Source of the DNA: an uncultured Chloroflexia bacterium
Lineage (GTDB): Bacteria; Chloroflexota; Anaerolineae; Anaerolineales; Anaerolineaceae
Assembly (NCBI GenBank): GCA_963704755.1
Contig: OY969938.1
Span: 1,650,001 to 1,682,000, forward strand
Length of the DNA stretch: 32,000 nucleotides
Reading direction: 5' to 3'
Part shown: positions 1 to 32,000 of the stretch, in pieces
How positions within the stretch are numbered: the first letter of the stretch is position 1
How the letters are laid out: each line of letters begins with the position of its first letter
Made by a program: the position numbers and the translations under genes
Notes under the pieces: generated by a model
Told to the model about the DNA's origin: nothing
Seen by the model: the letters and a program-made list of their open reading frames with translations, nothing else
Database searches by the model: none

Positions 1-105
1 ACAAACCACAAATAATTCACAGTAACAGGAGAGCAACGTATTCAACATTATTGGCAATCGGTTTCAAATTCTCACATCCACCATTCTTCATAAGGAGCAA
101 TCTGT

Positions 106-1077
106 ATGAAACAGAAATTTTCTTTTCGTATTTTGGCTTTAGCACTGATCCTAGTGCTGTTTGCCGGTGTGGCCTTCGTTGGTGATGTAGCCGCCGACCA
201 GAATACACCCCAATCCGTTGGGACGGCGTTTTCCTACCAGGGGAAGCTTTACGAGAGCGCCACACCTGCTAACGGAACATACGACTTCCAATTCACGTTG
301 TTCGGCCAACAGAATAGCGGCAGCGCAATCGCCGGCCCAATTTCGAAAAATGATGTCGAAGTAAATGATGGCCTCTTTACGGTCAGCCTGGATTTTGGCG
401 CGAACAGTTTTAATGGCGGTGACCGCTGGCTGGAAATCGCTGTACGCCCTGGAAATGAAACCGGTTTTTACACCACCCTCGTTCCTCGCCAGCAAATTTC
501 CCCCACCCCTTACGCCATTTATTCCGATACGGCCGGTAAAGTGGACTGGAGCGGCATCCAGAATGTGCCGGCCAGCCTGGCCGATGGCGACCAGGATACC
601 ACTTATACCGCTGGGAATGGGCTCAACCTGACAGACACTCAATTCTCTCTGGCTTCGCACCTGAATGTGACCGGCATGGCTGCGCCTTCCGACACGGTTC
701 AGCTGGGCGACGTTTACAAAAACAACCAGATCATCGCCTGGGCAAAAGTTCAGGCCAATGGTTCGCTGGCTTCCGACGGCTTCAATTTTGGGATCCAATC
801 GGTAACTCACCAGGGTACCGGGGATTATCTGATCAAATTGGACGTATCCGTGCCCGATGGCGGGTTCATCGCCCCGGTTGTTTCTCCAGAAGTGGACTAT
901 GCTGATCTCACTCAACCAACCCCTGCATTAACAGACATCCCCATCGCCGTGGTGGACCAGTTAGGCGATATCCACGTAACTTCGAACCAGTTTGGGGTGT
1001 ATATGTTCGACGCAACGGGAGAGTTTGTTGATAATGACTTCATCGTCATCGTAACGGGCGGCGGAGTTCTCCCCTAG
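106..1077 (+). CDS. Secreted protein of unknown function (signal peptide; beta-rich adhesin/tail-fibre-like)
   Basis: 323-aa ORF with AAGGAG about 7 nt upstream of the ATG. The N-terminus MKQKFSFRILALALILVLFAGVAFVGDVAA has a basic n-region, a hydrophobic core and a small-residue cleavage context. The mature part is rich in Gly/Thr/Asn/Asp and has no catalytic motif I recognise. Confidence 0.7.
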   Translation: MKQKFSFRILALALILVLFAGVAFVGDVAADQNTPQSVGTAFSYQGKLYESATPANGTYDFQFTLFGQQNSGSAIAGPISKNDVEVNDGLFTVSLDFGANSFNGGDRWLEIAVRPGNETGFYTTLVPRQQISPTPYAIYSDTAGKVDWSGIQNVPASLADGDQDTTYTAGNGLNLTDTQFSLASHLNVTGMAAPSDTVQLGDVYKNNQIIAWAKVQANGSLASDGFNFGIQSVTHQGTGDYLIKLDVSVPDGGFIAPVVSPEVDYADLTQPTPALTDIPIAVVDQLGDIHVTSNQFGVYMFDATGEFVDNDFIVIVTGGGVLP

Positions 1078-1087
1078 GAGGGCAGCC

Positions 1088-1387
1088 ATGAAGACCTTCA
1101 ATTTCGGGCGGGTTAGTCTAATCTTCGTGGTCGTCGCTCTGGCCTTGCTGCTGGTCACTACCGCTGCTTTTGCTGCCGGGAGCATGGAAATTCCCTGGTG
1201 GTCGGCGACGGGCAGCGGCGGAACGGCAATGACAGGGGGCAATTACTCCGTTTCGGGTATTGCCGGGCAGCCATACGCCGGCGTCGCCATGTCCGGCGGG
1301 GCGTTTTCACTGGAAAGTGGTTTCTTACACGGAGCCACGGCCACCATCGCAAACTTTTTCATTTACTTACCCCAAGTGGTCCGTTAG
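1088..1387 (+). CDS. Small secreted Gly-rich protein of unknown function
   Basis: 99-aa ORF starting 10 nt after the previous stop, with AGGAGG upstream. The signal-peptide-like N-terminus is MKTFNFGRVSLIFVVVALALLLVTTAAFAAG. It contains a duplicated GGxxS(V/L)xxG(I/F)-type motif (GGNYSVSGIAGQPYAG ... GGAFSLESGF). Confidence 0.55.
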   Translation: MKTFNFGRVSLIFVVVALALLLVTTAAFAAGSMEIPWWSATGSGGTAMTGGNYSVSGIAGQPYAGVAMSGGAFSLESGFLHGATATIANFFIYLPQVVR

Positions 1388-1492
1388 TATCGCATCTTTC
1401 CGAAGTGGGGATGCATTTCGTCCGATCCGAGTGCGTCCCCACTCCTTTAATTCCTTGGCGGAGGTAACTACTCAGCTACCGCAAAAGAGAAC

Positions 1493-1543
1493 GTGTTTTT
1501 ATCGATTTTCACGTGCTCCGCACGCGAAAATCGATAAAAACAC
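1493..1543. repeat. Long imperfect inverted repeat / stem-loop (23-nt arms, one mismatch, 5-nt loop)
   Basis: gtgtttttatcgattttcAcgtg (1493-1515) pairs with cacgCgaaaatcgataaaaacac (1521-1543). I checked it base by base: the only mismatch is 1511/1525. No U-tract follows, so it is not a canonical intrinsic terminator. Confidence 0.85.
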
Positions 1544-1591
1544 CTCTGATTTCCGAACCAGCCTGAGCAGTAACCACCGGATAAAAAAACG

Positions 1592-1638
1592 AATTTGAGG
1601 TATGGATACGGTCGATGACCGTATCCATACCTCAAATT
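1592..1638. repeat. Perfect 22-bp inverted repeat / stem-loop with a 3-nt loop, 30 nt upstream of the wzm start
   Basis: aatttgaggtatggatacggtc (1592-1613), loop gat, then gaccgtatccatacctcaaatt (1617-1638). The arms are exact reverse complements. It is followed by cagggaac, with no U-tract. Confidence 0.9.
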
Positions 1639-1667
1639 CAGGGAACTCCTGATTAAGAAGAAGGTGC

Positions 1668-2531
1668 ATGATCCAAATCGCTAAAACCCCCTCCTCTCTC
1701 ATCGAAGCATCCGCCCCACCGCATATCCACATCGAACCCATGCGCGGGTGGGTGTCTCTGCAGCTCCATGAACTATGGGCATACCGCGAACTGCTTTATT
1801 TCCTCACCTGGCGGGATGTCAAGGTGCGCTATAAGCAGACTGCCCTGGGCGCTTTGTGGGCTATCCTGGTCCCCGTCCTCAACATGGTGGTTTTCACGAT
1901 CATTTTTGGCAACTTTGCCAAAATGCCCTCGGATGGCATCCCCTACCCGATCTTCAGCTACACGGCTTTATTGCCCTGGACTTATTTTTCCACCTCCCTA
2001 TCCGGCGCCTCGAACAGCCTGCTAGGATCGGCCAGTATGATCACCAAGGTCTATTTCCCCAGGCTGATCGTACCGATATCGAGCGTTTTCTCCGGGTTGA
2101 TCGACTTTGCCTTTGCTTTCCTCGTGATGATCGGCATGATGTTTTTCTATCACACCCAGCCGACCATTTACGTTTTGTTATTACCGCTTTTCTTACTTTT
2201 GGCGTTAATCACTGCGCTGGGTTTCGGGCTGTGGCTTTCGGCATTCAACGTCAAATATCGTGACGTACGCTACATTGTTCCATTCCTGATTCAATTCTGG
2301 AATTTCGCTACCCCGGTTATTTACCCCAGCAGCTTGTTGAGTGAGCCCTGGCGAACGCTTTCGGGTTTGAATCCCATGGTGGGCGTGATCGAAGGCTTCC
2401 GCTGGGCTCTTTTGGGCTCGAAACCGCCCGAGCTGATGATCCTGGTCTCCACAGTCATGGCGATCCTCGTCCTGGTGACCGGGGCCTTTTATTTCCGGCG
2501 CATGGAAAAGAACTTCGCGGACCTGGTGTAA
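1668..2531 (+). CDS. wzm: ABC-2 type polysaccharide/O-antigen export permease (Wzm/TagG family)
   Basis: 287 aa. It carries the hallmark N-terminal block WAYRELLYFLTWRDVKVRYKQTALGALWAILVPVLNMVVFTIIFG followed by about 6 hydrophobic segments. It lies immediately upstream of the cognate ATPase gene. Confidence 0.9.
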   Translation: MIQIAKTPSSLIEASAPPHIHIEPMRGWVSLQLHELWAYRELLYFLTWRDVKVRYKQTALGALWAILVPVLNMVVFTIIFGNFAKMPSDGIPYPIFSYTALLPWTYFSTSLSGASNSLLGSASMITKVYFPRLIVPISSVFSGLIDFAFAFLVMIGMMFFYHTQPTIYVLLLPLFLLLALITALGFGLWLSAFNVKYRDVRYIVPFLIQFWNFATPVIYPSSLLSEPWRTLSGLNPMVGVIEGFRWALLGSKPPELMILVSTVMAILVLVTGAFYFRRMEKNFADLV

Positions 2532-2532
2532 C

Positions 2533-3864
2533 ATGGCAAATCCATACGCGATTCAGGTTCAAAAAATAGGTAAACAATACGATATCAACCAGGCCGGGGA
2601 AGCCAGTTATGACACATTGCGCGATCAAATTGCCCATGCACTGACAGCGCCTGTCCGGCGTGTTTTTGGCAGAAATAATCACACCGACGGCATAACGCAA
2701 AAACGCCACGGCAAGGGCAAAGAGATATTTTGGGCTTTGCGGGATGTCAATTTCAATGTCGAGCCCGGCGAGGTGGTAGGGGTCATCGGCCGCAATGGCG
2801 CCGGCAAGAGCACCTTGTTGAAAATCATCACGCGCATCACCGACCCCAGCGAAGGCTCCATTGACCTGTGGGGGCGGGTGGGCTCTTTGCTCGAAGTCGG
2901 CACCGGCTTTCACAAGGAACTCTCCGGTCGCGAGAACGTCTATCTCAACGGTGCGATTCTGGGCATGAAGCGCACCGAAATCGATCGCAAATTCGACGAG
3001 ATTGTCGCCTTTGCCGAAATCGAAAAGTTCATCGATACCCAGGTGAAATTTTATTCCAGTGGCATGGGCGTCCGGCTGGCTTTTGCGGTCGCGGCGCACC
3101 TCGAGCCTGAAATTCTACTGGTAGATGAAGTTCTGGCGGTAGGCGACGCTGCATTTCAAAAGAAATGCCTGAATAAAATGGAAGACGTTGGCCGCCAGGG
3201 CCGTACCATTCTCTTCGTTTCGCATCACATGCCCTCCATTACCCGCCTGTGCCAGCGCGCCATCCTGTTAGATGGCGGCCATGTGCTTCAAGACGGGCCG
3301 GCCTATCAAGTCGTCAGCGATTACCTGACCAGCGGTTTAGGCACTTCTTCGGAGCGTATTTGGGAAGACAGGATCGATGCCCCCGGCAACGAGATCGTCC
3401 GCCTGAATTCGGTACGGGTGCGCAACAGCCGCGGACAGATCAGCGATACGATCGACATCCACGAACGGGTGGGCATTGAGATGGACTATGAGGTGCTGGT
3501 GGACGGGCAAATCCTCTACCCGCACTTCACCGTCCACAACGAGGAGGGCCAATGGCTGTTCGTCTCCTTCGATACCGATAAAGAATGGCTGCGCAAACCG
3601 CGACCGCGCGGACATTACCAGAGCACCGGCTGGATCCCAGGTAATTTACTCACCGAAGGGACCATGATGATCGGACCGGCTATGCGCACCGAAGAACCTT
3701 ATCGCCTGCACTTTCACGAACGCGACGCAGTCGCCTTTCAGGTGGTGGAAAACAACAATTCCTCGGGTGCCCGGGCCGACCATCCCGGCCATTTTCCCGG
3801 CATTATCCGCCCGCTGCTCGACTGGGAAACCCGTTATCACACCAATGGATCGGGCGGAAAATGA
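2533..3864 (+). CDS. wzt: Polysaccharide ABC exporter ATP-binding protein with a C-terminal Wzt_C-like carbohydrate-binding extension
   Basis: Walker A is GRNGAGKST, the ABC signature is YSSGMGVRLAFA, and Walker B is ILLVDEVLAVGD. About 180 extra C-terminal residues (roughly nt 3325-3861: ...EIVRLNSVRVRNSRGQISDTIDIHERVGIEMDYEVL...AVAFQVVE) have the alternating beta-strand pattern typical of Wzt C-terminal glycan-binding domains. Confidence 0.9.
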   Translation: MANPYAIQVQKIGKQYDINQAGEASYDTLRDQIAHALTAPVRRVFGRNNHTDGITQKRHGKGKEIFWALRDVNFNVEPGEVVGVIGRNGAGKSTLLKIITRITDPSEGSIDLWGRVGSLLEVGTGFHKELSGRENVYLNGAILGMKRTEIDRKFDEIVAFAEIEKFIDTQVKFYSSGMGVRLAFAVAAHLEPEILLVDEVLAVGDAAFQKKCLNKMEDVGRQGRTILFVSHHMPSITRLCQRAILLDGGHVLQDGPAYQVVSDYLTSGLGTSSERIWEDRIDAPGNEIVRLNSVRVRNSRGQISDTIDIHERVGIEMDYEVLVDGQILYPHFTVHNEEGQWLFVSFDTDKEWLRKPRPRGHYQSTGWIPGNLLTEGTMMIGPAMRTEEPYRLHFHERDAVAFQVVENNNSSGARADHPGHFPGIIRPLLDWETRYHTNGSGGK

Positions 3865-4769
3865 ACCCGGCAACTCCGCGGTTAAGCATTGGCCTTCCGG
3901 TTTTCAATGGCGAGCGCTACCTCAGCCAGGCCCTGGATTCGATCCTCGCCCAAAGCTTCCCCGATTTCGAGGTCATCGTTTCAGACAACGCCTCCACCGA
4001 TGCATCCGTCAGCATCGTCGAAACCTACATGGCTCGCGACGGGCGCATCAGCCTGTTCAAAAATTCACCTAACCGCGGGGCTGCCTGGAATTACAACTTC
4101 GTCTTCTCCCAGGCGCGCGGTGAATATTTCAAGTGGGCCGCCCACGACGATTTGTTACAGCCCACTTTTCTGGAGAAGTGCGTCGATATCCTCGACCAGG
4201 ACCCGTCAGTGGTTTTGGTCCATCCCAAAACTAAAATAATCGATGAAAACAGCCAGGTCATCGGTTCCTACGAGACCAGAATGGATACGACCGGGCAGTT
4301 GCCCAGCCAACGTTTTCACGATTTGGTGCTGACCAGGCACCCCTGCACTGCCGCCTTTGGGGTATCGCGCCGCAATATTCTCCAAAAGACACCTCTGATT
4401 GCCTCCTACGTCGGTTCTGACCGGGTGTTACTGGCCGAAATGGGACTTTACGGCCGTCTCATCGAACTGCCGGATTACCTGTTCTATCGCCGGGACCATC
4501 CCGGCGCTTCCATCCGGCGCTTTAATCCGTACGAACGCCAGGCCTGGTTCGATCAAAAGGGTGGACAGCGCGTATCGTTCCCGACCTGGCGGATCGGATG
4601 GGAGTATTTTCGGGCAGTGAACCGCGTCCCGATCGGGCTGCACGAAAAAATCGCATGCTATCGTTTGTTGGCCTTCTGGCTGCGCTGGGACCGTAAACGA
4701 TTAACGCACGACCTTGCCGTAGCCAGCGGACGTCTCATCAAAACCAAAAAGGAGCAGAGGGTACTATGA
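3861..4769 (+). CDS. Glycosyltransferase family 2
   Basis: The GT2 N-terminal signature is LSIGLPVFNGERYLSQALDSILAQSFPDFEVIVSDNASTDAS, and the DxD-like motif is AAHDDL. It has an ATGA overlap with the wzt stop. Confidence 0.88.
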   Translation: MNPATPRLSIGLPVFNGERYLSQALDSILAQSFPDFEVIVSDNASTDASVSIVETYMARDGRISLFKNSPNRGAAWNYNFVFSQARGEYFKWAAHDDLLQPTFLEKCVDILDQDPSVVLVHPKTKIIDENSQVIGSYETRMDTTGQLPSQRFHDLVLTRHPCTAAFGVSRRNILQKTPLIASYVGSDRVLLAEMGLYGRLIELPDYLFYRRDHPGASIRRFNPYERQAWFDQKGGQRVSFPTWRIGWEYFRAVNRVPIGLHEKIACYRLLAFWLRWDRKRLTHDLAVASGRLIKTKKEQRVL

Positions 4770-5539
4770 AAGTAGCAATCCTGGCCGGTGGATATGGATC
4801 CCGTCTGGCGGAAGAAACCGAGATCAAGCCTAAACCGATGGTAGAAATTGGCGGCCACCCGATGTTGTGGCACATCATGCGCTACTACTACTCGTATGGG
4901 TACAAAGATTTCGCGATTGCCCTCGGTTACAAAGGAGAAATCATCAAGCGATACTTTATGGATTACTACACCCTCAACGGCGACATGACCGTTGATTTCA
5001 GAACCGGTTCGGTCAAGTCACAAAACGGCAAGCATCTGGATTGGACCATCGAAATGATCGACACCGGCCAACAGACCCAGACCGGCGGGCGCATCAAACG
5101 CCTGGCGCAGGCCGTGGGCAACGAAACGTTTATGCTCACCTGGGGTGACGGCGTTTCGGACGTGGACCTGGATAAATTACTGGCTTTCCACCGCGCGCAC
5201 GGCAAACTGGCCACCCTCACCGCGGTGCGCCCCCCGGCGCGCTACGGCTACATGAACTTCAATGGTGACCAGGTGGTGGAATTCATGGAAAAAGCCCAAC
5301 TTATGGAAGGTTGGATCAACGGCGCCTTCTTCGTATTGGAACCCGGAATTTTTGATTACATCGATGGCGACGACACAGTCTGGGAGCACGAACCGCTCGA
5401 ACGCCTGGCACATGATGGCCAGTTGATGGCCTACCGGCACGACTCGTTCTGGCAGTGCATGGACACGCTGCGCGAAAAGCACATCCTCGAATCGATCTGG
5501 CAAAGCGGCCATGCTCCCTGGAAAAAATGGGAGGATTAA
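4766..5539 (+). CDS. rfbF: Glucose-1-phosphate cytidylyltransferase (CDP-glucose synthesis)
   Basis: 257 aa. MKVAILAGGYGSRLAEETEIKPKPMVEIGGHPMLWHIMRYYYSYGYKDFAIALGYKG is the characteristic RfbF N-terminus (GGxGxRL nucleotidyltransferase loop). The length is typical for RfbF. It has an ATGA overlap with the upstream GT2. Confidence 0.9.
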   Translation: MKVAILAGGYGSRLAEETEIKPKPMVEIGGHPMLWHIMRYYYSYGYKDFAIALGYKGEIIKRYFMDYYTLNGDMTVDFRTGSVKSQNGKHLDWTIEMIDTGQQTQTGGRIKRLAQAVGNETFMLTWGDGVSDVDLDKLLAFHRAHGKLATLTAVRPPARYGYMNFNGDQVVEFMEKAQLMEGWINGAFFVLEPGIFDYIDGDDTVWEHEPLERLAHDGQLMAYRHDSFWQCMDTLREKHILESIWQSGHAPWKKWED

Positions 5540-5541
5540 AG

Positions 5542-6585
5542 ATGCGCGTTCTTCTTACAGGACATCATGGATACATCGGAACGATTTTAGCGCCTATGTT
5601 ATTGGAAGCCGGCCACGAAGTGGTCGGCCTGGACAGCGACCTTTTTGCGGCCTGCCAGTTCGGCCCCTGGCAAGATCCCGTTCCCTCGATCCACAAGGAT
5701 ATCCGCGACGTTACCGTGGAAGACCTGGACGGGTTCGATGCCGTCCTGCACCTGGCCGGCCTGTCCAACGACCCCCTGGGAGACTTGAACCCCGAGCTGA
5801 CCTACGAAATCAATTACCGCGCCTCGGTCCGCCTGGCCAAGCTGGCCAAACAAGCCGGGGTCGACCGGTTCATCTTCTCCTCATCGTGCAGCAATTACGG
5901 CGCCGCCGGAGACGATTTACTGACCGAAGATGCAGCTTTCAACCCGGTCACGCCCTACGGTAAATCGAAAGTGCTGGTCGAGCAGGATGTGGCGGCCCTG
6001 GCCAACGAGCATTTCTCGCCTGTCTTCCTGCGCAACGCCACCGCTTACGGGGTTTCGCCCTTCCTGCGCTTCGACCTGGTGCTCAACAACCTGGTCGCCT
6101 GGGCTTTTACCACCGGCAAAGTTTACCTCAAGAGCGACGGCTCGCCCTGGCGCCCGGTAGTTCATATCGAAGATATCTCGCGCGCATTTGTGGCTGCCCT
6201 GCAGGCCCCGCGGCAGATCGTCCATAACCAGGCCTTCAACGTGGGCCGCACCACTGAAAACTACCGCGTTTCCGAGATCGCCCAAATCGTCTCCGAAACG
6301 GTACCGGGCTGCCGGGTTGAATACGCTCCCGATGCCGGGCCGGATAAACGCAATTACCGGGTGGACTGCACCAGGATCAGCCAGGTTTTGCCCGAATTCC
6401 AGCCGCAGTGGACCGTCCGCAAGGGCGCCCAGGAGCTTTACGAGGCCTATACTCGTATCGGCGTTACCCTGGAAGACTTCGAAGGGCCGCATTTCAAACG
6501 CCTCGCCCACATTCGCCAATTGCTGGCCAACGACCAACTGGATACTGCTCTGCGCTGGAATCAAAAAGAGCCGCAAAAGACTTAA
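5542..6585 (+). CDS. NAD-dependent epimerase/dehydratase (extended SDR) acting on a nucleotide sugar; exact reaction unknown
   Basis: I placed the start at ATG 5542, which is preceded by GGAGGA. The 5455 ORF extension overlaps rfbF. It has the Rossmann motif LLTGHHGYIGT and the catalytic YxxxK as PYGKSK. It does not show the TGxTGFKG / YSxSK pattern I associate with canonical CDP-glucose 4,6-dehydratase RfbG. Confidence 0.85.
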   Translation: MRVLLTGHHGYIGTILAPMLLEAGHEVVGLDSDLFAACQFGPWQDPVPSIHKDIRDVTVEDLDGFDAVLHLAGLSNDPLGDLNPELTYEINYRASVRLAKLAKQAGVDRFIFSSSCSNYGAAGDDLLTEDAAFNPVTPYGKSKVLVEQDVAALANEHFSPVFLRNATAYGVSPFLRFDLVLNNLVAWAFTTGKVYLKSDGSPWRPVVHIEDISRAFVAALQAPRQIVHNQAFNVGRTTENYRVSEIAQIVSETVPGCRVEYAPDAGPDKRNYRVDCTRISQVLPEFQPQWTVRKGAQELYEAYTRIGVTLEDFEGPHFKRLAHIRQLLANDQLDTALRWNQKEPQKT

Positions 6586-6668
6586 TCGATCAGGAGCATA
6601 TATAAAGGAAGGCGCAGCTACTTGCGCTTATCGACGTTCACAGAGACCGGTAAGAGACCAACAAAGAA

Positions 6669-7844
6669 ATGGGTGGAATGGTGGATTTGTCGTCAGGGAC
6701 ACAATCGCTCGCACAAATAAGCCGTGAATATTTACAAAAAAGCCTTTACTTCCTCCGGCGAATCCACAAACGTATCGAAAACCGGTTCAACGACTGGCAG
6801 TTTTCTTTGATCTGGAAAGCCTATGTTTCTCCCCGGCAATGGGTTCGGCATTGGCTCTTACCGGTCGCACAAACCATCCAACGGGTAGGCAAACTGTATT
6901 TCAAGCGCGGAGATAATTCGGTAATTATTTTGACCGGCGAAGCGGCCGTCACCAAAGAGCCTTTACAAATTGCCTACCTGGGCAGAAAAAAATCATTGAA
7001 TTATTTCGCCTTCAGCCTGTTCGGCAACGAGCCATTCGAGCGCAAAGAAATCGGCAAAATTCCACTGAGGACGTTGAAAAAAACCGCTCAAAAGCTCGCC
7101 CGCCAGGCCGACATGGTCATCATCGAACGCAACGACCTGCTGAAGTGGAAACCCACCTGGGGCGATTGGATCGAGACCCCCTCGACAGTGCGGCACCTCT
7201 TCAAAATTGAGCCGGGCGAACCGTGGGCTTCCATCGAGGACCGTTTCCGCGAGCAGAAACGCTATATCCATAAGGCTCAAAAAGAAAATTTCACCCTGGC
7301 GACCAGCCACAAGAAAGAAGACCTGCTCTTCTTTTACGACCAGATGCTCGTTCCCCTGGCCAAAAACAAATACGATGATCGCGCCCAAATTGCCGGGGTT
7401 AAGTATTACCTCGAGCTGTTCTCCAAAGGATTCATCACCTTTGTGGTCGCCCCGGATGGGCAGCGGGTGGCCGGGTCCTTGAACATTGTCGATGGCGATA
7501 TATACCTGGGCATGGTCCTGGGTGTGCTGAACGGCAACGATGCCTGGGTCCAAAAAGGGGTTACATCGCTTTTATACCTTTCGGACCTGCAGTATTGTCA
7601 CCAACACGGCCTGCGCCGCATCGATGTCGGCCCAAGCCTACCTTTCGCCAACGCCGGACTGTTTCGCTACAAATCCATGTGGGGCTACCGGCCCGCCCCC
7701 GACCCATGGAACTATTTGAACTGGCTGATCTGGCTGCCAAAGCAGTCTCCGGCAACCACGAGCTGGTTAGGCCGGCACCAATTTCTGACAGAATTTTGCC
7801 GCTTCTCGAGCACCGAAGTCGCTAATATCAGCCGAGCGGTTTAG
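6669..7844 (+). CDS. FemABX / Acetyltransf_6-like (two-GNAT-domain) acyl- or aminoacyl-transferase family protein, paralogue 1 of 3
   Basis: 391 aa. The C-terminal half has a FemAB/BioF2-CelD-like layout: basic K/R-rich block (KRYIHKAQKENF), FFYDQM, PDGQRVAG, LNGNDAWVQKG, RRIDVG, and LFRYKSMWGYRP at the end. It is colinear with the next two genes. Assignment is by eye only. Confidence 0.55.
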   Translation: MGGMVDLSSGTQSLAQISREYLQKSLYFLRRIHKRIENRFNDWQFSLIWKAYVSPRQWVRHWLLPVAQTIQRVGKLYFKRGDNSVIILTGEAAVTKEPLQIAYLGRKKSLNYFAFSLFGNEPFERKEIGKIPLRTLKKTAQKLARQADMVIIERNDLLKWKPTWGDWIETPSTVRHLFKIEPGEPWASIEDRFREQKRYIHKAQKENFTLATSHKKEDLLFFYDQMLVPLAKNKYDDRAQIAGVKYYLELFSKGFITFVVAPDGQRVAGSLNIVDGDIYLGMVLGVLNGNDAWVQKGVTSLLYLSDLQYCHQHGLRRIDVGPSLPFANAGLFRYKSMWGYRPAPDPWNYLNWLIWLPKQSPATTSWLGRHQFLTEFCRFSSTEVANISRAV

Positions 7845-7872
7845 AAGGACCCATCGAAACGCGAATTTTATC

Positions 7873-9042
7873 TTGAAAAAATCCATCCTGAACGGTTTAC
7901 AGCGTAAATACAATACTGTTCGTGAGCGTACTTTGAGGGAATTGGACAAAAATTTTAACCGCTTCACTCACGAATTACTGTGGCGGCTTTACGCCAATCC
8001 CCAGAGCTGGCGCTACCGCACCTTTTTAAGCCCCGCTCACCAGCTCCAGCTCCTGGGCAAACTGCTCTTCAAACCCCATTCAGCCGAGATCATCCTCACC
8101 GAGGGGATCCAAGCCGAGACCGGCCAGCCTTTGCGGGTGATCTACATCGGAACGAGCATTTCCTACAGCCAGTTTGTGTATTTATTGTTCGCCGATCAGC
8201 AAGTCACCCGGACCAACCTGGGAAGCTGCCACATTCTGCGCCAGCATCAAACCGCCGCCCGGCTGGCGAAAGATGCCGACCTGGTCATACTGGAGCGCAA
8301 CAGCCTGCTGAAGTGGGCGCCTTCCTCCGGCGTCTGGGCCAGTACCCCTGTCGATATCCAGATGATCATCGATTTCGATGCGGAAATGACCTGGGAGAAA
8401 TACGAAAAGTCGGTCAAACGTTCCATGGGCAACAACATCCGTAAGGTCCGCAAGGCGGGTCTCCAGCTTAAATTGGCCAACCTGGAAGAGAACCTGGACA
8501 ATTTTTACGACAACATGCACGTGCCCTATATCGAACAGCGCCATAAAGGCCACATCATGGCCACTTCGTTGAGTTCCCTCCAGAATATCCAGGGTCAATC
8601 CGAGCTAAAAATGATCTACCTGCCGGATGGGAAAGCCATCGCCGGGTATTTTTGTTACCGTCGTGGGAAAGTCAGCCTGTGGATCGTCAACGGTATTTTA
8701 GACGGCGACGAAACCTGGCTGGAGCAAGGGGCTCTTTCGGCGCTGTATTACCTCGGCCTGCGCCAGGATTTCGAACGGGGCATCTACCGCATCGACTGCG
8801 GTGGGGTGGCCCCATTCGAAAACGATCCGATTTTCATCCACAAAAAGCGCTGGGGCTTCCACCCGGCCCAAAACCCCTGGGGTTATACGGATTGGTTCTT
8901 TTGGGCGCCGGACGAAAATTCGCCGGCGGCCGGCTGGATCCAGAGCCACCCGCCCATCGCTGAGTTTGCCCGGTTTTCACCCAATTTTCAGCGAGTGAAA
9001 GAAAAAGTAGAGGACCAGAAAATTCCTCAGGCGGCTGCCTGA
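7873..9042 (+). CDS. FemABX / Acetyltransf_6-like family protein, paralogue 2 of 3
   Basis: 389 aa with a TTG start (no in-frame ATG nearby). Shared blocks are NNIRKVRKAGLQL, NFYDNMHVPYIEQRHKG, PDGKAIAG, LDGDETWLEQG, YRIDCGG and IFIHKKRWGFHP. Confidence 0.55.
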   Translation: MKKSILNGLQRKYNTVRERTLRELDKNFNRFTHELLWRLYANPQSWRYRTFLSPAHQLQLLGKLLFKPHSAEIILTEGIQAETGQPLRVIYIGTSISYSQFVYLLFADQQVTRTNLGSCHILRQHQTAARLAKDADLVILERNSLLKWAPSSGVWASTPVDIQMIIDFDAEMTWEKYEKSVKRSMGNNIRKVRKAGLQLKLANLEENLDNFYDNMHVPYIEQRHKGHIMATSLSSLQNIQGQSELKMIYLPDGKAIAGYFCYRRGKVSLWIVNGILDGDETWLEQGALSALYYLGLRQDFERGIYRIDCGGVAPFENDPIFIHKKRWGFHPAQNPWGYTDWFFWAPDENSPAAGWIQSHPPIAEFARFSPNFQRVKEKVEDQKIPQAAA

Positions 9043-9136
9043 TCGCCGTATCCAATTTTATCGTTATTGACGTTCGTATCCCCCGAAAATGCCCCCTTAA
9101 CCGGAATGAAATCGCCTGTATCGGCAGGAGCGTTTT

Positions 9137-10297
9137 TTGAAGGAAATTCCAAGTAATCTCAGGTGCATAATGGAAATAACGGGTTATATCGGTAAAGTTT
9201 ATGAGCACATTGTCTCTACGAAAAAAAGAATATTTACCCGCTTCGACCACTGGTTCACCGGGTTTTTCATCAAATGGATTACTTCCCTTTCAGGGCACCC
9301 GGGCGCCTGGCAAGAACGGATCCTGCTTCCCAAGTTTCATTTTTTGTATACCACTGAAAAAGATTTCATAAAAATGTATGAATTCCGGGTTTTCCGGCTG
9401 ATAAGCCAGGAGAACCAACCGGATATCCCTCATGAAGTGGTATATATCAGCGCCAAAGCCGACTATGCCAACCTGGGAAGACAGTTCTTCAATAATGCAC
9501 CCTACCGGGCGCAAGAGATCGAAAGAATCCCTCGAAAAAACTTGAATGCCGAAATAGAAAAACTAGCCGAAAACGCTGACTTCCTGGCTGCAACCCGCAG
9601 CGAACACAGCCATTGGGTGCCATCCTACGGCAAGTGGCTGACCTTCCCCTCGGTTTTATACCTCATTCGAGATTTCCAACCGGGGGAAACCTGGGAACAG
9701 ATCGAACGAGATCTAAAGAAGAAGAATTCGAGCAATATCCGTAAAGTCATTAAAGCCGGTTTCCGATTAGAAACCAGCCATTCCAAAGATGATCTCGAAT
9801 TCTTTTTATACCGTATGCACAAACCCTACATGGCCTCACGCCATGGTGAACGGGCCGAAATCGCCTCGCTGGAGAATTTGAACGAAGTTTTTGAAAGCTC
9901 CGAACTGCGCTTTATTATCACCCCGGAGGGCGAGCGGGTAGCCGGGGGCCTGATTTAACGGTCTGCCGATTTGGTACTCTGGCTATTTATTGGCCTGCTG
10001 GATGGCGACAATACCTGGCTGGAAAAAGGAGCCGTTACGGCAATGTATTACCTGGGGATCAAAGATGATTTTGACCGAGGTATCCGCCGGATCAATGCCG
10101 GTTCAGCCGATGTATTCATAGACGACCCGTTATTTTTCCACAAGAAGCGCTACGGGTTTTACCCGACCACCGCGGCCTGGGTTTATACCGAAACCTTACT
10201 TTGGTCACCGCGACCTTACCCGGCTGTGGAACGTTTTTTCGATACCGGCAACTATTTCACCGAATTTATCCGGGCTTCCTCTGAAGGAGTACGATGA
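9137..10297 (+). pseudogene. FemABX / Acetyltransf_6-like paralogue 3 of 3, interrupted by a single in-frame TAA (9956-9958)
   Basis: ORFs 9137-9958 and 9971-10297 are in the same frame. Read through, AGGLI*RSADLVLWLFIGLLDGDNTWLEKG aligns without gaps to paralogue 2 AGYFCYRRGKVSLWIVNGILDGDETWLEQG. The stop sits where paralogue 2 has Tyr. The downstream fragment has only a TTG start and no SD. A possible true start is TTG 9137 or ATG 9170. Confidence 0.6.
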
Positions 10298-10314
10298 CCG
10301 CCAGAAAGCGGCGG

Positions 10315-10343
10315 TTGACAAACGAAAATTTGCCGGATGTATT
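10315..10343 (+). promoter_or_regulatory. Weak sigma70-like promoter candidate (TTGACA-17 nt-TGTATT) in the 240-nt gap before the AsnB-like gene
   Basis: There is an exact TTGACA at 10315-10320, a 17-nt spacer, then TGTATT (4/6 match to TATAAT). The host sigma-factor consensus is unknown, so this is only a pattern match. Confidence 0.15.
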
Positions 10344-10538
10344 TGCCATGACAATGCTGCAAAACCCCGTTTGCGTGTAAAACCCACCATTCAACCTTTG
10401 CACTATTCGTCTTCTCGCTGAAACAAAAATTTTTCCAGGGCATCATCTCATCCACATGAAATGCCAGGATGGACGGATGAAGTACCGGTTTATTGATTTG
10501 TGTTTTAGCCATTGAAACAAGAAAGAGAGGGAAACTCA

Positions 10539-12464
10539 ATGCCAGGGATCTGCGGGATCATCTCAAAAACAGACCGACAAGAAATAATAGATGAAACCAT
10601 TCGGCAAATGGCCCACCCCATGTTGCGTACTCCAACGTCGCAAGGTGACAAAATTTCGGATAACGGCTACGCCATAGCCAGTGTCGCTATCGACGATAGC
10701 CGGCCCGTCTGGAGTGAACAAGATATTACCCTGGCGATCGCAGGCGACTTTACCGACCGGGATGCACTGGTCAACCGCTTACGCGCCGCCGGCAGCCCGG
10801 TTACGGCAAAGGCCCCGCTGAGCGAAATCCTCTTGAAGGCTTATCGTTGTTTTGGCCTGGATGCCCTGTGTGGCTTGAATGGGGTTTACACCATCGCGAT
10901 CTGGGAAAATGTAAGTGAACAGCTCACCCTGGTTACGGATCGCATCGGCATCGGGAAAATGTACTTTTGGCAAAACGGGCGCAAGTTCTATTTTGCCAGC
11001 GAACAAAAATCGATCTGCCTGCTGCCGGAATTTAGCTCCCGCATCAATCAACTGGCCGTGATGGATTTCCTCATTGCCGAGAATGCCCTGGATGACCGCA
11101 CCTACTTCGAAGATATCAAAATCATGGACGCGGCCCAGGTCGTCGTTTTCCGAGATGGGCAGCTTTCCAAGCGGCGTTATTGGGATTTTTCCTTCTACCA
11201 ATCGGGCGATACGGTCCTGCAGCCCGAGGCGTACATCAATGGCCTGGCCTACCTGGTGAGACAGGCCGTCCTCCGGCGGGTCCATTCCAATGCAACCCTG
11301 CTTTTGACCGGCGGTTTGGACTCGCGCAGTGTCGCCGGCGCCTGGAAGGATGTGGCCCCCGATATTCCCATCCTGACCAATACGATCGGCCAACCTGGCT
11401 GCCGGGATGTGTGGCGTGCGCGTGAAATTTCAAAGAACATTGGCCTGAACCACACCACCATCCCTGCCAACAATTCTTACCTGGCCAATTACGCCGCCGA
11501 ATGCGTCTGGCGTACCGAAGGTAACATCAATGTCCACGCATCCTGGATCTTTGCCGAAGATAATTACCTGACGAAAAACAAAATAAAATACGCCATGACG
11601 GGCATCTATGGCGATATGATCGGTGGTCGCTTCCGCCCGCCGGAATTGCTTTCGGCCCGGACGAACGAAGACCTGGAAAAATTCCTGGTCACGCATCCCT
11701 GGATCAACAACTCCTTCGCTCAGCAAATTTTACGCCCAGAAATTTTCCAGCGCTACCAGGGACAAACCTACCAGACCCTGTGGGACTTAACCCAAGAAGC
11801 CAATTCCAAGATCCCCTGGTTCCAATTCGATTACATGGTCTTTCGCGCGTTGGTCCGCCGTGAGGCCACCAGCGTGGACGTCCTCTCGGACAATACCTGG
11901 GTGCTGGACCCGTTCATCGATAAAGACCTGATCGATTACGTTTTCCACCAGCCGCCGGGATACCGCAACGGCCCGGCTCTGTACAAGAAAATGATTACCC
12001 AATATTTCCCCGATGTCGCCTCGGTGGGCTATGGAAACGACGATACTTCGCTGCGCTTTCAGGTGGCCTACCAGAACAACGAACCCCTCAAGTGGCTGGC
12101 GCGCACCGGCCGGCGCATCCGCAACCGGCTTACGCCGGATACCACCTCCCTGCTCAGCGGCGATCGCCCCTATTGGAATGTGCCGTTGAATGGCAGTATC
12201 CGCAACGGCTCGCGCGCTTTCGTCGAGGAGGTATTTGCACAAAGTGAGTATTACGACGACGTCTTTGATGTGAAACAAGTCAGGCAATTGCTCGACGATC
12301 AAATGACCGGCAAAATCAACGATTACCGCGCCATTGGCTACATCCTGACCTTTTCCTTATGGCGGAAAATGTTCTGCGACAGGCAGTACAGCCCGGAAGG
12401 TTATTCCGCTATCCCTGCGGCCGAATTGCAAATGTCGCGGGTTCACGACCCGATCAAACAATAA
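10539..12464 (+). CDS. Asparagine synthetase B-like glutamine amidotransferase/adenylating enzyme (WbpS-like glycan amidotransferase candidate)
   Basis: 641 aa from ATG 10539, with GAGAGGG upstream. It has an N-terminal Ntn-type ICGI motif and a PP-loop in LLLTGGLDSRSVAG. Length and domain order match AsnB-family proteins common in polysaccharide loci. Confidence 0.87.
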   Translation: MPGICGIISKTDRQEIIDETIRQMAHPMLRTPTSQGDKISDNGYAIASVAIDDSRPVWSEQDITLAIAGDFTDRDALVNRLRAAGSPVTAKAPLSEILLKAYRCFGLDALCGLNGVYTIAIWENVSEQLTLVTDRIGIGKMYFWQNGRKFYFASEQKSICLLPEFSSRINQLAVMDFLIAENALDDRTYFEDIKIMDAAQVVVFRDGQLSKRRYWDFSFYQSGDTVLQPEAYINGLAYLVRQAVLRRVHSNATLLLTGGLDSRSVAGAWKDVAPDIPILTNTIGQPGCRDVWRAREISKNIGLNHTTIPANNSYLANYAAECVWRTEGNINVHASWIFAEDNYLTKNKIKYAMTGIYGDMIGGRFRPPELLSARTNEDLEKFLVTHPWINNSFAQQILRPEIFQRYQGQTYQTLWDLTQEANSKIPWFQFDYMVFRALVRREATSVDVLSDNTWVLDPFIDKDLIDYVFHQPPGYRNGPALYKKMITQYFPDVASVGYGNDDTSLRFQVAYQNNEPLKWLARTGRRIRNRLTPDTTSLLSGDRPYWNVPLNGSIRNGSRAFVEEVFAQSEYYDDVFDVKQVRQLLDDQMTGKINDYRAIGYILTFSLWRKMFCDRQYSPEGYSAIPAAELQMSRVHDPIKQ

Positions 12465-12575
12465 ATCATCGACAAAGCCGGGTAACTAGAGCTTGGGCAA
12501 GAAGCTCCCGAAATACCGGGCAATTTCAAAGAAAAGCTGAAATCAAGACCACCAAGTAAAGGAACTATCTGGACC

Positions 12576-13838
12576 ATGGATGAGCAAACTCTAGAATTAA
12601 CCCAGGCCGCCCCCTACCGCATCGAGCCAGTCTGCCGATCTTGCGGATCTGGTCATCTAGTCAAGATTATGTCCTTTGGACAGACCCCCCTGGCCGACCG
12701 TCTGGTGACGCCGGAGCAACTGGATTCACCAGACCTTGTCGCTCCTCTGGATTTGTTTTTCTGCCCCGACTGCTCGCTGGTTCAAATCTCGGCCACCGTT
12801 GAACCAGACGTGCTCTTTGGACAGAATTATCCCTATTTTTCTTCAGTTTCCGCCACCTTGATGCAGCATTCGCGTGAAAACGCGCTCGAACTGATCGAAA
12901 AACGGAACCTGGGACCCAACAGCCTGGTGATCGAACCGGCCAGTAACGACGGCTACATGCTGCGCAATTTCGTCGAAGCCGGTATTCCCGTCCTCGGCAT
13001 CGACCCGGCCAGCGGCCCGGCCAGCGTGGCCCAGGCCTCCGGTGTTCCTACCCTGAACACATTCTTCGGGTTGAAACTTGCCAAAGAACTGGCCCGCCAG
13101 AATACATTCGCCGATGTGATCATTGCCAACAACGTTTTGGCCCATGTCGCCGACCTGAACGGCTTCGTCGAGGGGGTCAAGACCGTCCTCAAGCCAGACG
13201 GGGTTGCCGTCATGGAAATGCCTTACGTGGCCGACCTGATCGGCAAGACCGAGTTCGACACGATTTATCACCAACATCTGTGCTACTTCTCGATCACCGC
13301 CCTCGATCGCTTATTCCGCTCGCACGGCCTGTTCCTCAATGACGTACGCCGTCTCTCAATTCACGGGGGTTCGTTACGGCTATATGTCGAAAAAACCGAT
13401 AACCAGTCCGCGTTTGTGCGGGGCTTGCTGCGGGACGAGAGCCAGGGAGCGGCCTGCCTGGAGTATTACCAGGCATTCGCTGCCCGTGTCGCAAAGATCC
13501 GCGCGGACCTGAATGCCTTACTGAGCGACCTCAAAGGACAAGGCGCCCGGATCGCAGCGTATGGTGCTGCTGCCAAAGCCTGCACTCTTCTGGCCTACTG
13601 CCAGGTGGATGCGCGCTCCATCGATTATGTCGCGGACCTGAATACACATAAACATGGCCTGTTCATGGGCGGGAATCATCTCCCGATTGTTCCTGCAAAT
13701 AAGCTGGCTGCCGACCAACCCGACTATGTTTTACTCCTGGCATGGAATTTTGCAGATGAAATCCTGAAACAACAAAAGGATTATCGCGACCAGGGAGGAA
13801 AATTCATCGTACCCATCCCGCAAGTACGGGTAATCTGA
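12576..13838 (+). CDS. SAM-dependent NDP-sugar C-methyltransferase family protein (TylC3-like; Zn-ribbon + class I MT + C-terminal MT-associated domain)
   Basis: The N-terminal four-Cys pattern is CRSCGSGHL...[11 protein letters not shown]. The SAM motif is of the E-P-A-S-N-D-G type ([12 protein letters not shown]), followed by ANNVLAHV and then YHQHLCYFS. The C-terminal Rossmann-like block is [14 protein letters not shown]...[11 protein letters not shown]. Confidence 0.85.
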
Positions 13839-13839
13839 T

Positions 13840-14958
13840 TTGCAAAAAACAATTTACAAAACTTATCGCTATATCCGCTCAAAGGCTGGCTACGTGAAAC
13901 GACAATTAATCAAACCCAATGACAATGCTGAATGGACTGAAGGCCTTCCCCCAGGTTTTTCACCCCAATTTTTGGAACGGGGTAATCATAAAATAAATGA
14001 AAAACAACTTAAGCGCGCAAAATTCAAGCACCTCTCCGGATGGAAAGAGGCAGGTGCCTATCGCATAGAAATCCCCCTGAGCCGTGGAAATAAATGGCGT
14101 CTGGTTTTCAAAGACGCGAATTACCACACGGACCAGCTTCCGGCGCTTAAGGGATTGCCTTATATTCCCGGGCCACCCGAATATGCATTGTTCCATCACC
14201 CACCCCAAGCGCTTTCCGCATTTCTTCCCCAATGCCTCTGGGCAGAAGAGACCGAGCCCGGCAAACGCTACCGTTACCTTTTCGAAGACCTGACCGGTGA
14301 ATTCGGCCGGATCCGGGGTGACGAGGGTTTGCTCAAAGCCGTCCACATGCTCCTGCCGCTGCAAAACGCCTTGCAGGACTGGCAGCCAGGATCCGACGAT
14401 AACCTGCTGCACTACAGCGGGGCTTCGGTCCGGGCTCTTGAAGAGTATGTATTCCATTCGATCAGCCGCTATTGCGAACAATATCCGGGTGATACCGTAA
14501 CCGACTTTCTCCATCGCTGGCCTGAGATTCTCAAGGTCCACGAGCTGTTCGAGCGAATTCCGGCCTTTGATAGCACTGTCGTCCACGGCGATCTGAATAC
14601 CACCAACATCTACGTTCACAAGGAAGACCCCAGCATATTTCGCCTGGTGGACTGGGAATGGGCCGGTTGGGGGAACCCCCATCTGGACCTGGCCTGTTTA
14701 CTCAAACGGGTCAGCCCTGAATTCGAAGAAAAGGCCTTACAGGTTTATGCCCAAGACCGCCCGGCGACAACCTTGTTCGAACATCAATTCGCCTACCACT
14801 GGCATCAATTGGACCGCGGTCTTCTGGACGCCAGCTATGTTGCCGCTCAAATTCTGGACAATCCATATCGGCCAGATTGGGACATCGTCGGCTTCATGGA
14901 AGATTCGCTTAGCGAAGTTATCCGCCGCACACAAATTCTCCTTTCCCTCTCAGGTTGA
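13840..14958 (+). CDS. Aminoglycoside-phosphotransferase/choline-kinase-fold kinase (APH family)
   Basis: 372 aa with a TTG start 1 nt after the preceding stop. The Brenner motif HGDLNTTN is at about nt 14584, followed by the metal-binding LVDWEWAGWGNPHLDLA. Confidence 0.75.
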   Translation: MQKTIYKTYRYIRSKAGYVKRQLIKPNDNAEWTEGLPPGFSPQFLERGNHKINEKQLKRAKFKHLSGWKEAGAYRIEIPLSRGNKWRLVFKDANYHTDQLPALKGLPYIPGPPEYALFHHPPQALSAFLPQCLWAEETEPGKRYRYLFEDLTGEFGRIRGDEGLLKAVHMLLPLQNALQDWQPGSDDNLLHYSGASVRALEEYVFHSISRYCEQYPGDTVTDFLHRWPEILKVHELFERIPAFDSTVVHGDLNTTNIYVHKEDPSIFRLVDWEWAGWGNPHLDLACLLKRVSPEFEEKALQVYAQDRPATTLFEHQFAYHWHQLDRGLLDASYVAAQILDNPYRPDWDIVGFMEDSLSEVIRRTQILLSLSG

Positions 14959-14964
14959 TTTATA

Positions 14965-16014
14965 TTGTTAGACACCAACGACTTCATCATTTGGAATCTC
15001 ACCCACCAGCAGACCGTTACAATCGGCTCACAGTCTCTTTTCAACATTCTTGGCCGGCTCAAAAATCCACTAATCGTCCTGGAGTTTTATTTCCGGGTCA
15101 ACCAGGGCGAAGAAAAGACCATACTGTTCAACATTAGCGACCGAAATTATGGCCGGCTGGAGCGGACAGGCGACTTTAACATCAATTCGATCGACATAAG
15201 TGAACTCAAAGAGACCAACCAGCTATACCTGCGGGTGGAGTATGAAGACCATTGCGAAGAAACATCCATCATTTTTCATACTCGCCGGGTCGAGATCGAA
15301 CAGCCTCGGTTTACGCTCAATTTGGACGGCATTGGTGAACCGCAGGAAGTTGGCCAGGTGGTGGACGGTTACTGGCAGGTCGATCACAGCTCGAGCGCAA
15401 CGCCCAATATCTATGTCCCCCCGGCCGAAGCCGGGTATGACCGGATTTTCCTCTTCGGCAGCCAGCAGTGGACCAGCGGCTACCAAATCACGGCCCGTCT
15501 GGAAGCAACCGCCTGGGCCCACCGGGTTCACCTGTTGGGGCTGCTGTTCAAATGGCAAGCTCACGACAAAGGCGACGGCAGCTATCTCCCGCTAAACTGG
15601 AATACCGGCCTGGGCATCTTTGATTCCCGCAGCGAGACGTTACGAATTCGCTACGGCGTGAACGTGCGCAAGGAAAATGGCCACAAAGTTGGCGATACCC
15701 TGGTCGGTGAAGCTCCCCTGGATCCCACCAGCGCTTCGTCTTTTTCCAAATCGCGTTTTAACATACTGCGCCGTGAACCCAGGCGGGATTACCTGGAACT
15801 AAAAAGACCATACTGGTTCCACCTGATCGTTCACCCCCAAATCCATTCTCTGGCCGTCTGGGCGGATGATTGCCAGCGCCCGGCTAAACCGCAGGTTGTG
15901 ATCAAGAATCCCACCGAATTGTTATCTTTTGGCTCTGTTGGGGTTATTGCCTATAACTGTGGAATACGGATTTATAACTTCGAAGTCAGCCCATACAACC
16001 CACTTTTGCCGTAG
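14965..16014 (+). CDS. Hypothetical cytoplasmic protein; C-terminal concanavalin-A-like (LamG/DUF1080-like) beta-sandwich suspected
   Basis: 349 aa with a TTG start and no signal peptide or TM segment. The C-terminal 220 aa show a DUF1080-like progression (DGYWQVD ... YQITARLEA ... LLGLLFKW ... WFHLIVHP...LAVWADD ... GSVGVIAYNCGIRIYNFEV). The fold call is by eye only. Confidence 0.4.
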   Translation: MLDTNDFIIWNLTHQQTVTIGSQSLFNILGRLKNPLIVLEFYFRVNQGEEKTILFNISDRNYGRLERTGDFNINSIDISELKETNQLYLRVEYEDHCEETSIIFHTRRVEIEQPRFTLNLDGIGEPQEVGQVVDGYWQVDHSSSATPNIYVPPAEAGYDRIFLFGSQQWTSGYQITARLEATAWAHRVHLLGLLFKWQAHDKGDGSYLPLNWNTGLGIFDSRSETLRIRYGVNVRKENGHKVGDTLVGEAPLDPTSASSFSKSRFNILRREPRRDYLELKRPYWFHLIVHPQIHSLAVWADDCQRPAKPQVVIKNPTELLSFGSVGVIAYNCGIRIYNFEVSPYNPLLP

Positions 16015-16142
16015 ACACCGGAACAAACCTTTTCTACAGCGTTTTATCACTGATCCCAAATTTTTTGCAAGAAACTAGCCTGACCACACTTATTTTTTCA
16101 TCGATCCAGCCAGGCAGGATCCTAAACGAAGGGAAATAACCC

Positions 16143-17384
16143 ATGAAATCGTTCCAACCCAATGCCACCACCGTGACCCGCTATGGAACCCATAACCTGA
16201 TCGACCAGAGCTGCCCGAACTGTGGCGCGTTCAGTATGCGTGGTTTCTACGCCGCCCGTAATGTTCCCATTAACGACGTCCGGGTCGTCCACAGCCGCCA
16301 GGAAGCATTGGATTTTCCGCGGGGCGATATTCACCTGGCTTACTGCTGGAAATGCGGCTTCATTACCAACGTTTCTTTCGACCCGGCTACGGTCACTTAC
16401 TCGCCAGAGTTCGAGGAAACCCAGGGCTATTCGGATACGTTCAACGCCTTCCACCAACGCCTGGCCACCTACCTGATCGACAATTACGACTTGCACGAAA
16501 AGAAAATTCTGGAGATCGGCTGCGGTAAAGGCGAATTTCTGGCGATGTTATGCGAAGCCGGTAACAACAGCGGGATCGGCTTCGACCCGGCCTTCGTCCC
16601 CGAACGCAAGCCGCAGATCAGCCGCGGCCAGGTTGAATATATTGCCGACCTGTACTCCGAAAAATACGCCGACATCGAAGCCGACTTCGTGGTCTGCAAG
16701 ATGACCCTCGAACACATTCCCCAGACGCGCGAATTCGTCAGCACGCTCCGCCGGGCCTTGGGCGACCGCGGTGAGACCGGGGTCTTCTTCCAAATTCCGG
16801 AAGTGTTCCGCATCCTACGCGAGCTGGCTTTCTGGGACATCTATTACGAACATTGCTCATATTTCAGCGCCGGCTCGCTCGCCCGGCTTTTCCGCAAGTG
16901 CGGCTTCGATGTGCTGGACCTGTGGACCGACTACGACGACCAGTACCTGATGATCGAAGCCCGGCCCGGCGTAAGCGGCCCGCTGATCCCGCCCCTGCCC
17001 CAGGAGGACGACCTGCCCCAGCTTTTCCCCCTGGCCGGGTATTTCTCCCAATCGGTCAAGACTTGCTTGCAGACCTGGCAAACCCGCATCAGCGAATACC
17101 ATCGCGACGGCCTGCACGTGGTCCTGTGGGGCGGCGGATCCAAAGCCGTGGCCTTCCTCTCCACCCTGGGCATCGCGGAAGAGATCGAATATGTGGTGGA
17201 TATCAACCCGCACAAACACGGCTCTTTCATCGCCGGCTCCGGGCAAGAGGTGGTCGCTCCGGAATTTATGAAAGAATACCACCCCGATATCGTCATCGTC
17301 ATGAATCCGGTATATGTGGAAGAGATCCGCGCCACTTTAGCCGAGATGGACCTCAGCCCCGTTCTGGTGCCGGTCAATGAGTGA
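16143..17384 (+). CDS. Zn-ribbon SAM-dependent methyltransferase (C-methyltransferase-like architecture), tandem paralogue A
   Basis: 413 aa. Motifs are CPNCG...CWKCGFITN, SAM motif ILEIGCGKGEFL, GFDP, CKMTLEHI, FQIPE, WDIYYEH, and a C-terminal VVLWGGGSKAVAFL...DIVIVMNPVY. Confidence 0.8.
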   Translation: MKSFQPNATTVTRYGTHNLIDQSCPNCGAFSMRGFYAARNVPINDVRVVHSRQEALDFPRGDIHLAYCWKCGFITNVSFDPATVTYSPEFEETQGYSDTFNAFHQRLATYLIDNYDLHEKKILEIGCGKGEFLAMLCEAGNNSGIGFDPAFVPERKPQISRGQVEYIADLYSEKYADIEADFVVCKMTLEHIPQTREFVSTLRRALGDRGETGVFFQIPEVFRILRELAFWDIYYEHCSYFSAGSLARLFRKCGFDVLDLWTDYDDQYLMIEARPGVSGPLIPPLPQEDDLPQLFPLAGYFSQSVKTCLQTWQTRISEYHRDGLHVVLWGGGSKAVAFLSTLGIAEEIEYVVDINPHKHGSFIAGSGQEVVAPEFMKEYHPDIVIVMNPVYVEEIRATLAEMDLSPVLVPVNE

Positions 17385-18606
17385 GCCAGTTCCCTCCCAC
17401 ACCGCTGTGAATCAGTCGCTGCCCGGCAAGTGCCCGGTGTGCAACTCGGCGGACACGCGCATTTTCTTCGAGGTCGGCCAGATGCCGGTTCACTGCAACC
17501 GCTTATGGGAACGTTACGACGACGCGATCGATGCGCCTAAAGGTGACCTGCGCCTGGCTTTTTGCCAGCACTGCGGGCACGTATTCAACACCGCCTTCGA
17601 TCCCGAACTGGTAATGTATTCCGCCGGCTACGAAAATTCCCTGCATTTTTCGCCTCACTTTCAAGCCTACGCCAACAGCATTGCGCACCAGTTGATCGAA
17701 CGCTACGATTTGCACCACAAAGAGATCATCGAGATCGGCAGCGGCCAGGGCGATTTCCTCGCCCTGTTATGCGAGCAAGGCGACAACCACGGCATTGGTT
17801 TCGACCCCAGCTTTACCGGTTCCCCGGCCGGCGCGCCGGGCAGTACCCGGGTCGATACGATCCGCGATTATTACTCAGAAAATTATGCCCATTTCCAGGC
17901 CGATTTGATCTGCTGCCGCCAGACCTTGGAGCACATTTACAACCCGGCCGAATTTCTGGCGACCGTCCGCCGCTCGATCGGCGACCGGACCGGCACGGTG
18001 GTTTTCTTCGAAGTGCCCAACGTGCGCTATACCTTGCACGGGCTTTCGATCTGGGACGTCATTTACGAGCATTATTCTTTCTTCAGCGCGCCCTCCCTGC
18101 GCTACCTGTTCACTTCCAACGGCTTCCAGGTCCTGCACCTGGAGGAGACATTTGGCGGCCAATACCTGACCATCGAAGCCATACCGGTCCCCGACGGCTC
18201 TCCGCTTGCTGGAGACTCCGGCAATGAAGATGGCATCGCGGAACTATCCAGAGATGTGGACCGCTACCGCCAGAATTTCACCGAAAAAGTGGGTTACTGG
18301 CAATCGCAACTGGCCTCGATCCGCATGGCAGGCAAATGCGCTGTGGTCTGGAGCGCCGGCTCCAAGGGGGTTACGTTCCTGAATACCCTCAAAACGCCGG
18401 GAGCGATCCAAAATGTCATCGATATCAATCCGCGAAAACATAATCGTTACATCGCCGGCAGCGGGCATCTGATCATCTCCCCTGATAAATTATCCGCGCT
18501 GCAGCCCGATGTGGTGATCGTGATGAACCCGGTTTATTTGGACGAAATCCGCCAGGATTTGCATGAAAAAGGGCTTTCGCCAGAATTGATGGTCGTCAAT
18601 GAATGA
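17377..18606 (+). CDS. Zn-ribbon SAM-dependent methyltransferase, tandem paralogue B
   Basis: 409 aa. Motifs are CPVCN...CQHCGHVFN, IIEIGSGQGDFL, GFDP, CRQTLEHI, FEVPN, WDVIYEH and AVVWSAGSKGVTFL...DVVIVMNPVY. It has an 8-nt overlap (ATGAGTGA) with paralogue A. Confidence 0.8.
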   Translation: MSEPVPSHTAVNQSLPGKCPVCNSADTRIFFEVGQMPVHCNRLWERYDDAIDAPKGDLRLAFCQHCGHVFNTAFDPELVMYSAGYENSLHFSPHFQAYANSIAHQLIERYDLHHKEIIEIGSGQGDFLALLCEQGDNHGIGFDPSFTGSPAGAPGSTRVDTIRDYYSENYAHFQADLICCRQTLEHIYNPAEFLATVRRSIGDRTGTVVFFEVPNVRYTLHGLSIWDVIYEHYSFFSAPSLRYLFTSNGFQVLHLEETFGGQYLTIEAIPVPDGSPLAGDSGNEDGIAELSRDVDRYRQNFTEKVGYWQSQLASIRMAGKCAVVWSAGSKGVTFLNTLKTPGAIQNVIDINPRKHNRYIAGSGHLIISPDKLSALQPDVVIVMNPVYLDEIRQDLHEKGLSPELMVVNE

Positions 18607-19831
18607 TAAAACAGGGGTGTCCGTTTATCACAAAGTACGCATCAACACCAGCGGCAAGAAACAGTGCCCAATTTGCACCAATGGCAATATCCGCACTTTC
18701 CTGGAAACCGGACCGATACCAATTCATACCCAGTTGCTCTGGCAAAAAAGAGAGGATGCGGTCAGCGCGCCAATGGGCGATTTTTTGCTGGGCTACTGTG
18801 AGAGCTGCGGGCATATCTTCAACACATCCTTCAATTCAGACCTGCTGCATTACAGCCAATGGTTCGAAAATTCGCTCCACCCCGCTTCCCGTTTCCAGTC
18901 CTTTAGCCGTCTCGAGATCGATCACCTGGTCGAAAAATATGGACTGCACGCCAAGGCAGTCCTGCAAATCGGCAAAGGGACGGGTGATTATGCCCTGCTG
19001 CTCTCCGAACTGGCCGAGAACCAGGCCACCATCTTCGAGCCCTGCGACAGCGACGGCTATACGACCCCTTCCGGCCTGGAGTTCGAGACCCAAATCCGTG
19101 GCTGCGCCGGCGAGCCCTTCTCGCGCTACCAACCCGACTTCATCTGCTGCCAGGACGCCCTGGAAGAAGCCCAACGCCCGCGTGAGTTCATCACCAATCT
19201 GCGCCACGCGATCGGTGAGCGTTACACCACGGTCGGCTACTTCCAGGTAGCCGATGGACTGGCGATGCTGCAAGAGGATCCCTTCAAAGTCTTCAATTAC
19301 GAGCATTTCTCGCTGTTCACCCCTTCCTCCCTGGGAACTTTATTCGCATCCAATAGTTTCCAAATCTTGCAGCAGCGCTCCCTACCTGAGGAGAGGATGT
19401 TGATTGTCGAGGTCAGCCCGGTTTTGGAAAGCAGCCGGACGGGGAACATAGATGCCCTCTACGATTTGAACAACGTCGCCAAAGAAGTCAAAGAGATCCA
19501 GAAACGGTTCCTGGAATGGATTGCTACCCTCAAAGAGCGCTTGAGCGACTTGAACAACGCCGGAAAGAAAGTGGCCTTTTGGGGCGCCGGCCCGCGTGGC
19601 ACCACCATTCTGAACGTTTTACACGCTCACGAGACCGTCCAGGTCGTCATCGACCCGGATTTCAACAAGGAAGATCTGCATGTACCGGGCACCGGCCACC
19701 GCATCGTCACCCCCGGCCACCTGGTTTCACTCAAGCCAGACGTTTTGCTGATATCCGATCCGGTCCATGACCAGGAAATCCGCTTCCTCGTCTCGGCCAT
19801 GCAATTATCCCCCGAGTTCATCACCATATAA
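18599..19831 (+). CDS. Zn-ribbon methyltransferase-like protein, tandem paralogue C (divergent at several conserved positions)
   Basis: 410 aa and colinear with A and B (CPICT...CESCGHIFN). Differences from A/B are QIGKGTG instead of EIGxGxG, IFEP for GFDP, ALEEA for TLEHI, FQVAD for F(Q/E)(I/V)P(E/N), and FNYEH for IYEH. It has an 8-nt overlap (ATGAATGA) with paralogue B. Confidence 0.7.
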   Translation: MNDKTGVSVYHKVRINTSGKKQCPICTNGNIRTFLETGPIPIHTQLLWQKREDAVSAPMGDFLLGYCESCGHIFNTSFNSDLLHYSQWFENSLHPASRFQSFSRLEIDHLVEKYGLHAKAVLQIGKGTGDYALLLSELAENQATIFEPCDSDGYTTPSGLEFETQIRGCAGEPFSRYQPDFICCQDALEEAQRPREFITNLRHAIGERYTTVGYFQVADGLAMLQEDPFKVFNYEHFSLFTPSSLGTLFASNSFQILQQRSLPEERMLIVEVSPVLESSRTGNIDALYDLNNVAKEVKEIQKRFLEWIATLKERLSDLNNAGKKVAFWGAGPRGTTILNVLHAHETVQVVIDPDFNKEDLHVPGTGHRIVTPGHLVSLKPDVLLISDPVHDQEIRFLVSAMQLSPEFITI

Positions 19832-19860
19832 ACGAGTCCAACAAACCATCCTGGGCATCT

Positions 19861-20943
19861 ATGCGCTTCTATTTTGCCAACGCCACTTTCAGGAAGGCCA
19901 ATTCACGTGGGCGAAACGTCCACATCCATCAATTTATAGCCAGTTCGCTCGAGCTGGGCCACGAAATATGGATGGAACCGGACTGCGAACACCCCGGGAT
20001 CAAGTTGCTGCCCAAAGGCAGACTGCCCCGCCTGGCCGCCTTACGGCGCATGGACAGTATTTACATCCGCCTGCAGGACAGCCCCCCGGACGTCTGCCGC
20101 TATGGGGTGGCCCCCTATCACCAACTGGCCGGATCGCCCCTGGTCGTCTGGGAATTCAACACGGTGCCGGAGTTTTCTCAGATCATGAACCACAGCCAGG
20201 AGCGCCTGCAAAACGACCTGGCCAGGTTCCGGAATTACGGCCGCGGCTGTGACCTGGCCGTGTGCGTCTCCCAAAAACTGGCCGAATATGTTCAGGAACG
20301 CCTGGGTATTCATACCACCCTGGTCGTTCCCAATGGCTCCGACCCCGGGCTGTTCCTGCCCAAGTCCAAATTCACCCCGGCCATCCTGGTGAACCCGCAC
20401 AAACTCAATATCGTCTGGGTCGGCAGCGCCGATCTGGGCTGGCACAATTTCAAACAAATGCTCGCGGCCGGCAGAATTCTCACCGCACGCGGATTGAAAG
20501 AGCGGTTCACCTTCCACATCATCGGCAAAGACCTGCCCGAATCCGAACCCTGGGAAGATAACGTCATCTATCACGGGCCCATCCCCTACGAAGAACTGCC
20601 CGGCTGGCTGGCCGCCATGGACGTGGGGTTAGTGCTCTATCACAGCGGGGTCGCGGACTACAACTCGCCCCTCAAATTTTACGATTACCTGGCCAGTGAG
20701 CTGGCGGTCGTCTCCAGCGAACAGCCCCAGGTACGGGAAGTACTCGAGACGATCCAGGCCGCTGACCTGCTGGTACCCTGTGATGATGCCACCGCCCTGG
20801 CCGACGTCCTCGAGAAATTGGAGCAGGACCGCAGCCGGGTCCGCAACCTGGGCAGCGCCGGCCGCCAGAAAGTGATCGAGCAATACAACTGGCAGCGCGC
20901 CGCTCGCGATACGCACAACCGCATCGCCGAACTGCTCTCCTGA
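19861..20943 (+). CDS. Glycosyltransferase, GT-B fold (GT4-like)
   Basis: 360 aa. The C-terminal half is typical of GT4: NIVWVGSADLGWHNF...FHIIGKD...YHGPIPYEELPGWLAAMDVGL...SPLKFYDYLASELAVVSS...AGRQKVIEQYNWQRAA. Confidence 0.78.
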   Translation: MRFYFANATFRKANSRGRNVHIHQFIASSLELGHEIWMEPDCEHPGIKLLPKGRLPRLAALRRMDSIYIRLQDSPPDVCRYGVAPYHQLAGSPLVVWEFNTVPEFSQIMNHSQERLQNDLARFRNYGRGCDLAVCVSQKLAEYVQERLGIHTTLVVPNGSDPGLFLPKSKFTPAILVNPHKLNIVWVGSADLGWHNFKQMLAAGRILTARGLKERFTFHIIGKDLPESEPWEDNVIYHGPIPYEELPGWLAAMDVGLVLYHSGVADYNSPLKFYDYLASELAVVSSEQPQVREVLETIQAADLLVPCDDATALADVLEKLEQDRSRVRNLGSAGRQKVIEQYNWQRAARDTHNRIAELLS

Positions 20944-21023
20944 TCGGTAAGCCGGTGCCCGGTTTTTGGCGGACTGAAACCGCCCAAAATCCCGCAGCGA
21001 ATCTTTCCCGGTTTCCCCAAAAT

Positions 21024-22061
21024 ATGATGAAAAATATTCAACAGCAATTACCCGAACCACCGGCTGGAAAGTGCGGCTGGCCCTGGAACATCGAGCGTAT
21101 CCCGCTTGCTGCGACCATGCCCGGCAAGCAAGAATGGCCGCGCATCAGCGTGACCGTCCCCAGTTATAACCAGGCTCAATACCTGGAAGAAACCCTGCGC
21201 TCGATCCTTTTGCAGGGCTACCCCAACCTGGAATTATTCGTCATGGACGGCGGATCCAGCGATGGGAGTAAGGCGATCCTGGAAAAATACGACGCCTGGA
21301 TCGATGCCTGGGTCAGCGAAGCCGACCACGGCCAGAGCCAGGCCATCAACAAAGGCTGGCAGCGCTCCACGGGTACCCTGGTGGCCTACCTGAACAGCGA
21401 TGATTTTTACCTGCCGGGCGCACTGGAAAAAGTCGCACTGGCCTGGAACAACGAACGCGGATCCGCCCTGATCGCCGGCGCAGTGGCCTTTGTGGATGCT
21501 ACCTCGCGGCGCAACCGGGTGAATACGCCGCACCTCAACACGTCCAGCCCGTTGGACCTTTCCACTTTAGAAATATCCGAGTGGTACATTCCGCAGCAGT
21601 CCAGCTTTTTTGTCCGCCCGGCCCTGGACCGGGCCGGCTGTTGGCTGCGGGAAGACTTGCATTACGTCATGGACCGCGAATTGATGTATCGCCTGTGCCG
21701 CTTTGGGCAAGTCATCCTGCTGACCGACACGTTGGCTGCCGACCGCAAACATGCTGCCGCCAAACGCCAGAAAGACCGCCTGGTTATGTACCGCGAAGAC
21801 GGCAAGGCAATGCAATACTGCGACTGGGGCGGCCATACCGCCAGGCTGCGCCGCCAACAGGTAGCCCGTGAACGCCTGGCGCAAGGTCACTGGCTGACCG
21901 CCCAGGGCGAAAACATCGGCATCCAAAAACTGGCCAGCATTTTTAAAGCCATCAGCTTGCGGCCGGCTTACCTCAAGCAGGTCGAGCCGCTGAACTCCGT
22001 CTTACGGGTAATCCGCAGCCTGCACAGCAATTCAATCGCATACAAAAAAGAGGTGCATTGA
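21024..22061 (+). CDS. Glycosyltransferase family 2
   Basis: PRISVTVPSYNQAQYLEETLRSILLQGYPNLELFVMDGGSSDGSKAILEKY...SEADHGQSQAINKGW...AYLNSDDFYLPGAL is a classic GT2 (WcaA-like) signature with a DD motif. I chose ATG 21024; GTG 20955 is an alternative start. Confidence 0.85.
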   Translation: MMKNIQQQLPEPPAGKCGWPWNIERIPLAATMPGKQEWPRISVTVPSYNQAQYLEETLRSILLQGYPNLELFVMDGGSSDGSKAILEKYDAWIDAWVSEADHGQSQAINKGWQRSTGTLVAYLNSDDFYLPGALEKVALAWNNERGSALIAGAVAFVDATSRRNRVNTPHLNTSSPLDLSTLEISEWYIPQQSSFFVRPALDRAGCWLREDLHYVMDRELMYRLCRFGQVILLTDTLAADRKHAAAKRQKDRLVMYREDGKAMQYCDWGGHTARLRRQQVARERLAQGHWLTAQGENIGIQKLASIFKAISLRPAYLKQVEPLNSVLRVIRSLHSNSIAYKKEVH

Positions 22062-22810
22062 TGAAATCAGTCGCCGTGATCCCAGCCCGGCTGGGCTCTA
22101 CCCGCCTGCCCCGTAAAATTGTGGCCGAAATCCAGGGCCAACCCTTGCTCTGGCACGTCTGGTCGCGCGTCAAACGCGCCACCGGTTTGGACGAGGTTTA
22201 CGTTGCTACCGATTCAGAAGAAATCCTGGCCGCAGTCGAATCGTGGGGCGGGCAGGCGCGCCTGACCAGCGCCAACTGCCGCTCAGGCACCGAGCGAATC
22301 GCCAGCCTGCTGCCCTCGCTAAACGCAGATTTTATCCTCAACGTCCAGGGTGACGAGCCTCTGATCGACCCGGCCTTGATCGACGCCATGGTAATGCGTT
22401 GGATGGAAGACCAGCCCGAGCTGGTCACGCCGGTATACCGCATCTCTACACCCGAAGAGCTGAACAGCCCCAACGTAGTCAAAGTAGCCCGGGCTGCCGA
22501 TGGGCACGCGCTGTACTTCTCGCGCCAGCCCATTCCTTATGTGCGTGATCTGCCCGCCGATCAATGGATGGGAGCGGCCGAATATTGGGGCCACGTGGGC
22601 GTTTACGGCTACCGCTGGGACATCCTGGGGATGTACCCCCAACTGCCCGAATCGCGGTTAGAGACGGCCGAAAAATTGGAGCAACTGCGTTTTCTGGACG
22701 CCGGTTACACCTTCCAAACCATCGAGACCGATTACCGCCCGGCCGCTGTGGACACTCAGGCGGACCTGGACCTGGTCCGGTCGATATTCGCAGGCGTCAA
22801 GCCGGGATGA
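22061..22810 (+). CDS. kdsB: 3-deoxy-manno-octulosonate cytidylyltransferase (CMP-Kdo synthetase)
   Basis: MKSVAVIPARLGSTRLPRKIVAEIQGQPLLWHVW...VATDSEEI...NVQGDEPLIDP...EKLEQLRFLDAGY are KdsB hallmark blocks. Length is about 249 aa. The start ATG overlaps the previous TGA by 1 nt. Confidence 0.9.
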   Translation: MKSVAVIPARLGSTRLPRKIVAEIQGQPLLWHVWSRVKRATGLDEVYVATDSEEILAAVESWGGQARLTSANCRSGTERIASLLPSLNADFILNVQGDEPLIDPALIDAMVMRWMEDQPELVTPVYRISTPEELNSPNVVKVARAADGHALYFSRQPIPYVRDLPADQWMGAAEYWGHVGVYGYRWDILGMYPQLPESRLETAEKLEQLRFLDAGYTFQTIETDYRPAAVDTQADLDLVRSIFAGVKPG

Positions 22811-23811
22811 TCGAGGAAAACATGGCATTAACTGCTATCCGAGAAGAATGGCTGCGGGTCGCGCTGGAGTCGATGCAGCAAGAAGCCGAGGCAATCCGCC
22901 TGGCCGCTACCCGGATGAACGGCAACCTGACCAGGGCGGTCGAAATCATTATGGACCATCCCGGTAAAGTGGTGGTCAGTGGCATCGGCAAATCGGGGAT
23001 CATGGGCGAGAAAATCACCGCCACCCTGTGCAGCACCGGCACCCCGGCGGTTTTCCTGCATGCCACCGAAGCCTTTCACGGCAACCTGGGCATCTACACC
23101 CCCGGCGATCCCAGCATCCTGATCTCCAAAAGCGGCAGCACCGAAGAAGTCCTGCGCCTGGTGCCTTTGCTGCGCCAGTTCAAGTCACCGCTCATCGCCA
23201 TCGTCGGCAACCTGGATTCGCCCCTGGCGGATCAATGTGATGTGGTGCTGGATGCGCGGGTCAACAGCGAAGCCGACCCGCTGGGGATCGTCCCGACCAC
23301 CTCGACCGTGGTCACCCTGGCGATCGGCGACGCCCTGGCCTCGGCGCTGATGTCAGCCCGCGATTTCACCGAGCTGGATTTCGCCAGGTTTCATCCGGGC
23401 GGCCAACTGGGACGGAACTTGATCCTGCACGTTGCGGATGTGATGCACAGCGGCGAGCAGATCGCCTGGGCCACGACCGACACCCGCCTGCGCGATCTGG
23501 TGATTGCGATGACCAGCAAACCCCTCGGCGCGGCCTGCGTCATCGACGATAACGGCTGCCTGGTCGGCATCGTCACAGACGGCGATGTCCGCCGGGCGTT
23601 ACAAAAGTACGATGACATCCGCCCGCTGACGGCCGGCGACGTGATGACCGCCAATCCCATTGCCGCCACTGCGGATATCACCTTGGGGCAGGCTGCTCAA
23701 ATCATGGAAGACCGCCCCTCGCAGATTTCCGTATTACCCGTAATTCAAGCCGAGAGCCGGGTCTGCCTGGGCCTGGTCCGGCTGCACGATATTTACCGTG
23801 GAGGCCAATAA
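22807..23811 (+). CDS. kdsD: Arabinose-5-phosphate isomerase (SIS domain + tandem CBS domains), KdsD/KpsF family
   Basis: The start at ATG 22807 forms an ATGA overlap with the kdsB stop. The SIS motif is [31 protein letters not shown], followed by ISKSGSTEE. The C-terminal CBS pair includes ...[10 protein letters not shown]...L. Confidence 0.9.
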
Positions 23812-23812
23812 T

Positions 23813-24670
23813 ATGACACATCCCCTCGCCTTTGACATCCGGCCTGGGATCAGCATGGGTGGCGACCGCCCGATCTTTATTTGTGGCCCATGTGTGGTCG
23901 AATCGCTTGAGGTGGTTTCCTACACCGCGGCGACCTTAAAAGGCATTTTCGACCGCCTCGGCATCCCCTTTATCTTCAAATCTTCCTACGATAAAGCCAA
24001 CCGCACTTCCGGGCGCTCGTTTCGCTCGATCGGTTTCGAAAAATCCTTACGCATCCTGGAGCAGGTGCGCGACGAAAACGACCTGGCCGTGCTGACCGAT
24101 GTCCACGAGACCGGCCAGGTGGAGCGCGTTGCCCGCACAGTAGACGTGATGCAAGTGCCGGCATTCCTATGCCGCCAGACCGACCTGATCCAGGCCATCG
24201 CCCGCAGCGGCAAGACGGTCAATATCAAGAAAGGCCAGTTCATGGCCCCCGAGGATATGGATTACGCCGTCCAGAAGGCCGCCGACGCCGGCAACAGCCG
24301 TGTCTTTCTCACCGAACGCGGCAGCTCATTCGGTTACCACAATCTGGTCGTGGATATGCGCTCGCTGGTCATCATGCGCCGCAGCGCCCCGGTGATCTTC
24401 GACCTGACCCACAGTGTCCAGATGCCCGGGGGGATGGGTGGTAAGTCGGGCGGACAGCGCGAGTTCGCCCCCTACCTGGCCCGCGCCGCAGCCGCGGTCG
24501 GTGTAGATGGCTTCTTCATGGAAACCCATCCCGAACCGGCCAAAGCCCTCAGCGATGGGCCCAACATGGTCCCGTTGGAAGAGATGGAGACCCTGGTCCG
24601 CTCACTGGTGGACCTGTGGTCCGCCGCCCGGCCATACTGGGACGTTCAGGAAACCCTCGTCAAGGAATAA
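23813..24670 (+). CDS. kdsA: 3-deoxy-8-phosphooctulonate (Kdo8P) synthase, Cys-containing (metal-dependent class) form
   Basis: ATG 23813 is preceded by GGAGG. Motifs are [49 protein letters not shown] and FDLTHSVQ. The GPC Cys at codon 27 (nt 23891) is where non-metallo enzymes have Asn. Confidence 0.92.
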
Positions 24671-24671
24671 C

Positions 24672-25937
24672 ATGGCAGAAATCGTCGTACTGGGAACCCA
24701 AGGGTTCTTTCATCACGCCCAACCGCTCCAGGAACATTATGGCAGCCGCCTGCTGATCGAAGCCGACTACTCACCCGAGAAAGTGGCTGCCCATCACCCG
24801 GATATCCTGATTACCTTCGAAGCCAGCAACCCCCAACGGGGGTTGTGTACCGCCGAAATGATGCGCCGTGGGGTGGCCACCCTGCTCGTGATGGATGGCA
24901 TCCAGGAATGGCGCAATACCTGGTCGCGCACCCATGGAACGTTAAAACGCCCGCTCAACCAACCGGCACTGGTCCACAAGATCGCCTGTTTGGGCCGAGT
25001 GGATGCCCACCTGTACGAATCCTGGGGAAATGTGGGCAAATGCGAACTGGTCGGTGCGCCTCGGCTGGATGACCTGGTCACCAGCCGGCGCCCCGGCCGT
25101 AGTGAACCAGTCAGCGGCCGGCCAATGCGCTTACTGGTGATGACCGCCCGTACACCGGGCTTCACACCCGAAGAGACCGAGGTCACCCTGCAATCCCTGC
25201 GGGATTTGCAAACCGAGCTCGCCGGCCGGGAAGATATTCAAGTAGTGTGGCGCATTTCGAAGGGCCTGCACCTGAAACTAGGGGTGCAAAACACCTATAA
25301 CTCGGCCACCGGCGAAGAGCTGCACGAACTGCTTCCGCAGATGGATGCCGTGATCACCACGCCCTCCACTACCCAACTGGAAGCCATGCTGTCAGGCATC
25401 CCGGTCGCCTTGCTCAACTACCACCGCGTGCCGGTCTATACCCCGGCTGCCTGGGAAATCAAATACGAAGGCCAGATCCACCCCGTACTGGAGGAACTGA
25501 TCGCTCCCCCGCTGGAACGGATCATCTACCAGGAGTACTGCCTGAATGAATCACTGGCCTGCACCAGCCCGGCCCTGCCCCGCCTGATCGCCCTGATCGA
25601 CGAGATGATCCGCATCAAAAAATCCCACGACAATTCCGGGGACGTGGAATTAACCTTTCCGGACCGCATTCTCAACGCCGCTGAGCCGTTTGTGGCCTGG
25701 CCCAGCCAACCCTTCGACCTGGAAAGACTTTACCCCGATCACCCAGTTTTTGGCCATCGAGACCTGGTTCAGCTTCAATCCGAGCTAGACGCAGCCCTCA
25801 TCACTGTCGAACAACTCAAGAGCCAGGTCAGCACGCTCACGGCTCGGTTACACCGCATCCCCGGTTACACCTTTTTTCGTGACATCGTCCTAAATTTCCA
25901 GAAAAAATTCTTCCTGGGAGGGCATTCACGGGTATGA
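24672..25937 (+). CDS. GT-B-fold transferase-like protein (TagF/KpsS-like by layout) with a C-terminal coiled-coil segment; function unknown
   Basis: I placed the start at ATG 24672, with AAGGAA upstream. The 24507 extension overlaps kdsA. It shows the pattern GAPRLDDL...RLLVMTARTPGF...LHELLPQMDAVITTPSTTQLEAMLSGIPVALL, typical of GT-B C-terminal domains. A heptad-like stretch LVQLQSELDAALITVEQLKSQVSTLTARL lies near the C-terminus. Confidence 0.45.
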   Translation: MAEIVVLGTQGFFHHAQPLQEHYGSRLLIEADYSPEKVAAHHPDILITFEASNPQRGLCTAEMMRRGVATLLVMDGIQEWRNTWSRTHGTLKRPLNQPALVHKIACLGRVDAHLYESWGNVGKCELVGAPRLDDLVTSRRPGRSEPVSGRPMRLLVMTARTPGFTPEETEVTLQSLRDLQTELAGREDIQVVWRISKGLHLKLGVQNTYNSATGEELHELLPQMDAVITTPSTTQLEAMLSGIPVALLNYHRVPVYTPAAWEIKYEGQIHPVLEELIAPPLERIIYQEYCLNESLACTSPALPRLIALIDEMIRIKKSHDNSGDVELTFPDRILNAAEPFVAWPSQPFDLERLYPDHPVFGHRDLVQLQSELDAALITVEQLKSQVSTLTARLHRIPGYTFFRDIVLNFQKKFFLGGHSRV

Positions 25938-27085
25938 AAAAGCCCATCATCCTCATCGCACATTACCGCCCCGACATCGTCAGCGGGGCCGAACGCGCTA
26001 TCGCCGACATGGTTTCCTGCCTGGATGCTAATCTCGAGATCATCATGCTCACCCCCGGCCCGGGTCCCCTGGCCGATTTCTATCGCAGGGGCGGGTTCAA
26101 GGTCTGGGCCGAGGCGGTCTCAACCCCGCGGCGGCTTTTCCCCGGTCTGCACCATTACCAGTCACTGCGCATGGCCGAGCGACTGCGCAGCGCCGGCGTC
26201 GACGCAGTTGTTTGCAACACCTTCGCCGCTGCCAGCCGCATCGGTACGGCCAGCCGGATGGCCGGCCTTCCCTACGCCATTTACGCGCGCGAATACATCT
26301 CCAACAAACCGCTTTACCGCCAGATTCTGCAGAAAGCCGACCTGATTCTGGCCGTTTCGGCCGATGTCGCCGCCCATTACAAATCCCTGGCCGGGAACAC
26401 CCCCATTCGGGTGGCCTACGACAACATCCTCATCCAGCCGATCCAGGAACGGATCGTCCAAAGCGACCGGGAAGGCGCCCGCCGGCTGCCTTTCGACAAC
26501 AACGAGCCGGTGGCCGGGTGGGTGGGGCGGATTACCCCTTACAAACAGCCCGAACTTTTTATGCGAGCCATCCCCCACATCATCGACCGGGTCCCGCGGG
26601 CCCGTTTTATCCTGGTCGGCGAAGCCAAGCCGAAAGAAAAATTCCTGGAAGAGCGCCTGCGTGAACTGGCCCTGGAACTGGGTATCTCCGACCGGCTGTC
26701 TTTTCTCGGCCGGCGCAAGGATGTACCTGAATTGATGCACGAGATGAGCGTCCTCTGCCTGACCTCCACCCGCGAGCCTTTTGCGCGGGTCATCCTGGAA
26801 GCCCAGGTGGTTGGCTGCCCGGTTGTGGCATCCCTGAGCGGGGGCGTCCCCGAGGTCATCCAGGACGAAGTCAATGGCCTGATGTTCGACGCCCTGGTTC
26901 CCGACGCGCCTGAGCTGCTGGCCAACCGGGTGGTGCGTTTGATGGAAAATCACCAACTGGCCGAACGGTTAGCCACGCGGGCCAGCGAAACGGTGGCGTC
27001 CGGCTACGGCTCCGACCGGCCGGTGCGTGAATTCGAAGCCATCCTGACCAGCCTGGCCCAAAAGGAGACCTCTCTTGCCCTCTAA
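25934..27085 (+). CDS. Glycosyltransferase family 4
   Basis: 383 aa. The N-terminus is SGAERAIADM. The C-terminal domain reads WVGRITPYKQPELFMRA...FILVGEA...LSFLGRRKDVPELMHEMSVLCLTSTREPFARVILEAQVVGCPVVASLSGGVPEVIQDEVNGLMF (EX7E). It has an ATGA overlap with the upstream gene. Confidence 0.88.
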   Translation: MKKPIILIAHYRPDIVSGAERAIADMVSCLDANLEIIMLTPGPGPLADFYRRGGFKVWAEAVSTPRRLFPGLHHYQSLRMAERLRSAGVDAVVCNTFAAASRIGTASRMAGLPYAIYAREYISNKPLYRQILQKADLILAVSADVAAHYKSLAGNTPIRVAYDNILIQPIQERIVQSDREGARRLPFDNNEPVAGWVGRITPYKQPELFMRAIPHIIDRVPRARFILVGEAKPKEKFLEERLRELALELGISDRLSFLGRRKDVPELMHEMSVLCLTSTREPFARVILEAQVVGCPVVASLSGGVPEVIQDEVNGLMFDALVPDAPELLANRVVRLMENHQLAERLATRASETVASGYGSDRPVREFEAILTSLAQKETSLAL

Positions 27086-28256
27086 GCCCCCTACGGTTGC
27101 CGTCGTTTATCGCCTGGACCATCCTGGCGGCACTCAATCCGTCTGCCTGGCCTTGATCCGTGGGCTGAACCGCCAGGGCATTACCCCCGATATCTTGTGG
27201 GACCTGCCGCCCAGCCCGTCGCTGCTGCAAAAAGCCAACTGCCAGGCCGCTTACCAGCCTCTGAAATACCCCATCTCTACTCGCCTGACCGACAAAATGC
27301 CGGCTTCGCTGCGTTACCTGGCCTGGATCATCAACACTTACGATGGCAGCCGGCTGGCCAAACGCTACGATTTCTATTACATCTTCCACAACGGTTTCGT
27401 GCCGCCCGCCGGCGCTGCCCACCTGCGCTATTTGAACGGGCCTCCGCTGCTGCCGCAGTTGTGGATTATCCCGCCCGGGCCACGCGGCTGGCCGGTGCGC
27501 TTCTTTGGCTGGCTGTACCATACCTTGTTGTACCGCTGGCTGCCGGCCTATGAATACCACACCGAAAGCCCGTCAGTGGTCAACTCGCATAACATCGCCG
27601 GATTGTTCGAGGAAGCCCATGGGGTCCGTTTGCCGGTGGTGTACCCGCCCGTCAACCTGGATGGACGCAGTTTCGACCCGGCCGACTTCAGCCAGCGCGA
27701 TACGCTGACCTTCTTCTCACGAATCGTCGATTACAAGCGGCCCGACCTGGTTATCGACCTGGCCGCCCGCAACCCGTCCCAGCGCTGTGTGATCATGGGC
27801 GGGGTGCCGCCCCACCGGATGCCCTTCTTCGAATCCTTACAAACCCTGGCGCGGGAATTAGGCCTGGAAAACACCATTTTTCTGGCCAACCCCAGCGACG
27901 AACGGGTGCGGGCCGAACTGGCCAGGACCCGCTTCTACGTATTCCCGGCTGCCAACGAGCACTTCGGCATCACCACCGTCGAGGCGGCCGCTTCCGGGGC
28001 TATTCCATTCGTGCACAATTCCGGTGGCCAGCGCGAGATCGTCCCGATCGAGTGCCTGCGCTTCGACTATGATAATTTCTACCAAAAATTCACCGACCTG
28101 GCCAAAAAGTCGGATTTCGAATTGAACGCCATGCGGCTGAAGCTGGCCCGGCACGTCCACCAGTTCTCCGAGGAGTACGCGGTGGCGCAAATGCTGGATT
28201 ACCTGCCGGGCGATAACGGGCATATCCCAATGCAGGCCGAGGGAGCCCCCGCATGA
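27075..28256 (+). CDS. Glycosyltransferase family 4-like
   Basis: 393 aa with a TTG start preceded by AAGGAG. The GT4 core is LTFFSRIVDYKRPDL...FPAANEHFGITTVEAAASGAIPFVHNSGGQREIV. Confidence 0.8.
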   Translation: MPSKPPTVAVVYRLDHPGGTQSVCLALIRGLNRQGITPDILWDLPPSPSLLQKANCQAAYQPLKYPISTRLTDKMPASLRYLAWIINTYDGSRLAKRYDFYYIFHNGFVPPAGAAHLRYLNGPPLLPQLWIIPPGPRGWPVRFFGWLYHTLLYRWLPAYEYHTESPSVVNSHNIAGLFEEAHGVRLPVVYPPVNLDGRSFDPADFSQRDTLTFFSRIVDYKRPDLVIDLAARNPSQRCVIMGGVPPHRMPFFESLQTLARELGLENTIFLANPSDERVRAELARTRFYVFPAANEHFGITTVEAAASGAIPFVHNSGGQREIVPIECLRFDYDNFYQKFTDLAKKSDFELNAMRLKLARHVHQFSEEYAVAQMLDYLPGDNGHIPMQAEGAPA

Positions 28257-29086
28257 CCGGAAAACTGATCATCTTCTGGGATTTCGATGCCCAATGGGGC
28301 GCCGAACGTTCCCGTTCCGGCGGCGGGCCGAAAAATTGGGGCGCCTTGGAATTCCCCAATACCGAACGTCTGCTCGAGCTGCACGCCCAGGCCGGTATCC
28401 CGGCCTGCTTTGCCGTGGTCGGTGAAGTGGCCTTGCCCGGCGAACGGCCCTATCACGACCCGCGCCTGGTGCGCCGCATCGCCGAGGCCGGGCACGAAGT
28501 CGCCAGCCAGGCCATGAAACACGAATGGCTGCCGGCCCTCGACCGGCCGGCCCTGGTCCAGGTGCTGCGGGACAGCAAAGACGCATTGGAACAGTGCATC
28601 GCCGCCCCGGTCAAAACCTTCGTGCCGCCCTTCAACCAACCCTTCGATTTTCCGGCCCGCGGCTCCTTCAGCCTGTCCGAGCGGCGCGAAGTGCCCCAAA
28701 ACCGCACCGACCTGCCCGGCCTGTGCCGCGGTTTGCGCGAGTGCGGCTACGATTTCGTCCGGGTAGCTTATACCCGCCCGGTAGACCGCATCAAAACCCT
28801 GCTGAAAAGCTCCCGCAACGGCCACCCGGCCCACCCGGAGACGATCCAGGGGATCACCGCCCTGCGCCTGAACAGCCACGCCGGTTTCAATCAGGATACC
28901 CTCACATTGATCGAAAACACCATGAACCAGGGCGGATACGCGATCGCTTATGGCCACCCGCATTCGCTGAGCCTATCCAGCGCCCAATCGGAACGTTTCT
29001 TTCTGCCCTTCCTGGAGCAGGTCAAAGCCTGGGTCGCTGAAGCTCGCCTCCAGGTAATTCTCCCTTCACAACTATGCATCTCGTAA
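28253..29086 (+). CDS. Polysaccharide deacetylase (CE4/NodB)-like protein, divergent
   Basis: 277 aa. IIFWDFDAQWG resembles the DxE/DD first motif of CE4 subfamilies. AGHEVASQAMKHEW resembles the GHE(I/V)(G/A)SH..H metal motif but has Gln at the first His position. FVPPFNQP resembles the R/xPxx motif. This is a by-eye alignment only. Confidence 0.45.
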   Translation: MTGKLIIFWDFDAQWGAERSRSGGGPKNWGALEFPNTERLLELHAQAGIPACFAVVGEVALPGERPYHDPRLVRRIAEAGHEVASQAMKHEWLPALDRPALVQVLRDSKDALEQCIAAPVKTFVPPFNQPFDFPARGSFSLSERREVPQNRTDLPGLCRGLRECGYDFVRVAYTRPVDRIKTLLKSSRNGHPAHPETIQGITALRLNSHAGFNQDTLTLIENTMNQGGYAIAYGHPHSLSLSSAQSERFFLPFLEQVKAWVAEARLQVILPSQLCIS

Positions 29087-30243
29087 TCGTCTCCTTCAAG
29101 CAGTGTTGGCAGGGACAAGACGGAGCCTGGTTCTCATCCGGGGGGTTCCCCTACCAGATCGCGGCGATCAGCTCGCTCTTCGAGCGGGTCACCCTGGTGG
29201 TGGTCAAATGTGCCTTCCGGCCCGGTGGGATTCCCTTACCGCCTAACGCGGAAGTGGTGGGCATGCGGCCGCCGCTCGGCTCGGACTTGCAGCGCAAGAA
29301 AGACGTCCTGCGCCAGTTTCCCTATTACATCCGCACCATTGGTTCAGCCATCCGCCAGGCCGACGTAGTCCACACCCCCCTGCCCGGTGACCTGCCGCTG
29401 GTGGCCATGCTCATCACCATCTTGATGGGTAAACGGCTGATCGCCCGCTACGGCGGCTCCTGGGAGCGCAACGCGCAGAACACCCGCGCCAACGACCTGA
29501 CCCGCCTGGTCATGCGTACCTTCGCCGGTGGGCGACGGGTCATGCTGGTCACAGGGGTGGGCACCACCCCACCGGGCAGGAACATGCACTGGATGTTTTC
29601 GACTGCCCTGTCGCGTAACGAGCTTTCCAGCACCAAACCCGTGCTGGATCGCGGCATCCATCGACCCGCCCGGTTGGCTTACCTGGGACGCTTTTCTCCG
29701 GAAAAAGGGGTATCGGTCCTGTTACAGGCCATGGCCCGCCTCTCGGCCGATCACTTCGAACCCATGCCCCACCTGGTGCTGGTTGGGGATGGTCCCCAAC
29801 ACCAGGAATTGAAATCCCTGGCGGATGGGTTGAAGCTGGATGGGACCGTGAGTTTTGCCGGCCAGCTCGACCGGGCGCACCTTTCCGCCGAACTGGACAG
29901 CGTCGATCTGTGTGTGCAGCCTTCGTTAACCGAAAGCTTCAGCAAAGCCTGGTTGGATGCCTTCGCCCACGGGCACCCGGTGATCACCAGCGATGTCGGG
30001 GCTTCGCAAGACGTGATCGGCCGGCCGGGTGAGCGCGGCTGGATCCTCCCACCCGGGAACGTGGACCGGTTGACCGACTGCCTGAAAACCGTCCTGTCGT
30101 CCGACATCGATTGGCCATCCATGCGCCGCCGCTGCCGTACTTATGCCGAACAATTCACCCTGGAAGATTGGGCCGACCGTATCGGTAAAATCTGTGCGGC
30201 CCAATGGAAGATTCCTTACCAACAAGGCAAATTAAGCCAATGA
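29074..30243 (+). CDS. Glycosyltransferase family 4
   Basis: 389 aa. YLGRFSPEKGVSVLLQAMARL...LVLVGDGPQHQELKSLA...VSFAGQL...VDLCVQPSLTESFSKAWLDAFAHGHPVITSDVGASQDVI matches the GT4 C-terminal domain. Confidence 0.85.
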   Translation: MHLVIVSFKQCWQGQDGAWFSSGGFPYQIAAISSLFERVTLVVVKCAFRPGGIPLPPNAEVVGMRPPLGSDLQRKKDVLRQFPYYIRTIGSAIRQADVVHTPLPGDLPLVAMLITILMGKRLIARYGGSWERNAQNTRANDLTRLVMRTFAGGRRVMLVTGVGTTPPGRNMHWMFSTALSRNELSSTKPVLDRGIHRPARLAYLGRFSPEKGVSVLLQAMARLSADHFEPMPHLVLVGDGPQHQELKSLADGLKLDGTVSFAGQLDRAHLSAELDSVDLCVQPSLTESFSKAWLDAFAHGHPVITSDVGASQDVIGRPGERGWILPPGNVDRLTDCLKTVLSSDIDWPSMRRRCRTYAEQFTLEDWADRIGKICAAQWKIPYQQGKLSQ

Positions 30244-31682
30244 GGACTTTAACTCCTGCTGTTGTAGAACAAACCCGGTTGAATGCTCACACGCGCCGCA
30301 TCAGCCGGCCAGAAACTCCCTTAGCCGAGGTCTGGGCCAAACGCCTGGTCGTGTTTATGCTGGTAGCCTGGCCGTTGACCTTCGTTTTCGGCTTTACTCC
30401 TATGCTCACCATCATGAATCTGGCCGGCTTGGCCCTGGCCATGATCGGCTTACGCTTGAAACCGGTCGGATTGATGGGCATCGCGGTCATGTGCACCCTC
30501 GATACATTGACCCGCAACCTGATGGCCACCGGCGGCTTGTGGCGTTGGAACACCCTGAATTACTGGCTCGTATTGGTGATCCTGGTCAACCTGCCCTTCT
30601 TGCTGCGTTTTACCGATATCCAGAGCCGCTTGCTGCAAGTCTTCCTGGTGCTGCTGACGGTCATGCTGTTGATCAGCTTTTACGTCCAATTGGGCATCCA
30701 GGATATCCTGAACATTGGGGCGACTTTTGGGATTCTGTATTATTTCATTCGCGCCATCGAGGATAAAAAGGTCTTGTACTGGGTCGGCGTCGTATGCGGG
30801 ACAACGGCCGCCCTGGGCGGGCTGGCGTTCTATTTCCAAATGGGCGGCCTGCCCTATATCGACCCCAATTCGCTGACCCAGTTGCCCTTGACCGGCCTGT
30901 TCGCCATCTGTTTTGCCATGCCCCAGGCGGGCAACTTCAAACGCGGGCGTCTAGTCCTGCTGATGCTCACCAGCATTAACATCGTGTGGATATTCCTCAG
31001 CGGCAGCCGCGGCAGCCTGTTGACCTCATTCGTCTGCCTGGCCTTCCTGATCGTGCAAATGCGCAGCCTGACCTGGACCACCTTGTTGATCGGTGTGGGC
31101 CTGGTTTTGATCTTCTGGTTCTCGAATATCCTGCTCGACCAGCAGGCCTATGCCCTGCATCGCTTCTCGAAATTCCTGGATTCATCCTATACCCTGGCCC
31201 AACGCACCAGCGGCCGGTCGGTCATTTTTTGGACCGGCTGGCAAATCTTCCTGCAAAGGCCATTGGGCCTGGGCACCGGCAGCTTCCGCGGTGGTACGGG
31301 CTATCTTGACATCGTCGGCGGCAAGAGCCTGTCGGCCCATTCGGCCTGGATCAAGACCCTGGCCGAGAACGGTGCCGAAGGGTTCCTGCTGTTGGCATCC
31401 TGGGTGCTGTCTTTTGGCATCAGCGGGCTGCACCGTAAAGACCGCGATGTGACCTTGATCGGCTTGTTCACCACCGCGATCCTGATCGACGTATTCGTAA
31501 CCCAGGAGTTCCAGGGCAAAAACCTGTGGTTCCTGGTCGCCGGTTCAACCGCCATTCTCAACGCTGAACAATACAAAGGTCTGACCGACAAAGTCGGGCG
31601 GATCGCCAACCGGTACCGGCGGCGGGTCAAGCCGGCGCCTAAACCGAAAATCGAATTGGAGGCTGCTCCAGATGAAGGCTAG
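30240..31682 (+). CDS. O-antigen ligase / Wzy_C-family polytopic membrane protein (WaaL-, Wzy- or O-oligosaccharyltransferase-like)
   Basis: ATG 30240 forms an ATGA overlap with the upstream stop (the alternative is ATG 30204). It has 10 or more hydrophobic segments. The Wzy_C-type core is FLSGSRGSLLTSFVCLAFLI ... SAHSAWIKTLAENGAEGFLLL. The C-terminal tail is basic. Confidence 0.8.
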   Translation: MRTLTPAVVEQTRLNAHTRRISRPETPLAEVWAKRLVVFMLVAWPLTFVFGFTPMLTIMNLAGLALAMIGLRLKPVGLMGIAVMCTLDTLTRNLMATGGLWRWNTLNYWLVLVILVNLPFLLRFTDIQSRLLQVFLVLLTVMLLISFYVQLGIQDILNIGATFGILYYFIRAIEDKKVLYWVGVVCGTTAALGGLAFYFQMGGLPYIDPNSLTQLPLTGLFAICFAMPQAGNFKRGRLVLLMLTSINIVWIFLSGSRGSLLTSFVCLAFLIVQMRSLTWTTLLIGVGLVLIFWFSNILLDQQAYALHRFSKFLDSSYTLAQRTSGRSVIFWTGWQIFLQRPLGLGTGSFRGGTGYLDIVGGKSLSAHSAWIKTLAENGAEGFLLLASWVLSFGISGLHRKDRDVTLIGLFTTAILIDVFVTQEFQGKNLWFLVAGSTAILNAEQYKGLTDKVGRIANRYRRRVKPAPKPKIELEAAPDEG

Positions 31683-32000
31683 GCTGCGCGTGGCAATGAT
31701 CGCCGGTGAGCTGGGCCAGAGTGGCGCCGAAAAACAGCTCTATTACGTCGCCCAGGCGCTGATCAATGCCGGGGTGGACGTACGGGTATACTGCCTGACC
31801 CAGGGTGAGTATTTCGAGACGTACCTGCAAAAAGCTGGCGTCCCGGTGGAATGGGTGGGCCACGAGGGCCAGCCGTTCCTGCGCGTGGCGCGGATCTTGC
31901 AAAAGGTCCTGGCTTTCAGGCCTCATTTGATCTACTCAACTCACTTTTACACCAACCTGTATGCAGCCATCGCCGGCCGCCTGACCGGAACGCTCTCGAT
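31672..32000 (+). CDS. Glycosyltransferase family 4 (N-terminal part only; truncated by the window end)
   Basis: This ORF is not in the supplied track. My own translation from ATG 31672 is open to the window end: MKARLRVAMIAGELGQSGAEKQLYYVAQALINAGVDVRVYCLTQGEYFETYLQKAGVPVEWVGHE... This is a typical Glyco_trans_4 N-terminal pattern (G..G.EKQ). It has an 11-nt overlap with the upstream gene. Confidence 0.6.
   Translation, partial: MKARLRVAMIAGELGQSGAEKQLYYVAQALINAGVDVRVYCLTQGEYFETYLQKAGVPVEWVGHEGQPFLRVARILQKVLAFRPHLIYSTHFYTNLYAAIAGRLTGTLS

Follow-up and report, generated by a model that had tools for sequence, protein, structure and literature searches.

Introduction

All characterised Wzt_C domains recognise a terminal cap at the non-reducing end of the exported glycan (PMC9445017; PMC11231755). 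The caps known for ABC-transporter-dependent glycans are limited to methyl, methyl-phosphate and Kdo, and come from a few proteobacterial systems and Aquifex (PMC9445017; PMC11231755). In the WzmWzt transporter of Aquifex aeolicus, where the cap is a 3-O-methyl mannose/rhamnose, Leu300 and His350 of Wzt are cap-pocket residues and Trp362 is the lid of the 3-O-methyl pocket (PMC9445017). The other described systems closest to the locus studied here are Escherichia coli O9a and Klebsiella pneumoniae O3, with WbdD (PMC3482155; PMC11231755); K. pneumoniae O12 and Raoultella terrigena, with the GT99 beta-Kdo terminator WbbB (PMC9587256); and K. pneumoniae O4, with the GT137 alpha-Kdo terminator ORF7, which is reported to have a non-canonical two-domain topology and a TPR-like bundle and to match no glycosyltransferase structure (PMC11231755). 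A coiled coil is a consistent feature of published terminators and is typically followed by an amphipathic helix (PMC11231755).

Here, we analyse a locus encoding Wzm, Wzt and a large set of glycan genes in a 32,000-nt stretch of DNA (the whole of it hereafter referred to as the window; Table 1), and compare it with related loci, denoted by L and a number.

Results

Domain structure of Wzt

Wzt is a 443-aa ORF (2533–3864), and wzm stops 2 nt 5' of its start. Wzm has four TM-like segments, and the upstream neighbour of wzt in related loci is likewise a Wzm homologue, 63–71% identical. The nucleotide-binding domain (NBD) is matched by Pfam ABC_tran with E 1.1e-21, its top PDB match being A. aeolicus Wzt (8dku, E 2.6e-67).

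Table 1. Features of the locus, with coordinates in the window.
Feature	Coordinates	Strand	Evidence
Wzm, ABC-2 permease partner of Wzt	1668..2531	+	Pfam ABC2_membrane, E 2.3e-18
Wzt nucleotide-binding domain, residues 1-261	2533..3315	+	Pfam ABC_tran, residues 69-200
Wzt carbohydrate-binding domain (CBD), residues 262-443	3316..3864	+	Pfam Wzt_C, AlphaFold2, Foldseek
GT2a, GT2 glycosyltransferase	3861..4769	+	Pfam Glycos_transf_2, E 5e-28
Glucose-1-phosphate cytidylyltransferase (CDP-glucose synthesis)	4766..5539	+	NCBIfam TIGR02623
GalE-like SDR, epimerase/oxidoreductase type	5542..6585	+	Pfam Epimerase
MT1, nucleotide-hexose 3-C-methyltransferase homologue	12576..13838	+	Pfam Methyltransf_13/23/14
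APH-fold kinase	13840..14958; alternative start 13894	+	Pfam APH, E 5e-11
349-aa protein (unk14965) travelling with the kinase	14965..16014	+	Gene neighbourhood
MT2, MT3, MT4, sugar C-methyltransferase paralogues	16143..19831	+	Pfam Methyltransf_23 and Methyltransf_14
GT4a and GT2b, glycosyltransferases, first genes of the higher-GC block	19861..22061	+	Pfam
kdsB, kpsF/kdsD (probable start 22822), kdsA	22058..24670	+	NCBIfam
P421, GT-B glycosyltransferase, 421 aa	24672..25937	+	AlphaFold2 model, Foldseek
GT4b, GT4c, polysaccharide deacetylase, GT4d	25934..30243	+	Pfam
Wzy_C-family membrane protein	30204..31682	+	Pfam Wzy_C, E 1e-10

The C-terminal extension is confirmed as a genuine Wzt_C-type domain. 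The initial annotation had placed about 180 residues of a glycan-binding type at 3325–3864 (residues ~265–443), and both the position and the nature of the domain proved correct. The Pfam Wzt_C profile (PF14524) matches residues 285–409 with 31.6 bits, a narrow margin above the gathering cut-off of 30.4 (E 1.8e-7). Residues 262–443, modelled as a monomer by AlphaFold2 from 51 homologues, form an 11-strand beta-sandwich (mean pLDDT 87.6, pTM 0.84). In a Foldseek search of the PDB with this model, each of the best 16 matches is a Wzt carbohydrate-binding domain. The domains matched include those of A. aeolicus (6o14, 8dky, 8dl0; E 2e-7 to 2e-6, TM 0.74 on target), E. coli O9a (2r5o, E 3e-6) and R. 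terrigena O12 (5hno/5hnp, E 1e-5), and the alignment of the CBD family profile with A. aeolicus Wzt extends as far as chain position 372 (E 1.6e-21). A search of the PDB with the single CBD sequence yields nothing meaningful (best E 0.33), since identity to the solved domains is only 11–20%, and hence the homology is established via Pfam, the family profile and the fold comparison. The domain thereby combines the features of a Wzt_C domain: a profile match above the cut-off, fusion to a Wzt ATPase encoded beside Wzm, and the beta-sandwich. Residues W277, G360, P369-G370-N371, G376, F402, R414, R426-P427, L429 and W431 are invariant in the family, the last four of them belonging to the conserved C-terminal strand R426-P427-x-L429-x-W431, present in the CBD of the window. 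Wzt_C domains form dimers in which C-terminal strands are exchanged.

This branch of CBDs comprises 569 representative clusters at E<=1e-10. The nearest relatives of the locus come from Thermanaerothrix and other Anaerolineae, with 70–77% identity in Wzm, the Wzt NBD, the cytidylyltransferase, the SDR and MT1. LPS is not known to be made by Chloroflexota.

Nucleotide-sugar methylation genes and the kinase

The cytidylyltransferase scores 355 bits against TIGR02623 (cut-off 300). The top PDB match of the SDR is 6vo6 (E 3.5e-32); it has the SSS...YGKSK motif, lacks TDE and is not a 4,6-dehydratase. MT1 aligns over residues 16–419 with the mycarose 3-C-methyltransferase (4rv9, E 2.2e-83), also matches TcaB9 and KijD1, and shows, along with this full-length homology, the Zn-binding N-domain, the SAM domain and the C-terminal domain of TylC3 and TcaB9. 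These enzymes and KijD1 act on dTDP-4-keto-6-deoxy sugars in antibiotic pathways. The top PDB matches of MT2 are KijD1, TylC3 and TcaB9 (E 7e-15), and WbdD is not among the PDB matches of MT1 (E limit 0.001) or MT2 (E limit 1).

The CDP-glucose synthase, the SDR and three methyltransferases constitute a conserved cassette, which occurs also without any Wzt: Wzt is present in 0 of 35 cassette loci, the SDR in all 35, and in cassette loci with neither Wzt nor kinase MT2 and MT3 are found in 28/29 and 24/29 cases, respectively. A fourth methyltransferase paralogue, which the generic cassette does not need, is found in the window and in L169. GT2a is a candidate transferase for the cassette sugar. 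Its homologues (44–53% identity) come after wzt in related loci, and 11 of 52 cassette loci lacking Wzt have one (at least 35% identity) immediately 5' of the cytidylyltransferase gene. In the literature searched, no paper turned up on a 3-C-methyl cap, or on a CDP-glucose pathway with a C-methyltransferase, such as that of cereose.

The stand-alone APH-fold kinase, reported in the initial annotation and indeed recognised by Pfam, retains intact catalytic motifs HGDLNTTN and DWE. All seven kinase-bearing loci (the window, L169, L006, L014, L030, L170, L171) have Wzm, Wzt with the CBD and the cassette, whereas the kinase occurs in none of the 35 cassette loci lacking Wzt; the kinase thus may take part in cap formation and is a candidate cap-modifying enzyme. 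Searches of Pfam (up to E 10), NCBIfam and the PDB with the adjacent 349-aa protein are all negative; its homologues adjoin the kinase or stand near it in L006, L014, L030, L169 and L171. A Flg_new_2 domain is present in the L030 relative, and in L170 and L171 the corresponding place is taken by Flg_new_2 proteins. The kinase and the methyltransferases flanking it had been likened to a split WbdD, and this likeness did not hold. With the kinase as query, phmmer retrieves from the whole set of PDB sequences (E<=10) only APH-type phosphotransferases and no WbdD, and the methyltransferases are of the TylC3/TcaB9 type and belong to the conserved cassette. The kinase homology, the methyltransferase acting on the polymer end or on phosphate and, by a crude heptad scan, the extended coiled coil with a membrane helix that characterise WbdD are all lacking.

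The Kdo genes and P421

At about 20 kb, the GC content climbs from ~0.54 to ~0.61, which fits a mosaic of two modules. GT4a and GT2b, at the start of the higher-GC block, have no counterpart in L170 and L171, which are syntenic but lack Kdo genes. The products of kdsB, kpsF/kdsD and kdsA all score above the NCBIfam cut-offs (KdsB 295 bits, KpsF 280 bits, KDO8P synthase 392 bits), and no KdsC homologue is encoded in the 32,000-nt window; hence the CMP-Kdo supply module, previously described as complete, is present but not complete.

P421 begins at 24672 rather than at 24507. The initial annotation regarded it as a coiled-coil-tailed GT-B protein resembling WbbB, and the first half of this description stands: the AlphaFold2 model (pLDDT 87.8) has one GT-B module and no TPR-like bundle, and at the C-terminus a heptad helix or coiled coil (359–396, ~35 residues) precedes an amphipathic helix (399–413). 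By a crude heptad scan, it is the only coiled coil of the window, none being predicted in the kinase, the 349-aa protein or MT1–4. The resemblance to WbbB, on the other hand, was not supported. P421 has no significant Pfam match (DUF6716, E 0.017, is below the cut-off) and none in NCBIfam; its single sequence has no PDB match at E<=10, and its 49-sequence profile finds in the PDB one non-significant chance match, an iron-binding protein (E 0.12). The 50 Foldseek matches listed are of the canonical GT-B type (SenB, TagF, UDP-GlcNAc 2-epimerases, BshA), and WbbB, KpsC and WaaA are not among them. Assignment of P421 to the families of these three proteins was therefore rejected on single-sequence, profile and Foldseek data, and neither its sequence nor its profile shows similarity to GT99, GT107 or GT30; the sequence homology, the modified fold and the coil-linked polymerase modules within one protein, by which GT99/WbbB is recognised, are lacking in P421.

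Homologues of P421 adjoin Kdo genes in L002-4, L167, L168, L169 and L172/3, kpsF only in L005, and no Kdo genes in L174/5. L002-4, the nearest relatives, are Kdo-bearing and kinase-less; they were not recovered by the metagenome scan with the cytidylyltransferase. In L174, which retains GT2b (adjoining P421), P421, GT4b, GT4c and Wzy_C and has no cassette, the CBD is only 28% identical to that of the window, whereas the NBD is 57% identical. In L005, P421 resides inside a Wzx flippase locus with no Wzm/Wzt within 10 kb. Conversely, L006, L170 and L171, with CBDs 44–62% identical, keep the cassette, the kinase, GT2a, GT4b/c and Wzy_C, and have neither Kdo genes nor P421. GT4b and GT4c (46–56% identity) follow either P421 or directly the cassette in L005, L170, L171 and L174, and the Wzy_C protein, with about 10 TM-like segments, is found at the same position in L002-4, L006, L167, L170, L171 and L174. 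Judging from gene content, the block of GT2b, P421, GT4b, GT4c and Wzy_C is separable from the window-type Wzt CBD. P421 is probably a Kdo-related transferase of this conserved base block, and the Wzy_C protein is probably a ligase moving the exported glycan onto its acceptor.

Gene neighbourhoods of the CBD subfamily

We compared 80 loci chosen solely by CBD similarity (45–62% identity) from roughly ten or more phylum-level groups, with flanks of 10 kb; the counts use the 63 loci with at least 3 kb downstream. The comparison revealed a third candidate for the cap, missed in the initial annotation, namely, the CDP-hexose methylation cassette, which co-travels with the CBD subfamily. In favour of a cap derived from it, the cytidylyltransferase is present in 46 of the 63 loci and is the next gene, starting at most 200 nt from the end of wzt, in 39 of 55; MT1 is present in 42 of the 63. 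Neither Kdo genes nor P421 were found within the 10-kb flanks of the 80 loci, a scan that misses window-like layouts, as kdsB of the window lies 18 kb from wzt.

The remaining 17 of the 63 loci have no cassette within 10 kb, which speaks against such a cap. Their neighbours are heterogeneous, with no common gene family beyond Wzm and Wzt; their CBDs share the same 52 conserved columns, and no CBD column separates cassette-bearing from cassette-less loci.

Positions differing between locus types

Only three columns of the CBD alignment, 333, 385 and 406, separate kinase-bearing from kinase-less cassette loci. Position 333 is mostly T in the former and H in the latter, and position 385 is R in six out of six kinase-bearing loci and S in 89% of kinase-less cassette loci. 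By the profile alignment, at 18–20% identity, T333 corresponds to Leu300 and R385 to His350 of A. aeolicus Wzt, that is, to residues of its cap pocket. The motif R385-T386-E387 is common to the Kdo loci (the window and L169) and the Kdo-less loci L006, L014, L030, L170 and L171. Arg385 is also found in L010, L022, L029 and L078, with no kinase in the full 10-kb downstream flank, which counts against a kinase-modified cassette sugar as the ligand. Since positions 333 and 385, predicted to lie in the pocket, vary with the type of locus, the assumption that CBDs of 45–62% identity share one ligand was dropped.

Discussion

Possible ligands of the domain

Taken together, the comparisons with related loci suggest that the ligand of the CBD is a methylated and probably phosphorylated sugar, produced by genes in its neighbourhood, and is neither Kdo nor an E. 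coli-type methyl-phosphate. We consider the chances of such a cap, a methylated and probably phosphorylated hexose derived from the cassette, to be about even. In this reading, the locus encodes an ABC-transporter-dependent glycan pathway, with the chain assembled in the cytoplasm and the CBD binding its non-reducing end and thereby licensing export; comparative genomics indicates that this end would be made by the genes adjacent to wzt rather than by the Kdo block. The cytidylyltransferase, the GalE-like SDR and the TylC3/TcaB9-type methyltransferases are predicted to yield a methylated CDP-hexose, GT2a probably transfers this sugar, and in this lineage the APH kinase and its 349-aa partner probably phosphorylate the terminal residue, with Arg385 and Thr333 at positions predicted to be equivalent to the cap-contacting residues of Aquifex. 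The Kdo genes and P421, as parts of a separable base block of higher GC content (GT2b, P421, GT4b, GT4c, Wzy_C), more likely participate in building a conserved inner or linker part of the glycan and in ligating the product. Two further observations weaken this proposal: the sole coiled coil of the window is on P421, while published terminators all have one, and the kinase loci come from related lineages and thus are not independent.

The best surviving alternative, which we regard as unlikely, is that the cassette sugar is an ordinary part of the repeat unit or of a side chain and the kinase serves sugar activation or decoration, while the CBD recognises an internal epitope or some other target, such as a cap whose genes lie elsewhere, or serves mainly dimerisation and regulation. 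It would agree with the usual occurrence of the cassette without Wzt, by which the cassette sugar is not cap-specific, with the quarter of the CBD subfamily that has the same conserved columns and no cassette nearby, and with the shared gene set having no canonical coiled-coil terminator. However, the immediate adjacency of wzt and the cytidylyltransferase recurs in 39 loci from many phyla, the alignment columns distinguishing the locus types map to positions predicted to form the cap pocket, and all Wzt_C domains characterised so far recognise a terminal cap (PMC9445017; PMC11231755).

An O9a-type cap, with the stand-alone kinase phosphorylating the terminal sugar and a flanking methyltransferase methylating the phosphate, appears improbable. 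The intact motifs of the kinase and its restriction to Wzt-bearing loci, the presence in every kinase locus of Arg385, at a position predicted to contact the cap, and the extra methyltransferase paralogue in the window and L169 are consistent with it, and K. pneumoniae O7 builds methyl-phosphate terminators from unrelated kinase folds (PMC11231755). On the other hand, MT1 and MT2 match nucleotide-sugar C-methyltransferases only; MT2 and MT3, being common in loci with neither kinase nor Wzt, are not kinase partners; four kinase loci (L006, L030, L170, L171) have only three methyltransferases; and neither WbdD similarity nor a coiled coil is seen in the kinase or the methyltransferases.

Finally, a terminal Kdo, added by P421 from CMP-Kdo provided by kdsB, kpsF and kdsA so as to stop elongation and be read by the CBD, following the logic of O12 WbbB or O4 ORF7, is very improbable: the position of P421 directly after kdsA and beside Kdo genes in other loci, its terminator-like tail (PMC11231755) and its lack of a family assignment, as with ORF7 before characterisation (PMC11231755), are outweighed by the Kdo-less loci L006, L170 and L171 with R385-T386-E387, by the drop in CBD identity where P421 is kept and the cassette replaced (L174), by P421 in the Wzx locus L005 and away from Kdo genes in L174/5, by the absence of GT99, GT107 or GT30 similarity, by canonical GT-B matches in Foldseek, GT137 being reported to match no glycosyltransferase, and by the short coil with no attached polymerase module.

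Returning to the cassette-derived cap, we tentatively propose that it may represent an undescribed class, found in lineages such as Chloroflexota: a CDP-glucose-derived, C-methyl-branched hexose, possibly phosphorylated by a stand-alone APH kinase in loci of the Anaerolineae/KSB1 type, with position 385 (Arg, Ser or variable) acting as a specificity switch and with no coiled-coil terminator. If true, this would add a new cap chemistry, identify a mutable specificity-determining residue and provide a case in which chains are terminated with no coiled-coil ruler. The window is an entry to a widespread, unstudied cap-reading branch, present in Chloroflexota, Acidobacteriota, KSB1 and others, which is genetically linked to a cassette for nucleotide-sugar methylation and, within a single lineage, also to a kinase. 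For annotation, it means that the presence of Kdo genes and methyltransferases close to a Wzt domain is not enough to identify the cap.

Comparison with known systems

MT1 shares the full three-domain architecture of TylC3, TcaB9 and KijD1 (4rv9, 3ndi, 5t64), and MT2–MT4 are diverged paralogues. MT1 differs in its partners, a CDP-glucose synthase together with a GalE-like SDR lacking the 4,6-dehydratase motif, and in its setting, a surface-glycan locus.

Like ORF7 of K. pneumoniae O4, P421 is an unassigned, CMP-Kdo-associated transferase with a C-terminal coiled coil, encoded in an ABC-transporter locus with a Wzt domain; its strong matches to canonical GT-B enzymes are unlike what is described for GT137 (PMC11231755). 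With the O12 system of K. pneumoniae and R. terrigena (5hno; PMC9587256), the window shares the Wzt_C fold, the CMP-Kdo genes and a coiled-coil glycosyltransferase, but P421 lacks similarity to GT99 in sequence and profile searches, is not fused to polymerase modules and has a coil of ~35 residues, and the Kdo block is missing from syntenic loci with the CBD signature of the window.

Similarly to E. coli O9a and K. pneumoniae O3 (2r5o; PMC3482155; PMC11231755), the locus combines a Wzt_C domain with a kinase that may generate a phosphate-containing cap. Unlike WbdD, this kinase stands alone and has the APH fold; it neither matches WbdD nor carries a coiled-coil ruler. The methyltransferases are homologues of nucleotide-sugar C-methyltransferases, and the CBDs are 12% identical.

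The best match to the window Wzt in both sequence and fold is the A. aeolicus WzmWzt (6o14, 8dky, 8dku; PMC9445017), with the same Wzm–Wzt(NBD–CBD) architecture, an NBD-fused beta-sandwich and the reading of a methylated terminal sugar, predicted in the case of the window. The two CBDs are only 18–20% identical; Trp362 of the A. aeolicus pocket aligns to His395, and His350 to Arg385. Instead of 3-O-methyl mannose/rhamnose, the genes of the window point to a CDP-derived, C-methyltransferase-dependent sugar accompanied by a kinase.

Organization of the locus

A single long glycan locus with all genes on the + strand occupies the window, where neither an initiating phosphoglycosyl transferase nor kdsC was found. 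The GC content is 0.47–0.59 over positions 1–19000 versus 0.59–0.63 over 20000–30000, and its step from ~0.54 to ~0.61 at about 19.8–20 kb, the start of GT4a, suggests a two-module mosaic.

Genes of the glycan locus, in order along the window
Gene or product	Positions	Strand	Comment
Signal-peptide protein	106-1077	+
Wzm, ABC exporter permease	1668-2531	+
Wzt, ABC exporter ATPase	2533-3864	+
GT2a, GT2 glycosyltransferase	3861-4769	+
Glucose-1-phosphate cytidylyltransferase	4766-5539	+
GalE-like SDR	5542-6585	+	Most likely start 5542
Two FemAB-like (Acetyltransf_6) proteins, 273-aa protein, AsnB-like amidotransferase	6669-12464	+
MT1, methyltransferase	12576-13838	+
APH-fold kinase	13840-14958	+
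unk14965	14965-16014	+
MT2, MT3, MT4, methyltransferases	16143-19831	+
GT4a, GT2b	19861-22061	+
kdsB, kpsF/kdsD, kdsA	22058-24670	+	kpsF start most likely 22822
P421, GT-B protein (421 aa)	24672-25937	+
GT4b, GT4c, deacetylase, GT4d	25934-30243	+
Wzy_C-family membrane protein	30204-31682	+

Between the SDR and MT1, the locus has an insert made up of the FemAB-like pair, the 273-aa protein and the AsnB-like amidotransferase, and GC falls to 0.47 at 9–10 kb. The insert, also seen in the related locus L169 and, in more distant versions, in Thermanaerothrix loci L008, L009 and L012, may contribute a decoration of the aminoacyl or amide type. The signal-peptide protein is conserved 5' of wzm in Thermanaerothrix loci (31–33% identity) and resembles (48%, over one third of its length) part of a 535-aa protein following wzt in locus L174.

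The C-terminal domain of Wzt

The glycan-binding-type C-terminal domain assigned to Wzt in the initial annotation is upheld: Pfam Wzt_C matches residues 285–409 above its cut-off (31.6 versus 30.4 bits, E 1.8e-7), and the AlphaFold2 model of the domain, built from a 51-sequence alignment, is a confident beta-sandwich (pLDDT 87.6). In a fold search against the PDB, its best 16 hits are without exception carbohydrate-binding domains of Wzt proteins: those of A. aeolicus (8dky, with bound 3-O-methyl-mannose, among them), E. coli O9a, and R. terrigena O12. The single domain sequence has no match in PDB; the alignment of the family profile to A. aeolicus Wzt runs through the domain (E 1.6e-21). Since in all characterised systems a domain of this type reads a non-reducing-end cap and controls export (PMC9445017; PMC11231755), it is reasonable to infer that the chain is capped. 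This is a large family (representative clusters: 1399 at E<=1e-3, 569 at E<=1e-10), and the Wzt described here is an entry point into a widespread, unstudied branch of cap-reading domains.

Our preferred candidate, for which belief and doubt are about evenly balanced, is a methylated hexose derived from the cassette (the cytidylyltransferase, SDR, and MT1–MT3), probably phosphorylated by the kinase. GT2a would transfer this hexose to the chain as the cap, the APH-fold kinase would probably phosphorylate it, the Kdo/P421 block would build a conserved inner part of the glycan, and the Wzy_C protein would ligate the product.

Gene content of related loci

Searching species-representative genomes with the alignment of the domain yielded 367 loci, of which the best 80 (45–62% identical), from Chloroflexota, Acidobacteriota, KSB1, Planctomycetota, Nitrospirota, Gemmatimonadota, and others, were analysed within 10-kb flanks. 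Among loci with at least 3 kb downstream (n = 63), the cytidylyltransferase is present in 46, beginning less than 200 nt from the wzt end in 39 out of 55, MT1 in 42, and the kinase in three; Kdo genes and P421 occur in none of the best 80 within these flanks. In Acidobacteriota (locus L035), the domain is accompanied by a CDP-glucose 4,6-dehydratase-like SDR, MT1, a 3,5-epimerase, a reductase, and two O-methyltransferases. The cassette is not nearby in a quarter of the domain subfamily, which, like the 10-kb reach of the flanks, is a weakness of the cassette-derived cap, and we leave a minor but real share of probability to the domain reading something else.

The closest domain (62%) belongs to L006, a compact locus running from an initiating transferase through Wzy_C, with the cassette, the kinase, and unk14965, and without Kdo genes. 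L170 and L171 have the order Wzm, Wzt, GT2a, cytidylyltransferase, SDR, MT1, two Flg_new_2 proteins, MT2, kinase, MT3, GT4b, GT4c, Wzy_C, and also lack Kdo genes and P421; the kinase locus L169 is syntenic with the window, Kdo genes included. L174/5 keep GT2b, P421, GT4b, GT4c, and Wzy_C, and have pyruvyl- and methyltransferases instead of adjacent Kdo genes and the cassette; compared with the window Wzt, their domain is only 28% identical versus 57% for the nucleotide-binding part (residues 1–261). Judged by these gene contents, the domain sequence follows the wzt-proximal module, not P421.

Two further loci have domains 51% identical to that of the window. L001 (ERZ25039469:contig_179130) carries sulfotransferases and an ATP-sulfurylase/APS-kinase fusion beside the domain; the cassette is missing from the part of the flank that is available, and the cap may be of a sulfate type. 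L033 (CAWACJ010000006.1, labelled Methanocellaceae archaeon) has Wzm, Wzt, cytidylyltransferase, and MT1, explained either by acquisition of the genes by an archaeon or by misbinning of the contig.

Signature of the binding pocket

Fifty-two columns are conserved across the kinase-bearing, Acidobacteria-type, and cassette-less groups, and three alone (333, 385, 406) split kinase-bearing from kinase-less cassette loci. Position 333 is Thr in the former versus His in the latter; position 385 is Arg in six out of six kinase-bearing loci, which are related, versus Ser in 89% of kinase-less ones, and is hypervariable (15 residue types) in cassette-less loci. In a remote profile alignment, 333 and 385 correspond to Leu300 and His350 of A. 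aeolicus Wzt, and 386–389 to its trap loop, all being cap-contacting elements (PMC9445017). Taken together, the column differences and this alignment suggest that the pocket location is conserved, that specificity differs by locus type, and that the basic residue goes with the kinase. R385-T386-E387 is common to loci with and without Kdo genes; two kinase-less loci near L006 have Thr or Leu at 385, and Arg385 also occurs in four loci without the kinase across the full 10-kb flank.

The cassette and the kinase

Along its entire length, MT1 aligns with D-mycarose 3-C-methyltransferase, TcaB9, and KijD1 (E 2e-83), and MT2 hits these three proteins more weakly (E 7e-15); MT3 and MT4 combine Methyltransf_23 with Methyltransf_14. 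The SDR has a GalE-like SSS...YGKSK motif without the dehydratase TDE, 6vo6 being its closest solved relative. A metagenome scan with the cytidylyltransferase (loci L086–L165) revealed a tight, widespread operon of the cytidylyltransferase, SDR, MT1, MT2, and MT3, with three to four TylC3/TcaB9-like methyltransferases: among loci with sufficient flank, SDR is found in 35/35, MT1 in 33/35, MT2 in 28/29, and MT3 in 24/29, and Wzm, the Wzt domain, the kinase, and Kdo genes in 0/35 each. As the cassette recurs without Wzm, Wzt, and the kinase, its methyltransferases are, by homology and context, members of a nucleotide-sugar pathway that serves loci with an ABC exporter as well as loci lacking one, not WbdD-type polymer-end enzymes; the operon could be an undescribed route to a multiply methylated CDP-hexose.

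The kinase looks competent, its motifs HGDLNTTN and DWE being intact, and in an O9a-style methyl-phosphate cap pathway such an enzyme would act with the flanking methyltransferases, the set having been likened to a split WbdD, the O9a terminator. This likeness is not supported, given the C-methyltransferase homology of MT1/MT2, the exporter-free cassette loci, and a kinase matching only APH-type phosphotransferases, not WbdD, among PDB sequences at E<=10; we consider such a cap improbable.

The Kdo genes and P421

The conserved start of P421 is the ATG at 24672 (MAEIVVLG), a longer mechanical ORF from 24507 overlapping kdsA by 164 nt. Searches of Pfam, NCBIfam, and PDB sequences gave nothing significant for P421, also when a 49-sequence profile was used. 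The model (pLDDT 87.8) shows a GT-B fold, then a heptad helix (359–396) and an amphipathic helix (399–413), and matches canonical GT-B enzymes, e.g., SenB, TagF, and UDP-GlcNAc 2-epimerases, with WbbB, KpsC, and WaaA absent among the 50 fold matches listed. Its proposed likeness to WbbB, the O12 beta-Kdo terminator, is thus rejected. The Kdo supply, previously called complete, comprises kdsB, kpsF, and kdsA, without kdsC in the window. P421 stands beside complete Kdo modules in L167, L168, and L172/3, with kdsB, kpsF, and kdsA in L002–4 and L169, and with kpsF as the only Kdo gene in L005, a Wzx locus without Wzm/Wzt within 10 kb. We regard a Kdo cap as very unlikely. No protein of the window other than P421 bears a coiled coil, which weakens the cassette-derived cap and favours a terminator role for P421 because terminators consistently have one (PMC11231755), but this real coiled coil is short and is kept in homologues whatever the export route.

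Blocks homologous to the Kdo block of the window include kdsC in L167, L168, and L172. The nearest relatives of the locus are from Anaerolineae (Chloroflexota), usually regarded as lacking LPS; the window still has kdsB, kpsF, kdsA, and a probable Wzy_C ligase.

Comparison with known terminators

The K. pneumoniae O4 Kdo terminator (GT137) is described as having a TPR-like bundle and no glycosyltransferase matches (PMC11231755), a description that differs from P421, with GT-B matches and no such bundle in its model. Unlike WbdD of E. coli O9a, the window kinase has no coiled coil and no WbdD similarity. It travels with unk14965 (349 aa; no match in Pfam, NCBIfam, or PDB), whose relatives lie in L006 (10569–11615) and L030 (14653–16125, with a Flg_new_2, or InlB B-repeat, domain); Flg_new_2 proteins take its position in L170 (6145–8760) and L171. 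This protein might assist the kinase by binding glycan, comparable with the CBM described for the O7 terminator of K. pneumoniae.

Follow-up and report, generated by a model that had tools for sequence, protein, structure and literature searches.

Why would a bacterial glycan locus carry a row of diverged FemABX-like genes that leads directly into a gene for an AsnB-like enzyme? FemX-type enzymes are textbook peptidoglycan enzymes, which normally add amino acids to cell-wall precursors. The arrangement lies in the window, which is the whole 32-kb stretch of DNA analysed here, and its relevant features are as follows.

1668..3864, + strand: Wzm/Wzt ABC exporter with a Wzt_C glycan-cap-binding domain (Pfam ABC2_membrane, ABC_tran, Wzt_C)
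4766..6585, + strand: glucose-1-phosphate cytidylyltransferase (RfbF) and SDR epimerase/dehydratase (probable start near 5536), immediately upstream of the array
6669..7844, + strand: predicted FemX-like tandem-GNAT transferase, paralogue type A, 391 aa, intact ORF
7873..9042, + strand: predicted FemX-like tandem-GNAT transferase, paralogue type B, 389 aa, intact ORF with a TTG start in the source-genome annotation
9137..10297, + strand: predicted FemX-like paralogue type D, broken by an in-frame stop, probable start ATG 9170
9956..9958, + strand: in-frame TAA within paralogue D (codon 274)
10539..12464, + strand: predicted AsnB-like adenylating enzyme with a degenerate glutaminase site, 641 aa (Pfam GATase_7 and Asn_synthase)
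12576..19831, + strand: TylC3-type C-methyltransferase, APH-like kinase, conserved 349-aa protein of unknown function and three further methyltransferase paralogues (Pfam Methyltransf_13/14/23, APH)
28253..29086, + strand: CE4 polysaccharide deacetylase (Pfam Polysacc_deac_1)

Three paralogues in a glycan locus and their fold

The sequence-only reading had described three consecutive genes with products that align end to end, roughly a third identical by eye and sharing six motif blocks. Alignment confirmed the colinearity and all six blocks and gave a pairwise identity of 29–32%; BLASTP E-values among the three proteins (2e-70, 1e-62, and 9e-69) are far beyond chance, the first belonging to types A and B, which are 31% identical. 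The first two genes are intact ORFs, but the third is split by an in-frame TAA. Type A has orthologues of 57% and 62% identity in loci L001 and L002, respectively, and type B, which matches P0004 exactly in the protein collection searched, has orthologues of 50% and 49% in the same loci.

The surroundings had been taken for a glycan locus, and the NDP-sugar genes, the Wzm/Wzt exporter, and the glycan-type neighbours bear this out. RfbF scores 355 bits with TIGR02623, above the cut-off, and the SDR gene matches Pfam Epimerase; both are conserved at 81–88% identity in loci L001 and L004 and at 52–65% in L010, which belongs to a distant lineage. The exporter is 83–90% identical in L001 and L004, where the downstream module also has the same gene order, with orthologues in L010. 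The CE4 deacetylase has a weak match to TIGR03006 (XrtA-system deacetylase, 39 bits), and by analogy with VimE (PMC7468200) it may supply a sugar with a free amine.

Pfam and NCBIfam models score the window copies weakly or not at all. For Acetyltransf_6 (PF13480), with a gathering threshold of 22, copy A reaches 24.6 bits and copy B 19.3 bits, and the Pfam scan gave no match in either fragment of copy D. FemAB (PF02388) is matched by none of the three window proteins, and TIGR03019 (FemAB-family, XrtA/PEP-CTERM-associated, VimA-like) stays below its cut-off of 260, with 28.2 bits for A and 19.1 for B. Among the 69 family members, 47 match Acetyltransf_6 (E up to 0.01), 7 match FemAB weakly, and 7 match FemAB_like. 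Proteins with Acetyltransf_6 are usually annotated as acyl-CoA acyltransferases.

A profile of the family matched Weissella viridescens FemX with an E-value of 4.7e-10 over profile positions 138–315, and the alignment terminates on a [Y/H/F]-K pair of the family that faces F304-K305 of FemX. Catalysis by FemX centres on Lys305 (PMC12945691). The aligned Lys is invariant in the family (69/69 members, preceded by H, Y, or F in 65) and is found in window copies A, B, and D, as K335 in A.

The AlphaFold model of copy A (pLDDT 94.8, pTM 0.89) comprises two alpha/beta domains, residues 83–180 and 186–356, in the manner of a tandem GNAT, while the N-terminal 80 residues form an extra basic helical hairpin (pI 9.6–11.7). 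Foldseek searches with this model returned FemX first (3e-9), followed by Sbb17/Sba18 (6e-9), L-PGS/MprF, and FemA, with a probability of 1.00 for FemX, FemA, MprF, and Sbb17. The best matches are all aminoacyl-tRNA-dependent tandem GNATs, and they outrank the acetyl-CoA tandem GNATs. Since the TM-scores are only 0.36–0.47, the likeness to FemX is one of fold and motif and not a close superposition. The confident model and the family profile assign the window paralogues to the FemX/FemABX tandem-GNAT fold, in agreement with the FemABX/Acetyltransf_6 double-GNAT type suggested from sequence. These proteins define an uncurated subfamily that current Pfam and NCBIfam models barely detect. Its close relatives, most of them full-length, fall into about 50 clusters (50% identity), with about 1,500 further, more distant clusters around them.

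It is possible, but rather unlikely in our view, that these proteins are acyl-CoA-dependent N- or O-acyltransferases (Acetyltransf_6, CelD/BioF2-like), which add acetyl or acyl groups to the glycan with an acyl or site specificity for each copy. Acetyltransf_6 is the sole Pfam family above threshold, the acetyl-CoA enzymes VipF, Eis, and the clavulanate tandem GNAT are among the significant Foldseek matches, and the literature presents VimA as a putative acetyl-CoA transferase (PMC7468200). However, the canonical CoA pyrophosphate-binding motif [QR]xxGx[GA] is seen in just 1 of the 69 members and missing in the other 68, and the proteins are strongly basic; the alignment of the invariant Lys with the catalytic residue of FemX and the preference of the top structural matches for aminoacyl-tRNA also argue against acyl-CoA.

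Array variation and the interrupted copy

Four orthologous types of Fem-like copy, A to D, were distinguished, and the four syntenic loci carry from one to four copies: A-B-D in the window, with D interrupted, A-B-C in L001, A-B-C-D in L002, and C alone in L004. The third copy is of type D in the window and of type C in its closest relative. The types keep the same order across loci, and orthologues are only 45–70% identical. The triplet had been regarded as a unit, which does not agree with an array that varies in this way. The proposed stepwise action loses weight too: the four syntenic loci do not have a single paralogue type in common, and this speaks against a chain of strictly ordered steps. 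We read the changes in copy number and type as variation of the decoration rather than as a fixed three-step line.

The linkage between Fem-like and AsnB-like genes, on the other hand, recurs in other loci. In the window, L001, L002, L004, L005, and L010/L011, a gene for an AsnB-like protein that lacks the Cys comes immediately after one or more Fem-like genes. In the distant lineage, L010 has a triplet in the same module, with copies that are 44–49% identical to each other and 24–32% identical to those of the window; it arose independently. Several members of the subfamily occur singly and away from glycan loci (L003, L007/L008).

Of the three window copies, just A and B are intact; a stop codon cuts D short. 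The TAA divides copy D into 9137–9958 and 9971–10297, both in the same frame; the same codon is the ordinary stop of nine other window genes, and the source-genome annotation has only a 262-aa N-terminal fragment of copy D (P0006). The best relative of copy D is the fourth copy of L002 (P0014), with 49% identity as compared to 29% for the C type of L001, and the catalytic-Lys motif HKKRYG is kept. Its GC3 is 0.55, as compared to 0.65–0.69 in neighbouring genes. The column of the stop holds Gln in the L002 copy and Tyr in the B- and C-type copies, so a single-base change to a stop is plausible. Since the sequence downstream of the stop is still 53% identical to the L002 copy (45% upstream), the interruption would be a recent lesion or else a sequencing error.

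Could the array consist largely of redundant or decaying duplicates, of which one copy matters, as in L004, while the extras drift to loss and D is already a pseudogene? The in-frame TAA, the single C copy of L004, and the atypically low GC3 of D-type genes in both genomes that carry them are what such decay would leave. We nevertheless consider it improbable, given that A, B, C, and D each persist as orthologous groups in a constant order and at the identities given above, that all types keep the catalytic Lys along with other core residues, that the triplication in L010 is independent, and that copy D is no more diverged after its stop than before it.

The AsnB-like partner and the proposed function

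The gene after the array had been described as an AsnB-family adenylating amidotransferase. The AsnB-like gene and its adenylating PP-loop are present (TGGLDS as compared to SGGLDS in E. coli AsnB), but the glutaminase residues are lost. In the alignment with the E. coli enzyme, Cys2 is replaced by Pro, and Arg49, Asn74, and Asp98 are all replaced; Cys5 of the window protein faces E. coli Phe5, and the same position is Phe in L010 and L005. The gene most likely starts at ATG 10539 (MPGICG..., kept in relatives) and not at TTG 10512, and the N-terminus MPG[IL][CF]G is common to the partner enzymes of five loci. The protein matches Pfam Asn_synthase (E 4e-13), and its NCBIfam scores are all far below the cut-offs (TIGR01536, 127 vs 267; TIGR03108, 108 vs 817; lasso-peptide cyclase model, 94.6 bits, E 5e-27, vs 525). 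With the Cys, Arg, Asn, and Asp of the glutaminase missing, identification as a glutamine amidotransferase was dropped; because the PP-loop is intact and these residues are lost, the protein is predicted to be an adenylating, amide-forming enzyme.

A classical FemX/A/B role in peptidoglycan branches or cross-bridges, with the AsnB-like enzyme acting on the stem peptide and the position in a glycan locus incidental, is very improbable: FemX is the best match by profile and structure, single-copy relatives lie outside glycan loci in Chloroflexota MAGs, and some Gram-positive bacteria use AsnB-like enzymes to amidate meso-DAP, but the array has NDP-sugar genes on one side and the methyltransferase/kinase module on the other, separated from both by short gaps on the same strand, this arrangement is kept in four syntenic loci and was rebuilt in a distant lineage, one to four copies among close relatives are unusual for peptidoglycan chemistry, and the AsnB-like partner is predicted to be unable to use glutamine.

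The reading that we favour, with as much belief as doubt, is that the FemX-type tandem-GNAT transferases are a lineage-specific expansion recruited to a Wzm/Wzt-dependent glycan locus, where, together with the AsnB-like enzyme, they would furnish the glycan with a side group that consists of an amino acid or a short peptide. We infer the donor, acceptor, product, and order of action of the array as follows. Each intact copy would most likely move an aminoacyl group from aminoacyl-tRNA to an amine (or hydroxyl), either on a sugar or on an attached amino acid. The invariant Lys would be used in this transfer, and the basic N-terminal hairpin may help to bind tRNA or the membrane face. The AsnB-like enzyme would most likely adenylate a carboxylate, that of a sugar acid (Kdo or uronate) or the carboxyl of an amino acid, and then couple it as an amide to an amine that is not ammonia from glutamine. 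The acceptor amine and the carboxylate are guesses, because no aminotransferase or sugar dehydrogenase family turned up in any ORF of the window, which has no tRNA gene either.

A bolder proposal, which we regard as doubtful, is that the array works as a cassette for tRNA-dependent, non-ribosomal peptide synthesis on a surface polysaccharide. The types A to D would each add one particular amino acid, the AsnB-like enzyme that lacks the Cys would make the anchoring amide between the sugar carboxylate and the first residue or close a lactam, and gain or loss of cassettes would give variants in peptide length and sequence. If true, the logic of the peptidoglycan bridge would operate on an exported glycan and provide a new source of antigenic variation.

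Comparison with known systems

The window proteins share with W. viridescens FemX and FemABX (PF02388; PDB 1NE9, 4II9) the tandem GNAT fold, the aromatic-Lys pair, and the missing CoA-binding motif, and FemX is their best match by both profile and Foldseek; the picture of several paralogues working on the same product also has its counterpart in FemX, FemA, and FemB. However, sequence identity to FemX is about 10% at a TM of 0.36–0.42, the window proteins are below the Pfam FemAB threshold, the hairpin of about 80 residues stands in place of the FemA coiled-coil insert, and the context is a Wzm/Wzt glycan locus instead of cell-wall genes. β-lactam synthetase, carbapenam synthetase, and lasso-peptide cyclases resemble the AsnB-like partner in keeping the PP-loop adenylation domain without the N-terminal Cys, whereas the context of the partner is glycan biosynthesis, with no peptide precursor or β-lactam genes near its gene.

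Orf11, Sba18, and Sbb17 of the streptothricin-related BD-12 pathway (PDB 9WQW-9WQY) are likewise FemX-like tandem GNATs; they aminoacylate an amino sugar with Gly-tRNA as donor, as Orf11 does (PMC12945691). Sba18/Sbb17 are the second-best structural match (E 6e-9, TMt 0.46–0.47) and a weak profile match (E 2e-3), but they act as a single enzyme in a secondary-metabolite pathway and are shorter proteins without the N-terminal hairpin.

In the Wbp/Vim linking-sugar pathway of Porphyromonas gingivalis and Tannerella forsythia, the FemAB-related VimA, with a presumed donor, determines the amino acid (Ser or Gly) placed on the sugar amine, and it acts beside the AsnB-like WbpS (sugar carboxylate) and the CE4 deacetylase VimE (PMC7468200). 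VimA is present as a single copy, as compared to one to four diverged paralogues here, and WbpS-type enzymes correspond to the eps_aminotran_1 model (XrtA/PEP-CTERM amidotransferase), while the window partner has no catalytic Cys. The window matches the PEP-CTERM EPS trio TIGR03019/TIGR03006/TIGR03108 weakly (28/39/108 bits; cut-offs 260/276/817). Unlike these systems, it has no WbpA/B/E/D genes (2,3-diamino uronic acid) in any ORF and no exosortase or PEP-CTERM families among the Pfam and NCBIfam matches of the ORFs scanned in the 32-kb window.

The type B flagellin glycan locus of Clostridioides difficile makes a peptidylamido-sugar, and its FemAB-like gene CDR20291_0244 adjoins CDR20291_0245, an ATP-grasp ligase; mutants of 0244 were unobtainable, so its role is itself putative (PMC5207246). 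It likewise has a FemAB-superfamily gene beside an ATP-dependent carboxylate-amine ligase, but the ligase is not AsnB-like and there is one Fem-like gene.

The sequence-only reading knew of no characterised O-antigen or S-layer pathway with three such paralogues in series; precedents do exist for a single FemAB-like gene with an AsnB-like or other ATP-dependent ligase (PMC7468200, PMC5207246). Outside peptidoglycan, FemX-type enzymes are known to be used on glycans only in a handful of poorly characterised systems, each with a single gene (VimA, the flagellin glycan of C. difficile, and PEP-CTERM loci). To these the present locus adds a conserved glycan locus with one to four FemX-like genes, always with a glutaminase-dead AsnB-like ligase and invented a second time in another lineage. 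This arrangement points to the modular placing of amino acids or short peptides on polysaccharides, and its natural variants offer a tractable set for studying the donor and acceptor specificity of tRNA-dependent transferases beyond the cell wall.

Gene content and layout of the glycan locus

ORF calling combined with Pfam and NCBIfam scans identified the window as a glycan locus that lies entirely on the plus strand. The glycan setting proposed by the sequence-only reading holds, with Wzm/Wzt, glycosyltransferases, RfbF and Kds genes around the array of Fem-like paralogues.

Genes of the locus in their listed order
1668-3864, +, Wzm/Wzt ABC exporter with a Wzt_C domain
between Wzm/Wzt and RfbF, +, GT2 glycosyltransferase
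4766-5539, +, RfbF, glucose-1-phosphate cytidylyltransferase (TIGR02623, 355 bits)
between RfbF and the paralogues, +, SDR epimerase/dehydratase
6669-7844, 7873-9042 and 9137-10297, +, three Fem-like paralogues (copies A and B and the third copy)
directly after the paralogue array, +, AsnB-like gene
after the AsnB-like gene, +, TylC3-type C-methyltransferase, then APH-like kinase and conserved unknown protein
after the conserved unknown protein, +, three further methyltransferase paralogues
after the methyltransferases, +, GT1 and GT2 glycosyltransferases
after GT1/GT2, +, KdsB, KdsD and KdsA
after the Kds genes, +, three GT4 glycosyltransferases
28253-29086, +, CE4 deacetylase
last, +, Wzy_C/O-antigen-ligase-like protein

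The stretch at 12576-19831 comprises four paralogous Methyltransf_13/14/23-type (TylC3-like) methyltransferases, the APH-like kinase and a conserved 349-aa protein, all of which are kept in L001 and L004, two loci syntenic with the window, and in part in L010, a locus from a distant lineage. The kinase and methyltransferases, taken with the Wzt_C domain, are presumably reminiscent of chain-end capping of the WbdD type. The genes at 22058-25937 and 30204-31682 encode a full set of Kdo supply enzymes (KdsB, KdsA and KdsD, the last with SIS and CBS domains), then a 476-aa protein and the Wzy_C/O-antigen-ligase-like protein; neither the 349-aa nor the 476-aa protein has Pfam, NCBIfam or PDB sequence relatives. 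Upstream of wzm, each of the three syntenic loci (window 106-1598, L001 3712-4895, L004 3347-4619) carries a conserved pair of unknown ORFs, the first of about 320 aa and the second of about 100 aa. In the window, neither ORF matches Pfam, and the 323-aa one also lacks an NCBIfam match.

The G+C content steps from 0.47-0.59 in the exporter-to-methyltransferase half (~1-19800) to 0.59-0.63 in the glycosyltransferase/Kdo half (~19900-30000), which suggests a two-part mosaic. At 5455-5539, 22564-22810 and 24507-24670, the mechanically called ORF starts reach 85-250 bp into the genes before them; since alignments to relatives and profiles begin later (near 5536 for the SDR, near residue 100 for KdsD), the true starts probably lie downstream. 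An Rfam scan of the window found no families and a tRNA scan no tRNAs, and promoter and terminator scans gave counts at chance level. A terminator-like hairpin with a T-run lies just upstream of the third Fem-like copy (9115-9136), and such sites occur at chance level in the region.

Family and fold of the Fem-like proteins

The three genes had been described as colinear paralogues, and the comparison bears this out: pairwise identity is 29-32% (BLASTP E 2e-70, 1e-62 and 9e-69), and all of the motif blocks quoted for them are found in the alignment of the three. Curated models recognize them poorly. Pfam Acetyltransf_6 scored 24.6 bits for copy A and 19.3 for copy B (threshold 22) and did not match the third copy, and NCBIfam TIGR03019 (FemAB family, PEP-CTERM-associated), whose cut-off is 260 bits, gave 28 for copy A and 19 for copy B. 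An exhaustive profile search covering 1.84 billion representative proteins returned 2,157 clusters with an E-value of 1e-3 or lower, among them 1,493 at 1e-10 and 73 at 1e-30, with about 50 clusters representing close, mostly full-length relatives. Word-index homologue searches, which appear to be keyed on the first sequence, recovered no more than 3-4 proteins per search even when given an alignment of 69 sequences; a metagenome scan with the Fem-like alignment found 4 distant relatives only, and a genome-collection scan with the genes a single relative, a Chloroflexota MAG. Among the 69 close members, Acetyltransf_6 matched 47, FemAB 7 and FemAB_like 7, while 28 of 72 more distant members matched TIGR03019 weakly and four matched FemX.

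A PDB sequence search with a shallow 4-sequence profile found nothing, and the 69-sequence profile matched Weissella viridescens FemX (E 4.7e-10, profile positions 138 to 315). At the end of this alignment, an aromatic-Lys pair of the family lies opposite F304-K305 of FemX, in which Lys305 is the key catalytic residue (PMC12945691). The aligned Lys is present in all 69 members, and the residue before it is H, Y or F in 65; the canonical GNAT CoA-binding motif [QR]xxGx[GA] stands at the expected place in just one. Orf11 is known to transfer Gly from Gly-tRNA onto an amino sugar (PMC12945691).

The AlphaFold2 model of copy A built on the 69-sequence alignment (pLDDT 94.8, pTM 0.89) superseded a first run on 6 sequences (pLDDT 71, poor TM-scores). 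In this confident model, a helical hairpin at the N-terminus (residues 10-78) leads into two alpha/beta domains. The best Foldseek matches in the PDB were FemX (E 3e-9) and Sbb17/Sba18 (6e-9), which aminoacylate amino sugars in an aminoacyl-tRNA-dependent manner, then L-PGS/MprF domains, S. aureus FemX and FemA, with acetyl-CoA tandem GNATs at higher E-values than these aminoacyl-tRNA-type matches. The FemABX/Acetyltransf_6-like fold proposed earlier is thus supported by profile, model and structure search; since TM-scores are modest (0.36-0.47), the likeness to FemX is one of fold and motif. The whole proteins and the hairpin are basic, with a pI of 9.6-11.7 for the first 80 residues. Because the system falls below the curated thresholds, we did not place it in TIGR03019, TIGR03108 or Pfam FemAB, and the Fem-like proteins are instead treated as a new branch, so far uncurated, of the FemABX/Acetyltransf_6 superfamily.

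A variable array with a stop-interrupted third copy

We compared the window with loci that carry Fem-like relatives. L001 (a 50-kb Logan contig) shows full synteny over the stretch that runs from the genes before wzm to the methyltransferases, and has three intact copies (387, 379 and 385 aa), with the AsnB-like gene 20 bp after them. L002 (6.3 kb) has four serial copies and then the AsnB-like gene; its fourth copy is annotated as short, but the frame is open for 376 aa. L004, a 198-kb contig, holds the same locus with one copy only between the SDR and AsnB-like genes. In a neighbour-joining tree, the copies of these four loci fall in one clade with four orthologous groups.

Orthologous groups of Fem-like paralogues in the neighbour-joining tree
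Type A: window, L001, L002
Type B: window, L001, L002
Type C: L001, L002, L004
Type D: window third copy, L002 fourth copy

The array states are A-B-D* in the window (the asterisk marking a stop-interrupted D), A-B-C in L001, A-B-C-D in L002 and C alone in L004, with constant order and no type common to all four. The window does contain three paralogues in series, as first described, but copy number ranges from 1 to 4 across the syntenic loci, and the triplet is just one of the forms that the array takes. The D genes have a markedly lower GC3 than their neighbours (0.55 vs 0.65-0.69 in the window, 9170-10297; 0.34 vs 0.52-0.60 in L002, 4210-5340), and the gap between D and the AsnB-like gene is about 240-270 bp, not 20 bp, consistent with D being a later-acquired cassette. 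No conserved element was found in this gap.

While the paralogues are real, the sequence-only reading missed an in-frame TAA at 9956-9958 that interrupts the third gene, and the source genome's annotation holds only its N-terminal 262 aa (protein P0006). At the position of the TAA, the closest orthologue has Gln and the type B and C copies have Tyr, so one base change is enough to create it. Conservation does not fall off behind the stop (53% identity to the D orthologue, vs 45% ahead of it), so the lesion is either a nonsense mutation of recent date or an error of sequencing. Reassignment or readthrough of TAA is unlikely, since it ends 9 other genes in the window. We rejected the reading of the third copy as a strongly decayed orthologue of type C in L001 (29% identity), as it shares 49% with type D in L002, a normal divergence.

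The arrangement recurs outside the syntenic loci. In the more distant lineage of L010 and of L011, the latter from NCBI MAG GCA_002412555.1, three consecutive members (386, 390 and 381 aa) precede an AsnB-like gene, surrounded by orthologues of the window SDR (65%), RfbF (52%), C-methyltransferases (43-58%) and APH-like kinase. These copies are closer to one another (44-49% identity) than to the window copies (24-32%), and their triplet is an independent expansion. Just upstream of this module (922-6726), L010 encodes two large proteins with Flg_new_2 repeats, of 908 and 1002 aa; these may lie at the cell surface and could be targets of glycosylation. A single copy in L005 is directly followed by the same kind of AsnB-like gene, so that tight adjacency of the two recurs, while single genes occur in unrelated contexts in L003 (a Chloroflexota MAG) and L007/L008. 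Nearby pairs of wider-family members in L006 (1780-2928 and 3784-4650) and L016 (6352-6927 and 7904-8443) indicate that duplication in the family is not confined to the loci studied.

The AsnB-like partner and a proposed function

The AsnB-like protein contains GATase_7 and Asn_synthase domains in Pfam, and lies far under every NCBIfam cut-off, including glutamine-hydrolysing asparagine synthase, PEP-CTERM amidotransferase (TIGR03108) and lasso-peptide cyclase. Aligned to E. coli AsnB, its PP-loop TGGLDS is intact, whereas the catalytic Cys2 is replaced by Pro and Arg49, Asn74 and Asp98 are not conserved. Cys5 of the window protein is not the catalytic Cys, because E. coli AsnB has Phe5 at this place and the L010 and L005 proteins likewise have Phe. 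The earlier assignment to an AsnB-family adenylating amidotransferase stands for the PP-loop, but not for the lost glutaminase residues; from this pattern we conclude that the protein is a predicted adenylating, amide-forming enzyme unable to draw ammonia from glutamine. The N-terminus MPG[IL][CF]G (window 10539-10560), common to the partners in the window, L001, L004, L005 and L010, defines, with its non-catalytic position 5, a Cys-less AsnB-like subfamily partnering Fem-like genes. The best PDB sequence relative of the AsnB-like protein is the hydroxyamidotransferase 7YLZ (E 5e-14), and a metagenome scan with the AsnB-like alignment found nothing.

We propose that each intact Fem-like enzyme would transfer an aminoacyl group from aminoacyl-tRNA to a sugar or an attached residue, at an amine or hydroxyl, and that the AsnB-like enzyme would adenylate a carboxylate and couple it to an amine. 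The carboxylate may be that of a uronate, an amino acid or Kdo, for which the window encodes the pathway. The CE4 deacetylase (28253-29086) could supply the free sugar amine, as proposed for VimE. Parallel or alternative decorations are favoured over an obligatory X-then-A-then-B chain, since no paralogue type is universal. The value of the system lies in its modular, recurrent array with a ligase, and in a hypothesis open to test, namely that an exported glycan is decorated with peptides in a tRNA-dependent manner.

The closest functional precedent is the Wbp/Vim pathway, which combines the CE4 esterase VimE, the AsnB-like, uronamide-making WbpS, and VimA, which decides between Ser and Gly as the residue put on the deacetylated amine of a sugar; VimA-like, deacetylase and AsnB-like genes also cluster in PEP-CTERM EPS loci (PMC7468200). 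In the C. difficile peptidylamido-glycan locus, a FemAB-like gene adjoins an ATP-grasp carboxylate-amine ligase (PMC5207246). The present loci differ from these systems in their one to four diverged paralogues, Cys-less AsnB-like partner and N-terminal hairpin, and the window differs in its Wzm/Wzt and CDP-sugar/methyltransferase context and, compared with the Wbp/Vim and PEP-CTERM systems, carries neither Wbp genes nor an exosortase.

Follow-up and report, generated by a model that had tools for sequence, protein, structure and literature searches.

In the surface-sugar locus considered here, part of a 32,000 nt stretch of DNA from an uncultured Chloroflexia bacterium (the window), three adjoining genes, A, B and C, encode similar three-domain proteins, and a fourth member of the family, D, lies upstream (Table 1). 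The question that this arrangement raises is whether A, B and C are copies of a single gene, all of them active in making a heavily methylated sugar, or whether the three genes have separate histories and separate roles.

Table 1. Features of the locus, with coordinates counted from the first nucleotide of the window
Feature	Coordinates	Strand	Evidence or remark
GT2 glycosyltransferase (GT2a)	3861..4769	+	Pfam Glycos_transf_2, 98.5 bits
Glucose-1-phosphate cytidylyltransferase (CDP-glucose maker)	4766..5539	+	NCBIfam TIGR02623
Extended SDR, proposed CDP-hexose C4-dehydrogenase (Cj1427-like)	5542..6585	+	Motif, best PDB match 6vo6
D, canonical Zn-ribbon NDP-hexose 3-C-methyltransferase, 420 aa	12576..13838	+	Pfam, PDB matches
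APH-family kinase-like gene, between D and A	13840..14958	+	Pfam APH, 43 bits
349-aa protein, between D and A	14965..16014	+	Context gene
A, A-type member of diverged C-methyltransferase subfamily, 413 aa	16143..17384	+	
B, B-type member, partner of A, 409 aa	17377..18606	+	
C, lineage-specific B-derived paralogue, putative pseudo-methyltransferase, 410 aa	18599..19831	+	
A/B junction, GTCAATGAGTGA	17373..17384	+	Overlap of 8 nt, given a B start at ATG 17377
B/C junction, GTCAATGAATGA	18595..18606	+	ATGAATGA overlap, 8 nt

Architecture of the four proteins

A, B and C are colinear, lie on one strand (+) and specify proteins of 409–413 aa. The Pfam models Methyltransf_23 and Methyltransf_14 scored above their gathering thresholds in A, B, C and D (56.7 and 181 bits, respectively, for D), and Methyltransf_13, the Pfam model of the Zn domain, passed its cut-off in D alone (70.9 bits), gave 23.9 bits for B and 18.9 bits for C, and had no match at all in A. 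The Zn-ribbon cysteines C24, C27, C68 and C71 (A numbering) were invariant in a four-way alignment of A, B, C and D and nearly invariant at the same positions across clades. All four proteins display the three-domain layout, with its four-Cys Zn ribbon, that characterizes TcaB9, KijD1, MtmC and TylC3 (the ribbon, then a class I SAM domain, then the Rossmann-like C-terminal domain, Methyltransf_14). The original prediction had described A, B and C as colinear proteins in which a Zn ribbon is followed by a class I SAM fold and a Rossmann-like C-terminal domain, and the ORFs, the Pfam matches and the four invariant cysteines bear this out.

D is a clear member of the TcaB9-type family at E-values of ∼1e-80; phmmer matched it to MtmC at 2e-83, TcaB9 at 2e-80 and KijD1 at 8e-79, in keeping with its earlier designation as TylC3-like. 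A, B and C, in contrast, are remote from these enzymes (∼1e-14 by phmmer, A reaching only this value), fall below the Pfam Zn-domain cut-off and carry GxGxG at motif I in place of the GxNDG of the TcaB9-type family. Pairwise identity was 43 % for A–B, 34 % for B–C and 28 % for A–C, and 18–24 % between any of these and D.

Distribution of A and B and the junctions between the genes

Our census of related loci, made by tblastn and ORF classification with ±10 kb fetched, found exactly one A-type and one B-type gene per locus in 80 species-level loci from >10 phyla. The gene order D–A–B was kept in 41 of the 80, and among the 56 loci with ≥6 kb of sequence available upstream of B, 48 had A and 41 had D. 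Identity to orthologues in other phyla was 46–63 % for A and 43–55 % for B, compared with only 43 % between A and B themselves. B, which has >5000 homologues, was more similar to its best non-self matches (50–62 % identity) than to A (43 %) or C (34 %). Clade-specific HMMs separated the two in the same manner, A scoring 611 bits on the A-clade and 468 bits on the B-clade model, and B 574 bits on the B-clade and 491 bits on the A-clade model; the A clade was monophyletic in our trees, all of which were made by neighbour-joining. Additionally, we identified two natural A–B fusion proteins (P0132 and P0133), whose N-terminal halves scored best on the A-clade and C-terminal halves on the B-clade HMM. 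As orthologues of each are conserved separately across >10 phyla, the A/B split long predates this lineage. Trees, profiles and distribution thus show A and B to be two ancient, distinct subfamilies of the TcaB9/TylC3-type three-domain C-methyltransferase fold and, on these comparisons, recent triplication does not account for A, B and C. The three genes had been expected to be each other's closest relatives, an expectation with which the phylogeny disagrees, A and B being nearer to their own orthologues in other phyla.

The census further shows that A, B and D recur together with a glucose-1-phosphate cytidylyltransferase and an extended SDR as a conserved and widespread module, to which a GT2 often belongs. 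Orthologues of the cytidylyltransferase (66–77 % identity) were found within the cassette in 37 loci, and those of GT2a (∼40–52 % identity), which is likely the transferase for the modified sugar, lie next to it in 26 of 82 loci, in other phyla. The APH-like gene lies outside this conserved cassette and has a counterpart only in L003 and L067. The 349-aa protein had no match in Pfam or NCBIfam, with weak relatives near the cassettes of L027 and L067.

In both GTCAATGAGTGA and GTCAATGAATGA the next ATG is embedded 8 nt before the end of the stop codon, and the two junction 12-mers are identical at 11 of 12 positions. We rejected this likeness as a sign of a copied junction, since the shared ...NE-stop tail and the ATGAxTGA overlap constraint (NAT-GAN-TGA) explain it. 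The B–C overlap, ATGAATGA (8 nt), is kept in four genomes (the window, L084, L002 and L003), and through it C is translationally coupled to B. The C start is secure, as the N-terminus MN[DE]...YHKVR is conserved in orthologues; in Thermanaerothrix, which has no C gene, B is without the two-residue [N/H]E extension. The A–B overlap, however, was found in the window only, where a synonymous AAC to AAT change made it, and not even in the closest relative: L084, L002 and L003 have AAC at this point, and no ATG, and their B genes start 5–30 nt downstream. This overlap is not conserved because the start of B is not conserved, and in the window a GTG at 17406 is an alternative. Of the two overlaps on which the earlier view of preserved coupling was built, only that of B–C is conserved.

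These observations bear directly on the reading in which unit-wise duplication of one gene gave rise to A, B and C, all active and subfunctionalised, to produce a heavily methylated sugar. The colinearity, similar length and common architecture of the three genes, and the near-identity of the junctions in the window genome, would be expected from it, and the step from B to C, with its conserved overlap, is truly tandem. For A versus B, however, this part of the original prediction is largely refuted by phylogeny and distribution, given the separate conservation of the two orthologue groups, the D–A–B order kept in 41 of 80 loci and the lack of an A–B overlap in L084, L002 and L003. Moreover, no catalytic His is conserved among C-types, and we consider the reading as a whole very unlikely.

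Origin and retention of C

In every bootstrap replicate (60/60), C-types together with P0128 fell within the B clade of the Anaerolineae, whereas C lay outside A+B in a tree without the intermediate P0128. C also scored higher on the B-clade than on the A-clade HMM and has the B state at 5–7 of 10 A/B signature columns. Such proteins are rare, with only P0125, P0128 and P0134-like clusters among 1.84 billion representatives, and C is restricted to a few Anaerolineae relatives. Tree placement and profile scores together show C to be a tandem duplicate of B that arose in an Anaerolineae sub-lineage.

As reference sites for catalysis we used Tyr76, His181, Tyr222, Glu224 and His225 of TcaB9, which are mutated in deposited TcaB9 structures and which we take to be its catalytic residues. 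The equivalents of His181, Tyr222, Glu224 and His225 were invariant in 63 A-types, and all five sites are kept family-wide, window A having Phe at the Tyr76 position (Y76F). In 82 B-types, Tyr76, His181, Glu224 and His225 were invariant and Ile replaced Tyr222 (Y222I; 4/5 kept), so that His181, Glu224 and His225 of the TcaB9-type family have equivalents in both A and B. D keeps Tyr76, His181, Tyr222 and His225, with E224Q (4/5). SAM motif I (E-I-G-C/S-G-x-G) and G-F-D-P are invariant in A and B. The C-types, on the other hand, have not retained the catalytic set: His181 is replaced by E/Q/L, Tyr76 by F and Tyr222 by N/T/S, and the His225 equivalent is H in window C only, with N/R/Q in its orthologues. 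Motif I reads QIGKGTGD in window C and GRGPS, GGDSVN or TSNSGD in other C-types, and the acidic residue that closes beta-2 is retained as Glu. With the His225 equivalent and the GxGxG motif still present, window C might keep some activity. Nevertheless, the loss of the catalytic His in C-types makes it doubtful that the locus holds four active copies, as had been proposed.

C is under purifying selection despite its eroded catalytic site, with a dN/dS of 0.065 compared with 0.058 for A, figures that are rough because dS is near saturation (1–1.9). In an AF2 model of C (pLDDT 82) the predicted fold is intact, and Foldseek aligned this model with MtmC, KijD1 and TcaB9 over the full length (∼410 columns) at a TM of 0.70–0.75 and 15–18 % identity. 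Rather than being a fourth methyltransferase, C most likely lacks catalytic activity and serves B, or A and B as a pair, as a binding partner, scaffold or regulator. By analogy only, METTL14 beside METTL3 is a degraded methyltransferase duplicate kept with its active paralogue, as C would be with B.

Alternatively, C may still be an enzyme that has been neofunctionalised, either as an O-/N-methyltransferase without the His base or as an NAD(P)H-dependent 4-ketoreductase resembling MtmC, a reportedly bifunctional methyltransferase/4-ketoreductase. Strong purifying selection on an intact predicted three-domain fold would fit, as would the GxGxG, acidic ribose-binding residue and YEH motif kept in window C. 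Furthermore, no 4-ketoreductase is present in the conserved cassette, and NAD(P)H bound in the former SAM pocket would, if true, supply the missing reduction step. The cassettes of all other phyla, however, have neither C nor a reductase, so that C is dispensable for the core pathway, and motif I and the His residues vary freely among C-types, as would not be expected of a conserved active site that depends on a cofactor. We regard this reading as unlikely, and retain that of a non-catalytic partner in what follows.

The linked CDP-sugar genes and a proposed pathway

The cytidylyltransferase is an equivalog match to TIGR02623 (355 bits; cut-off 300). The SDR, the gene for which may start at ATG 5527 or 5542, is of the extended type; it has the Ser/Tyr/Lys triad, and its motif FSSSCSNYG...YGxSK is conserved in 36 of 42 orthologues. 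It matched no 4,6-dehydratase equivalog (TIGR02622, 24 bits, and TIGR01181, 43 bits, both far under their cut-offs), and the dehydratase Asp/Glu (or Asp/Lys) acid–base pair was absent across the 42 orthologues. Its best PDB match, of moderate strength (3.5e-32, 115 bits), was 6vo6, presumably Cj1427, a Campylobacter jejuni dehydrogenase that acts at C4 of GDP-heptose. Cj1427 is likewise an SDR without the dehydratase residues and, although 6vo6 is the nearest solved relative, the similarity is only moderate; the substrate would be a CDP-hexose here rather than GDP-heptose, and the enzymes downstream are methyltransferases here and epimerases and reductases for Cj1427. The L-2-hydroxyglutarate oxidase LhgO (NF008726, 605 bits; cut-off 299) was found in or beside the cassette in nine of 80 loci, and not in the window. 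As Cj1427 is reported to recycle its tightly bound NADH by converting 2-oxoglutarate to L-2-hydroxyglutarate (PMC10680097), the presence of LhgO in these cassettes is an indirect hint that fits the reading of the SDR as a Cj1427-like dehydrogenase with the same recycling.

The SDR might instead be an atypical CDP-glucose 4,6-dehydratase, in which case D would yield a 3-C-methyl-6-deoxyhexose of the cereose, cillose or vinelose type and A and B would O-methylate it. D is a canonical 3-C-methyltransferase whose characterized relatives use 4-keto-6-deoxy substrates, and Pfam GDP_Man_Dehyd matches the SDR at 74.8 bits; the missing equivalog match, the missing acid–base pair and the LhgO linkage all point the other way, leaving this a possible but rather improbable route. 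Since the linked SDR is unlike a 4,6-dehydratase, a 4-keto-6-deoxy substrate is itself uncertain. One related system is the cereose/cillose operon of Bacillus cereus, in which a CDP-3-C-methyl-6-deoxyhexose is made by a genuine 4,6-dehydratase, one methyltransferase and one reductase. It shares with our proposal the CDP-glucose route, a TcaB9-family C-methyltransferase and a surface glycan, whereas the present system has three proteins of the methyltransferase family, or four if C is counted, and neither a reductase nor a recognizable dehydratase.

A further possibility is that the substrate of A, B and C is the completed polymer, to which they would add a WbdD-like methyl or methyl-phosphate cap at the non-reducing end, to be read for export by the C-terminal domain of Wzt. 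WbdD is a kinase–methyltransferase fusion acting on polymer, without a Zn ribbon or Methyltransf_14. As in the loci of such terminators of ABC-transporter-dependent O-antigens, the window locus encodes Wzm and Wzt, the latter with a Wzt_C domain, alongside a kinase-like gene (here adjoining D) and methyltransferases, and in L028 wzm and wzt are located between A and B. By analogy with WbdD, a rare methylated terminal residue could serve as the export signal. In contrast to WbdD systems, however, the A/B cassette is mostly without Wzm/Wzt (present in only two of 80 loci within the ±10 kb fetched) and is mostly linked to CDP-glucose synthesis genes; A, B and C also keep their C-terminal domain, the nucleotide-binding part of TcaB9-type enzymes. 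We therefore hold action on the polymer to be quite unlikely.

Our preferred reading, to which we assign a probability of about 60 %, is that a CDP-4-keto-hexose is formed and then C-methylated several times, with C as a non-catalytic partner. CDP-glucose would be made first and oxidized at C4 by the SDR, which would be a ping-pong dehydrogenase of the Cj1427 kind, with recycling by 2-oxoglutarate, and not a 4,6-dehydratase. D would then C-methylate the CDP-4-keto-hexose at C3 by the enolate mechanism of TcaB9, on a CDP carrier rather than the dTDP of TcaB9, KijD1, MtmC and TylC3. A and B, which keep the His/Glu/His set and are probably a physically associated pair, would modify the sugar further with SAM, C5 being the most likely additional site. 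NovU and CloU, of the same fold family, are NDP-4-keto-hexose 5-C-methyltransferases, and thus this second alpha-carbon can be methylated; by analogy, A or B would most plausibly carry out a NovU/CloU-like methylation at C5. That family members here would C-methylate an NDP-4-keto-sugar is suggested by their linkage to CDP-glucose synthesis and the SDR, whilst the position at which A and B may act, and the choice of C- over O-methylation, are read entirely from the TcaB9-like residues they keep. Three active C-methyltransferases are hard to fit without extra chemistry, as methylation at C3 and C5 leaves no alpha-proton beside the 4-keto group. The idea of several methylations of one nucleotide sugar, already part of the original prediction, is supported. 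The GT2 would transfer the product into a Kdo-containing glycan exported by the ABC transporter.

The four methyltransferase-family genes and their locus

The window is a glycan-assembly locus with all genes on a single strand, and ORF calls, Pfam searches and alignment confirmed the original prediction that it holds three overlapping, adjacent + strand genes (A, B and C) and an upstream relative (D) of shared methyltransferase architecture. The Pfam models Methyltransf_23 and Methyltransf_14 (the C-methyltransferase C-terminal domain) exceeded gathering scores in all four, and their four Zn-ribbon cysteines are invariant, despite the Zn-binding model Methyltransf_13 passing its cut-off in D alone (70.9 bits; 23.9 in B, 18.9 in C, none in A). 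Pairwise identity was 43 % for A–B, 34 % for B–C, 28 % for A–C and 18–24 % to D. Already described as TylC3-like, D matched the solved NDP-hexose 3-C-methyltransferases MtmC (2e-83) and TcaB9 (2e-80), and is predicted to be a canonical 3-C-methyltransferase. No NCBIfam family matched A, B or C, and a cluster look-up returned no names. The label PF22674 'C2185-like_N', attached to homologues in precomputed tables, was dropped as uninformative, the local match being below cut-off (14 versus 27 bits) and overlapping the C-terminal Rossmann-like region; a literature search for 'C2185' gave nothing relevant. In Logan assembly ERR11571143, 99–100 % identical to the window, D was called at 358 rather than 420 aa (L001:5199-6275), which suggests a frameshift or premature stop that could reflect strain variation or assembly error.

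Features of the glycan locus, and an associated gene of related loci (L numbers)
Feature	Position	Remarks
Wzm	1668-2531	
Wzt with Wzt_C domain	2533-3864	
GT2	3861-4769	
Glucose-1-phosphate cytidylyltransferase	4766-5539	TIGR02623, 355 bits (cut-off 300)
Extended SDR	about 5542-6585	
Two tandem FemAB/GNAT-like (Acetyltransf_6) genes	6669-7844, 7873-9042	between SDR and D
AsnB-like (asparagine-synthase-like) amidotransferase	10512-12464	between SDR and D
D	12576-13838 (+)	420 aa ORF
APH-like kinase		between D and the 349-aa protein
349-aa protein	14965-16014	between APH-like kinase and A
A	16143-17384 (+)	413 aa ORF
B	17377-18606 (+)	409 aa ORF
C	18599-19831 (+)	410 aa ORF
GT4 and GT2		3' of A, B, C
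KdsB, KpsF-like gene, KdsA, then unannotated 476-aa ORF	22058-25937	
Further GT4s, polysaccharide deacetylase, Wzy_C/O-antigen-ligase-like protein		3' of KdsA
L-2-hydroxyglutarate oxidase	L020:8679-9887	also L011, L014, L015, L025, L027, L036, L068, L081

Among named relatives, the nearest whose locus is syntenic was Thermanaerothrix solaris (Anaerolineae; L004), which makes an Anaerolineae source probable for the window. The FemAB-like pair and AsnB-like amidotransferase hint that the glycan may carry amino acids or amides, and similar genes lie upstream of the L004 cassette. The 349-aa protein had no Pfam or NCBIfam match; weak, larger relatives occur near cassettes of other Chloroflexota and cyanobacteria (L067:4620-6092 and L027:16031-17173). 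The 476-aa ORF, kept in L002, L003 and L004, could be a Kdo transferase; its sole match, to DUF6716 'putative glycosyltransferase', was weak (E 0.019). The called start of ORF 22564-23811 is clearly too early, orthologues being 329 aa. An Rfam scan of the window gave no match. GC content steps from about 0.47–0.58 across the methyl-sugar genes (1-19000; minimum 0.47 at 9001-10000) to 0.59–0.63 across the Kdo/GT4 genes (20000-30000), and the locus may be of mosaic origin.

A and B as a widespread pair

Over 5000 homologues of B were found at E ≤ 1e-10; leaving out self matches, the best are 50–62 % identical to B, nearer than A or C. A set holding one genome for each species was scanned with a profile and gave at least 596 relatives; the 80 loci that we looked at came from Chloroflexota, Cyanobacteriota, Bacteroidota, Ignavibacteriota, Calditrichota/KSB1, Nitrospirota, Proteobacteria, Desulfobacterota, Verrucomicrobiota, Acidobacteriota, Planctomycetota and Firmicutes. 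By tblastn and ORF classification, each of these carried exactly one A-type and one B-type gene, and none a C-type. The order D-A-B was found in 41 of the 80; where 6 kb or more of sequence ahead of B was available, A was present in 48 of 56 and D in 41 of 56. Travelling with A and B were the cytidylyltransferase (66–77 % identity), the SDR (61–84 %) and often a GT2. The A-types formed one clade in a neighbour-joining tree, and clade HMMs separated the window's A (611 bits with the A-HMM versus 468 with the B-HMM) from its B (491 versus 574). On these comparisons A and B are ancient lineages, not recent duplicates. Two natural fusions in the representative library, P0132 (815 aa) and P0133 (820 aa), join an A-type N-terminal half to a B-type C-terminal half, matching the A-B gene order, and support A and B acting together.

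Two further arrangements were seen. In a Nitrospirae MAG, wzm and wzt lie between the A-type and B-type genes (L028:4071-6300), tying the module directly to ABC-transporter-dependent export in that genome. Upstream of the module in L002, a genome with a C-type gene, is a fourth A/B-family methyltransferase (L002:2115-3275; 386 aa; B-HMM 443 bits), adjoining a Flg_new_2-domain protein; family copy number thus varies within this lineage.

Origin and degraded active site of C

C-type genes were found only in close relatives of the window (L084, L002, L003, P0126 and P0127), along with two more distant, dead-looking forms (P0128 and P0134). Among 1.84 billion representatives these make up three clusters at 50 % identity. 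A first neighbour-joining tree, built without intermediates, placed C outside A+B and was rejected as long-branch attraction: once P0125–P0130 were added, that placement was recovered in only 0–4 of 60 bootstraps, and the C-types nested in the Anaerolineae B clade, beside the Thermanaerothrix B, being monophyletic with P0128 in 60 of 60. Agreeing with this tree, the B-clade HMM outscored the A-clade HMM by 38–60 bits for C-types, which show the B state at 5–7 of 10 A/B signature columns. We also considered that B might be a chimera produced by unequal crossover, with a C-like N-terminus and an A-like C-terminus. This was dropped on windowed identities, A–B being roughly uniform (40–54 %) and B–C peaking in the Zn-ribbon region (41–48 %) and falling to its minimum (19–35 %) over the catalytic and linker parts; descent of C from B with relaxed active-site constraint fits these values better, and recombination is not needed.

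The active site was compared by alignment to TcaB9, at the positions of its deposited mutants (Tyr76, His181, Tyr222, Glu224 and His225). C-types have Phe at Tyr76, E/Q/L (once H) at His181 and N/T/S at Tyr222, and retain the putative base His225 in this window only (N, R or Q elsewhere); their motif I decays from GxGxG to GRGPS, GGDSVN or TSNSGD. Of 63 A-types, 57 keep Tyr at the Tyr76 position (in ...YSPEFEET... of the window's A); the window and L084 have Phe there and L002 and L003 have Cys, a substitution restricted to the C-bearing lineage. C is nevertheless still under purifying selection, dN/dS against L084 being 0.065 (A, 0.058; GT4, 0.094), values that are rough with dS at about 1–1.9. 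A confident AF2 model of C (pLDDT 82, pTM 0.80) aligned full-length with MtmC, KijD1 and TcaB9 (TM 0.70–0.75; only about 0.33 for generic methyltransferases). Overall, C is a young copy of B with a degraded active site.

The original prediction had taken the near-identical junctions, GTCAATGAGTGA for A-B (17373-17384) and GTCAATGAATGA for B-C (18595-18606), as the trace of a conserved duplication unit. In both, the ATG lies 8 nt ahead of the stop-codon end. The B-C overlap, ATGAATGA, is indeed kept in all four C-bearing genomes, and the C N-terminus MN[DE]..YHKVR is conserved; in Thermanaerothrix, where C is lacking, B stops at ...DFLLV and the [N/H]E extension is missing, indicating that the overlap arose together with C. 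The A-B overlap, however, is unique to the window: in relatives A ends AAC-GAA/GAG-stop with B starting 5–30 nt downstream, and in other phyla A and B lie anywhere between overlapping by 4 nt and being about 70 nt apart. The window's B ATG stems from a synonymous AAC to AAT change, with an alternative GTG start at 17406. The likeness of the junctions is therefore best explained by the ...NE-stop tail and the sequence constraint of this overlap type, rather than by a preserved unit. Thus, whilst what was first observed holds, its interpretation is only partly supported: tree and HMMs favour duplication from B to C, and the separate, ancient clades across many phyla argue against it for A and B.

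The SDR and a proposed sugar pathway

Our initial label for the SDR, CDP-glucose 4,6-dehydratase, was abandoned on equivalog scores (TIGR02622, 24 bits; TIGR01181, 43 bits), motif (FSSSCSNYG...YGxSK in 36 of 42 orthologues, the Asp/Glu pair being absent) and best PDB match; by sequence it is not recognisable as such an enzyme. Its best solved relative was 6vo6 (3.5e-32), which we take to be Cj1427. This ping-pong enzyme dehydrogenates at C4 and holds its NADH tightly; 2-oxoglutarate re-oxidises the cofactor and is thereby turned into L-2-hydroxyglutarate (PMC10680097). In nine loci an L-2-hydroxyglutarate oxidase gene (NF008726, 605 bits; cut-off 299) sits between A and B or next to them, suggesting that the linked SDR cycles 2-oxoglutarate and L-2-hydroxyglutarate. 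These loci are mostly cyanobacterial, and the gene is unusual for a glycan locus.

From the class of D, the missing dehydratase marks, the likeness to Cj1427 and the oxidase, we propose that CDP-glucose would be converted to a CDP-4-keto-hexose, which D would methylate at C3; the A/B pair would then carry out further SAM-dependent alkylation, C5 being the obvious free alpha-position, GT2 would transfer the finished sugar, and C may be a non-catalytic partner of B. The conserved cassette contained no ketoreductase. Among the papers searched, we found no characterised A/B-type enzyme and no CDP-sugar pathway with several C-methyltransferases.

The most far-reaching form of our reading is tentative, with a probability of 0.3: a widespread CDP-hexose pathway, found in Chloroflexota, Cyanobacteriota, Bacteroidota, Nitrospirota, Proteobacteria and other phyla, in which a 2-oxoglutarate-recycled C4-dehydrogenase and three TcaB9-fold enzymes (D and an obligate A/B pair) would make a poly-C-methylated hexose for surface glycans, with C as a dedicated pseudo-methyltransferase subunit gained in one Anaerolineae lineage. 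The sugar made may be a 3,5-di-C-methyl-hexos-4-ulose, to which its two quaternary neighbours would lend stability. All four proteins fall within a known fold family; what appears to be new is the A/B subfamily together with its conserved module, and likewise the pseudoenzyme-like C, each uncharacterised as far as literature, NCBIfam and cluster searches tell. For annotation, look-alike genes in tandem are not necessarily recent duplicates, and a 4,6-dehydratase should not be presumed for 'epimerase/dehydratase' neighbours. If the proposed module is right, it would describe a new route, broad across phyla, to branched sugars bearing several methyl groups, in which C4 is oxidised without 6-deoxygenation before more than one C-methylation takes place, and would give a function to thousands of proteins annotated only as 'SAM-dependent methyltransferase'. 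A further prediction would be that cyanobacterial and Chloroflexota glycans contain a monosaccharide not yet known, and C would be a clean bacterial case of a pseudo-methyltransferase kept next to its active parent.
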